Of a stretch of DNA of 64,000 nucleotides, positions 1 to 64,000 are shown one piece after another. Both the position numbers and the translations under genes were made by a program. The notes under the pieces are model-generated. The model was not told the origin of the DNA and ran no database searches. It worked only from the letters and a program-made list of their open reading frames with translations. The DNA comes from Amoebophrya sp. A120 (Eukaryota; Protista; Dinoflagellata). The stretch lies in contig CAJINV010000001.1 of the NCBI GenBank assembly GCA_905178155.1, positions 6,951,794 to 7,015,793 of the forward strand, read 5' to 3'. How positions within the stretch are numbered: position 1 is the first letter of the stretch; every line of letters starts with the position of its first letter.

Positions 1-816
<816 letters not shown>

Positions 817-1974
817 TTTGAAGGAGGTTTATTTGATGTTCGGGTGAAGACAAAAACTTTGTCTTCGCTACAACGTCGCAGTCGACCGCTCGACCACTAG
901 TACCCAGCTGGTCTGAAGGTCCGCAACCGCGATTCGTCGAGAAAACCGCCACCGATCGCGAAGTGATTTGTTTTTTTTCAAACAGAAACTGAATTCCGTA
1001 TACTACAAAACTGAGTCACTACCTGCGTCCGCAGCGCAAAAGAGATGATCTACTCTGTCTGTAACTAGCCAACGATGTTGCAAATCTAGTCACAGAAAAA
1101 AGTACTATACTCTCCTAGTTTTTCGAACTAAGTGGCCTGCTCTATTTTGTGCGCGAAATTTTTACTTTTGGAATTTTTGCAAAAGAAGTTCGTTCGAAAT
1201 CAAAATCAAAATATCAGAAACAGCATGCAATTTTCTTCTTTACTACACAAAAACTGCTTTCTCTAGTGAATGTACGCGCTTCTTTTATCGTTCTGAGCGG
1301 TATCTGGATCTTTGTAGAGGATCTTGATTGCAGGTAACTTTGAGTCGCTGTACAACTAGAGACGACTTCTAATAAACGGTTTAAGTGTACTGTCAACAAA
1401 TTTTTCGAGCGAGTTTCACTTTCTTCGTGTGGGAAAGGGTTTGCACTGTGCACAGCCTAAGAAGGGGGAAGGCGCAACCAAGACAAACCTGATATTTGTT
1501 GAAGTTCGAACTCGATTTTTGTCGCGAGCAGACTGCTATTCGATCGAGCTGCATGCTCAATGTCTCTCGATTGGATTTGGAACACCAAGAAAAATTTCAG
1601 CTCTATCTTGCTCAAGCGCGTATGCACGATTGCTGTCCCAGTCATTTTGAATGTGCGTATTCTCGAATTTCTCGTGAATCAATTAGTCGGCAAAAAAGAT
1701 CAAAACGCATGCGACTCTGAATAACCACGACGCAAGCCTCATCTCATTTTGCCGCTGAATCGACTGTATTCTCTTTTGTGACAACAACCTCCGCACTCAT
1801 TCTGCTATTATTTACCGTTTTACATCGCGAAGGACTCACTCCGCCAAAAAAGATGAAAGAAGTTCATTTCTAAATCGTCGGTGACGAAAGTGGCTCGACC
1901 ACTTCTTCAACAACTCCAATGCGCATAATGTCCAAGTCTTTGCTGTACTTCTTTTATTTACACCGTCTAAACTA

Positions 1975-4900
1975 TCACATCAATACAGAGAACCGCCAGA
2001 GCAGCCCATACACCAGAAACGCTATCTGGACTAGCAATAGACAGTACCCGAGATAGAGCCCGCAGCTGCAGCAGGAGCAGAATTTCTCGTTTACCACCTT
2101 CCCAAAAGCGTACAGCACGAGAATGATGAGCAACAAAAACTCCATGCTGCGGTCCAGAAAGAAAAGCATGGCACCCGCATCGGGATACGGCTCATAGAAT
2201 TGGTCGAGCAGAAAATTTTCGTCTTCGGTCGCTGTTCTCGTGAAGTGCTCTTTACTTTCTTCAGCCTCGTGGTCTACAGCCGCAGAAGCTCCACCTCCAG
2301 GTTGTTGTACTCCAACCACATTGTCTCCTCGGACGGCTCCTGTTTGCTGGCTTGAACAACCGCGTAGTTGCGCTTCAGTATCCGCCGGCCCTTTTCCGAG
2401 CTGCGGGGTTGACAGCTCCGCTGCGTCCAGCATGTTCTCTTTCCTCTTGCCCGCCTGCTCCTCTGCGGAAGTAGACCCCGCGTCCACGACAGGACTGCAG
2501 GCTGCGTCTCGCTTGTTTTCTGTTGCTGCATTAGCAGCAGATGAACTCGAGCGGCTGAACCCAGACCACGGCATGCTGGGTAATGACAGGCCCCAGACTC
2601 CTGAGCTCGACGGGTTGCCGCGAGTTGCGCCAGCCGTGGTTGCGGCATCAGCATCACCGAGATTCACATCTTTATTCGCTTGTTCGATCTTTGTGCGCAG
2701 GTCTAGGTCCCCCGCGTTACTACTTCCCGTCGGGCAGACCGGCGTCAAGGCAGACCGATCGGCAGCAGGCACGTCAAAGGTGTAGTCCCCGCCCGCCGCA
2801 CTGGCCGCACTGCACCGTGTGTGGGTGCCTGTTCCCGCGCCCGTCGCACCGCTGCCGGCCCGTTGGCGCAGGCCGAACCCCGGGCCACGGCAAGCCACCG
2901 CACTGGAGCACTCCGGGTGCAAGCGGTTGAACAACGCGATCTCGGACATCGTCAACGATTGACTCCCCGAAGGATGCAGGTGGTCGTCCTGATCCCGCAC
3001 GGAGAACAGCAGAAACAAAACCCAGGATAACGGTGGCAACCCCAAGACTTTGCGGTACAGCTGGTGCAGCACTTGCAGCCAGCTCTGCAGCCCGTTCAGC
3101 AGCTGTGCCAATCCGGAACTTTCCTGCGCGTTGGCCTGGTGTCGCAGAAAGAAATCGGCAGAAAACATTTCCTCGTCCCGTAAGTTTTCCACGACAACGC
3201 GACGCAAGCGGCGCAGCAGCCGCGTACTAGTCAGCGGCGTGCCGTCGCGCCGGCTGCTGTGGCTCCCCTGCGCGGGCCGTCCTCCCGCGCGATTCGACAC
3301 GGAATTCCCGCCGGTCGCTGGAACCAGCTGTCCGGCATTCACGAACGCGCCGGCGTAGGGCACCGTGTCCCTGGGCGGCAGCGGCTTACTCCGATTCTTC
3401 ACCCCGGGCAAGGACAACTGCGTTGCCGTCGAGTTCCTCCGGGACAACGTCGGCTGGAGCGGCGGCTGCGCCAGCGCGGAGGAGCTCGGTCGCGGTCCGC
3501 GCGGAAGATGTTGACCGAGCGCTGCGCCGAAGGAGGTGCCATTCCGATTCCGAAACATTAACGCCTGAGGCTGGCTCAGATTCGGCTCGCTCGCTGAAAG
3601 AGCAGACCCGGTGCGGCCGAAGTGCGGCCTTGATGTTACCCCGCTTTCCAGCTGCTCCAGCGAGGCAGCGAGTTGCGGCCCGGTCGACGCGCGCTTCCCA
3701 GACCTGCCGGGGTACTCCTCTAAGCGCGCACCCCCGAGACTCGGCACGCGCCCCTCGCTCAGCGTGCGCACCACCTCCGTCGTATTCGATGTGCTCGTGG
3801 ATTTGCCCATCGACGCTTCCTCCGCGTTCTCCACATCTGCGCTCAACATCTCGCTCTCTTCGCCACTATCAAACATCACCGACTTGGGGCTCGGCCCCAA
3901 CGCCGGCGGCGTTGTGCCGGGAACCTTGAGCGCGCTCTTGGTCAGATCAGATTTCTTCTCGTTCGATAGCAGGTGCGTCTTCCGCGGGTCGTCCGCGCCG
4001 GTGAAAGTCGGAATGCGGCGGGGCTTCCGCACGACTTCCGCGGGTTCCGAGTCCGGACTCCCGCTCGGGTGGGTGGGGGACGTGGGAGCCTGCCGTCCCA
4101 GTGCCGGCCAGACGGCGAAGTCGCGGCTGAAAAAACGCCGCTTCCAGGAAATAATGTCTGCGTACTGGATAAAGTTGGAATTGTAGTAAGGATTCACCCC
4201 TAACAAAACCGTCATCAGACTCTGCGAAAGACTCTGCCGTCCTTGCAGCTGCAGGGAGTCCATGCTGGCGAGCAGCGCGTGTGGCGAGCCATAGTTGTTC
4301 CCCTCGAGGTCCTCCTTTGTTCCCCCGTCGAATTCCGCCTCCAAAATGTGCGGCATCCACACCGCAAAGAAGAGAAGCATGAAGGCAGAGAAAAACGCGA
4401 GCATCTGCAGGCACGCAAAGCACGTAGTCCCCGCCGTGCAGCAAGGGTGCTGGCTTTTCGCACCGTGCGTAGTAATCGGAGAGGAGTCTTGCGGGAGCCC
4501 TCCGGCACGACCCAGCTGATACAGCGACGACGCGGCGGACGAAGCTGCCGAACTAGAGTGGATGAGCGGCGCGACGGCGTCCTCCTTCTCGTCCGAACTC
4601 ATATCTCTGTCCTGCTGGTGGGTATTTCTATTTCGGTCATTCAAAATGAATTTCGTCGGTCCGTTCCCTCTCGTCGGCGTAGCAGTCGTGTCTCGCTTTC
4701 GGGTGCGCCGCGACGGGGTAGCAACAGCCTTCCCTTCTGTAGAGGAGGTTGGACTGCCGTCCCGATTGTCAAAGTTCTCACCGCTTTGCGGCGACCCGCG
4801 TGGACTGTTTGTGGTAAACCGTCCACGGCGCGTTTCCCGTCCCTTAGTGGTCCACCTAGATTGCTTGCGCTCGTCGGTGATTTTTCTCGAGAAACCACGA

Positions 4901-7900
4901 GCGTCGGCTTGACTTATTGCTTCCAACTCCTTCCCCGGACTTTGCTTGCGCAAAATGCCCCTGTCTTCGATGCGAAAAATCAACGCCAAAACGCCGACCG
5001 CAGCAATCAACGACGTGAGCGCGTCGAGGCCGATCGGAATGCAGGTTGGAAGGATCATCACCTTCACATCCGCCTGGGTTTTCTGGCGACCCAGCTCGGC
5101 AAGGAAAGACGCGTCGCCGTGCAGAATCCCCGGCAGGGAAACCACAATCGGGTCGTCGTTTCGATCGTTGCGCAAAAACGCGTCGCGTATGCGCCATCGC
5201 TGCAGCGCAAACCCACAGTGCATCACCGCCAGCAGCATCTGGCTCCACCACCAGACCCGCCGAAGTTGCTCCTGCATCGCATCTTGCTCGCGCCACGCAA
5301 ACCGCGTCATCGTCTTTCTGTGCTTCAGTGTCACCCGTCGCAGCGCAGATTTTGAGGTTGCGCTCTGCGTTTTCCTGTTCCGCCAATTCAGCAGGGAGGC
5401 CCCTCCGTCCTCGGATTGCAATCTCGCTCGCGGCTGGTCGACTAGGCTGTTGGGGATGGAATTCACGCTGAGCGCATTTTCCGGCAGCAAGATCTTATTG
5501 CTTCCTTTCGGTTGTACAACAGAGTGCTTGTCCACCAGCAACCTCGAAGATCCATTCATCACGCCGCTCGACCGCAGGAGCGTGTCCCGCTTGGCCGCCC
5601 ACTGTCTGCGCAACAGCTGGAACTCCGCATCGGCTTTGAAGGAGAGGCTGCGGACCAGAAAGGGCAGGACGAGGAGACCAGTGAGAAACAGGTAGCACAA
5701 AAAGTAAAAGTTTGCTGCGATCGTCCGCGCCACCATCATACTGGAGACGCCGGAGTGGACGCGGGAAATCACCGCTTCCTCCTCCACTTCCGCGCGACAC
5801 GGAAACTCAATGTCCCCGCTTTTCCGCACCCCGTACACCTGGGTCAGCGTGTCCGGGTCCTCGATCGTGTTTTTCCACTGCACCCAGTGGTAAAACGTGT
5901 GCAGCTGGCCGTCCCCCTCGGGGGTCACCAGGCCCCGCGCGAGCACGCGTCCTTCCAAATCTTGCAGGATCAGCGATTTCCCGTCGAACAGCAGCTGCAC
6001 AACGGTTTCGCCGTCGGGCGGTGCGGGGCCGGCCCCGGTCCCCCCTGCGGAATTTTTGTTGCCGAAACGTGCGGACGGGCTGCGAATGACCCCCTTCTGT
6101 AGTTGTACGAGCTCCCCCGAACTGGCACCGACGCTCAACTTTCGCTGCAGCGAGCGGGGCGCGATCGGCGGACCGCCGGAAGCCGGGTGAGTAGGCGTCA
6201 CGGGGAGCGGACTTTCGTTTCTGCGCTCGAAGTCCAGTATGGCGCAACTGAAAACATGGATGTTGCCCTCCGTCGGCTCCGGCGCGCCTCCTAGTGCTTC
6301 ATGCTCTGGAATTGTGTCACTGGGCGATCCGGTGGCAGCTGCAGGAGCACCCGACGGGGCCGTGATTTTGACCTCCGGTGGAGGGAGAGCCTGCTCAACA
6401 CCGCCTTGTTCCGCTGCAGTTGTTGTATTCGCGGCGTCGGCGCTCCCGTTGGGTGCTCCTTGTTCTTCTTCTTCCGCGGCAGGCGTCCTTTCCTCAATGA
6501 TTGGCTCCTTTGCTTCGATTTCCTCGATTGTAAGCAGGATCTCGCGAGGCGCGGCGCTGTCGCCCCCCGGAACGAAACGGTTCGGAGACGTGGGTGCAAA
6601 CGTACCTTCCAGTCCAGTTGGTCCGGTATTTTGATCCCACAGAACGGTTCGACGGAGCAGCATATGCCGATTGAGATCTTGGTTGACCAAGTTGTAGTTG
6701 CTGAGGTCCCGCGCACTGTCCTCCTTCGTGTACCGATTTACCAACGACGCAGTAGGAACTAAGAACTCGTGCACTTTCTGGTACGAACTCAGCCGTCGCT
6801 CGCGCATCAGCTGTCCCTTCTCCCTTTCTGCATGCTGCTGGTGCGCCGCGTGGCCAGCAGTTGCTGCCGTCCCTTGATGTTGCTCTCCCGCATCCAGGAA
6901 AGCCCGCGCCGGCCGCGCATGCGCATTCGTCACGCTCGTGCCGCCGCCTGGACCGCCCACCCCGCCAACGTACACCGCAGGCGCGCGGCGCATGTCCCCA
7001 CCATACACAGGTTCTTCCACCTTCTTCCGATCCTTGTGCACCGCAATGGGACGACTGGTTGAGGAAGAGCGCAGCCAGGGCGGGAGATTCCGTAACAGCA
7101 AAAACTGGCCGCCTCCGTGACGCGAACCGCGCTCCGCATTCGCGAACTGGCCCCAGGCCAGGATGCGCCAGAAGAACTTACTGTTGCTCTCCGTGTCGCC
7201 CAGCGAGGATTTCAAAACCGGCTGTAATTTGATGGCGTCCACCGCGTCCGTCACCTGCTGCACGAGCCTCTCGTAGGGATCTTGCGCCCGGGGCGTGACG
7301 TGGAGATAGGAAGACGCCACACTGCTGTCGATGCGCAAGCCGGACTTTCTGCGGTTTTCCCGCCCGAAGTTGTTCCGGACGCTCCGCCCGCCGCCGCCGC
7401 GCAGACTACCGAGCGACAACGCAGGTCCCATCGGCGGCTCTTCCGCTAGGCGTAGGCTCTGCTCGAAGGCCGGTTTCGCGTCCCACCTGCCCCACATTCC
7501 GTCCTGCACGCCGTAGAAAGTAATCCTGTCTTCCAGCAACACTGTCAGACACCAGTTGGGCGCGAACGTCGGAAGGCAGGCCGCGATACCGAAAAGAAAA
7601 ATCGCTCCGGTGCCAACAAAAAGTAGGAGTTCGACTGTCGCAGGGAGTGTGTGAAACCTGGTTGCTGCCGGGGTTTTGATGTTTCCTTGAGTTGTAGTAC
7701 TGCGTTGGGCCAAGGCTGCGGAACTCCCTGAAGCTGAGCCGAGTTGTCGTTTTTCCCGATTGGATGCGGTGTAGTTTCGGCTTCTCATATTGCCAGCGGC
7801 TGACATCTTTTTGTCAGGCGTAGCAGCAAGATCAAGCTCTCTACCGAGGGGGTCCCGCTGCGCGGGTACCTTAACATTGTTTTTGTCAGCACACGTCACA

Positions 7901-10900
7901 CGACTGGCATCGCTTCCCTTTCGTGCGCGGCGGTCCTCCTCCTGATGCTCCTTATCGCTTGTTATCCCGTCCACGTCCGCAAACGCCGATTGGGTATTCA
8001 TCATTTTCTCCTTTCGATGGCTGCGCCGGCGACAGACTCGCACGAAGAAGATGGTGAGAAACAAAATGCAGAAGGTGACGCAGAAGACTTGAAAGATATC
8101 CAGCATGCTTTCTCGCTCGAGCAGTGTCCGCAGCACTTCGGAGGCACCCTGCAGCCCTCGGCCGCAGGTCATGACGGTGGCGAGACAGAGCAGCAATCCG
8201 CAAACGAAAAACCGAATCTTCCCGAGGCCCGAGCGGTGCTGCCCAAAGTTTGACGACTGGGAGGACCCAGCAGAGGACGTGGCACTCGGCAGAAAGAACA
8301 GGTTCCCGCGCTGCTGTCGTTCGGCGTAGAACTCGGCACGGATGATCTGGGACCCGACCGAGCCGGATAGCACCGCGCAGGTGAGGATAAAAACACACCC
8401 ATGCACGGCGCCGATTTCGCGAAAGAGCTCCTCCACGCCGCTCTCCTCCAGCAGATCGAATGCATTCGCGCAGTCGCACAAACCGTGCCCGAAGCAGAAC
8501 GAAACGAGCAGGATCAAGCACAGGGTGCCATTCATCGCGCCCTTGTTCTTCACCTGCTCAACCTCCCGCTCCCACAGCCTCCGCTGCAGAAACTGGTCCG
8601 TAGATCGCTCGAAGGCCACCACGCTCCGGGCGCGCACAGAATCTTCCCGCCCCCGGGGCCGCTGTCCGGTCACGCTCTCCTGCACGGTCGAGAGTTTATC
8701 CCGCGACCACGTGGGCGGCTGCTGGAGTTGCGAGCGCTCGTACTCGTAAGGCGCGACATCGTCCGCGAGGGCTGCGACATCCGACTGGCGCAGAGAAGTA
8801 GAATGGTCCTGCTGACGCGGCTGCTGCTGGAACATGACACTAGATGTACTTGCGGCGCCCGGTCGGGCCCGCAGCTCATTTGGTGCAACCGGTTCCCTCA
8901 CGGTCTGGTCCGCACCGGACGGGGCGAAGTTATTCTGCTCCCCCCGTCTCCGCCTCGTGTTTCGCGCCGTCAACGTCGAAGACCCGACACTGCGCTGGCT
9001 GCGCTCCCCACGCGCTATTCGAAAATTATAGGGCGCCTCCGATGTAGCTGCCCCGCTGGTTGTGTCGACCTCCGGAGGCAGGGCATGAGGCGCGGCTGCA
9101 ACACCTCGCTGTTGGTGTTGATCTGTGTGCATTACAGAGCGAACTTTCATATGCGTACCTTGTTGTGGACCGCTGCCCCGCATGGCGGACATCCGGAGGT
9201 TCGGGTCGTCTCCGCTCAAAAGAAACTCGCTGGTCTTGTAATTCATCCCACCAGCAGGCTGCTGATGTCTATTCCCGGATAGGACGGTGGTACTGTCCTT
9301 TCTGTACATCTGCCTGCTCCGATTTTGTTGACCGCTCTTCCCGGACATGCTCAGCGCATACTTGCTGTTGGATTCCGCACTGCGCTGCCCGCCGCGAGAC
9401 CCTTGATGCTCCTGCATCCGTCCACTGTCGAGCGCACTCTGCCCGCTTCGCTTCGAGTTGGTGCGACTCTGCGGCTGAGCCTTGTTGCTCGCGGGCATCG
9501 GATCCTCGTCTTCGCTACTGCTAGAGGACAACTTTCGCCCGACTGGATACTTGTCCGGGGAGTAGTCGAGAGGCGGAATGCGCTTCTGCGCGGCTTGTGC
9601 TGCCGAAGGTGCGCCTTGATAGCTGCGCGCGGACATGGGACCTAGCACCGGCTCGGAGGCGCGAGGAGACCTCGATTTTTATTTGTGAAGAAATTGTTCA
9701 ATAATGACCTTCAAAAGATGATTCGTCTCACCTTCGCAAACACAGTGTACAGTCTGCATCTTCTTCGACCGACTTCACGTGAACTGACAAAGTACCTCTG
9801 CGGGTAAAACGAATGCGGTGGAAGCGGCGGCCCTTGCTGTGGGAAGAAGCCGGGATGGTGCGAGGGCGGCATGTGCGGGTGGGACGAGACCATGGGCGGC
9901 GGCGGATAATTGTAATAGTGGCTCATCATGGTCCCGGGATGCTGCATAAAATGGTGCCCCATCATGCTGGCCTCCATAACCGCCGGATGTTGCATGGGGG
10001 GTCGTTGCGCCGAAGGATGGGGCGGAGGGCCGCGGGGCATGTACTGCGGCGGCAAACCGGTTGTACTCCCGCTGTGACCGCACATATAGCTTGAGGAGGT
10101 CCCGACCGCTGGCTGGTGACCGGTGCGCTGACTCTGGTCGACAAACCGTCCGCTCCTGCCGTCCAGATTTCGATCGGATGCTAGACTTCTCTTGGATGAT
10201 AGACTGGCGTTTTGATTTTGATTTACTGGCCTTCTCTTGCTGCGGAATTGCGATGCCCTGTGCTGCTCCGCCGCGTCTTGCCGAAAAGTAGCGTGTCCGT
10301 GGTCCAACATGTTGTCATCAGTAATCACGTCATTGCTTTCAGGTTTCTTTCTCTTCGTACGCATGTTGGTACCTCCGCGGCGCTGTACTTTGCTGTTATC
10401 TGATGTCTCGCTGTCATCCACTGTCCTTCTTCTTGCGATCTCTGGCTGCGGCGAATGTCTCAAACCCCTCACTATACTCGAGCTCGCTGAGGTACCAGCA
10501 ACTACACCGCGACGCAGTGCGTCAGCTTCCTGCTCCTGCTCGCCGTCAGTACTTAGCATGCCGGTATCTTGGTCGCCCCCTCCTCGCGGCACAGCTGCCA
10601 GAAATTCATCTGCAACTACGATGTTCTCCCCCTCTACTTGCTCCTGCTCTTCTCCGTGTCCATCGTCCAGGATCGCGGGATCCGCGCCATTTCGGTAGGA
10701 TTTGTTCCGTGTCTCGGTTCTCCCACCTCTTGATGCAATTTTCACCCGCGGAGAAAGCATCCGTTGCCTTCGCGATGGCTTTCTTTCTGAGGCAACAGAA
10801 TGAAGATCCCCTTTGGTCGAAGACGAACCGGCGGCAGCCACCGCTAATATTTTGCCTTCACTACTTTTTCCGGAAGGATTCGTAGCTGCGCGCTCCTGTG

Positions 10901-11531
10901 GTTGACTGACAGGCTTTGGATTTTCGGTTGTACCCGGGTTAGTATCTCCCTCTGCGGCCACTGCCGGAACGAATCCGAACACACCGGCCTGAACGACCGA
11001 GCCGGAGCCGGTTTTGTGACGCGCAAGATGTCCGTGATTTCTCGAACTGCTGCCACCTGAATTTTCCTCGAGCAACTCAAGCACCCCTCCTCTTTCCTCG
11101 TTCGGCGAACAGCTCTTCTGTGGCTTCGCCGCGGCGCGCGGCTCTGCGCGACTGCACCGCCCGGAAGCGGGCGCGGTGCGGTGCTGCGAAGCGGTTTCAC
11201 TTTTGCAGATGGTCTTCGCCTTTGTTCCCTTTGGCCTGTGCTTCTGGTTCATCTGGTCCTCCGCGTCTTTACCAGTAGCACTGGAGGTTGTTCCTGCGGC
11301 CACAACGGTTAGATCTCCCGCCAAATTGTCATCCTCACAAGACACAAACCGCTGGCTGCGGGCGAGCCGACGCGCCGTGGTACTGTCTCCGTACGAGCCG
11401 CTTCCCGCCCCACCGTAGCCCCCGCTACCCGATCGCAACTCCAGCACACGTGGGGACGCAGGCAAGGGCAGCAAACCGCCACTGAACGACGAGGATCCGC
11501 TTTCATGCCTCGACGGCTCGTCACCCGGCAT
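1975..11531 (-). CDS. Large hypothetical multi-pass membrane protein (~3143 aa), low-complexity; exons 11531-9796 and 9670-1975
   Basis: ORFs 9711..11531 and 1975..9648 join in frame across a GT-AG intron at 9795-9671 (YPQR|SPRASEPVLGPM). Several hydrophobic segments; no recognisable domain. Confidence 0.75.
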
Positions 11532-12434
11532 TGCTTCAAGAGAAAGCCTTGATACGTGGAACGTTCCCCCCGAAGACTGACGACCTCAGATAACCACGAC
11601 AACAGTCGCTCGTGCAGCTTCCTACCGCCACACACCTTTTCAAAGCCGCCGGAGGATTGGAATAACACACAAGAATGCACAAAAGGAAAAGAACCACAAA
11701 AAGGCAAAAAGTAGCAAGTTGCAGAGACATTTAGAGCACAAACAAAAAAAAACGACTTATTTCAAGAGATAAATTATTGAAATTCCAGCTGAACACATGC
11801 GGCTAGTGCTCTTTCGATAAACCAAGGACCAAGTAGTAGCTGTAGTTTCAGTGATGATATTTTACATGAAAATCGTACAAAGGTGTTTTACACAGTTACG
11901 GTTCGTCAGCTTGGACACTCAAGTGATCCTACATGAATTTCCTCACTTTCGCCGAAAGTTTTCTTCTCGCCACTGGGCGACGTGGCGATATCTTACAGTG
12001 AATCAGCTGTGTTAATGGAAATTGCAATAAGTAAATTCTACAATATCTTTCAAAAAAATCTACTTTATATCCAAGCAACCCGTCATCGTAATAATTGCAA
12101 CGGGTACGGGAAAATAAAAATATACACAACAAACCAAATAAACTTGTGAATATGCGAGTCCAGTAGTAGTCGCAGACGCTGCAAAAAATAGCAGCTGCCA
12201 AAAAACAGTTTCAGTTTTAGAGGTCCACTTCTCGGTTGCAACAGTCGACTACGTCGCGTCTTTCTCTTATTCAAGGCCGCAGTAAAAGCTTCCCCGAGAA
12301 AGGTATTTATGCGGAACAATCCGAATCATCGCCATGATCATCACGCACAAAGAAAAAGGTGTATTTATGCAGTGGTCCGGTTCGTTCTCATTACATCGGA
12401 AACAGTTCTTTGACCACGCTCTCTATTTCTACGT

Positions 12435-15400
12435 CTATTGCGTCTTAGGCTTTTTGTTGTTCTTGTTCCGTTCTCCGCAACCGAAGATCGAAGATAGAAG
12501 CCCTCTTTTTCTCTTGCATTTGCGGTTCTGCTGCTCGTCATGTTGTATTCGAGCGACCACAGTTTCGATCTTCCGTGCCACCGCATTGAAATCTATTTTC
12601 TTTTCTGGCCGAGAAGACGTGAAACGAATTGGAGCTGCTTGATTTTTCACCCACGCACTCAGCGTTCGAATGCGGTGTGCGCAAAGGCGGAGTACGTTTT
12701 TGTCTGTGTCGATACCGTCCCGGATTCGCTCCGTCCTCTTCAGCTGGGAAGTCGCTTCGTCCTCGCAGCTGGTTGCCAAAGCGCGCAGAAGCTGGTCGAC
12801 GACCAGCCGTGCACCACGCTCCATGTCCGAGGTGAGACTCTCCACGTCGATGTCGTCCGGGTTTATCCAATTTTCCGTGCCCTTGATAATATCCATGAAG
12901 CGGTTCACCCAGGATCTCATGCTGCGTCCGTTTTTCGCACTCTCCTCCATGACAGTATACCATCGCGGTCGCTCTGCGGGTTGCTCGCGCATGAATACTT
13001 CTGCGATTTGCAGCAACGGTCTTGCGACAATTTGCTTGGTGCCTTGCGGCGCCTTCTCCAGGATGGAGATGATCTGGCGCACGAGGGGCTGCGAAAAATC
13101 GATCACGTCACGGCCAGTCCCTCTTGCTGCAGCACGACGGTTATACCTGTTTGTACTAAGTGCGCCAAAGAAAAGCGTCTGCGGAATTTTCATCAAGGTT
13201 TGCCCTAGATGTCCTAGGATTTCAAACTTCGTCCCAGCGGCTGTCCCTTCGGGGTACAAGGTCGCTCCGGATGCTGCTGCTGACAGAACGCCGCTCCCGC
13301 CAGCTGAGATCTGTGGTGTTCTAAGCGCTTGGGCTGCTCCCAAGGTGCCAAGATGCAGGATGATGGAAGTAATGCGCTCGTCCAGAGGTACGAATAAGTG
13401 CTCCAAAACACCCGAAACGTACAGGTCTGGGCGCATGTACTGTTTCTGTGCGCCGAGGATGCGGTTTCCACCCGGGGACGCCCGCTCCATCAAAGAAAGG
13501 ACTTTCTCGGCTAAATCCATACCGAGCTTAGGATGCGGGGCGCTCCGCTCCCTGTCGAGGTGGAGAACGCTGCAAAACTGATACGGGCCGTAGAACAGGA
13601 ATAAGGCGGATCTCCAGAAATTCAGGTCGGGGTCCCTGATCGCGTAATTCGGCGCCTGCAGCATACTGCTGCTCTCATAAAATGCAACCAGCCCAGCTTC
13701 TACAGGAACGCACCGGGCCAATGCTTCTTCGTGCGTGTCTACTGGCCCGTAAGGCTGCAGCAACTGCAAATCAGTCTCGTACTCTCGATAACGTCTCGTG
13801 CGCGCTTCTTCAAACGGTCCTGGTCCTCCTCTGTCTGTAACATGTGCTGTCAACAGGTCTTTCTCCAGGTTTGCGACGTACTTAATCGTCGCCAGCACCC
13901 GCCAGATCGCAGCTCGGACCTGCGCTTCAACACCATTGTCAATATTCAGGCGCGGAACTATGTGCGGCGCCCCCTCTCTGCCGCTGAGGTACCTGGACGT
14001 CTCCAGCCTGGGTCGTACCAGGACGTGCAGCAAGCGCTGCTGGAGGATGAAGCGAACCGACTTCAGCATGCTGAGCGTGAGCTCCGCTTTAATTTCACGA
14101 GGAGCAGCCTTGCCACCGCCGCTTTCGCCCGGTGCCGATTCCGGTGCGGTTGCTTCGGAACGTTCTGCACCGAGAGGAGGAGCCCTCTGCACCAGAGGAG
14201 CAGCCTTGCCAACAGCCAGCTTTAGAAACCGATTTAGCACCTTCTGCAAGGTCTTCGGGTTCGTCACGTGAACTGCCACCACGGTCGTCAGCAGATCTTG
14301 GTACCGGGCGAAAAGGCTCGATTTCGTGGCGTTGAGGAAGTACAACTCATTTTTCTCTGGCAACTCGAGAACGGATTGCAGCACTGCTTGGTACACTCTT
14401 TTGCCTTCCTCAAACGGACCTTCTGAGTCCCTCGCAGACTCAGAGGCGGCAGCCCCGCCTGAAGCTAGTGCATCGATCGCGCGCTCCTCTGCCCCGAAGC
14501 CAAACAGCAGGAGTGCTTCTAGCTTGTGAAGTACCCAGAACGAAAACCAACCAATAGGTCGCCTCTTTAAGTCTGGCTCGGTTACACTTAGCTCTAGGCT
14601 AGCAGCCGCGGAAAAGTCCCCAAGGTGGAACGCATGGATTTCTCGAGACATACCATTGTACAAACTTGCCGGCAAATTGTTATCCACCAAGAACATCTCC
14701 ATCGCCTCGAATTCCGCTTGGGTTTTCAGGTAGTGAGTCATAGCCTCCGCAACCCGTCCGCGCAGGGCCACAGGGAGGTCGCGCAACCAGAGACGCGGCG
14801 GCGGCGCACGCACATAACCCGTGGTCGACTGCTCCACGACCCCCATTTGTTCCCCTGCCGCAACCGGATCCACATGAACCACAAACGATAGCAGGAGGTG
14901 AAGGGAACGCAGAACGTCCTCCATCCCAGCCGTTTTCTCCGCCCTCGTAAGCAAATGCCACTTATTATTCCCCTCCCCGAGACGCCTATCGATTAGGTCA
15001 CGCATTTGGTTGTCCCGATTCCTCCTGGCTTCGTCTAGCTCTTCTAGTAAAATCTCAATTCTGCTCTTATTCTGGAAAGCCTGCTGCCTTTCATCGGAGC
15101 CCGGCTTTAACACATTCCAAACAAGAGGGTCGTAGAAATTTCCGGCACCAACTCCTTCAGGGAACCCGACACGTTTCCACTCCTGCAGCTGCGCGCGCAG
15201 CGTTTCGCGCAGGCCGCGCTTCCCGAGGCCCCGCGCCACACTTCCAAACGCAAGGGTCCCGTCCGATCCCTTTCCCAGGTACTCGGCGATGTCGCGCTCA
15301 CCTTCAACAAAAAGTCCCAAAGCATCGGCCCGGATCCTTGCTTGGGCCGCTTCCGCCGTTTCGCTGCTTGCAGAGGAATCTGCAGCAACTGAGCTACCAC

Positions 15401-15593
15401 TATAGTACCGCAGACCATGCTGCGCCGAACCAGCCTGATCCATACACTGGGAGGATTCGACAAATAAGACGAACGCGCACAATGTCGAGCGAAAAATCGC
15501 AGCACCTGTATATATCGGTCCTCTCCCTCTCCGTGTCATATTGTCCCAATCCGCTTTGCTTTTCCTTTTGCCAGCCGACATTTTCATCATCAT
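12435..15593 (-). CDS. Hypothetical protein (1052 aa) with N-terminal hydrophobic segment (possible signal/anchor)
   Basis: Single long ORF with AT-rich flanks; hydrophobic stretch AAIFRSTLCAFVLFVESSQC near the N-terminus; no recognised domain. Confidence 0.75.
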   Translation of the reverse strand: MMMKMSAGKRKSKADWDNMTRRGRGPIYTGAAIFRSTLCAFVLFVESSQCMDQAGSAQHGLRYYSGSSVAADSSASSETAEAAQARIRADALGLFVEGERDIAEYLGKGSDGTLAFGSVARGLGKRGLRETLRAQLQEWKRVGFPEGVGAGNFYDPLVWNVLKPGSDERQQAFQNKSRIEILLEELDEARRNRDNQMRDLIDRRLGEGNNKWHLLTRAEKTAGMEDVLRSLHLLLSFVVHVDPVAAGEQMGVVEQSTTGYVRAPPPRLWLRDLPVALRGRVAEAMTHYLKTQAEFEAMEMFLVDNNLPASLYNGMSREIHAFHLGDFSAAASLELSVTEPDLKRRPIGWFSFWVLHKLEALLLFGFGAEERAIDALASGGAAASESARDSEGPFEEGKRVYQAVLQSVLELPEKNELYFLNATKSSLFARYQDLLTTVVAVHVTNPKTLQKVLNRFLKLAVGKAAPLVQRAPPLGAERSEATAPESAPGESGGGKAAPREIKAELTLSMLKSVRFILQQRLLHVLVRPRLETSRYLSGREGAPHIVPRLNIDNGVEAQVRAAIWRVLATIKYVANLEKDLLTAHVTDRGGPGPFEEARTRRYREYETDLQLLQPYGPVDTHEEALARCVPVEAGLVAFYESSSMLQAPNYAIRDPDLNFWRSALFLFYGPYQFCSVLHLDRERSAPHPKLGMDLAEKVLSLMERASPGGNRILGAQKQYMRPDLYVSGVLEHLFVPLDERITSIILHLGTLGAAQALRTPQISAGGSGVLSAAASGATLYPEGTAAGTKFEILGHLGQTLMKIPQTLFFGALSTNRYNRRAAARGTGRDVIDFSQPLVRQIISILEKAPQGTKQIVARPLLQIAEVFMREQPAERPRWYTVMEESAKNGRSMRSWVNRFMDIIKGTENWINPDDIDVESLTSDMERGARLVVDQLLRALATSCEDEATSQLKRTERIRDGIDTDKNVLRLCAHRIRTLSAWVKNQAAPIRFTSSRPEKKIDFNAVARKIETVVARIQHDEQQNRKCKRKRGLLSSIFGCGERNKNNKKPKTQ

Positions 15594-16646
15594 TTTGTTT
15601 TTCTTTTTGGCTTTGCTAGAACTAGAATTATTATAAAATTTCTTTGCTAGTTGAAAAGAAGTTCAATTTCTAGATTCGCAAGTGAATAAGTAGTTGATCT
15701 TACATTCAATTCCCGAACTAAATTTTGCGAAACAAGTCTTTTTCTTTTCAAAAATGAGTAATACGGTTGCCAATCTATCATAGATATGCATTCCCTCGCA
15801 GGAAAGCAAAAAAGGTTGATTCTACAGCAGTTACATTAATTTTACATTTCATAATCAACAAGTAGTTCCTCTTTTGCAGGTAACAACAAAAGCAAAACAC
15901 AAAACTTGAGCGTGGTTGTGCTTTTCTGTACTGAGATAAGTTGAAGTGCCATCAAATGAATCTGGAAAATGTCCTTGTCGCATCTTATGAAAAAAAAACT
16001 TCAAATTCGAAATAGAGAGTCCTATTCCTATATTACTACACTACTATAATCAATGACATGTCCTATAGCAGGTATCGCGATTTCCATCAAAAGGTAACAA
16101 GGCATTTTCGGTCAATCTTCTGCCAGATCTCCCCTGTAGTTTGCGGATCGATCACCAAATCTGAAGATCTCAATGAAAGGTTCGCTCCCAAGACCAAGTT
16201 TTTTTTTTACAATTAATTTCGCCCTGAGACGAGAACACACAGGTCCCTGTCTTTTTTTCTACTACATCCGCAAAGGCAGCACTCAGATGGACACAAAGAT
16301 GTTTGTGCTTTGCATGTCGTACCTCTGGACTCCCTGGGATACAGCGAGCCGGCCAGAGCAGTAAGTCCTTGTGTCGCGCAAAAAAGTCCACACGGACCAA
16401 CAGGTTTTTGGGTCTCTGTCGAAAAGCAGAAGGGGCAATTTCATCGCAAAGCGCTCGTGCTGGGTAGAACTTGTAGTTTTTTGGGTACTTACTCGTCAGG
16501 AACAACATAACGACGTTTATTCGCTTGTGTGGGTCGGTAGTCCCTGAAGAAAGCTAAGATACATTGAACTGGCGGCAGAAAAACACAGTTGAGACTGCCA
16601 CGATAGGTCAACCTAGAACGCCGTGCTACTGCAGCACTGCATCCTG

Positions 16647-19600
16647 TCAAAGCTCGTCGCGAATAGCGTGGTAATTCTTGCGTGAACGGCTTGCAGTGCT
16701 TCTCGTGGGTGGCAGTGATGGTGAAGATGGGCCTCTATTTTTGTCCTCGTGATTTATTGATGTAGCATTCTGTTTATTCGCGTCCTCTTTTCCGCCGTCA
16801 ACAGCTTTCCCCAGGGACTTGAATCCGCCTTCTGCTAGCATGGACCGCGAGTGTACGGATTCGAACGCCTGCGTACCGTCCGTGCCGCAGAGCTCCACGA
16901 TGCTCTCCTCGCCGCCGGGGTGGATTTTTGCATACTTGGTCAGGTCGTAGACGTCGTCGTACAGGCGCACCCAACAGTCGCTGACAGAGCCGTGCTCGGC
17001 TAACTCTTTTGCTGAGATAACACGCTTTTCTTTCAGTTTTCTCCTGTTCCGCTTGTTTCCGCCTACCGTCGACGTCGCGCTCCGCGTACTTGTTCTCCCT
17101 GCACTGTCAGTGTCTTTCACGCCTATTGCTTCCTCCAGCTGTGCTAGCAATTGGCTCGTAGTCTCCGGCGCAGGTGTCTTCATCAGCTCTGATGTCGTTA
17201 TCGTGTTTCTCTCAACATTGCTAGCTTTAGGAATTATCTGTCGCCCGACCACGCGTCCAAACACTAGGCACTCTAGTAGACTGTTCCCGCCAAGGCGGTT
17301 CTTTCCGTGCAGGCCGCCGGCGATCTCTCCGACTGCGAACAGGCCGGGTATGGGGTGTCTCGTTCCGCTTCCGGAATAATTCTCGTCTTTTTCCGCACTT
17401 TCATCCCCAAGGTCGTCCCCCACGGCTCTTGTTACCAAGGAAGACGCGGCAGAAGGAGATGCTGCTGATGATGATGACGATGTACTCACCTGCGCGCGCC
17501 CACTATGTTGACTTGCATCGGCTGCAGCTGCTTCCGTACTTCTACTATTTCTACTCACCACTCGGTGCAAGTCATCCACTTCCACTCCGCCCATGGTGTA
17601 GTGCACTACCGGAACTACTTTGCCTACGACGACCTTGTCCGTCACGTCGGGTACGTTGATGAATTTAGTTTTTCCAAACGCATCCTTCGCGTCTTTAGAA
17701 GTGCCATCTCCTGCCTGTTTTCGGTACTGCTTGATGGCTTTTCTAAACTTCGCGATCGGATATGAATGATTTTCATCGTCGTTCGTCTTCACGTTCAAGT
17801 CCACTTCTGTCAGCAGGTTTTTCCGGCTGTAGTGCTGGACGTGCCGGTCTGCGGCTTTGATCGCGTCCTTGCCGAGGAGAAGATAGAAAGGTCGGACGCC
17901 CTTCTCCTTATCCCCCTGTTTCTCCATCATGCGGTCGACGACGTACTGCCGCGTGCCCAGCTCGTCGCAGAACCGCTCGCCCGACTCGGTCAGCAGAATG
18001 CCGCCCACGCCGCGGAGCACCTCCGCAGCTAGCGTTTTCGTCGCCGCGTCCGGCTGGCTGGGATCGACAAAACCGGTGGGGTGAACCTGTGTTCATCCGT
18101 TTAGATCTGAAATAATCGAGGCACGCGAACTACATGCTCGAGGTTTATGGTCGCAATAAAAGCGTGGAACGCTTGGGTTTCAACTGCTTTGTGCTTGTTG
18201 TTGTGCACAATTCTTACCTCGCATTTTACGAAAAAGAGAGAACAAACTAAAACGAAACAGAGACAGCCGCTTGTAGAAAAAATACGCACCTGCACAAACT
18301 GCATGTCCACGAGCCTCGTTCCGGGGAGTGCGAGCACCATTTTGATCCCGTCTCCAGTCGTCCACTTTCCCAACGTCGTGGGCGTTTTTCGCAGATCCGG
18401 GCGGCTGGTGTAGAGAAGCGACCCCTTCTGGCTGTGGTCGTGTATTACAATGAAAAATGCCCCCTCCCCATATCAAAACGGAAATCTGTGATGCAGATTT
18501 GTGGTCACAAATCAGCTTTGTGATGCTAGAAGGCAAAAGATGCGGACTGTAGGGCTGCCTAGCGTGGGAAAGCCTTGCAGCTCCAGGATGACAGGAGGCA
18601 ACTGGAAGTGGGAAACAGCATGACAGATTACCTGCAATTTAGGCCGCAGCGTCGTCTCTTGGACTTCTAGCAATACAAGTCGATTTGTGTACTCAAATAC
18701 AGCATCACAAATTCGCGCATCTTCCGTTTCCGATATGGGGTGAGGGCTTTTTTCACTTTGATATCGTGCCCGAACCCGCCAGTGGCCAGGACGACGTTTT
18801 TCGCAAGGACCTTGATCGCCTGATGTGACGCGGTAGAGGGTGGTGTTTTCGACGCAGCGGAAGTAGTAGATGGTGGCCCTGCTGCCACTGTCCGTATTCC
18901 GTGCACGCCAGTCACGGTGTAGTGATTTTTGCCTTCGTGATGTTCCATCGAACTCGTGCCGCTTTGCGTCAGAAGTCCCTTTACCGTGGTGCTCGGCAGA
19001 ATCGTCAACTGACCGGTCTTCTCAAACTCGCGCAGCCTCTTTTCCAGCACCAGAATGACTTCAGTGCCGATGAAGTTCCCGGTTGCGGGTCGATACGTGC
19101 GGGGACTCGAGTGCCCCCCCAAAACCGCCTTCAGCCCTAGATCCACGCCCTGGGCCTGCAGCCACCGCAGCCCCTCGTCCGACCCCTCGACGAGCGCACG
19201 CACGCGCGACGGCACGGCGCGGCCGCCACCAGATTTCATGGTGTCGTCAAAAAATTTTTGCAGGGCCGGGTTGCAGCTGTTCAGTGGACTCTCTCGGGGA
19301 CACAGGCCACCATCCACCCAACTTTGCTCCGTTTGGTTCATGGCATTTACCGTGTTTTGCAATTCTGCGCGCAGCGCTTCGTTCCAGATTTCTCCGTTGA
19401 TCCCAGAACTCGCCTTTCCGCTGTTCCCGCCGAACCGGGGCTCTTTATCGAGTAGCACGACTCGTGCCCCGCCCTGCAAGGCAGTCAAGGACGCGGACAT
19501 CCCGGCCAAGCCCGAGCCGACGACAACGGCGTCGGCGTTCAGGACCAGTTCGCGCGTGTCCGTTTCTGAGGTCGCGCGGTGTCGGCTCAAGTCACTCTCG

Positions 19601-21852
19601 ATGCTTTTCAGTAAAGCTTCACGCAAGACAACAGTCGTCTTGTTCATCTCTGCATCTACTCCTGAGCCACCCGCGGTGGCTGCTTGCTGCTGAAACACCT
19701 TCTGCAGTGCCCTCACTGCGACCGCGAGGTTTTGGTCTATCGACTCTTCTTCACTAGTATCGCTTTCTGGTACAGTAGTGTCCTCCATTGACATCAAATC
19801 GTCGTCAGCATCGTCGTTGCTACTGGCAGCCTCGTCCCGGTTCATCGTGTTCGTTTCGTCAAACACGTCCACCGGCTTGCGGGACGGGTGCGTCCACTGG
19901 TACAGCGACAGCAACTCGTTCGCCCGCTGCAACGCCTCGCTGAACGCGTGCAGCGTGTTTACGAGAGCGACAATTTCCTCCCGGGACATGCTGGTTGGCA
20001 GCATGTCATCCGGCAGCAGCAAGACCTTCAGTGCCGCGCCAATCCCGAGAATGTTCAGCTTTCCGTGCAGCTTGCACCGGCTGCACTTGACACAGGACAT
20101 CAGGGCACTGATCCGCTGAAAGCCCCGCTTGAACTCGCGTCGCGATACTTCCTTCGACAAAAACATGCTTCTTTCGTCGAACCCCTCGAACGCGCTGTGG
20201 CAAAACTGCAGGCGCTCGGAATCTAGCAGGCGTTTGATGAGGTCCGCAATTTTCTCGTCCTCCACAGCGTCGCCGGTATTGTACTTGTACTGTCGAAAAA
20301 AGTTGCTGCCTTTCTTGATACTCCGCAGCAGCACAACAAAGGCGAAGTACAGGTTCTTCAGCCTGTCGGGGTGCCGCGCGAACACCTTCATGAACTTTCT
20401 CGGGTTCTTCCCCCAGTCGTCCGGGTTGTCGCCAGTCGGAGGAAAGTACTTGTAGAAAATGGAAATACTGGTTGCGCTGTGCACCCCGGACAGCAGCCGG
20501 TAGAGAACCCGTTCCTCGAAACACCTCCCATCGTCGTCGTTTTTTCTTGCTGATGAGGGCGAAAACACGTCAAGTCTTGGTAATATTGGCTCTTCCTGTT
20601 GATGAACCAGCATTGCACTCGGCCTGTTTTCGTGCGAGAAACAGTTCTCACTGTACATGGCTTCCCAGATGTGCCGGCCGTTGTACCCCGTGTTGGTTTC
20701 TGGGTTTTTCATCAGATTCACAAACTCTGGTGCCTCCGTGCCCACTTTGGCACACATGTCCAGCCAAAATTCCGGCGCGTCCTCCGCGCAGTTTTCCGCG
20801 GCGATCACTTGCGAGAACTGCGACTCCTGGTCTATCAAATGCAAAAATGTCTGGGTCTGGAAACTTGTGATGCAAGGAAGGGAATACTGAGCACACTGTA
20901 ATGCGCTCCCCAGCATGACAAGTTTTTCCGTGGTTCAGAGTTGCTTACCCCGCATGAGAAACTGCGTTTTTGCATGACTGACCAGAGGACCTCTTCGCGG
21001 GCACGCAATACAGAGTTTAGAGTCATGCCAGACTAGCACGACAAATCCCGCAATCTCCCAGACCCAGACATTTTTGCATTTGATATGGTCCGTTTTCGCT
21101 CGATTTAAATCCGAAGTGTTTTTCATCAACTGCGCGGCCGCGTCGTCTTCCGTGTCCACGGAGCAAGCCGTCTTCGGTTTGTTATTTTCCATACTCATCA
21201 AATTCCCGGGCTTCTGCATCAACTGCGATACACCGGTGGCGCCACCGGGGTGCGGGAGCTGTATTGGTCCGGTGCACTCAAATTGCTCCTCCGCAGCTGC
21301 TGGTGCCTCTACTTCGGTAGCGGCTACTTTCGCTTGTTTTACTTGTTCCCTTTTCGCTTTATTTGAAGACGGTGACCCTGCTCTCTCATCGTCCTCGTCG
21401 TCGTCTAAATCGTCCAGATCGTCGTCTCCGGCGGAAGAGTGTGCGGACGCTTCGCTGGACGTTTTGTCATCTGACTCGATGTTGAAATCCACGTCGAAAT
21501 TATCGTCCGATTGTTGTAAAAAATCCTCGTCCAGCCACTTTTTTTTCTCGAAATCGTACTGGCACTTCGCATTCATGTCCACCTTGAACAAACGGAAGAA
21601 CAAGGTTTCGCTCAACTCAGAGAGAATCAGGGACAATTGCTTGGTGTTCGCTTCTTCCACCGTTTCTATGGCGCACGTCGTGTCCTCAATCTGGTGCATC
21701 TTGGTCGTCCGGAAGACGGACGGCGGCGCGACGGTGGTGCTCGCGTATTGCGCATTCGCTGGTATTGAACCATCGCCACCGGAACTATCCGTGTCGAAAG
21801 CCAGGAAACAGCTACTGGCTGCGAGCAGCAGCAGCAGGAGCCGCGGCTTCAT
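16647..21852 (-). CDS. ERO1: Fusion protein: signal peptide + ERO1 (ER oxidoreductin) + FAD-dependent soluble fumarate reductase (Osm1/flavocytochrome c type) + cytochrome b5 + C-terminal RDEL; ~1472 aa, 4 exons
   Basis: ERO1 motifs: [79 protein letters not shown] (CxxCxxC). FRD motifs: [94 protein letters not shown]. b5: [22 protein letters not shown]...AFESVHS. Removing 258, 326 and 203 nt of introns leaves 4419 nt in frame. Confidence 0.92.
18443..18763. mobile_element. TIR/TSD introner (non-canonical intron), 321 bp, in the fumarate-reductase domain
   Basis: TSD tcgtg at 18438-18442 and 18764-18768. Imperfect TIRs: tattacaatgaaaaatgccccctccccatatc vs revcomp tatcaaagtgaaaaaagccctcaccccatatc. 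Removal gives GGFGHD|HSQKGSLL...TTGDG. Confidence 0.88.
20833..21085. mobile_element. TIR/TSD introner family A, 253 bp, in the ERO1 domain
   Basis: Perfect 28-bp TIR tatcaaatgcaaaaatgtctgggtctgg; TSD tggtc at 20828-20832 and 21086-21090; removal gives [11 protein letters not shown]. Confidence 0.95.
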
Positions 21853-22391
21853 CTTGGAAAGCTACCAAAAATAAATTTAGTGGAGGTGGCAGTGGACCTA
21901 GCGATAATTACAATACATATTTGTATGTGACTCAAAACAAGGTCTTGCGACGCGAGGCTTGTTAAGTACCAAGGGTGTCTTCAAACAGAGCCTACAATCG
22001 AAACGAAACCTTTACATTGTACAGAAAAGGCGCATGTCAACTTAAACTATGTGCTGGCCCTACAATGCGAAACAGTGTGCTCGATGACCTGTGTGGAACG
22101 TCAAAATGAAGGAGACCGTTTGATCTAAATCACACGTTCTGCAAATTGCGTAGCAAAAACACAATGCTCGCACGTTCGTTCTTTCAATTTGGATCACACA
22201 AAAAGGTAAACCGACTCGTCAGCTTTCCACTCACATGTTTTTAGCCACGAGAGATCGCAAAACAATATCGAACATCGAAATTTCAAAGCACTCGAAAAAT
22301 TGATCTCAGCATTCATTCTTTGATTCTAATGTGCCGTGTCGTATATGCAATGAAGGGGCGCAAACTCAATTTGCTGTCATATCACTAATTT

Positions 22392-25300
22392 TCATTGACT
22401 ATCACTCGCGGTTGCGTTTGGTGTTCCACTGCTACTACTATGCAGGATTCGCCAGAGGCGGTTCGCTGTTTCACTGTCCATCTTCACTTGCATCAATTTA
22501 CACAATTCCGATCTAGACATCTTCCCAAGTGCAGCTATCTTAGGCAGTTTCTGTGCAATGGACACCAGGTTCTCACCGGTCACCCCGGGCAACCGGCGGA
22601 GAACGTCCAATGCGACCGGGTTGGCGACCCGGCTCTCACTCAACACGGCAGAAGCAACAGAGGAATTATCTGGAATCGCCTGTGCACCTGTCCGCGCAAA
22701 CGAAGCGCCGTTGCTTGACTTCGAGATGACACCTCCTACAACCCGTAAGCCCATTGCGGCAGTTCCCTGCGGCTCCGTTTCCGCGGCTGCTGCGTCGGGT
22801 GGCAACGTCGGCTCCATCCGGTTTTTTTTCAGGGCAGCAAAGATCCTCGCTGTGAAGGCGTAACTGGGGCTCCAGATCACCCGCAATCGCGGGAAATGCA
22901 TCAACAACAGCAAGAGTTTCTGCCGCACCAACTGCTTCCCCTTCAACCCACCGGTGTTCGTCAAGTGCGCCCACTGCGGGAACTTGCGGGACACCGAGGG
23001 GCCGAATTCCAGGAGTAAAATCGGCGTCTTGTACGCCTGCGTCATGTTTTCGATCTGCTGCAGCAGCCGCCCGGATTGCAGACTCTGGATCAAATCTGGG
23101 TAGACGGATTTTCTCTCCACGCAGACGTCCCGGCTCAAAATGTAGTCCCCAATCTTGATCGTGGCACCCCGCAGAACGTGCCGCTGGTACAAGAAAAACG
23201 GTAACCGTGCGTTCAGCTCCCGGACGTCGACGATAATCTGCGACGGCTGTTTCTCCCGCTGGTGCTTCGCCCCACCCAGCCTCGTGCTTTGCTGCTGTTC
23301 TTCCAGGTCCTCGATCTGCAGAATGGGCCGTCGCGCCAGCCCCTCTCGCGTCGATGTGGAAAGATCGACGATGAGGTGTTTTTTCTGAAACACCGCAGTC
23401 TCGACGGCTTTGGTCTCTTTTGCCAGCGACTGCTCGTACTTCACCAGCTCGGGCGAATCCTGATACGAAAGCAGAAAGCATTTGATGTCTCCTTTGCTCG
23501 GATCATCATCTAAGGCCTCGTCATTATTTCCAGCGTCGGTGGTCTGCCCCGTTTCTTTATTTCCATCCACACGCACTCCGCCACCGCTTGATGGTGCAAC
23601 AGGTTCAACTACCCCAAAAAGCGCCGATGGCAGAGCACTTGCATCGAGGGCGGGCTTCGCTTTGGCTTTGGTTTTGCCTCCAGTCGCAGCTTTTTTCGCT
23701 CGCTCAAAAACCGCTTCCCTGTGTTCCCCTATCGCGCCAGAAGCCCGGAGCTCCTTGACACTGGCGGAATACACCTCCAGAAGCCGCAGCACGCGAACGT
23801 CTGGCACGAGGACGATCGCGAGGTCGGGATGCGTTTGGTACAGCTTCGACTCCAGCTGATCTGCAGTGACGCAGATAACGTTATTCTTCTTGTTGTCCTC
23901 AACGGCCGGTAGCTTTTGCTTCTGCATCAAATCCGCTCGTGCTTGCGCTTTTGGCGTAGTTGCGGTAGGTAAATTGGTATTTTTACCTGCTGCTAATCCG
24001 CGTCGCAAAACCGCGTCGTGCTTCAAGTTCAGGAAAGCAAAGGACTCCTCAAACGCAGCCTCCGTGCCGTTCTTCTATCAACTGTAAAAATGTCTGGGTC
24101 TGGAAGATTCTGACACTTGTCATGCACGTTTTGCATGAGCCCTGATGTCTGTGATGCATGCCCTAGCATCACAGATCTTTTGAGAGCTTCTTGATGCCTA
24201 TTCCGCATGACAAACGCCCTCTCCGTGTAGCAAAAATTGCATTCCTTTTGGTCGTACTCATGCAATACAGATTCTTCTGCATTCCAAATGCAGCGTCGCA
24301 AGTTGCAGTCTTCCAGACCCAGACATTTTTACATTTGATATCTTCACGACACAATCCGTTTGCTGTCGCTGTCTTTCGTCCGCACAGACGATGAGGGCTA
24401 GTTTAGTGGGAAATTCGTTCATGTGTTCTTGTGTTCCACGCCGGATAGGGCCGGTCGACGACGACGCGGGCAACGTCCCGACTACAACGCCTGTGGCTTT
24501 TTGCCGCTTCAGGGGCGGTGACTTTGATTTCTCCTCGTCTTCTGCGTCATCACTTTCGCTCGCAGGCAACATGCCCTCGGCCCGCAAAATCTCCAGCACT
24601 GCGTCCCACTTGGGACTCCGTTCCCGATCCACGATGCGGTTGCGCACGATGCGCAAAAAATCACGACCGGTCTCCGAGTGCAGCCACGAAACCTCGGCAT
24701 CCGTCGCTAATTTCGGCATCCCGGCGAAATTTTGCTCTTGCGTGTCAATCAAGAGCTGGCCTTGCTGCCCCTTCGATGTCGTGCCGTTTTGACTTTCAGC
24801 TTTTTTCCTCTTCATCGGCACCGTCTTCATACTGGGCGTTTTGCTAGCGACTGGTTCTTGCTCTGAGGCAGCGCTGCTTTCTTTGGTCTCTAGTACCGCT
24901 GTCGTGCCTCTTGCCACTAGACCGGCGGGTGAAGTCTTTTCAAGAACCTTCGCATCATTGTTTCCGGGCGAATTTTGCGAAGATACTTTCTTTTGCTGCT
25001 GCGCACCTACCGTCTCCGCTTGAGTTGTATCCGTCGACGCAAAAATGTTTTTCCCTAGATACAGCGACAAGAATCGGTAGTAATCCGCACAGTCTAATCG
25101 CAACAACCGGTCAAACAGAGTCTCGAAGTGGCCAGCATCGCGCACGAGTTGTGCAACGTGGCTGTCATCCAGCGACTGCTCCAACTTATAGCGCAGCAGC
25201 CTCCCAAACTGATCGTCGGTCATGGCCTCCGAACAATAGTGATTCAGCAGCGCTTCTGAGGGTGCTGTCAGGCTTCTGTTCCGCTCCTGTTGGCTTTGGG

Positions 25301-26399
25301 CGGAGTAGGCCCCGCCTCGACCGCTTTTTCCACGCGACTTCTTTCCTTTGCTGCCAGCCCCACCTCCTGCGGATCCATTATGCGCACCAGCTCCAAACCC
25401 GCCGAAAGAAAAACCTTTGCCCTTGTTCGCCAAATCCGCAACCGCCCCCGGCTTCAGTTCCGCTTCCAAGCAGCGGTGGCAGTCGGCGGAATGGAGGCAG
25501 AGGCCGGAGATGACGTCTTCACACAAGGCCAGCAGTAACTGTTGCAACACCCCGACTGCGGGCGGGAGCGGTACTTTTTTCTGGACCACGACGATCCCGC
25601 CCTGCACGTTCGCGCTGACGTCCATCTGAATCCGCGGCCACAGGAACACCTTGCGGCAGTACCCGCCGCACCGCATGATTTTCTCCAACGATCTGCTCGT
25701 CACGGTGGGAAAGTTTTCCGAAAACAGCCGCACGACTTTGTCCGGCTGCGCGGTCTTCCGGAGCAGTGCTTGCACCAGAAACGCGTCCTTCTGCAGCACC
25801 TCGTGCAGCTCCTCGGCGTTGTTCACCAGTAACCTGTGCACTTTCTCGGGCAAAAACCGCTGCTGCAAAAAGTCCCCGAGCAAGATTCTGGCGGAGACGA
25901 AAAAGATCCCTCCCCGGGCGTACGCCTGCTGTCGGGTCTTCGGAGGCTGGTCCGCGGTGGCGAAGACCTCAACCGCAAACGGGTCCGTCGGTTTTAAGTC
26001 CTGTGCGAGTTGGGCCTGAACCGCTTCCGCTTCCTCGCGGGCGACGTTCATCACGAAGACCAGAGAGCCGCGTTGTCTTTTTAGCGCTAAGTCATTACTT
26101 TCTTCCGCTGTGTTGAGAAGAACCGCGCCTGCAGAAGATGAGGACGAAGAAAAAGTCGCTTGCCCTACGGTACCGAATTGTGAAATCGTCGAAGAGGGTA
26201 CACTTGTTTCCGCGGTGGCGGCGCGCATATCATGTAACAGTGTCTGCAAATACCGGTGGAAGATCCGGAGACGTCCCAAACCGGCGCTCGCCAACACCAG
26301 ACAGCTCTCTCCATGGTCGTGCAACTGCTCCGCAATGCGTGCCTGATAGGCCAGCAAAGGAACTGAAAGCTCGTGTGCTGCAGCAGAGCTGGTGCTCAT
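22392..26399 (-). CDS. ERCC4: DNA repair endonuclease XPF (ERCC4/Rad1), ~1245 aa, interrupted by one introner
   Basis: N-terminal helicase-like part (LVLASAGLG, YARGGIFFVSARILLGDFL, VFLWPR); nuclease motifs IIVDVREL and IGDYILSRDVCVERKS..DLIQSLQSGRL; HFPRLRVIWSPS; HhH LRRLPGVT. ORFs join after removing 270 nt. Confidence 0.93.
24076..24340. mobile_element. TIR/TSD introner family A, 265 bp, in XPF
   Basis: TIR tatcaa(c/a)tgtaaaaatgtctgggtctggaaga; TSD tcttc at 24071-24075 and 24341-24345; removal gives DCVVKNGTEAAFEESFAFLNLKHDA. Confidence 0.95.
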
Positions 26400-27275
26400 G
26401 ATGTTTTATTTTTCATTTAATTAAATGTGTTCTACAGCAGAAAAACCTGCCACTGAAAAACGTTTACTTTCGGCTGAAAAACGACAAAATTTTTATCCTA
26501 GTACACATATACGATCGCAAGGATGTAGTGCTGTTTTCATTCTCATCTTGCCCCTGTGAGTGCATCCGAATTTCGAACGCAATGGTTGAAAATTCAATTG
26601 ACTTTCTACCTCATCCGAAAACAAGAACTACGACACTGACATTCACCAGCAGAAGCGCATGGTCGCCGAGACTTTGTTGCAAATCACAGCAGCACGATTT
26701 GTCGCATGATCTGACAATTTTCGTTGCAAAAGCAAAAGTGATCGACATCTTGAGTTTACCAGCACGTATTCCAGCAACAGCCGAAATACACAACCAAAGA
26801 ATGCTTTCGACGACAAACGAATTTCAGCGGACTGCAGCCTCGAGCAACAGCACCAAGACGGCTCCCGCCATGACAAAAACTGCGCCCCTTCCTTCCACAG
26901 CCGTGCCGCGAGTTGTTTTTTGCCTCATTCTCCCATTCGGCTCTTCATGTCCATTATCCACGTACCAGAGTGCTCCAGCACAAGCTGTCACGTCTAACTA
27001 TGATTATCATTTGCCGTATATTTTCTAGGAATCATCGTCATCATCAAAACTGGCAGACAGTACTCAGGTATAGGGTAACGTACGTTCGTTACAAGAATTC
27101 ACTTCTGCCTTACAAAATTCAAAAATTAATATCTGTATTCTCGAGCAATTATTCCGCGGGAAAATCCTCCAACGCCACTGTAACGAAATCAAATTCGACT
27201 TGCGCTGCATGATAGATATTAGTACAAAAGCCCAGAAAGCAGGCTTGCTTGTTCTTCTTCCTGTAGTGATGAGGC

Positions 27276-29189
27276 TCATTTTTCCACCTTTCCTTCCTCC
27301 TTCTCTTCTTCGAGCATCCCACAGAGGAATTTCTCGCTGTTCTCCGGCAGACTCCTCCACTTCTGCAACGCGTCCGCGCAGGCCTGGTCGGTCATTACCC
27401 GGGCCGCGCCTCCCTCCGCGTGCGCGCCCTCGGCCGCGGCGGTCATCATGTCCTTCATGACGTTGTCGAAGCCCGGCATTACTTGGCGGAGCATCGCCAT
27501 AGGGTCCTGCATAAATTGTTGGAACTCCGCGTTCGCCGGGGCCCCATCTCCTGCCATCTCCGCCATCTGCGGCATCAAACTCCCCAATATGGATTGGCGA
27601 CCTCCTTCCCCGCTACCGGCGAACATGCTGCCCATCACATCGCCGCACATCTGCGAGCACCGTGCCTTCGCATCCTCCCCAAGCTCCGCACACATCAGTT
27701 CATACAAATCCTGGCTCTTGTGCTTCTTGCGCAACGGACTGGTCGGGTGGTCTTCTTCGCTGGCTGCGGTTCCTTCGCGCGCGGTCAGGTACTGGTGCAC
27801 CGCTGTGTGGCATTCGTTCGCGAGGGGGGACGAATAGTCGGCGGGCACCACCAGACCCTGAACACCCTCAGTAGCCATGGCTTTGTGAGTGAGCAAGACG
27901 TGCCGCTGATATGCGAGCATCGCCAGGCCGCTCGCAATGACCTTCGTAAACCGTTCCTCTGGCACACGCGGCTCCACTTGCGATGCCGCTGTACTGCCAG
28001 TGCCAGTAGATGGAGCTCGTTCTGCACCGCTGGCCGCGCTTCCGCTTGCAGACGACGGGGTCGAGCAGATGCTTTTGGCATAGAAGCCCAGGACTGTGAT
28101 GAGCGCGAGCCGCGTCGTTTCTCGCTCCTTCACCTGCAATCGGGTGAACGCCATCACATTCGGTTTGGGCGCTTCCGCTTCGTCAGTTGTAAAGGGAAAA
28201 TTTGCAACGGCGCGCAAACCTGCAACAGAGTTGTACCCAATACAAACTACAACACGATGGCGGAACAGCTGCTATCCCAGATGCCTCTGGTCTAGTTTTG
28301 TAGTCCCTCTACCGTGCTACTCGGTTCCTAATGTCTCTGTGCTTGAGCTTGAGTCAAGGGCCCTGGGAGGTGTGTATATGTTCACCATCCTGTCTCAGTG
28401 TCCATCTAGGTCGTGTAGACATCCACCACGCTGCTACACCACTAAGGGTCTCTATATGTTTTCGTGTCATTAGGGTCCTATCTAGATCTTTGGACTTGCT
28501 TCTATCGGAGTGAATCATCATGTTTGTCTTGGTACTCTGTGAGGCTGCAGGTGCATTACGAAGGTATTCGGCATACCAGTCGAAACCGTAAGATCGAAGT
28601 CGCACACCAGTGGAGTGTCAGATTCCGCACCTAGCCGGAATTTCGTCGCGTTTGCCATGACCTGTTCGGTGATAGGGTAAGAAAGTAAGTTCGACGCACG
28701 CTGATTCCAAGAAAACATTTTCGCGCCCGTTGTCCGGTCCCCCCTCGGACGAAGACGAACGCCGCATACGGTAATCGTTATATTCAGGAACTTGAAATCT
28801 TCAAATGATGCATTTACATCAACATGGTACTGGTAATCCTAATAGCACTGTATGTTGGAAGTACATGCAGTTACCTGATTCTCTAGCAGGCCCCCGACAG
28901 TTTGCTTTGAGACAAGTTGTATCTGTCCCGGCTTCAAATTGCTCAACTGGCCAAGCTCACCGCGGTACTTCGTCTGGAACGCGTGGGCAATGCGTCCTTT
29001 GAGCAACGCAGCCGTCTCGCCATCCACACTCTTGAGTTCCACCTGCTTGGATCCGTCCAGCGCCGTACGAACGCGCATCTGGTCGCATCGAACCTCGGCG
29101 TACTCCACTGCCACATCGTTATGCGCGTCCTCACCGAGCATGCGTTCGCGGTTCAACATGTTCGCTGCGTCCGCGACCTGGTATATCAT
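27276..29189 (-). CDS. Hypothetical protein, probably 3 exons (about 29189-28875, 28790-28570, 28219-27276)
   Basis: ORFs 28839..29189, 28518..28718 and 27276..28217 link through phase-compatible GT-AG sites (ENQ|FLNIT; VSTG|LRAVANF). Met/Gln-rich C-terminal part; no recognised domain. Confidence 0.6.
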
Positions 29190-29408
29190 ATATTTTCCTT
29201 TGTTTGATCAGAAAAAGAATCGGGCGGAAAAATCGAATGGCTAAAGAAGTCATGTAGGGCAGCAGGACAATGCGTTGGTTCTTTCATGTACTTACTAGTA
29301 GAGGAGACGTTCTCCCTTTCTGAGCACACAGGACAAAATTCGAAAAAACGAAAAGCCCGGTCATCGAGAACCAGAACCCCTGACTTCTTGTCGTTCCAAA
29401 TGAAAAAC

Positions 29409-30719
29409 TCAAACCTGAAGCGCCTCGACGCCGGGTAGGCGCGAGACTTCGTGACGCCACACAACAAGTGCCTCGAGTCCGACGACTGCGCTCATGGCGG
29501 TTTTCGCGGACTTGACTGCGGCCGTGATCGCTTCCAGGCGTTGGTCCAGCTCCAGGATGCTTTCCAGCGACGCCCCGTCTTCTGCCATGTTCGTCCCCAG
29601 TCCGCCGGCGACAGTTGACACGATGTTGGCCAGACCGGCGTCGGACGTGCCACCCAGGAGGTTCCCAAGGGGATCGCCGCCCCCGACGCGGTCCCGGATG
29701 TAATCACGCTGGGCACGGCTGGCAGCGTACGGGCCATCCGTGAGCGGGCTGGAGCGCATGATGTCCCGCAGGCCCCTGCCTGTTTGGGCATCCACGCCTC
29801 GGTGCCCCAAAACCCCGCCCTGGAGGTCGCGCACGCAGCCGGCGGTTTCTTTGACGTCCAGGATGCGCATGTTCTCCGCACTGCACCGCTCTTGCATCAT
29901 CGCGCGAAACACATTCGGTCTTTCCATGGTGCCTTGGGCGGAAGGAGACGACCCGGCGGCCGAACCCGATGCGGTAGCGTCTGCTCCGGCGGATGCGCTA
30001 CCTTGCGCTGCCGCGCTGGCAGGGTCATTTCCCTCAAGCAATGCAAGAATGGTGGCTAAGTCAGGTACGTCTTCTTGTCCTTTGCCTTGTCCCTTGCCAC
30101 CAAGACCGGCGAACATGGCAGGCATCTCTGGCACGCCGCCTTTCCCTTTGCCACCAGCTCCGGCGAGTAAAGCATTCACATCTGGCATGCCGCCTTTGCC
30201 ACCAGCTCCAGCTCCGGCGAGTAAAGCGTTCATATCTGGCATGCCGCCTTTGCCACCAGCTCCAGCTCCGGCGAGTAAAGCGTTCATATCTGGCATGCCG
30301 CCTTTGCCACCAGCTCCAGCTCCGGCGAGTAAAGCGTTCATATCTGGCATGCCGCCTTTGCCACCAGCTCCAGCTCCGGCGAGTAAAGCGTTCATATCTG
30401 GCATGCCGCCTTTGCCACCAGCTCCGGCAAGTAAAGCGCCCATATCTGGCATGCCGCCCTTTCCGCCGGCTCCCGCAAGCAATGCACCCAAGTCGGGCAT
30501 GCCACCCTTGCCCCCACCAAGAAGCGCACCAATATCCGGCACACCGCCCTTGCCTCCAGCATTTCCTCCGCCTAAAAGCGCTGCAAGGTCCGCATTTCCG
30601 CCCTGTGGTGCGAGAAACCCACCTTGATATCCTTTTCCGGGGGATCCTTTGCCAGGGTTGTCACTCCCTCGCGCCACTGCGACTAGAGTCGCAAACACGC
30701 TCGAGATCTTGCAAAGCAT
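29409..30719 (-). CDS. Hypothetical secreted Gly-rich repeat protein (GGKGGMPDMNALLAGAGA repeats)
   Basis: ATG at 30719 gives signal-peptide-like MLCKISSVFATLVAVARG; in-frame 18-aa repeats. Confidence 0.7.
   Translation of the reverse strand: MLCKISSVFATLVAVARGSDNPGKGSPGKGYQGGFLAPQGGNADLAALLGGGNAGGKGGVPDIGALLGGGKGGMPDLGALLAGAGGKGGMPDMGALLAGAGGKGGMPDMNALLAGAGAGGKGGMPDMNALLAGAGAGGKGGMPDMNALLAGAGAGGKGGMPDMNALLAGAGAGGKGGMPDVNALLAGAGGKGKGGVPEMPAMFAGLGGKGQGKGQEDVPDLATILALLEGNDPASAAAQGSASAGADATASGSAAGSSPSAQGTMERPNVFRAMMQERCSAENMRILDVKETAGCVRDLQGGVLGHRGVDAQTGRGLRDIMRSSPLTDGPYAASRAQRDYIRDRVGGGDPLGNLLGGTSDAGLANIVSTVAGGLGTNMAEDGASLESILELDQRLEAITAAVKSAKTAMSAVVGLEALVVWRHEVSRLPGVEALQV
30127..30560. repeat. 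Coding tandem repeat, 54-bp unit; four identical copies at 30181-30396 plus degenerate flanking copies
   Basis: Unit tctggcatgccgcctttgccaccagctccagctccggcgagtaaagcgttcata starts at 30181, 30235, 30289 and 30343. Confidence 0.93.
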
Positions 30720-31451
30720 CTTTTCTCGTGCTGACCTCCGATAGAAAAAACAGGAAAAATGATCTATTCGAACTACGCAGAACTCAACCAACGCCCTCAC
30801 TGTCAATAGGAAACAAAATGATACTACTTCAATAGCGGTCGCGCCAGTTCGTTGCCCGACCTATTCGGAATTGATCTAAGAACCCTGCGCCTGCAGCTTC
30901 AATCAACATGTACACAATCACCACCCATATCAGAAAGTAAAAGAATAAACTCACATCGTCGAAGCGAAGTAAATGCCACACCAGATCATCAGAGGATCTA
31001 TCGCACATAGTAAACTTTCTTCGGTCAGCGCGCTACAGCTAGCAGCCGCTGCGTCAAGCATCTTGATCTTCTTCGATGGTCTGATCATTCGGCAGTGCTC
31101 GAGCTCTGGTCTTGCTTGCTGTGAAAAAATTGATCCTGATAGACATATGAGTCTACTACCAACCTTAGTTAAGTCTACCTCGTCGTCACCAAATTTCGAT
31201 CCAGAAAAACACGCCCGCGCTAAGTTCTCCAGTTCCTTTCAGTGCTGTAATTGTAAAAGTTGCGCATGCGCTCTTGATGTCATTATGTATTCCAGGATTC
31301 ACCAGCCTGGGCGTTGTTCTCAAGCTGGTTGCATTGTTCTCCTCCTGTATATTTTATCGAAGGACCATGAGCCTGAATGTTACGGGATGCAGTCATGTTC
31401 CTGTAGACACGAAGAGCACTTGTACTCGAAGTATCCAACATTTCCCAGATC

Positions 31452-34400
31452 CTACTGCAGCCTCATCCGCGTTGTGTTCGTCCTTGGGTCAAATTCGTAA
31501 TGGAGATTTTGCGGAGTGAAGGACGGACTCGCAACGGCGTCCCGGGCCCGTACCGACGACAAATGTTGGCGTAGCCTCGAAGCAGTCTTCCCCCGTCTAC
31601 TTGCAACGGGGTACACTTCCGTCATCTCGCATCCTCTGCTGCTGATTTCGTAGATCACCGCTGCAGGCGTTATGTTCTCCGCTTCTGTTGTCGTGACTTT
31701 TGCATTGGCCTTCCTCTCGTCGCCTTCGGTTGGCAGCAACGGCAGACCAGCCGGCGGCTCTACTTCGCTGTAGTTCTCTTCCACGACCTCGCGCGAGGAT
31801 GTCCCCGCTTTTTTCTCCCGCCGGATTTTTCTGCGAATGTCGCGCACGGACTGCTCCCAGAACCAGTCTTCCGGACTTGCCTCGTAGTAGTTTTCGTTCG
31901 CGTACACGGCCATGTTGAACCGCGTTTCTTCGCGTTCCGCCTGGCTGACAAACCGCCACTCCTCGCCAACCGCGTTGGGGTTGATCGGGTCCCGGCTGTG
32001 CACGTAGGACGGCGGCGCGGCAACTTTTCGCCGGTACGCGTGCGTCTTCTTTTCCGCCTCCCGTTTGCGAATGGCGCGCAACGCCGCCTGCAGACCAGGC
32101 GTGCGACCGTTGACGGGGCGCGCGGCGGGGTGTTCCGTGTCCACGGTGCACCAGTTCTCCAGCAAGTCCGCCTCGTCGGCAAAAACCCGTCGCTTTCTCA
32201 GCTTGCGCTCTTCCTTCTCCTTCAGCTTCGCCTCGCTCCGGGCTTTCGCTTTGCGGGCGTGCTCCAGTTGCAACCGCTGTTCCCAGAACACATCCCACCC
32301 GGTTTTGAACAGCATCTTGCGCCGGTTTCGCTTTCGCTTGTACACCCGGAACCGCTTGTTTTTGTTACGCCAGAGGAAGTCCAGGTCGCGCCGGTGCCGC
32401 CACCTGCAAAATAATAATCGGAAATTTTGTGGGTTTTGTTTCATATTAGCGGTAGATTGTATTTCAGATGGGATTTCGTGCAAAAAGAAAAACTGCTGCG
32501 AAAAAATGATGTCTCAAAACCTTTTTTCAGCCGCGTACAAGAACCTCTCATGAGCAAAACGAACTTCGCAATCAAGTACCTCAATTCCGGACCCCACGCG
32601 GACGGGCGGTCGTCCTCTGAAGACAAGTTTTCTGCGCAGCTGATATCCTCGGGCGTGAACCCTGGTTTGGCGGCAGCCCTCCTCGGATAGTACTGTCTTT
32701 GGAACTTTTCTTCGTACTTCCTTCGTCGGGCCGCGTACTTCTGCTCTGTGGCGGATTTTAGAATCGAACGAGGCCTGTTGATATCTACCCGCGTCGGTTT
32801 TGCCTTTTCTGCAACTTCTCGGTGTTGCGCTACTGGCGGACTGGGACTTCTTGCTCCTCCCATTTCTCCGTCTGCGTGGCGCTGCTGGCCCAGTTGCTGC
32901 AAGTCCGGTTTCTCAACCCCGCTGTCGTCCTTCACAGGAGCGATCTGTTTCGGCACTGAGGGAAACGCGGACTCGGAAAACACGAGCGGAGCGGGAGCAC
33001 GAGCACGCGACGGTGGCTTCCGCATCCTTACTTTCTCCGACGCTCCAGGGTCTTTCATGTCCTCATCTGGCGGTCCAACTATAATATGTTCCGCGTCGCT
33101 CTCCTCTACTGCCGAATCTACGCTTTTCTCCTGAGCACCAGCTGCCATTTGTCTTCGTCTCTCCTTGATGCGATGGTTCATCTTCAGGTCCAACCAAACC
33201 TCGGGCGGCAGCTGCGGAACTCGCTTTTGGAGTTTCTCCACCCGCTGTCGGATTTCCTCCGATGCTGTCTCCCTCGTGACATCGTCCGTGTACTTTTCCA
33301 GTAGCGTCCAGAGGATGTCGCCGACGAATCCATGCCACTCAGTTGGTCTATTTTTAGCGTTCTTCGCATTCAGGCTTGCGGTTGCATCTTTCTTGCTGCT
33401 GCCACTGCCGCTGTCTTCTCCATCTCCTTTAGCACTAGTACTTACTTCTTTTTCTCCTCCTGTAGTGGCGACCTCCTCGTCTGACATTTTTCCGCTCTTT
33501 CCTGCTGCCTCGAGGTCTGCTCTACAACTAGCGCTTGTTTTTATTCCACCCTCTGCTTTTGCGGCGCTTGGTTGTTCGGTTTTTTCACTTTCCGTTACCT
33601 CGTCCTTCCCTCCCTCAGAAGGGTGCTCATGATCTTCCGCATCTTTTTTCTGCACGTCTGCTCGAGAGGACGAGCTACCCTTCAACACCCCCCTGTCGTC
33701 CACCACAGTAGCAACACCACGCCCTCCTTTTACCCATTCACTGCCCGGCCCCAAAAGTGGCTTCGCCCAGCTCTTCTCGGGAAATGTTTCCGCAAGCGTG
33801 TTATCCAACACATCTCCCAAGGTGCCTGTGGTCAAGAATTTCACCGGAATATCGGGATGCTTCAGCAAGGACAAGAGCGGGACCGGCGCCTCGTCTGGGT
33901 TGGGCCCGACCGCGTTGGCGGCACTGTAGTGCTGGAGGATCATGTTCCACCGCCGAATTTTGTCGGCACTTCGGTCCACCCACGCCCGCTCCCACACCGG
34001 CCCAAACTGTTCTCGAAAGAACAGACGCGGCGTTTTCTTGCTCCCGCTCTCGGTGTAGATCCGACGCATCACGGCGTCGATTCTGCGGATCACAGCGTGC
34101 ATCTGTTTCTGTTGCGGAGTCATCTTTTTCCACCGATCTTTTCTTCGCTGCTCCTTACTTTGTTTAGGCGGACGCGGGACTGCGGCCGCGTTCTTGTTAC
34201 CAAGGCTGAGCTGCTGGTTTTGCTGCTCGATCAGGCGAAAGGGACACCAGTGCAGGCGGTATCGGTTGCAGACCCGCTTGCGCGTGGCCTTCAGGTACCA
34301 CCACCGCCACCACACGTCAGCGGGAACGTACCTGTGTCGGTGTTTGTCCCAATGCTTCCACGTGCGCAGATTGAAGTACAGCGTGCCGTCGCCCGCCCAC

Positions 34401-35764
34401 GGGATGGGGTCCTTGCGATTTCTACGCTTTATCTTCTCATGATGGTATCGCGTCACGATAGAGCCGGGTAGCACGTTGCTTGGCAGACGTCTGTCCGCCC
34501 GGCGGAGGATCTGCAGCCAACGCCTGCTGCGCTTCAGAATCTTATCCTTGATTTCCTGCGACACCTTCTTTTTCCGCCGGGGGGGCTTTCTTTTCTTTTT
34601 GTGTTTGTCCCTTTTGCTCCTCTTTGACCTCCTGCCGTCGGTGAGCATATGCACCTTCTTCTTATTCTTGTCGAACGGCTTGCTCACGGGGAGCGCCGGT
34701 TGGTGATCTCTCTTTGAAGACACTTTTCCTCTCTGGTTCCGCACTGCAACTATCGTGGTGATCGGCGGCTGCTGTAGTCTCTGGGGCTGCTGTTGCTGAT
34801 GTTGTGCGCTGTAGTTTGGACTGGGAGGAAGGAGCTGGTAGTTGTTCCCAACAAAAGCCGGACTCTGTGCCACAGGTCCAGTTTGGTACGGCTGGCGCAA
34901 TTGCGAACGCGAGCTTCCAGTAGTTCCCGGAGGCACCATTGGCCCGCTGGTCTGCCTGTTGCCCCTCCGCTTTTTCGACACAGTCACCAATGTCGTCGGC
35001 ATCGCTGCGGGACGCTGCGGCGGCTGGATTTGTTGTAGTTGCGGCGTTTGTTGTTTCGCCTGACTCTTGCTGCCGCTGGGTATTGCGGGAGGGAGCATCT
35101 TTGTACGCAGCTGCTGTGCCTGCGAACCTTTGGCCGGTGGGTGCGCTAATGGCGTTGCAGGGTTCAGCTGTACCATTTCCACTTTTCCCGTTGATGGATT
35201 TTGCACCGGAATGAACAAGGGGGTACCCTGCGGAACCGCGTAGCCGTTGTGCGTTATCGCCACGGGCGGCGCGGGTGATAGTACTCCTCCTTTTCCCGGA
35301 TGTGCTCCGAACACAGGCTGTTGCGGGACTGCGGAGGATGGCGCAGGCACATGCGCAAACTGTGGTGGTGCACCCGGTGTGCCCGCCATCGGCGCATAGC
35401 GAAACGCGCCGGACCCGGGCGGAGGAAAGTTGCCCTGCTGTGGGAGTTGTCCGACATTCGGCACAAATGTAAGTGGCTGCTGCTGAAACGCGAAGCTGCT
35501 CGAGGTGGAGCCGCCTTGAATTCCTCGTGGCGGGTGGAAAGGTGCTGCTACTTGTCGCTGCCCGAAGTTCGGTTGCTGAACAAACCCGGCCGGGGATGCG
35601 GGTGCGCCACTAGGAGATGGAAGAAACGGACCCGGCGGCGGCACAGACGACGACGATGACGCCCTGCTGCGTTGCTGCGATCCTGGAGTCTGCACTTGTG
35701 CGAACTGGAACTGCTCTTCCGGGCTACCCAGTGGCCTGCCGGGTTTCTGTCGTCGCGAGGGCAT
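31452..35764 (-). CDS. Hypothetical protein (~1378 aa), Pro/Gln-rich N-terminus with basic Lys/Arg/Trp-rich segments; exons 35764-32580 and 32403-31452
   Basis: Two long ORFs join in frame across GT-AG intron 32579-32404 (GPELR|WRHRRDLDFLWR). Confidence 0.72.
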
Positions 35765-36092
35765 TGCCTAAATTTCGACCGTTTTTGAACGCTAGTTGCA
35801 CGTACCAGAGTAATTCACATTGGCGATAATTCAGCTGACCTCTCAAACTTGTAAGTACGTTGCCACAAAAATCACTGCATTTGAGATCAGCTACACAGCA
35901 ATTAGTACATCCTGCTAGAATAAGAATCGGCGCGACGCTTTCAATGAATAAGAATCCAACTCAGGTCAATGCTAGGCGTGCCAATCTCGTCTGAGTAATT
36001 CGAGGTATTTCATTGCGAGGTTCAAGATAAGCACCTGCTGGAGCGGCGCCTTGCCGGACAAACTCACACTCATCTAAGAACTCACCAATACC

Positions 36093-37750
36093 CTAGGCAA
36101 CAAAATCCGAGAGATGTCGGAGGTGGGTAGGCTTTCGCCAGTGGCGGACGTCCTCCAGGGCACCCGCGCTATCACTTAGAACGCACGAAAATCCGGACGA
36201 AATCATGGTCGCCGCAGTGCCGAATGGGCAAACGGCGCATAAATCCTGAGCATGCTGGCAGTACCTGCTCAGAAACAGAAAGCACTGGACTTCGGTGTGC
36301 GAGGCCGACTCCAAAGCCAGTGGCGCCTGTGGCTCTCCGCCGCAGCGGGCTCAGAGGGGGCCGAGTGCGCTCCCGCGCCCGGGGGCCGGCCAGTTTGGCT
36401 CCGAACAATACTGCGGGCCCGGCTTGGCCGAATCTGTAGCCAACCAACAACCCTCGCCAAACGCGGCTCGGGCTGGTCCCTTCGCCGGCGGGAAGCGTCG
36501 CGCGGCAGAAGACCGCGCGGCCTTCGCGGCACCCGCCAAACTAAACGGCTATCACCTGCGCGGCTCCGCAAGCTTGTAACAGCTCGCCGCGTCAGCGCTG
36601 AGGAGCTTGCTGGCCTCGCTTTTGTTGTTCCCGGGGAGGATGCCAAGCCAGGAGGGGCGCACGTGTGCCGTGTATACGTAGCGCCGCACGGCTTGCGTTA
36701 GCACCGGGAACCTGCTCACTTCCCTGGACCCCGCGACGTCTTGGGCCCCCTCGGCCCGAACAGTACACGAAACACCACGGGCAACGGAATGAAAAAGACA
36801 GAGCAACATCCTGAAACCGGCGCCGGCCTCCCTGCTGTTGCAATCGGCCGCCGCGGCACTCGGGGCCCCGCGGCAATTTGCCTCCGCCCGCCTCTTGTAT
36901 CGCCTCAGCCCAAACGCCTCCTGCTCTAGCGCGGCTCGCCATCGGGGTTCTCGCGAGTAGGCCCGGCAGTCTACCTCATGCGCCCAGGGATAGTCCGCGC
37001 ATTGGTTCCCGGCGGCAAGGCAACCGCCCCGCCGCATCGCGGAACTGCGGCCCGGCCCCCGGCCTGCCTGGTGCGCTTAGCCGGTTATGCGCCGGAAGGC
37101 GCTGCGCCCGCGCAGCCCCTTTGCGCGCCTCCGGCGTGTGTGGGGCGGCCGCGCCTGGCCAAACATCTGCCGGGCTTCCCCGCCCTCGATTGCTGCTTGC
37201 GAAGTGGCCCAGCCCGGATGGCCGGCGTGCCCCTTTGCATTCCCTGCGGCCGGCGTGCGCGTGTAGGTATCTCGCGCCAGCGGCGCGGCTGTCTTTCCCG
37301 CGCCAAGGCTGCCGCCCCGCGGGCCTCCGCTGGGTAGATGGCGCGGCCGCCCCGGATGCCGACCGGGCCGGGCGGAAGCGCCGCCCGGGTCGGCGAGTAG
37401 GCTCCGCGCCGCCAGCAGCGGGCCCGGGACTTCCCCGAACACTCCGGGCCACGGCGAAACCCAAGGGGGGCACGCGCCGGGGCGCGCGTCTCTGCTTCTG
37501 CGCCCCGCGATTGCGGAAAACCTTGCAGCTCCTCAAACCAGCTAGAAGCATACAACTCACACACTCCGGCTTACATTGTGTCTGTAAGCCAAGGAGAACA
37601 TCACCGGACGCACGCACATAGCTGTAGTCCTCTCGATCTTTCGGCACAACTGCGCGCTCTCTTTACCAGTCTTGCGCTACGGCTACCAAAGTCTCGTGTA
37701 GACATCGATCCTGATTTACCTCATTCCAAATTCCGCCATCATTGACATCA
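36093..37750 (-). CDS. Possible small multi-exon hypothetical gene in a very GC-rich segment
   Basis: Phase-compatible junction ...CYKLAEPRR|YCQHAQDLCAVCPFG...DFVA* (donor near 36556, acceptor near 36265); upstream exons unresolved. Confidence 0.3.
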
Positions 37751-37753
37751 ATT

Positions 37754-39517
37754 CTACATATGCATCCGCGAAAACACTTCAGCATTTTTTGCCAGTTGCT
37801 GTGCTAACCCAGCACTCAGGCCTTCATTCTCAGTCCCCCTCTCTGCAACAAGCTGCAAGAGTCGTCCCTGATCTGCGGTTCTTGTGTACTTGAGGAATTG
37901 CGAGTCCTTTCCCCCCTCCAAAACTTTTCCGTCCGGAAAAACGTGCGTGCTCGCCGCAAGAAGCAGCGTGATCTCCTCCTCAAGTGACAGCGAAGTCTTG
38001 AAGTCCTGTGTGTGCAACGCCGTCGCCACCTGCGTCATCAGCCGCTGGTGCGTTTGATCCTCGGCAGAGCCACCTGTCGTCGATCCACTACTATCCAAAG
38101 CCGACGCTAAATTCAACCGCAGGTGCCCCGCAATTTTCTGCAGTATCCGCGAACGCTGCAGGTGGCCTTGGTGGGATCCCAAACCGAACCGCGTCAAGCT
38201 CCGCCGGCAGTCAAGTCGATCTGGATGGCCCGTGGTACCGAGCCACAAGTGGCCGTCTGTCAAGCTTTGCAGCTCCTGAACCTGATTCGCTTCGTGCACT
38301 GAGCGGTTCAAAACTAGTAAGAGAGACACGCTCCCGGTACCTTCACCGCGTAAGTTTGCCGCGCGTTCGGTCACCTCCGCGAAAAACATTCGCCTGCTCT
38401 CCGGCGGCGCCTCTGCCTTCTGCGACTGCAAGGCAAAGGGCTCCATTTGCTCGTCGGATGGTGTCAGAGCAGCAGCGGCCTCAGTCTGCGCATTATCTCC
38501 GCTTGCAACGGTACCTGCGAGGTGAAATCGCGATGGAATGTCATCGATCCTGAAAATCACACGAACAGAACATTGGTTACTATCCATAGGCTAAAACCTA
38601 AGGGAATGAGGAACACAAAAGCTCCTACCTGTCATCGTTGGTGCGGTTGGGTCTAGATCGTCCTGCCACGGAGCCTCCGCTTCTGCCTGCTTTCCCACAT
38701 AGGTATGTGCAGTGTGGCTAGTTCTTGCTAATATAGCCTCTTCTTTTTCTGCACGTCGCTGCTGCCCAGAGCGCCACTCCTCTACAAAGACTCCCATATC
38801 CAAAACGCACAGAACGTCTAAGCCTTCATCTTGCGCGACTGCTTCCGCGTGCGCGAGCGCCTGCCAACACTCGTTCACAGTGACAGACTTTTCCAGTTTC
38901 GCGTCGTTTGACGTAGAGTGTTCGCAATGGAAAACATAATTTACAACTTCGTCCACCGAACCGCTGCTTGTGCATCCGTTCACCAGACCCTCGACAAACG
39001 CAGCGATGTTCGTATCTGATTCGTGCACACAAAGCATGGACCCCCCTTGTCCGAGCGGCGCTAGGGCATCTACGCTCAAAATTCCTGTGTGCAAGGTCTT
39101 CTGCAATCGGTCCCGTTGCTGCATGGTGCGTGGCGCCCGGAGCTGGGTGTAGGAAGCTCGCTGCTTAATTCGTGACGAGGATGCCGACAACTGATCGCCC
39201 GAACATCTTACCGCTGCTGAGGAAGAGGATGAGGCGGACTCAAGCGATTGTCGCTTGTCTTGCCGCCCGGCAGACGTTGCACCAAAAATTTTCGACGGCG
39301 CTGATTCATTCTTCGGGTTGGGAAGTGTTGCGTCCTGAGGTGCAGTGTCCGCAGCGTCTCCTGATATTCCTCCTACCCTTGTCCCACTCGATGGAGGTGT
39401 CTTCTCAGTCACTGGCACTGTCTCTTTCAAGGACGACACTGAAGCAGAGCAGAACGCTCTGTCTCGAAGGTGCGCGAGTCCTTGCCGGGAGAGCCGCAGT
39501 ACTGGACGGCGCAACAT
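37754..39517 (-). CDS. Divergent F1-ATP synthase alpha-subunit-like protein (~549 aa), predicted mitochondrial, no Walker A; intron 38628-38515
   Basis: Transit-peptide-like MLRRPVLRLSRQGLAHLRDRAFCS. Alpha-like blocks LHTGILSVDALAPLGQG, ERAANLRGEGTGSVSLL, LQSLTDGHLWL, LDCRRSLTRFG, LQKIAGHLRLNLA. Confidence 0.75.
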
Positions 39518-39933
39518 CTTTTTGAGGCTAGGCAAATAAATGACGTCGAACCTCTGTCTTCTCCACGAGGCCTTACTCAAAGATCAAAACGATCAAAACT
39601 TACGCAAAAAAAAACGTGACCCGGTTCAGAGAGATCTCTTTTCGTTTGTTTTCAGCTTCTCGTTGACATCAAAAAAAAACACCGCCATCGCAATTTGTTG
39701 AGTTTCAGCAATTGGTTTCCGAGCAACACAAGTGAAACAGAGAACCGGATCGCGTTGCCTCAATTTATCGAAGAACCAGGACTGTTCCAAGAAGTAGAAC
39801 ACCAGCATGGGCACGATAGAATCGTCGTCGTGTTCATTGACATCTACATGCCAGATGTGTACTTATGTTGTCATAGAAGAACCTATGTGGATTATGTGAA
39901 CATGTTTTCGCGTTGAGAAAAGCTACACAAATT

Positions 39934-40809
39934 CTATCTCTTCGAGAGTATGTCTTGGTATATTCTGTTCGCCAGGGTCGCAAACACGGTGTTGACGCCC
40001 TCCCCGGTTTTCGCCGAAGCTTTCGTGAACAGCATGCCCTGCTCTGTGCACCACGCGCGAGCCTGCTCGGCATCCGTTCCGGTGGCCTCGCCGGTCGGTT
40101 CTACGTCAGCCTTGTTTGCGACCACGCCGAGACAGACGTTTTCGGGACCCTTGTTGCGTAGTTCGTCGACCCAGTATCGGACGGCCTCCCATGAAGCACC
40201 GTCGTTGTGGTCGTAGCTGCGTTGGGAAAAGATTGTTCAAATCCGATTTCAATGCTATCATGAAAATCAATTTTCAAGAATCACTCACTTTCACACACAT
40301 CACCAGAAAAAAATGTGAAAAAATCTGGCAATACACTATGAGCGCTCCGAGAGCGTCGCGATAGTATAGTGGCGCCATGGCTCGAAACCGCTCTTGGCCG
40401 CCAGTATCCCATATGTGAAGTTTCAGTTGCTGCCCGTCGGGTAGCCTTATCATCTGCTGCAGAAAGGCAGCTCCTATTGTTACCTGCGAGGAGACATCAG
40501 TTTTGGATTCATCCGACTTCGGGCCTTATTCCTTTTTTTTAGCGAGTGATTGTGCTGCTTGAGCAGCTGCACTGCACGTTTTTTATCCGCCAGACATATC
40601 TATGATTTTCAAGAAAAGTTAAGTACCTCATGAAAAGGCGAAAAGCGTCCCTGGCAGTATCTTAGTGCGAGCGACGACTTCCCGACTCCGCTATCTCCTA
40701 AGAGAACTATTTTCGCCTCTAGAGAATTTGGTCGCCGCTGCTCCTCGTCCCGCAGCTGAGGCCCTTGGCCGCTTGGCGACTGCAAGGGTCTGGATTGCTC
40801 GCAACCCAT
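39934..40809 (-). CDS. RAB5B: Rab5B-type small GTPase (N-acylated), 204 aa; exons 40809-40627, 40483-40335, 40216-39934
   Basis: MGC N-terminus; GDSGVGKS; VTIGAAF (Rab5 effector loop); WDTGGQERFRAMAPLYYR; NKAD; SAKTG; no C-terminal cysteines; two GT-AG introns. Confidence 0.92.
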
Positions 40810-41587
40810 AGCTCCAGCTCTAACCCGGGTTCGCTTGCAGAGGATGCAACAGCTGGTCAGAAAGCAGGTATGACAATCTGCGTTTGGAAGACGGGCGATA
40901 CGCGTATTTTAAGGCTGCACATTCTGAATCACACTATCATGGTGCTATTGCTGTAACTGTTTTGTCTCTAGGTGGGAAGATATGAAAAAACTCACTCTGT
41001 GAAACTCTGAGTACTCGTGGTCTGTCGCGAAAATAGAGTCGAAAAGTGTCATGACATCCGGCAACACCACAAACTCACTGCAACAGCAAAAAAAGGATCA
41101 GGATAAATATTCAAACCTCGGCGTCAAGGATGGAAACAGAGACAAAAAGGTGTCTCACATTCGCACATTTCGCGGCACACAGAGGCAAAATGGTAGATCC
41201 TTACAGTATCTTTACTTTTTAGAGAACACTCCATGCAGAGGAGCTCATCTCACATCTCTCCGCACGCCACCCTGTGGTGATATATGACTACCTATCAGAT
41301 TTTTCTTCGGGTCACCCACAGTCTGCATTGCGCTCGATGAGTTGACAAAATCTTATTCGTGACGTTCACTTTCATCGAAACACGATCTGCGAAAAACCGG
41401 TCATCTGTTCTCCTAGCTTTCGCCACCGTAAACATTCATTATTACGCAATAGAAGCCGGCGGTCTCGGCGCAAACTTGTGTGGCACTAGCAAAAAGGACC
41501 TCAGCAAAAAGCTTGTACCCACCGGAAACGACAAAAATCACACAAACTAAAATCAAAAAATCTTATCTGGTTATTGGAGCCGGTAAG

Positions 41588-43296
41588 TCACAGCTTCGAC
41601 GACGTTAATAGCGAATGCGTCAACCCATTGGTTGGCGCTCCCCGCTGTCCAACTCCGCTCGGGTCGGATCCCCGGGTGAAACTGAAGTGGATAACGTCGT
41701 CGTCGTAGTAGGTAAGGAAAATGGACCGCTTGTAATGGCAACTTTGTCGAGCGGCTTCCGCTAGCATCGTCGCGAGCATTGCATCCTTTCGACTTACCTT
41801 GTTCTCGGACTTCGTACCTGTACGATTTCTTTCGAGAGCGGTGATCTAGCCTGTGCATATTACTGGAGATCTTTGTCATTTTTTTACCTTCGCATGACCG
41901 CAACGAACACACCTGCCCCAGCATCACTTAATACCGTTGCACGTCGCCAGGAAACTAGCCACTTCGTTCGCGTAGGCCGTGCGAAAGCGCTCTATCGGCG
42001 AAACGCTGCCCACGTCTTCAATGTGCCCTGCGGTGGTGGCGAGCGTGTAGGACGTCTGCCTCGGGTAGTCCACGCGTGCGCAGTTGCCGTTGCTCCCGAA
42101 AACCTCACACCGCTGGTCGTAGCCGTAAGCGGAGAGGCGGGAAAACTCGAGAAAAGCAACCTGAAGTTGGTGTTAGTTTTGCCGAAAATTACCCGGGGCA
42201 GATTTAGTAGCATCCATTATCGGCATCTTCCCCGAAAAGCTCTCATGCAAAAATCTTATAGACTACCAATCCGCTCTTGTAGCGCATGGTGATGGAAGCC
42301 GTGTCGTGGATATTCAGCGACTCCAGTTCCTTAGTTACCGACTGCCCCGTCGCGTAGATTTCTACTGGATCCTCGTCGAGAATTGACCGAATAAAGTCGA
42401 TATCATGCACCGCCAGGTCGTGAAACGGGCAGCCGCCCTGCTTCATAAACTCGATGCTCGGACAGGGGTAGTCGCGGAACACGGTGTGAATTGTGACCAT
42501 GCGCTCGCCTAGCTCGCCCGAGCGGACAAGGGAAGCGACCTAGGGATTCGGATTCATTAATGTTATGATAAGCATATACAACACCTTCCACGTCTCAACG
42601 TGCGCCTATCCATGCACCGCTGTAGCATGAAAAGAGTATAAACCTTTATCGCGGGGGAAATAACAAAAAAACTCACCTTCTGATAGCTGGGGTCAAACCG
42701 GCGCTGAAACGAGCAGAACAAATGGACTCCGTGCTGTTCCGCTATGCAATGCAAAAGCATCGCACTAGTATAAATTGCGTGACAAATTAGCCCAGCATTA
42801 CAAATTTAATTTGTAATCCTGATTTACCTTGAAAAGGGGATTTGTAATGCAGAAATGCAATTACTACGAGTACGAGACATTTTCACAGGATATCCGCCGT
42901 CTCGTAGCAAATCCGGATGTCTTCGGCGTTGCTGCAGACCGGTTTCTCCACGGCCACGTGCTTCTTGTTTTCCAAAGCAACCAGTATGACCTCCATGTGA
43001 AAGGGCGTCGGCACGCAAATCCAAACCGCGTCAAACTCCACTTTCGGATCCCGCAAAACGGCGGTCAGCGTTTCAAAAACCGGAACCGAGTGCTTCTTCC
43101 CCCGCTTCGACCCCAATTCGTGATTGACATCGACGATGGCTGCCAGCCTGCTGTCCGGCCTCCTCGCTAGCTCCTCCAAGCGCATGTCCCCCATGCGACC
43201 GAGCCCAACCAGTGCCACCCGCAGGGGATTGTCCTCATTGAACAAGAGAGGCACTGGTGGGCTCGAGCTGGAACTACTGCTGCCACCGCCTGCCAT
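41588..43296 (-). CDS. Gfo/Idh/MocA oxidoreductase, myo-inositol 2-dehydrogenase-like; 5 exons
   Basis: VALVGLGRMG Rossmann motif; ICVPTPFH; KHVAVEKP; FQRRFDP; FRDYP; FHDLAVHDID; YGYDQRCEVFG; ERFRTAYANE; C-terminal MLAEAARQS. Confidence 0.88.
42743..42892. mobile_element. Short degenerate TIR/TSD introner, 150 bp, in the Gfo/Idh/MocA gene
   Basis: TSD tccgc at 42738-42742 and 42893-42897; TAT...ATA ends; weak TIR tatgcaatgcaaaagcatcgcactagta vs revcomp tatcctgtgaaaatgtctcgtactcgta; removal gives ICYETAEQHGVHLFC. Confidence 0.85.
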
Positions 43297-44227
43297 CTTG
43301 TACTTGTTTTGCAATTCGAAGTTTCTAGAATGAAAAAGCACAACTCAGTCACAAGCGGCCGGGCAAAAACTTAGTTGTCCGAGCTTTGCTTTTCTTTTTC
43401 TTCTTTCATCTTCGCAAATCTGTACGGCGCCGACGCAAAACCGAGAGTGATACATCCATGCGAACTTCGAAGCATACTACTTGACTCTCGCACCGAAAGA
43501 AGCGATCCTTTTCCTTTAGCGAGCGATTGGAGGCGAACAGAGACAAAAGTTTCTGCTATGCATGGCGCGTAGATGTGTCGGGCACGGAGTAGAGAACGAG
43601 TCAAGTGCTATTAGCTTGCTCTTAATTTCGTACTGCAAACATTTGAAGTTCAAGAAAGCTATCAGATTCATCGTCATGTGTAGTAGTAGAGAGACTTCGA
43701 AATAGAAACGAATCATGGAAATCATGCATTTAAAAGTAACAAAGCTCAAAGGTGCACTTGCGAAAAGCGCACGTCTGCAGCACGCTTCCGCCCGCTACCC
43801 GTAAAAAGCGCCAGCGTAGTTGACAAATTTCAAGGCAGGGGTGACTGCAGTGCATTTTTGTCTAGAAATCTCAACCTAGAATACCGATCTCTGCTAGTAC
43901 AAATCATTGCTGTGAAAGTAAAGCAAAAGTAAGCTTCAGACACCGATCTGCTAGGCGTTGTGAGCGAATCACGACCCTAGAAGACGCGTGCTATAGGTTT
44001 AAGATTCAATATCTGCTATTTTGTTTCAGTAGAAAACACCAACGAAAGATTTCGATTTGTTTGTTTGAATTAGAATTAGGAAAAGTAACTGTGTCTAGGT
44101 TTGAAAACCATAGGTAAACGAGACATTCTGCAATTAGAAGTTCTTTCTCTGCGTTAAATGACTTAGTCTGTGTTAAACATTTTCAACAAGTATTTGTTTT
44201 TTTTTCTGCAGCAACCACGGTGCGCGC

Positions 44228-47200
44228 TTACGAGTTGTCGTTGAGCATGCAGGCGACCGACTGCAGAACCCACAGCGACGGATGCACCTCGGTGTGTAAG
44301 TTTGCCTCAAACACCAGTCCGACACCCATGGCATTCCTGCGCAGCTGCGTGATGTACACCGGTGTTGGCAAACTGTTCCGCAACTTCAGCCTGTTTGCCT
44401 CGACCGGAATAATCTTCACCAAAGGCATCTGTTCCACCAGCACCTTCGGCAACTGCCGCGCCAAGCAGCCGTTCTGCAGGTCCCACCTGGCGCCCTCGAT
44501 GTACATGCCCTCAACGAAGGTGCCGTCCTCCATGGGGGCGTCGACTTGCGCCTTGTCGGTGAACTTGGTCACTTCCGTGTACATGGTACACTTATCCAGC
44601 GCCCACCCCTTCTTCCTACACGTCGTCTGCACCAAAGAGGACAACAGAGATTCTGGGATGTGCAGTCCCGACAGCCAGAAGACCCACGGGTCGCCCTCTT
44701 TCGCCCACGTGTCGTATTGAAGAAACCTCTTGGAGTAGTGGTCCATCCAGCTCCCGAGCGGCTTCTCCGTTTGCGGTGCCAGCTTCGCCCACATCGTGGG
44801 TAGGAACCCGTTGAAGAGGCTGGACCCGAGCTCGTCCAGCGCCTGCGACATACCGATCTCACCCTTTAACGCGCGCTTCAGATCCTTCAAAGACGCGTAC
44901 ATCCGGTTCGTCAACGCGTTCATGCGCTCCATTTCCTGCATCAGAACGACCTCGTTCGGCGTTGGCACGTCGTCCTTGATGAATTTCAGGTCGTCGTCCG
45001 GAATGCGCTTCAGAATGTCGTTCGCGATCTTGGCGATGTAGTCGTCTTTGCTCATCCCGCCGTCGCTGCCGCCGCTTCCGGTCTCCATGGCGAGCAGGCC
45101 GAACCAGATCTCCTTGGCGGCGTTGGTGAAATAGTTGATCTCGGCGTTCGGGTGCAGACCAAAGACACCTGTGCATCGGAACAACATTTTTGGAAAATAA
45201 AATCATGATCGCTCGACGGATTAGAAGAAAAAGCAAGTAGAGGCCGGAATAAGTCAGACAAAAACCAAAGAGCATTTTTATCAAAAACATACCATACCTG
45301 GACTCTGCGAGATCGGGAGCGCCAAGATGTGCGTCATGAAGTCCGCATGGTCCCCCTCCATGGGACACGTGTACTCGAAGCCGTCTTTGCTGAAGAAAAA
45401 GGGCACATTGTCGTCGAAGAGGAAGTCGCCCATGTAGTCCTCCAGATACGTATTCAGTACCCTCCTGTCGTAGTTGTCCGTCACACGCCCGCCGTACATG
45501 GCTTCACCGATGAGATACCTTAACGTGTCCCAGGGGATGACGGCGCCTTGGTCAAAGGATTTCTGCAGGTACAAAGCGGACAACTTGTTCGAAATCTTCA
45601 GATCCGATTCGTTAAAGTCGTAGGCGACGTTCCAACCGATCTTCCCGAACTTTCTCCTGTCCTGCACAATCGCGTGGAAGAAGGCGAGGACGTAGATGAG
45701 CGGCTTGAACGCCCAATGTGGGCACAAGGTCAGGTCCTCATCCGTCATCTTCGTGTAGGTTTGCTTCATGTTCAGTTTCAAACCGTCTGGCGGTTCGGTC
45801 ACGACCTTGAGGGATTTCTGCAGAATGCCCATCGGGAAGTCGTCGATCGGCATGGTGGTCAGCCACAGCCGGAAGTCCTTGTTCGGCTTCGTGATCCCCT
45901 CGAGAATTTTCTCCAGCGTCTTCAGCCACGACACCAGCAAGTGACAGTTCTGCAGAATCACCCACTGCCCGCGCTGCCACCCCGACTCGATGTTCGCGGC
46001 CGCGACCGGGCCCATGCCTTGACCGAGGGAGACGAAGCGGAACTTCGGCCCGACGAAACCCATCGCTTCCCCCAACTTCTGCAGATCCGACTGCGGATCC
46101 GCACCGGGGGACAAGACGAAGACAATCGGCGACCTTTCTGACGAAAGTGCGTAGATCTTGTCAAACGCCAATGACGGTGGCTGCACGAAGTAGTCGTACA
46201 GCCTCCACATGATGAAATTTTTCGTTGCGTTGATGATCCGATCCGGGCGGAAGCAGCGGATGATCAGCATCTGCTTGAAGGGGTCCAGTTCGCTGAACCC
46301 GCAGGGGAGGGTCTCCGACTCCGGGGTTTCCAAGTCGTACCACGCGCGCCACTCGCCGCCCTTGGAAATGATGTCGTCGCAGAGGGTTTTCATCGATGGA
46401 TCCAAGGTGGAGAGGAGTTCCAAATCCTTCCAAGCCCCTTCCGATATCCAGTTGTACGGGTTCTGCTTCTGCGGCTTCTCCAGGCTCGGGTTCCCCTTCA
46501 TGTAAAAGTCGAATTCCTTTTGCACCAGCTCGTCATCGCCCTTCATGATCATGGTGGTCATCTTGAAGGAGAAGAGGAGCTTGTGCTTCTCGAAAATCCC
46601 CATGCACGTGTAGTCGTACATCATTTGCGTGATCTTCTCCCTCAGATTTTTTAACCGGTTGTCCAGGATCCTGTCCGGTTTCGCCTCCGCAATCGCGTTG
46701 CTGAAAACTTCCAGGTAACTTCCCAGCGAGTACTCGTACATATTGGAAATCGCGACGAGTCCGCTCATCGTGAAGTAGAGAATCGAACCTCTTTTCGCGA
46801 CTTTCGTGTAACTCGATCGCGCTTTGTCGATTTCCACTGAAGTCAACGCCGCTGCAGCGAGCGATTCCCCGATCTCGATGGACTTTGCCTTCGCGGTGTT
46901 CAGGGTGTTGATTATCCTGAGTAAAAACGTCCCCACACCAGAGTCGGGATGGGAAATCTGCTAGACAAATCTGTCAGCTTTTGCTGTTGCGCATGACAAG
47001 TTTGGCCTCGTAGTGTAATCCTGTTTAGCTTCTTCAGCAGCATCGCAGATCTAGCACATCATGCTGATTCTAGCATCACAAATCCCAAAACACGACTAGA
47101 AACTGCTTCTCATGGATCTCCGCATGAGAAACATTTTCAGCATGCAGATTTGCATTACAACTCTGGGGTGGGGACGTTTTTACAAATGATATTGATCAAA

Positions 47201-50200
47201 TCCTCGTTATCCAGAATCGAGCCCTTACTGTTCGCGAGTTCCCTTAGCAAGGTGTCTTATCCTGAGTAAAAACGTCCCCACCCCAGAGATGTGATGCAGA
47301 TCTGCGAGCACAAGAGCGTTTGTAATGCGCGATCCCATGATGGGCAAAATCAATCGTGTTTTGGAACTTGTAATGCTGTAAACAGCATAAGGAGATCGAT
47401 TTGTTATGCGGCTTCCCTTGCTAAACTGCACTACACTACAGCCTGCAATTTGTCATGCGTGGTTCCCAAAACTTCAATGTTTGTGTTGCAAAATCCCCAT
47501 CTTGACTCTGGGGTGGGGACGTTTTTACTCAGGATATGTCTTCCAGCGTCTTCAGAATCTGCCGGTTGTCGCTCATTTGCTGCACCAGGGCTGCGCGTTG
47601 CGCCTCGAGGTCCGGCCTTTCGAATCCAACGACGACGTTCAGCAGCTGCGCGGCGAGCCCGTCGAGCGTGATGACGCAGTTCACGATCGAGACTTTGCCC
47701 ATCACTTCCGGCGTGTAGCTGGGGTTGGACAGCTTCGTACACAGGTTGAGCTGAAACGTCGGGGAAACTTCGAGCTCGCTGTCCCCGAGTTGCAGCATCT
47801 TCTGGCCGGAAACGATCGTGTAGGCTTTCTCCAAAACCGGGTCGATCATGGGGTCCAGTTCTTCGTCCAGGTTCTCGAACAAAAAGGGCTTTCCGTAGGT
47901 GATCGCCAGCTCGAGAAACTTGATGTAGTCGTCGTTGAAGGTCTTCACGGTCAACCCATTTTTCGCCTCCTTTTTCTTGATCCAGTTCACCGCCTGCATC
48001 TGCGGGTCAACGCACAGCGGGTAGCGGGCGCTACGGGTGACCAGAATACCTGAAATGTGATGTGTCATTGGGATTCTCTATTTCTGCGGGGTGCTGGTGC
48101 AGCTGAGAATGCATAATTTCACACTGCAAAAAACATGCAACAGAGAAAGCAAAATCCTGCGAAAATTTAGCCGATTAAACTTTTTCATTAATTATACCGT
48201 TCTGAATCGACAGTTCGTCCGCCGGCAGCCCGAAGCCGTTCCAGGCAGCGACCTCGACCTCACTCGTGAGCAAATCTTCCAGCCTGTATTTTTCGCTGAT
48301 CGGAATCTTGTTGTCCTTAATGTAGCCGTACCAGTCCACGTAGGCCATTTCCGTTCGGAATTCGTAGTTGAAGGGACCGGCGTAGGAGACAAAAGCGGCG
48401 TTGTTCAAGCAATCGCCGACTAACCTTGTCCTGATCTCCCCCTGCACCTCCAGGTCCGCAGTCCAGCGAACGCGTTCTCCCGCGAGACCGGTAATCAGCT
48501 GTGACGCGGCACCCAGACGCCGCTGCATCAAATCTGCTTCGTCCTTCAGTTCCTTCAGCTTCGCCGACTGCTCGGCCTCGTCAGCCTGCAGCTTGCCCAA
48601 GTTCTTGGACAACTCCTCCAGTTCCTCGTTGATGGCTTCCAGGTTGGCTTCCGCCTCTTCTTTCTGGTTCTGCAATTCCTTCACCAGTGCCTTCTTGGGC
48701 GCGACGGTCTTGGCAACGTCGTAGTACTTCGTCATCGCGAGCGTCTGTTTTTATTCAATAGGGTCGTGTAGACTTGCCTCTGGGTAAACAAGAACTTGAA
48801 CTACAAGACAGTTGATACTAAAACTTTCAGGTCGAGGCCGAACGTAAGAACGTAACAAACGTGCCATTTGAATCCAGAAAAAAATTCACTCGGAGTTGTC
48901 CGAGACTGACTATTCGAGGATGTTGCCAACTACGCGAACAAGTATACAACATCAAAGCCACTACATCAACATGAAAAAAGTCGTACCCACTGCAGAAGAC
49001 CGTAACCGGCCTTGGAAATGGTTTTCATCTTCGCGCCGTCGTTATCTACCAGAGTCTCCTTATCCGCGTTGAACACCACTCGGATTTGCTGGATCTGACG
49101 CTCCTTCATGTCATCCTTCGGGTAGGTTTGCAGGGAACGCAGGAACCCGGTATCTGACATCATCGCCTTCGCGCCCGCCCAGCCGTCTGCGGGGTTTTCC
49201 TTTCCCAGTGGTCTGAGAATCATGATGCACTTGGTCACCGCAGCGACCGCGGGTGGCGGGGTCGTGAATGCCTTCACCTCCGTGATGTCCTTTTTGTCGA
49301 GGTTCTCCAACGCTTCCGCCGCCGCGGCCAGCGCTGGCATTGCTGCCTGCAGCGCTTTATCAAATGCAAAAATGTCTGGGTCTGGAAACTTGTGATGCTA
49401 AAATGTGCATGATGAAAACACTTCCGAATGCAGTCCGGCGTGACAACTTCCCAAAACGCTTTCTCATAGGCAATCCGCATGAGAAACTGCGTCTATGCAT
49501 GACAAAAGAGGCTGCGACTTTTGTTGGTATATGCAATACAGATTTTCTAGGTTTGGAAAGCTAGCATTACAAGTTGCAATCCTCCAGACCCAGACATTTT
49601 TACAATCCATACGCTTGATCGGCGTCGGCCTTCTCCCGCACGATGACTTACTCCCATAACGCACCCCCTTGCTCACAAATGAAAAAACTCCGAAGGGATT
49701 CCGACGAGATTACGAAACTGCGAATGAGAATTGCTGCGGAGGGACTTGCCAAAAATGAGCTGAAGACCCTCCGCCCGCTCCTGATCGAACGGCCCGCCCC
49801 TGTGGCCGTTTTGCGATCGCGTTGGGCTCTGCCGCCTTTGCCATCACGGTCGACGAACAAGTAGATCGCAGAGAGCAAGTCCGTCGCTGCCATGGTCGTA
49901 GACCATAACTTTAGTAGCAGTCTAGTACGATCATAACTTTAGAAACAAACGCGCTGCTGTAACTTAAGAAACAGAGAGGACGCAAGTCGTAAATTATAAA
50001 GAAAAGCAACCGGCACGACCGAGATAGAAACAGGAAGGGACTGGGCGCAGATAGACGAGAGCAGGCGGGCCGTTCTGGTTTTCTCGCTTTCAGCGCGCGG
50101 GGGATTTAAGTGGGGAAAAGGCGAGCCGTATGGCTGTGATGCCGGGCGTGCGCACACCACCACAAAAGGCGTGCGCCCCACACCATCGGGGCTGCGTGTC

Positions 50201-53200
50201 CACGCGCCGGCCCCGAGCTGTTTACGCAGGCACCCAACGCGCAAAAGTGTGGGCCGCATACCATCGGCGCTGTGTGTACACGCGCCAGCCCCGGGCGGAT
50301 TACGTAGGCGCCCAACGCGCAAACGCGTGGGGCAGCAGCATGGCAACGAGGCCGCGGCGGCACGCCGGTGGTTTTAGAGGGGGAAGAGGCGGGCCGTTCT
50401 GGTTTTCTCGCTTTCAGCGCGCGGGGGATTTAAGTGGGGAAAAGGCGAGCCATATGGCTGTGATGCCGGGCGTGCGCACACCACCACAAAAGGCGTGCGC
50501 CCCACACCATCGGGGCTGCGTGTCCACGCGCCAGCCCCGAGCTGTTTACGCAGGCACCCAACGCGCAAAAGTGTGGGCCGCATACCATCGGGGCTGCGTG
50601 TCCACGCGCCAGCCCCGAGCTGTTTACGCAGGCACCCAACGCGCAAAAGTGTGGGCCGCATACCATCGGCGCTGTGTGTACACGCGCCATCCCCGGGCGG
50701 ATTACGTAGGCGCCCAACGCGCAAACGCATGGGGCAGCAGCGTGGCAACGAGGCCGCGGCGGCAAGGAGGGGGAAGAGGCGGGCCGCTGGGCTTTCTTTT
50801 TGCTTTTCCCCAGCATATCAAGCAATTCTTTGCGCAACTACAGCTGATGACTAATTTTTTCGAGTGTACAGCCAAAACTGCCTTTGCAGGATCCTTTGTG
50901 CTATTTTTTTCGAGTGTATCTTGTTCGCGAGGTGTATGCAGCAAACGAATCTTTCACAAGATTGAGAACAACCATAGCGCCTAACTCTACAAGGCTGCGG
51001 CACTCTAACCCCCAACAATAACTGAAAACACAACTGACAGCAATAAAGTACGCGCATCCTGAAACAAATAAGATAGAGAGCCGCGTCGTTTGGTTGTGTA
51101 GTGTGCTTTTGCCTTTACAGATCGAGAGACACAACCAATAAGATAGCCGGCCGCGTCGTCGGGTTGTGTGTGCTTTTGCCTTTACAGATCGAGAGAGACA
51201 GCGCGACCAGACCGGGGAAAGTTGGGCGCCCAGGAACCGGCAGCAATACCATCGGGGGTAATGTTACCCACGACGGCACTGCGTCCGATGTTTTTTCTAG
51301 GCCTTCGCTGTTTTGGTCGGGTTTGCATGATGTGTGCCCTCTTTAATAGCTTTTTTTCAGCCTACCCAAAACCCCCACGATACGCAACTTTTAAGAATCC
51401 GAAGAGACTCCGAAAAGACTCCGCAAAAGGCGTCGGGAAGATGCGAAAAAAAGCGGCCGCCTTCATCATAGCAGGCGGCGAAATTTTCGGAGCGAAAAAA
51501 TGGGAGGCAGTTTCGGATTCTTTGCGGAGTCGCGGACTTGCTGCACTCCGGAGACGCGGACGTGATGCACTCCTTTGCGGAACATGAAATCGCCCGCGAC
51601 TTCCACCCAGAAAAGAAGAAAAGCCAAACGGCTCGCCCTGTTCCCGCCTAAGCCCGTCGATCTTCTTGCGAACGAAGGAGATCAGGGCTGGCCTGAGATG
51701 GTGGGCGGGAGAAAGAAAATGGCCAAACGGCGCGCCTCGTCCCCCTCTAAAACCATCGGCGGGCCGCCTTGATATGCTGCTCGCACTTTTGCGCGCCGGG
51801 GGGGGCGCCCCCATATCATAAGCAGGCCGGGGGCGCGTGTACACGCCGCCCCGATGGTGTGGCGTCCGCGCCTTTTGTGGTAGTTGTTAGCGCACGCCCA
51901 ACATCACGGCCAAACGCCCCGCCTTGCCCCCCTCTAAAACTATCGGCGCGCCGCCGCGACCTCCTTCGCTGCCATGCTGCTGCGCCACGCGTTTCTTTGC
52001 GCGCTGGGTGCCTACGTAATCCGCCCGGGCCTGGCGCGTGGACACACAACGCCGATGGTATGCGGCGCACGCTTTTGCGCGTTGGGTGCCTGCGTAAGCA
52101 GCTCGGGGCCGGCGCGTGTACACGCAGCCCCGATGGTGTGGCGCGCGCGCCTTTTGTGATGGTGTGCGCACGCCCAGCACCACGGCCAAACGGCTCGCCT
52201 TGTCCGCACCTAAATCCACCGGCCCCCTGGCGTTAACTGAAAGCAAGAAAACCAGAACGACCCACCTTGTTCGCATCTCAACACCACGGCCAAACGGCTC
52301 GCCTTGTCCCCACCTAGATTCGCCGTTCGCTGAAAGCGAGAAAACCAGACGGACCCGCCTGGTTGGTTCGCATCTCAATCCACCGGCATCATTGCGGAAA
52401 CGGTCGGGGCATGCCTGGTATGCTGGGGAAAAATAAAAACAAATAGAAAGAAAGCCAAACGACCCGCCTCCTCCCCCTCTAAAACCATCGGCGTGCCGCC
52501 GCGGCCTCGTTGCCATGCTGCTGCCCCACGCGTTTGCGCGCTGGGCGCCTACATGATCCGCTCGGGGCTGGCGCGTGTACACACAGCGCCGATGGTATGC
52601 GGGCCACGCTTTTGCGCGTTGGATCCCTGCGTGGGCAGCTCGGGGCTGGCGCGTGTACACGCAGCCCCGATGGTGTGGGGCGCGCGCCTTTTGTGGTGGT
52701 GTGCGCACTCCCAGCATCACAGCCATACGACTCCCCTTGTCCCCACCTACATCCGCCGTTCGCTGAAAGCGAGAAAACCAGAACGACCCGCCTGGTTCGC
52801 ATCTCAGCCCATCGGCCTCATTGCGAAAACGGTCGGGGCTTGCTTGATATGCTGGGGAAAAGTAAAAAGAAAGCCAAACGGCCCGCCTCTTCCCCCTGTA
52901 AAACCATCGGCGTGCCGCCGCGGCCACATGGCCACGCTGCTGCCCCACGCGTTTGCGCGTTGGGCGCCTACGTAATCCGCCCGGGGCTGGCGCGTGTACA
53001 CACAGCGCCGATGGTATGCGGCCCACACTTTTGCGCGTTTTCGCTGCCATGTGGTCCAGACCTGCCGCGGATCGCTTTTTGTGGACTGCGCAAAACGCCG
53101 GCAGTTCAAAGCTTCGAAGCGCTTTGTGTTAATGTTGCTTCGCCAACAAACCGAGTCGCGGCGGACCGATTATCTTCTGAACCGTGAAGAAGCTTTTTCG

Positions 53201-56200
53201 AGTCGCTGCCCCGTTGTTTTTCGTCTCCGCTTTCGGATTGTTGTCGTAATGTTTTCGGAGTTTTTCGGACGGCCTTGGGAGGGGGTGCGTTACGGGAGTA
53301 AATGACGATGTTGTCGGCCTCGATCTTCGCTGCGGCCGCATTCGCCTCCTCTTGCCGCTTGTTCGCGACTTCGGTCTTCTGCTTGATCTCCTCGATCAGA
53401 GCCGTTACATTTTTCGCGTTCTCGTCCACCACCACCACCTTTTTACTCAGTTCCACCTGCATCACCGCCACCTGGTCCGCAGCCTCGATGAGCTTCTCCA
53501 AACCGCCGCCCAGTCGCTTCTTCAGCGTGTCGGTGTTGCCCCGGTTGAGTTCCAAAAACTCAGCGTAGTTTGCCAAGTAATCCAAGTAGTTCTTGGGCGT
53601 CGCGAAGTTCTTTCGCTTGAACTTCGCCTCAAACTCCGGGGAATAATTGGTGGTCACGCTGGTGTGCACGTAGGAGATGGTCTTCGCGATCTGGTCGCGG
53701 TTCTCGGGTGGGAGCTCCACGGGTTGCAGGAAGTACTCCGCGACCGCTAACAGCGCGTCCTCCGGCCAGGAGAAGAACCAATCGATCGTACAGCAGGAAA
53801 CCAAACCGGGGAAGTTCCGGCACCGGGTCCGGAGTTGCGATCCCGCCGGGGACATGGCGAGGACCATGTGCAAGTTGTCCTTCAGCATATTCACGACCAA
53901 GCCCCACAGTCCGGTTTCCGGAATGCCCTGCTTCTTCGCTTCGGGCCGTGCTACCTGGTACAGTGGCTCCTTCTCGTCATCTGCCATCAACGCCGGCACC
54001 ATACCGACAGTCAAGATGTTGTTGATGTACTCCAAGAAGCCCTCCTGCACGACGTCCTGATCACGGAAGAGGAAGCTGTGCGGCTTCTTAATCGCCGCGG
54101 TGTAGAGCGCTTTCAAATCGTCGCGGATGTTGCTGTCGCCGTACCCACGGGACAGTTGGATCTCGTACAGCGTGTAGCAGGCTGTGTAGGTTCCGAGCCT
54201 GGTTAGGGATTGCTTTCCGCTACCACCAATACCGATCAAGAGCGCATGGCCTCGTTGGATCCGGATGATCCTGTGCACTCTGGTCAAGTGCGCCATGGCA
54301 TCGATAAACAGCACCAAGTTCATGATCTTGTTCTCCAAGTTGTAGTTTTCCAGCACCGCCGACATGGTTTTCTTCACGTTTGCCCATTCGTTGAGGTCCA
54401 CGTATTGCCGCTGCATCAGCCAGGGGGTTTCGGATTTCGACATGTGGTCTAAAGCGTCCTGGAAGTCGCCGAAAACCAAGGGGTCGGTCATGACTTTCTC
54501 CGCGACGGCACTGTAGTTGCTGCCGATGATGGACTTCATTTGGTTCGCCACGAACTCCTTGTCCTTGTCGTCGTTCAGCCGGTCGTCATAAACCCGCAAG
54601 CACTCGTTTCTGAACATGCGGACCACTTGCACGTCGCTGGACAAAGTTTCTGGCACCCCGGTCTGAAACAGGTTTTGGAACACGCGGGACAGATCTCGGA
54701 GCGAGAAGATGTAGTGGAACTTCGACGGCGTCGGCGGCAGTGCTGCGATGATGTTGTTGTGAAGTTCCATGGCGCATTGGGGCAGTTTCAGGGTTGCGTC
54801 CTTCGCCCCATCGGCAAACGCGCCGTTCTGGAAGCGGAACGCGAGAATCGAAGCGTAAATCCGCTCCACGGTGGACACGGACGGCGCCAGCACGCCGATA
54901 ATCGCGTAAAGGGAAACGACACGCGGGTCGATGTGGTTCCTTCCGCTGCCCGGTGGCTGCATCGCGGAGATGAAGTCGCAGTCAAGGATCAGCATGCGCT
55001 CTAATTCCAACCGGTGGTAGAAGTAGCCACGCTCCACCAGGAACTTCAGCAACGCAAGCGGCTGCTGCGTGCCGTACGTGTCGATCTTGGGCATCGCGAG
55101 ATCATCGATGAACACGCGCAATCGCTTCCCCGCCTCCGGCCCGTACTGGCGCCCGGTGCGCTTGCTGACGTTGTCCTCAATCGTCCTCTGGAAGTCCATT
55201 GACGTCGTTCGGGAGGAAAACGAGATGTTCAAGATGATGCTCTCCTCGTTGCTCCACCCAGTTTCCAGGCACGCTTGCGTCGTGACAGACTTTGCCGTAC
55301 CGGACTCACCAACGAACAGCGTCGGCTGGGACACCGACATGAACCGCTTGATCAACCAGCTGTACCGCGTGGTATCCACCGTCGGGACCAAAATCTGGTT
55401 GAAGTTGATGTCGTTTGGCGGCGCCCACTCCTGGATCAGATCGTCCCATGGCACCCAGCGGCCGCTGGATTCGAAATCGAAGTAATTGTCATAGAGCGGG
55501 GAGCTGGGCATCATCTTGCCCGAGCGCTTGCGGATGAACTCGTCAAACTTTTTACGGCCCTCCTCGTCGACCGCGGCGCCGATGGACCAGACTGTCGGGC
55601 AGTTCATTTTTCGACGTCATCGAGCAAGAAATAAGGGCGATACAACAGCGAGGAGTGCACACGCACAACGCTCATACTTAGACTTATCGCTTGTATTGAA
55701 AAATATATAAAGCTGCAAGAGCCTACACCTAGAAGTACAACTTCTTACTCGAAAGATTCTATACCGAGGCACAGAACGTAGACATGCTCCAGCAGGTCGA
55801 GGGAGATTTCGTTCCCCGACGTCGTCATCATGGTGTCACGCGAGCCCACGTCCTCGCCCTCTTTCGGGCCCTGGCTGTCGTCCACGTCCGCGATCAGAGA
55901 GTCAAATAGCCTCGTGAACTGGTACATCGCATCCGTACCGACCTGACTTCGGGGGATTTGCAATGAAACCGGCTCTCCGACAGAGTCGCCCACTCGCCCC
56001 TCGTACACGTACAAAACCAGCTGCGGGTAGAACTTGTCGAAGCATTCCAACAGCAGCTCCTTCATCGGTTGGTGCGTGCCGCACTTCAGCCTCACCCACC
56101 GGTCGTAGTACGGGCCGCAACCCAAGTTTCTGTCGTCCACGTACACCATCCCGCAACGGGACACGGTTGCGGGAGACGCGTACTGCAAGTCGTAGACTTC

Positions 56201-59200
56201 GAACAACATCGCACAGTGCCCCTCTAACCTGATACGCTCACCGTTGGGGAGTGTCAGGAGTTTGTTGTCGTCCATGACGGAGTTCATGTTCTCAATCCAC
56301 AATGCATCCACATCTCCGTCGTACATGATGTACCTGCGCTCCGGCTTCTTCGGGTCGTAATTGCTGTTCATGTCACGGAAAATCTTGGAAAGCAGTCCAT
56401 CCGTCCAGTCACGCGTTGCGGGGTTCAAAACACCGTAGAGCTCGTCGGTAGTAACCGCCTTATGAGAGTGCACAACTCCCCCTCCCCCTCATTTGTCATG
56501 CAAAATACCTAATTTACGCCTTGGCTCTCGGCACTGTTTGCGTGACAAGTTCTGGCAGCCCAAATAGCACTACAATCCTGTCCAAATTTGTCATGCGAAA
56601 TCTGTATTCTTGCTGGCGCTTGTATTGCTGTTCATGCAATACAAATGAGGGGGAGGGGGAGTTGTGCACTTCTATACGCCTTCGGGTTGATCGGGAAAAT
56701 CTTGGTTGGCAATGCCAGCGCTTTCTTCTGCGCGCCGGCCAGCGTGTCGACACACACAGATTTGCCACCGCAGGTTGGGCCGACGACCATTGTCGAGTGG
56801 CGGGTGAGCATGGTCTCGTACAGTTGCATAACCTGCGTGGGTCGTGATTTTTCAGATTCACAATCATCACAACAGAGGCAAACATTTATCCTCCTGCTTC
56901 GCTTAACAAAAAGAGACACGCTTCTAGCGAAGAAACATCAACACAACCGCAACTACTACAAGAACCACGGCGGGCCACCAGAAGATCATACAAGAAAATA
57001 TTCCAGAATGTTTTCTCCATGGTACTTAGTACCTTATCCACTTGCAAATCGAATGTCTCGTCGTATTTGCTGCGCTCCGGGCGGTTGTGATTCTCCGTTA
57101 AGACGTCGATGATCCCCTGCTTCAGCTCCGGGTTCCCGACACGTGGGCAATCCAGGCCCGGAAACAAGTCGTTCAACAGCCCGAGAAACAGCGGCACATC
57201 CTGCTTAACAAACTTCGGGATGTTCATATCACGCAACGCGCGCATCAGCACCACATCCTCCCCGAGATCCGGAGACCCGCGCTTCATATCCCCCGCCATG
57301 ACAAGGACTGACTTCAGCGCGCGGAGTTTGAAATCGTAGTGGTACTGCTTGGACAGCTGTCCGGCGGAAAGCGCGTACAACACGGTCATCTTTTTCGCGA
57401 GCACCTTCGACAGCAGGAAACCCTCGGACATCAACATATTGTCGCAAATCATCATCAAGTCGGGAACGATCATCGTCACCGGCCGGAACAGTGCCTTCAA
57501 GTTATCCGGCAGCTCGGAACGCCCCGCGTAACCGGGATTCATCGTGATGAAGTACCCGATCGTGACCTTCAGCGCAACCTCGCGGTTCAACATCTCGATG
57601 GTCTTGCTACCCGCGGCCAGCCCGAGCTGGATCGTCTTGATCTGCGCCGCCACCACGGATAACACCTCCGGATTGATTCGGTTAAACTCATCGAAGCAGC
57701 CCCAGAATCCGGTTTCGGACAACCCGGAGAAAATCACACCCATCGCCCGGTAATCCAGACCGTCACCGCAATTTGTCACGACGCAGGGGATCGCGAGCGC
57801 TTTCGCCAAATCCTTGGTGGTTTCGGTCTTACCCGTACCGGCGGGCCCGGCGGGGGCGCCGCCCATGTAGAAGGTGAGCGCGGTAGTGAGTGTCATCACG
57901 CAACGATCGGTAAGCGGGGTAATGACCAGCCGCCCATTCAGTCCTTGGTACTCGTACGTGTAGCGGAGCACACCCGTGCATTGCTTTACCTGTTCAATAG
58001 TTAGTAGTCGGCGGTAGAAAGAACTCTTTGCGTGGTCACAAGAGATCACGGATGACAACTTTTTTTTACAAAGTGCACTCGCGACTACTCGGCAAAGTTT
58101 AAGTTTTCTATCTCAAGAGAACAAGGCATGACATTCACGCACTTCTACCTGGACGTCGTCTATCCTGCGATCCCAGTAGAACCGCAGCTGCGATTCCCAG
58201 TCGAAGTCGTCGGCGGACAAGACGCTGTCCCTGACGAACCGATCCACAATGTCCCGTGCGTGCACATCCAAGATGATCAACGAGTTCACCTTCTTCCGCT
58301 GCTGCTTCGAGATGTCCGACCCGACCAGCAGCACCAGGTCGGTCACCTGCTGGTTCTGGTTCGACAACTCCGTCTTCATCCCGTTCTTGTCCCCAGCCGC
58401 CACTTTGCGGAACGCGTCCTCCACGACCCAGGTCCACCAGATCTGGGTCCCGAGAATCGCGACCATGCCGTTGTACTGCTGCAGCCACTCGATACGCGGC
58501 TCCGATGCGTAGGTCCACACTGCCTTTTTCGATAACCGGAGCAGGGTCTCCTGCATCTGGTAATCCACGCGGTTCAACCAATCCTCGATCGCCCCCTCCG
58601 CCATCTGCGTCTCGTGGAACGTCAGGAACTCCTTTTCCTCGGACCACATTCCCGCGACGACTTTTGGCCGGGGGAAGCTCAGTTCCTTGCAGTTGTCGAA
58701 CACCTTGATCATGTGGGGTTGCACCGCCAAGCAGTCACTGGTGCCGAGAATCGACAGCAGCTCGTCGTCGGAGATCAAGTAGAACCGCGGGAAGGCGGAC
58801 CGCTTGGTGTCCAGGTAGTCGGTTAGCGATTTCTGGATCTTGTCAAACGCGCCGATGAGATCCTTAAACTCGGCGTACCGGGCGCCCTCCTGCGCGCAGC
58901 AGGCGTTCATGACGTTTTTGTTCTGGATTGTGGCGACCATGATGCCCAGAAACTGCTTGTGCACCTTGTCGAACTTCTTCGCTTCCTCCGGCAATTGCAG
59001 GCGAATGTCGTCGGACTCCAGGAAAATGGATTCCAAGTACATCCACTTCCGCTGGCACTGCAGCCACACGTCGAACACCTCGGACACGATGGAGAGATTC
59101 TTCTCCCACCTTTTGATCACGTCCAGCAGCTTCGCCGCGTACTTCGAACCGCCCATGGACTGCAGAGTTAGTAAGTGATCGTCCAACACCAAACGCATTT

Positions 59201-62200
59201 CCTCATTCGGCTGCAGCAGCTGAATGTCACCCTTGTGCGGGTACATCTGGAAGTCGCAGCTCCGCCAGAACGCATCCACCTTCTGCAACTCGTTTTCAAT
59301 CTTCAATTCGTTCTGCGCGGTGATGACAATTTCGTTCACTTCCTCCGGGAAACGGTGCAAGCCGAGTCGGAAAACCTGCAACAACGTCATCTTTGTGGGA
59401 TCCAACTCCGCTTTCTTTTTCGCGGCCTCGTCCATATCGGGGTCGTCATTCCCCCCGGCGAGTTCCTGCAGCTCCTTCCAGTGCTGTGGCTTGATCGCCG
59501 GGTGCTTTAAAGATTGGATCAAGGGAACGGAAGATTTGAAATCAGAAACAGTTTTTTCCAAAGTTCCGAACGCCGGCACCTCGCCGATTTCCTTCTTGTC
59601 CTTTGGCATCCGGCGCACCTTCTTGTCGAAATCCTCGGCGGACTTGTTGAGCGCCTCCAGATCGAGGTTCTTCCAGGAGACCGACGAAAACTCGAGGACC
59701 ATGGCAGCGTGCGCGGAAAAAACGTCGTAGATGGCTCGGTTGATTTTCATCTCCCGGTCCATGGCTGCGAGCTCTGGGCAGGCTACAATGGGGAGCTGGA
59801 ACAGAGTTTGGGCCTTCACGAGCTCCTCGCGACGCTTCATGTACGTCTTCAGGTCGGATTCGTATCTGGAAGATAATTTTCAATTTCAAAACCTGTGCTC
59901 AAAAAAAAAGTAAAACAGATCAAACACATGCCTCGCAAAACCTGTGAAGGAGCACCAGCGAAAAAGCAACGGAATCTACCTCTTCATCAATTCTCGGCCT
60001 TCCTCCAACGTCAGCTCGCCGCCGTCCGCGGCTGTTTGCAAGCCCGCGGTGGCGGGGCCGGAGGACGCGAATTCTTTGTAGACATCAATCAGCTCGTCGT
60101 TGAACTCTTTCACTTGGGTCTCCGTGACTTGCGAAAACGTCTCCTTTACCGATACCAACCGCCTGTCCCTCGTGAGCGCCAAGTCTTTCAGCGCTTTCCA
60201 CTGCTCCGGCAGGGCGTTCGCTGCGTCCACTTCGTTCTCTTGGTCCAAAGGTTCGAACTTGTGGATCACAAGGGTCCGATACCGTTCCTGCACCTCGTGA
60301 ACGACACGCGCCTCTTGGTCCATGGACATGGACATAATTTGGCTCACCACACCGAGAACAAATTTCAGTTTCTCCAGCGTGTCTGGCGTCTCGCAAGACA
60401 GCTGCTCGGTGAACGTCGCGATCTCCTTCGTCACGAGCTCCAGTTCCCTCTGCGCGAGGCGCTGGAGAATGCTTCCGTAGGCTTGGACCCACTCCATGGT
60501 CTGTGCGCGAATCCCGGCAATCACGGCCGTGGAATCGATGCGGACGAAGCCGATATCTGTTTTTTTTTTTAGGTTTCGCAGCTCCCAAGAAGAAGGAGTC
60601 GCGCAGGCAAGCATTCGAAGCCGTGAACGCAGCGCAACGCCTCAGCGAACCTCTGCACCTGAGAAGCGCTGCACCTAGGACAAGCGCTCCACTTTCTTCA
60701 GCGCGGCACGACTCAAGCGAGGCACTACTTAAGGGAGGCACTACCTAAGCTGCGAGGCACTACCCCTAAGCGGGGCGCTACTTTAGCGAGGCACTACTTA
60801 AGAGCGAGGCAAATCGAGACACTACTTAAGCGCGGCAATACTTAAGCGCGACACTACCTAAGCGCGGCACTACTTAAGCGAGGCACTACTTAAGCGAGGC
60901 ACTACTTAAGCGAGGCACTACTTAAGCGAGGCGCTACTTGGGCGAGGCGCTACTTCCTGAAGTGGCGCAAAATCTCGACCAGGCACTACTTAAGCGAGGC
61001 ACTACTTTCTTAAGCGAGGCGCTACTTTCTTAAGCGAGGCACTACTTAAGCGAGGCACTACTTAAGCGATGCACTACTTAAGCGAGGCACTACTTAAGCG
61101 AGGCACTACTTAAGACGAAGCACTTAAGCGAAGCACTTAAGCGAAGCACTGAAGCGAAGCACTTAAGCGAAGCACTGAAGCGAAGCACTTAAGCGAAGCA
61201 CTGAAGCGAAGCACTGAAGCGAAGCACTGAAGCGAAGCACTGAAGCGAAGCACTGAAGCGAAGCACTGAAGCGAAGCACTGAAGCGAAGCACTTAAGCGA
61301 AGCACTTAAGCGAACCGCGTGAGCGAACCGCGTGAGCGAAACACGTAAGCGAAGCACTTAAGCGAATAAGCGAAGCACTTACGTAAGCGAACCACACAAG
61401 CGAAACACATAAGCGAGACACATAAGCGAAACACTTAGGGGAAACTCCTAAGCGAAACACTTAGGCGAAACAGATAAGCGAAACACATAAGCGAAACACT
61501 TAACCACCGCAAAATAAGGTTATTCCAGTCTTTTCTCATCATGATCATGATGAGGCTCGACATACCTTTTTCCCTCGGATACGACGCCAGCCCCTCCGCT
61601 AATCCCTTGTAGACGTTGATGTATACGTCGAAGAAGACGACCGTGGGTTTTCGGTCAAAAAGCTTCTCCAACTCCTGCTTTCCCTTGGTGTCCCACAATC
61701 TCCACTGCGTGTCGTACTTCTTCCAGGAGCGCAGGAATTTGCTCATCACCTGGAACACGTTCTGAATGTTGTTCTGGATCGCGATTGTCATCTCGATCAG
61801 CGCGGGGTTCTGGTAGATATCCCGGTAGAAGGTGAAGTCCGTCAGCTTTTGGTCCTCCTCCTGCTGAGGCGGCGGTGGAACTAATCTGCAAGTGCCCTCC
61901 ATCCAGCGGACAAAGAAGTGCGCGGACTGTAGGACGTTCTGCAGCAGTTTGGTGATCGTCTTGAAGACCTGGTGCAGCGTGGACAAAACCACGTCCGGCG
62001 CATTGAATTGCGCCTTGATTTTCAGCAACACCGACTTCGCCGGTGCCTCCATCTTTCCCACCGGATTCGTGTAGCTGGTGTCGGTCGCGCCGGGCGCGAG
62101 CAAGTTCTGCATCACGCCCTGCGCGAAAGAGCCGGGCACGGCCAAAACGCTGGCCTCCTGCTGCATAGTCAACGAGTCCTGCGCGGTCAAGTTACTATTC

Positions 62201-64000
62201 GTGAACAGGGTCTGGAAGCTGGCCATCGCGCGGATCAGCATGGTCGTGATCGCGTTGAAGATCCGCCTTTCCCAGTACACATAGTACTCCGCCATGGCCG
62301 GGCTCGACCCGGTTTTCGTGCCCGCGGTGGTTTCCTCGATTTTGATCAAAAAGGGTGAAATTGACTCGTACTTCTTCACCAGGTCAGCCACCTGCTGCTC
62401 GCGGAACTTCTCAAAGTACTCGTAGAACTCCTGGTGGTCCATCACTTCCTGGTCCTCCTGCTCCCAGTTGAACGGTTTCACGAGGATGGCCTTTTCGATC
62501 GCGTCCACGACGTTTTCGATCCGTTCCTGGGATTTCTCGACCTGATCCCGGACGGAGCGGAGCGTGGAGACCCCGCGGTTCCCCTCTTCGATGAAGTCCA
62601 GGATCCCCAGGGAGTTCCAGTTGAGCACCCCCAACCCGGGTTCCATGCAGGCGTCGAGCTCGCGGAGCTGACCTTTGAGGAGATTTCGCTGCACCGTGGA
62701 CATGTCGCCGACCACCTCGTCGTACGCATTCGCGAGAAGCTGGAGCTGCTCGACAAATTGCTTGTATTTCTCCTCCTGTAGCCCGACGTTGAGCACTAAT
62801 TGCGGCAACTCAAACCCGCCAAGCTGGTCCAGCATCTTCGCTTCCCGGGTGAGCAAATCTAGTTGCACGTTGAAATTGACCGCGAAGCCACCACCCTCTT
62901 TTTTGCACAAAATGTTGTTCCCGAGCGCCTCCTGCACGGTGGATACGGCTTGCTCCTCCCAATCTGCGAACAGATTCTGCTCGAACGCGAGAATGTCCTT
63001 CCCCAGATCCACGTAGTCGCGGCAAGCAACCTGCCCCTCGGGGGTTTGTAACAGCTGCGGCATCGTCTTGAAGCTGAGAACCGGCCGCTTGATGCGGGCA
63101 AAAATACTCCGCGCCCACGCGATGCTGCCCGCTAGTGGTGGCACGTCTTTCGGCGGCTTGTAGTTCACGCTCTCTTTCTCGAAGAGCTCGCGCATGCGCT
63201 TGACCTGTTGATCAATGTTTTAGCAGGAGGTCGGTTTATTTTCATCATTTACATCATTCTCAAGATCGAAAAAATAAACCGTCGTCGTGTCAAAACGCTA
63301 GTACCCTCCTTATGACCACATAAGTAAAATCCCATCAATTAATCTAGATCATAGTACCTCGCTTCCGTACTGCTTTAATATGTCCGCGAACTTCTCGCTC
63401 ATCTTCGCGTTGATCGTCTCCCGCGATTCGATGTTCTTGAAGTTCTGCAGCAGTTGAAACGCGCCTTCCGCGGACCGCAAATTCTGAAACGAAGTGTATC
63501 AAGTGTAAAAGTGTCTGGGTCTGGATACTTGTAATGCTAAAAGTGAATGATAGACGCGCCGCAATGTGCAGCTATGCATGACAAATTTTGTGGCTGCCAT
63601 GTCTTACGTATTCCGCATGGCAAACTGCCTTTTCGAACGACAGTTAAGGGGGCTCTTTCGTGCCTATGCAACACAGATTCTCGAGTCATGCCAGACAAGC
63701 ATGACAAACTTGCACTCTTCCAGACCCAGACGTTTTTGCATTTGATAAAGTGTCCAGAAAGACAATCGCCCTTCGCTCGATCACCTCCACGCGTTCGCGG
63801 AACCGCCCCATCATAGGTTCCCACACGGTCGAGTAGTTCCGCTCGTCGAAAGCGCGTCGAGCAGAGACTTTCTGAAGTTCTGCTCTCGTCAAGTCTGCCA
63901 CTTCTTTCAAGAGCTCGTCGATGTCCGCGCTGTCGCCCGTCACTTCTTTCAACTCCGGACCGAGAAATTTGTAGAACTGGTCCAGCACTTGCGTGACCTC
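44228..64000 (-). CDS. DNAH10: Axonemal dynein heavy chain, DNAH10 (inner-arm I1 alpha)-like; multi-exon, 5' end outside window
   Basis: P-loops [32 protein letters not shown]; [19 protein letters not shown]; CFDEFNRI; [21 protein letters not shown]; [23 protein letters not shown]. Tail segment [19 protein letters not shown] resembles DNAH10 (subtype recognised from memory). Confidence 0.93.
46913..47191. mobile_element. TIR/TSD introner family B, 279 bp, in dynein
   Basis: TIR tatcctgagtaaaaacgtccccacaccagag vs revcomp tatcatttgtaaaaacgtccccaccccagag; TSD ttgat at 46908-46912 and 47192-47196; removal gives [13 protein letters not shown]. Confidence 0.94.
47258..47536. mobile_element. TIR/TSD introner family B, 279 bp, in dynein
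   Basis: Perfect 31-bp TIR tatcctgagtaaaaacgtccccaccccagag; TSD tgtct at 47253-47257 and 47537-47541; removal gives [23 protein letters not shown]. Confidence 0.95.
49358..49611. mobile_element. TIR/TSD introner family A, 254 bp, in dynein
   Basis: TIR tatcaaatgcaaaaatgtctgggtctgga vs revcomp tatggattgtaaaaatgtctgggtctgga; TSD cgctt at 49353-49357 and 49612-49616; removal gives [14 protein letters not shown]. Confidence 0.93.
50062..50823 (+). repeat. Left arm of GC-rich repeats: ~324-bp unit x2, with a duplicated ~78-bp subunit
   Basis: aggcgggccgttctggttttctcgctttcagcgcgcgggg starts at ~50062 and ~50386; subunit ccatcggggctgcgtgtccacgcgccagccccgagctgtttacgcaggcacccaacgcgcaaaagtgtgggccgcata is repeated. 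Confidence 0.88.
51720..53040 (-). repeat. Right arm: about three diverged copies of the same unit in inverted orientation
   Basis: Reverse complement of 52842-53040 matches 50640-50823 (…gattacgtaggcgcccaacgcgcaaacgc…ttttccccagcatatcaagc); further copies near 52420-52790 and 51930-52200. Confidence 0.85.
56461..56676. mobile_element. TIR/TSD introner family C, 216 bp, in dynein
   Basis: TAT termini and perfect 30-bp core TIR agtgcacaactccccctccccctcatttgt; TSD cgcct at 56456-56460 and 56677-56681; removal gives [16 protein letters not shown]. Confidence 0.94.
60715..61502. repeat. Compound minisatellite within canonical dynein intron 60557-61565: 16-bp gcgaggcactacttaa, then 13-bp gcgaagcact(t/g)aa, then 13-bp gcgaaacacataa variants
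   Basis: Tandem arrays seen directly. The host intron has GT at 61565 and AG at 60557 and joins PREK|DIGFVRID. Confidence 0.92.
63497..63747. mobile_element. TIR/TSD introner family A, 251 bp, in dynein
   Basis: TIR tatcaagtgtaaaagtgtctgggtctgga vs revcomp tatcaaatgcaaaaacgtctgggtctgga; TSD aagtg at 63492-63496 and 63748-63752; removal gives [16 protein letters not shown]. Confidence 0.94.

What the first reader, a model, noticed from the sequence alone, without database searches (positions are those of the whole stretch)
49643..53306. 3.65-kb foldback-like element behaving as an intron in a dynein heavy chain
Seen: a distinct 22-bp TIR (TTA...TAA ends), the same 5-bp TSD rule, more than ten times the size of the other introners, and two arms of GC-rich repeats in opposite orientation (50062-50823 and 51720-53040) around a ~0.9-kb centre. 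Internal ORFs are repeat-derived and I recognise no transposase. Established: modular inverted tandem arms characterise Foldback-type DNA transposons. Inference: excision is size-independent and tolerates a different TIR family; this may be a non-autonomous derivative close to the parent transposon, able to form a very large RNA hairpin.
Basis: partly seen in the sequence, partly recalled or inferred. Interest (0 to 1): 0.75.

Follow-up and report, generated by a model that had tools for sequence, protein, structure and literature searches.

The report
Large foldback-like transposon spliced as intron
A 3.65-kb insertion with transposon-type ends and two mirror-image repeat arms interrupts a flagellar dynein gene of what is likely an Amoebophrya parasite and is skipped by an assembled intron-free copy of that gene, so it is likely cut out of the messenger RNA as an unusually large example of this parasite's known non-standard, transposon-derived introns.

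Summary
Confirmed. The element spans 49648-53301 (3,654 bp), with a 22-bp TIR (21/22 match, TTA...TAA) and a 5-bp direct repeat. It interrupts the stalk of a DNAH10-like dynein. A 14,950-nt intron-free contig from an RNA-type run matches 6,731 exon bases without a difference and leaves 31 letters where the 31-nt micro-exon belongs; by length, the element plus one repeat copy is removed. Two solved dyneins keep register across the joint with no indel. None of the six possible cuts is GT-AG. Eight of nine neighbouring TAT elements fit the published Amoebophrya A120 introner motif; this element does not. It is foldback-like in layout but fails the Foldback/Mutator features (TSD 5, not 8-10; arms start 414 and 262 bp inside). 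No transposase trace was found, so nothing supports 'close to the parent'. The arms are predicted to pair over about 600 bp, yet the TIRs pair without them (4 of 4 shuffles). Kilobase-size A120 introners are already catalogued. Verdict: new variant of a known kind; its value is as a low-copy test substrate for the unknown splicing chemistry.

The parts
49643..49647 (.). target-site duplication, left copy (ATGAC; GTCAT on the gene strand)
49648..49669 (+). left terminal inverted repeat, 22 bp, starts TTA; 3' end of the intron
49670..50061 (.). left subterminal unique region; first ~75 bp weakly inverted to the right one, with an ACTCCGAA motif
50062..50825 (+). left arm: two modules (324 and 439 bp, 97-99% alike) containing 78-bp units
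50826..51616 (.). non-coding centre with a 67-bp duplication (51063-51200) and a head-to-head cluster of TCCGAA-type motifs (51397-51530)
51617..53039 (-). right arm: 4-5 modules in the opposite orientation, more decayed towards the centre
53040..53279 (.). right subterminal unique region with TCCGAA motifs pointing inwards
53280..53301 (-). right terminal inverted repeat, 22 bp; 5' end of the intron
   Evidence: DNA-type contig runs 30 letters into it
53302..53306 (.). target-site duplication, right copy
53302..55591 (-). upstream dynein exon (AAA3/AAA4 region and start of the stalk coiled coil)
   Evidence: RNA-type record 8; Pfam AAA_7, AAA_8
49612..49642 (-). 31-nt micro-exon between the large element and the next introner (36 nt of non-element DNA with both repeat copies)
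   Evidence: 31-letter gap in record 8; open frame; register in solved dyneins; letters themselves not displayed
49358..49611 (.). neighbouring 254-bp TAT...ATA introner with 5-bp TSD, also absent from the RNA-type contig
48987..49352 (-). downstream exon, microtubule-binding stalk
   Evidence: Pfam MT E 4.5e-17
44228..64000 (-). host gene: axonemal dynein heavy chain, best solved matches DNAH10 / inner-arm f-alpha type; runs off the window's end

Best explanation
A 3,654-bp element with 22-bp terminal inverted repeats and a 5-bp flanking duplication sits in the stalk-coding sequence of a dynein heavy chain gene and is skipped by an intron-free contig of that gene; it is likely a recently inserted, low-copy, non-autonomous DNA transposon that is likely removed from the pre-mRNA, with one copy of the duplication, by the same process that removes the small introners around it. 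Inferred mechanism: the two TIRs pair in the transcript and bring the ends together; the cuts fall in the duplicated 5-mers at the foot of this stem so that five flanking letters leave with the element, whatever its size or TIR family. The chemistry is untested. I favour the host's modified spliceosome (published as lacking U1), with the stem standing in for normal splice-site recognition (about 0.45 overall), over a spliceosome-independent cut-and-ligate route (about 0.35). The inverted arms likely grew by internal tandem and inverted duplication and are not required for removal.
For: Shown: TIR and TSD. One 14,950-nt contig of run X3 (RNA is the tool's guess) lacks all four GT-AG introns and all four TIR introns of the stretch laid, has 0 differences over 6,731 exon bases, and leaves 31 letters between 53302 and 49352. 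Joining 49612-49642 there gives one open frame of 2,264 codons. Human DNAH10 (8j07_k8: residue 3232 to 3246) and 8glv_Cn (3249 to 3269) need exactly the residues this model supplies (my count from the alignments). Retention gives a stop after 65 codons. X3 depth is 0 in 6 of the 8 bins wholly inside the element, 1.7 and 7.5 in the other two, against 81 on exons. In DNA-type run X1 a single-copy contig runs from the exon 30 letters into the element without forking at the insertion point, and interior depth is 1.3-4.2 times single copy. TIRs pair fully in the predicted fold, also with the interior shuffled (4 of 4). Farhat et al. (PMC7789003) describe IR/DR-bounded non-canonical introns, missing U1 and a hairpin model.
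Against: One RNA-type contig from one sample; the 31 letters and the joint are not displayed (lists cut short), so exactness rests on length and protein register. RNA and DNA runs are different samples, so an insertion-free culture is not excluded. Contigs drop rare forms, so imprecise products could be hidden. Summed contig depth is not a copy number; interior differences from the window may be sister copies or polishing errors. No other copy was read, so mobility is inferred. Nothing here tests the chemistry.
Confidence: 0.8

Rival explanations
1. Same element, but removed by a spliceosome-independent system triggered by paired ends (like animal SOS splicing or euglenid nonconventional introns). 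This rivals only the chemistry step and is counted within the 0.8 above.
For: No GT-AG register in 4 of 4 TIR introns laid. SOS splicing is triggered by ITR pairing regardless of sequence and interior (PMC12779559). Euglenid TIR introns reach several thousand nucleotides and leave as circles without lariats (review PMC11282704).
Against: SOS splicing is imprecise, whereas two pairs of TIR introns here each lose exactly 10 flanking letters. Amoebophrya keeps nearly all spliceosomal proteins and U2/U4/U6. This element can start with GT in one register (GT..AA).
Confidence: 0.35
2. The insertion is polymorphic: the RNA came from cells with an empty site, and the element-bearing allele may be a broken gene.
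For: 'Element plus one TSD removed' is identical to the empty site. The element looks young (TIR 21/22; interior contigs about 99% alike). X1 and X3 are different samples; 233 joints were not shown.
Against: The single-copy X1 contig passes from exon into element without a fork. X3 is identical to the window over 6,731 bases and holds a 233-nt element piece with no difference at depth 3.6 (not linked to this locus). Three other TIR insertions in the same gene are skipped in the same way.
Confidence: 0.1
3. The ends are real, but the interior (order and number of modules) is partly an assembly artefact, or arms and centre are a separate repeat nested in a smaller TIR element.
For: No listed contig spans it; contigs over the interior differ from the window (for example 6 substitutions and a 4-base gap in 892 nt); depth is uneven, 1.3 to 4.2 times. 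Arms start 414 and 262 bp inside the ends.
Against: Modules differ by 3-30% with a gradient, which collapse or duplication by an assembler would not give. An 892-nt DNA contig joins centre to right arm and a 472-nt one joins left arm to centre. No inner TIR with TSD at the arm borders came out.
Confidence: 0.07
4. It is a true Foldback (Mutator- or P-type) element, or a near-parent of the TAT introners.
For: Inverted tandem modules around a non-coding middle match the outer- and middle-domain scheme given for Tetris (PMC4079207).
Against: TSD 5 bp, against 8-10 for Tetris; no long flanking domain shared by both ends; no transposase; TIR lacks the TAT...AAA motif.
Confidence: 0.05

Closest known systems
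Introner elements / non-canonical introns of Amoebophrya A120 and A25 (Farhat et al. 2021, PMC7789003; abstract, sections 10-12 and 16, passages, supplement search)
   Same: Non-GT-AG ends, terminal inverted repeat, 3-5-nt direct repeat at the junction, no transposase, hairpin; 8 of 9 neighbouring TAT elements fit the A120 motif.
   Different: 3,654 bp; that study analysed only introns of 40-1000 bp. TIR starts TTACT, neither A120's TAT...AAA nor A25's TTA plus two purines. Inverted modular arms are not described in the parts read.
A120 introner families of Gozashti et al. 2025 (PMC12130899; passages; all 58 A120 rows of Dataset S2; SI captions)
   Same: TIR families with 5-bp TSD (fam38, fam19); kilobase-size TIR introners (fam103 about 1.2 kb; fam86 1,619 bp with satellites; fam200 aligned over about 2.5 kb); small families whose ends are scored GT/AT with never AG/AC (fam26, fam71, fam200, fam99), as this element would be.
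   Different: No row gives a 3.65-kb model or a foldback note; families needed at least 4 members in different genes. Family sequences were not visible, so identity with one of them is untested.
Foldback elements (Tetris, and FB and Galileo as cited there; PMC4079207, passages and one section)
   Same: Tandem modules in opposite orientation, non-coding middle, uneven module number, non-autonomous.
   Different: Arms not part of continuous long TIRs; TSD 5 bp; acts as an intron. A search for 'foldback' with 'introner' found 0 papers.
SOS splicing in C. elegans and human cells (PMC12779559; abstract, main text parts 1-2 of 4, discussion)
   Same: Removal of TIR transposons from exons, triggered by paired ends, independent of interior.
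   Different: SOS leaves indels at varying sites; here the dominant product appears exact. Its factors were not looked for in this organism.
Euglenid nonconventional introns (review PMC11282704, passages)
   Same: TIR-paired ends, TSD-like repeats, lengths up to several thousand nucleotides, non-canonical borders.
   Different: Other lineage; pyrimidine|purine border rule and CAG/CTG motifs not seen here; circular products untested here.

Membership tests
Amoebophrya introner elements (class) | intron ends other than GT-AG | tested here: met
   six registers GT..AA, TC..AG, CA..GT, AT..TC, TT..CA, TT..AT
Amoebophrya introner elements (class) | terminal inverted repeat and 3-5-nt direct repeat at the junction | tested here: met
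   22-bp TIR (published range 8-20; TAT elements here reach 28-32) and 5-bp repeat
Amoebophrya introner elements (class) | removed from mRNA | tested here: met
   one RNA-type contig skips it; junction letters inferred from length and register
Amoebophrya introner elements (class) | repeated in the genome | tested here: inconclusive
   interior depth 1.3-4.2 times single copy, variant contigs, contig break 30 letters inside the end; no second copy read; no genome held
Amoebophrya introner elements (class) | no internal transposase | tested here: met
   0 of 23 internal frames reach a Pfam cut-off
A120 TAT introner families | TIR starts TAT, about 7 variable letters, then AAA | tested here: not met
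   met at both ends by 8 of 9 neighbours
A25 TTA introner families | TIR starts TTA followed by two purines | tested here: not met
   TTACT
Foldback (Mutator-type, Tetris scheme) | tandem repeats in opposite orientation around a non-coding middle | tested here: met
Foldback (Mutator-type, Tetris scheme) | long TIRs continuous from the ends, with a shared flanking domain | tested here: not met
   22 bp plus about 75 weakly similar bp; the rest of the 392- and 240-bp subterminal regions unrelated
Foldback (Mutator-type, Tetris scheme) | 8-10-bp TSD | tested here: not met
   5 bp
Foldback (Mutator-type, Tetris scheme) | mobilised by a Mutator or P transposase | not testable with these tools
   no autonomous copy available
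A120 fam38 (Ginger-like) | 5-bp TSD | tested here: met
A120 fam38 (Ginger-like) | TA/TA termini and ORFs with Copia/Gypsy homology | tested here: not met
   TT/AA termini; no Pfam hit at cut-off; RepBase not searchable here
SOS splicing substrate | variable sites with indel scars | tested here: inconclusive
   dominant contig exact by length; contigs drop rare forms; raw-read runs did not cover the gene
SOS splicing substrate | dependence on AKAP17A, CAAP1, RTCB | not testable with these tools
   no genome held

The most novel reading that the evidence does not exclude
This parasite has a precise, sequence- and size-blind excision system that measures from the foot of any paired-end stem and removes element plus five flanking letters without the spliceosome. 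Any 5-bp-TSD transposon, even a 3.65-kb foldback of a foreign TIR family landing in an essential coiled coil 36 bases from another introner, becomes a scar-free intron at once.
Probability: 0.25. Interest if true: 0.8.

Novelty: new variant of a known kind. Interest (0 to 1): 0.43.

Why it matters
How Amoebophrya removes more than 60% of its introns without GT-AG ends and apparently without U1 is open (PMC7789003); a search for Amoebophrya, intron and lariat listed only a review and an unrelated preprint. The published family analysis stopped at 1 kb. This case suggests removal does not depend on size or on the TAT motif. It is also a practical substrate: the small TAT elements are so abundant (summed depth 59,000-330,000 against about 48) that intermediates cannot be assigned to a locus, whereas this one has few copies and unique subterminal sequence, so lariat versus circle and the true cut register can be read by one RT-PCR. 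It is one case within a described phenomenon, which caps the interest.

Tried and rejected
No whole genome is held, so no genome-wide search for copies or a transposase was possible. TIR pattern in metagenome contigs: 0; in viral contigs: 0. Arm pattern in metagenome contigs: 1 match (L001), confined to the 24-28 letters of the pattern, taken as chance. Rfam on 49300-53600: 0 matches at E up to 1. No run was listed as an RNA holder on record; raw RNA runs X9 and X10 held only a short introner-like match (115 and 2 reads) and did not cover the gene, so they say nothing. Of 11 listed runs 4 were laid; only 44200-56200 was laid, so the two TAT elements further up the gene have no RNA check. One search gave 99 relaxed candidates, mostly chance; I kept 10 (exact 5-bp repeat, TAT or TTA ends with a TIR); because the scans looked for 5-bp repeats, '10 of 10 have 5 bp' only shows that none is longer. 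Idea that the centre holds a nested copy of the ends: similarity scores reached by 4-29 of 300 shuffles, and the ACTCCGAA motif (6 seen, 0.6 expected) was chosen after looking, so it is a lead only. Idea that the arms are needed to pair the ends: rejected for minimum-energy folds; folding during transcription not modelled. No transposase or integrase among 20 long frames of the window scanned. Our earlier notes: nothing by sequence or for this genome. Supplement look-ups hit a misnumbered file. Figures S19-S25 of PMC7789003 (motif logos) and the family sequences of PMC12130899 could not be seen and may already include this family.
Full report
Observation. The element runs from 49648 to 53301 (3,654 bp). 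Its ends are a 22-bp inverted repeat with one mismatch, flanked by ATGAC on both sides. The TIR occurs only at these two places in the window with up to three mismatches, and in none of 100 shuffles. Self-comparison shows a left arm at 50062-50825 and a right arm at 51617-53039 (inverted matches from 51726), with inverted matches up to 347 bp at 91%, and a 791-bp centre. The arms are built of modules of about 320-540 bp that contain 78-bp units. In the shared core the two left modules are 97% alike, 92-95% like the two outer right modules, 87-90% like the third and 70-77% like the innermost. I infer an older right array and a younger left arm copied from, or homogenised with, its outer part. 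Between TIR and arm lie 392 and 240 bp, of which only about 75 bp are weakly inverted (score 43, 0 of 300 shuffles). None of 23 internal frames scanned reaches a Pfam cut-off; Rfam finds nothing.

Host gene. The minus strand encodes an axonemal dynein heavy chain from beyond 64000 to 44228; the best solved matches include DNAH10 and an inner-arm f-alpha chain. The element lies between the AAA4 region and the microtubule-binding stalk. Only 36 bases separate it from a 254-bp TAT introner. If retained, it ends translation after 65 codons.

It is skipped in an intron-free contig. In run X3 (RNA by the tool's guess), one 14,950-nt contig at depth 81 maps in seven pieces with no difference over 6,731 bases and lacks all eight introns of the stretch, four of them GT-AG, so it behaves as mRNA. 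It ends one piece at 53302 (record position 10262) and starts the next at 49352 (10294). The 31 letters between are not displayed. Of 41 non-element bases there, 10 are gone, which is one 5-bp repeat per element. Joining 49612-49642 gives one open frame of 2,264 codons. From the alignments I count that human DNAH10 residue 3232 to 3246 and chain 8glv_Cn 3249 to 3269 need exactly the residues supplied, with no indel in the coiled coil. The pair of TAT elements at 46913-47536 shows the same sum (71 bases available, 61 kept). Because of the repeat the cut can lie in six registers; none is GT-AG, and none is GT-AG for the three TAT elements either.

DNA side. In run X1 exon depth averages 47.6 (13 bins) and the eight interior bins are 1.3-4.2 times that, while TAT elements sum to 59,000-330,000. 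The tool warns that summed depth is no copy number; I read it as a few further copies. A single-copy contig runs from 56200 to 53272, 30 letters into the element, one short of the tool's bridging rule. I infer from it that no empty allele survives in that assembly graph and that the end at 53301 is shared with another copy. The left junction is not among the listed pieces and nothing listed spans the element; an 892-nt and a 472-nt contig join the centre to each arm, with 6 and 1 substitutions. RNA and DNA come from different samples, so an insertion-free culture remains possible (about 0.1).

Folding. The transcript strand folds at -2,225 kcal/mol with 689 pairs spanning more than 800 bases, a 24-bp terminal stem and about 600 bp of arm-to-arm helix. 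With the interior shuffled the energy is -1,506 to -1,550 and long-range pairs are 160-238, yet all 22 TIR pairs form in 4 of 4 runs. The TIR duplex (-43 kcal/mol) lies within the range of the TAT elements (-16 to -62). The large hairpin is therefore a real prediction, but the ends do not need it.

Mechanism. Shown: anatomy, position, skipping in one contig, restored frame. Inferred: transposon origin and recent insertion; end pairing as the signal; cuts within the repeats that remove five flanking letters; same machinery as for TAT elements. Untested: the chemistry. I favour a modified spliceosome because removal appears exact and Farhat et al. report a nearly full spliceosome without U1; SOS splicing is described as imprecise. 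Euglenid introns show that paired-end introns can leave without lariats, so the alternative stays close.

Comparison. Eight of nine TAT elements match the published A120 motif at both ends, so the window is likely Amoebophrya of that type; I could not compare it with that assembly. Farhat et al. analysed introns of 40-1000 bp only, and list a longest A120 intron of 35,152 bp. Gozashti et al. list 58 A120 families; I saw all 58 rows. They include TIR models of 1.2 and 1.6 kb, one with satellites, and a 5-bp-TSD family, but no 3.65-kb model or foldback note; their sequences were not visible. Against the Tetris foldback scheme the element has the tandem and middle domains but lacks long continuous TIRs and the 8-10-bp TSD; that paper notes that foldback structure may arise independently in different lineages. 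'Foldback' with 'introner' gave 0 papers; subscription journals are largely outside the library. So it works like an Amoebophrya introner and probably belongs to that class, is not a member of the TAT families, and is foldback-like without being a Foldback.

Verdict. Real, spliced out with about 0.8 confidence, a new variant of a known kind. Interest 0.43.

Noticed in passing
window 46913-47191 and 47258-47536: Two 279-bp TAT introners with nearly the same TIR, 66 bases apart in the dynein gene; both are skipped by the RNA-type contig with 10 flanking letters lost in all.
   Followed up: partly
window 60696-61503: About 800 bp of 13- and 16-bp tandem repeats inside a dynein intron.
   Followed up: no
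window 16650-21861, minus strand: ERO1 and FAD-binding domains in one frame (18670-20934), followed by FAD-binding and cytochrome b5 domains (16650-18092): a possible ERO1-flavocytochrome fusion gene, interrupted by two TAT elements at 18443 and 20833.
   Followed up: no
window 22395-26405, minus strand: ERCC4-domain gene with a 265-bp TAT element at 24076-24340.
   Followed up: no
window 49643-49647: The TSD fits the palindromic pattern RTNAY (0 of 9 TAT sites; 1% of 5-mers), which adds two pairs to the terminal stem and offers a GT start; several small published A120 families are scored GT/AT at the start and never AG/AC at the end.
   Followed up: partly
window 49687, 51397-51530, 53238-53261: ACTCCGAA-type motif points inwards at both ends and forms a head-to-head cluster in the centre; possible protein-binding sites, motif chosen after looking.
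   Followed up: partly
window 56461-56676: 216-bp TAT element whose TIR lacks the AAA stretch of the other eight; no RNA check.
   Followed up: no
window 49562-49604: Raw RNA run X9 has 115 reads with a 90-95% match to a TAT-type TIR but other flanks and no dynein coverage.
   Followed up: no
window 30154-30473: Six copies of a 54-bp unit inside a long frame without Pfam match.
   Followed up: no
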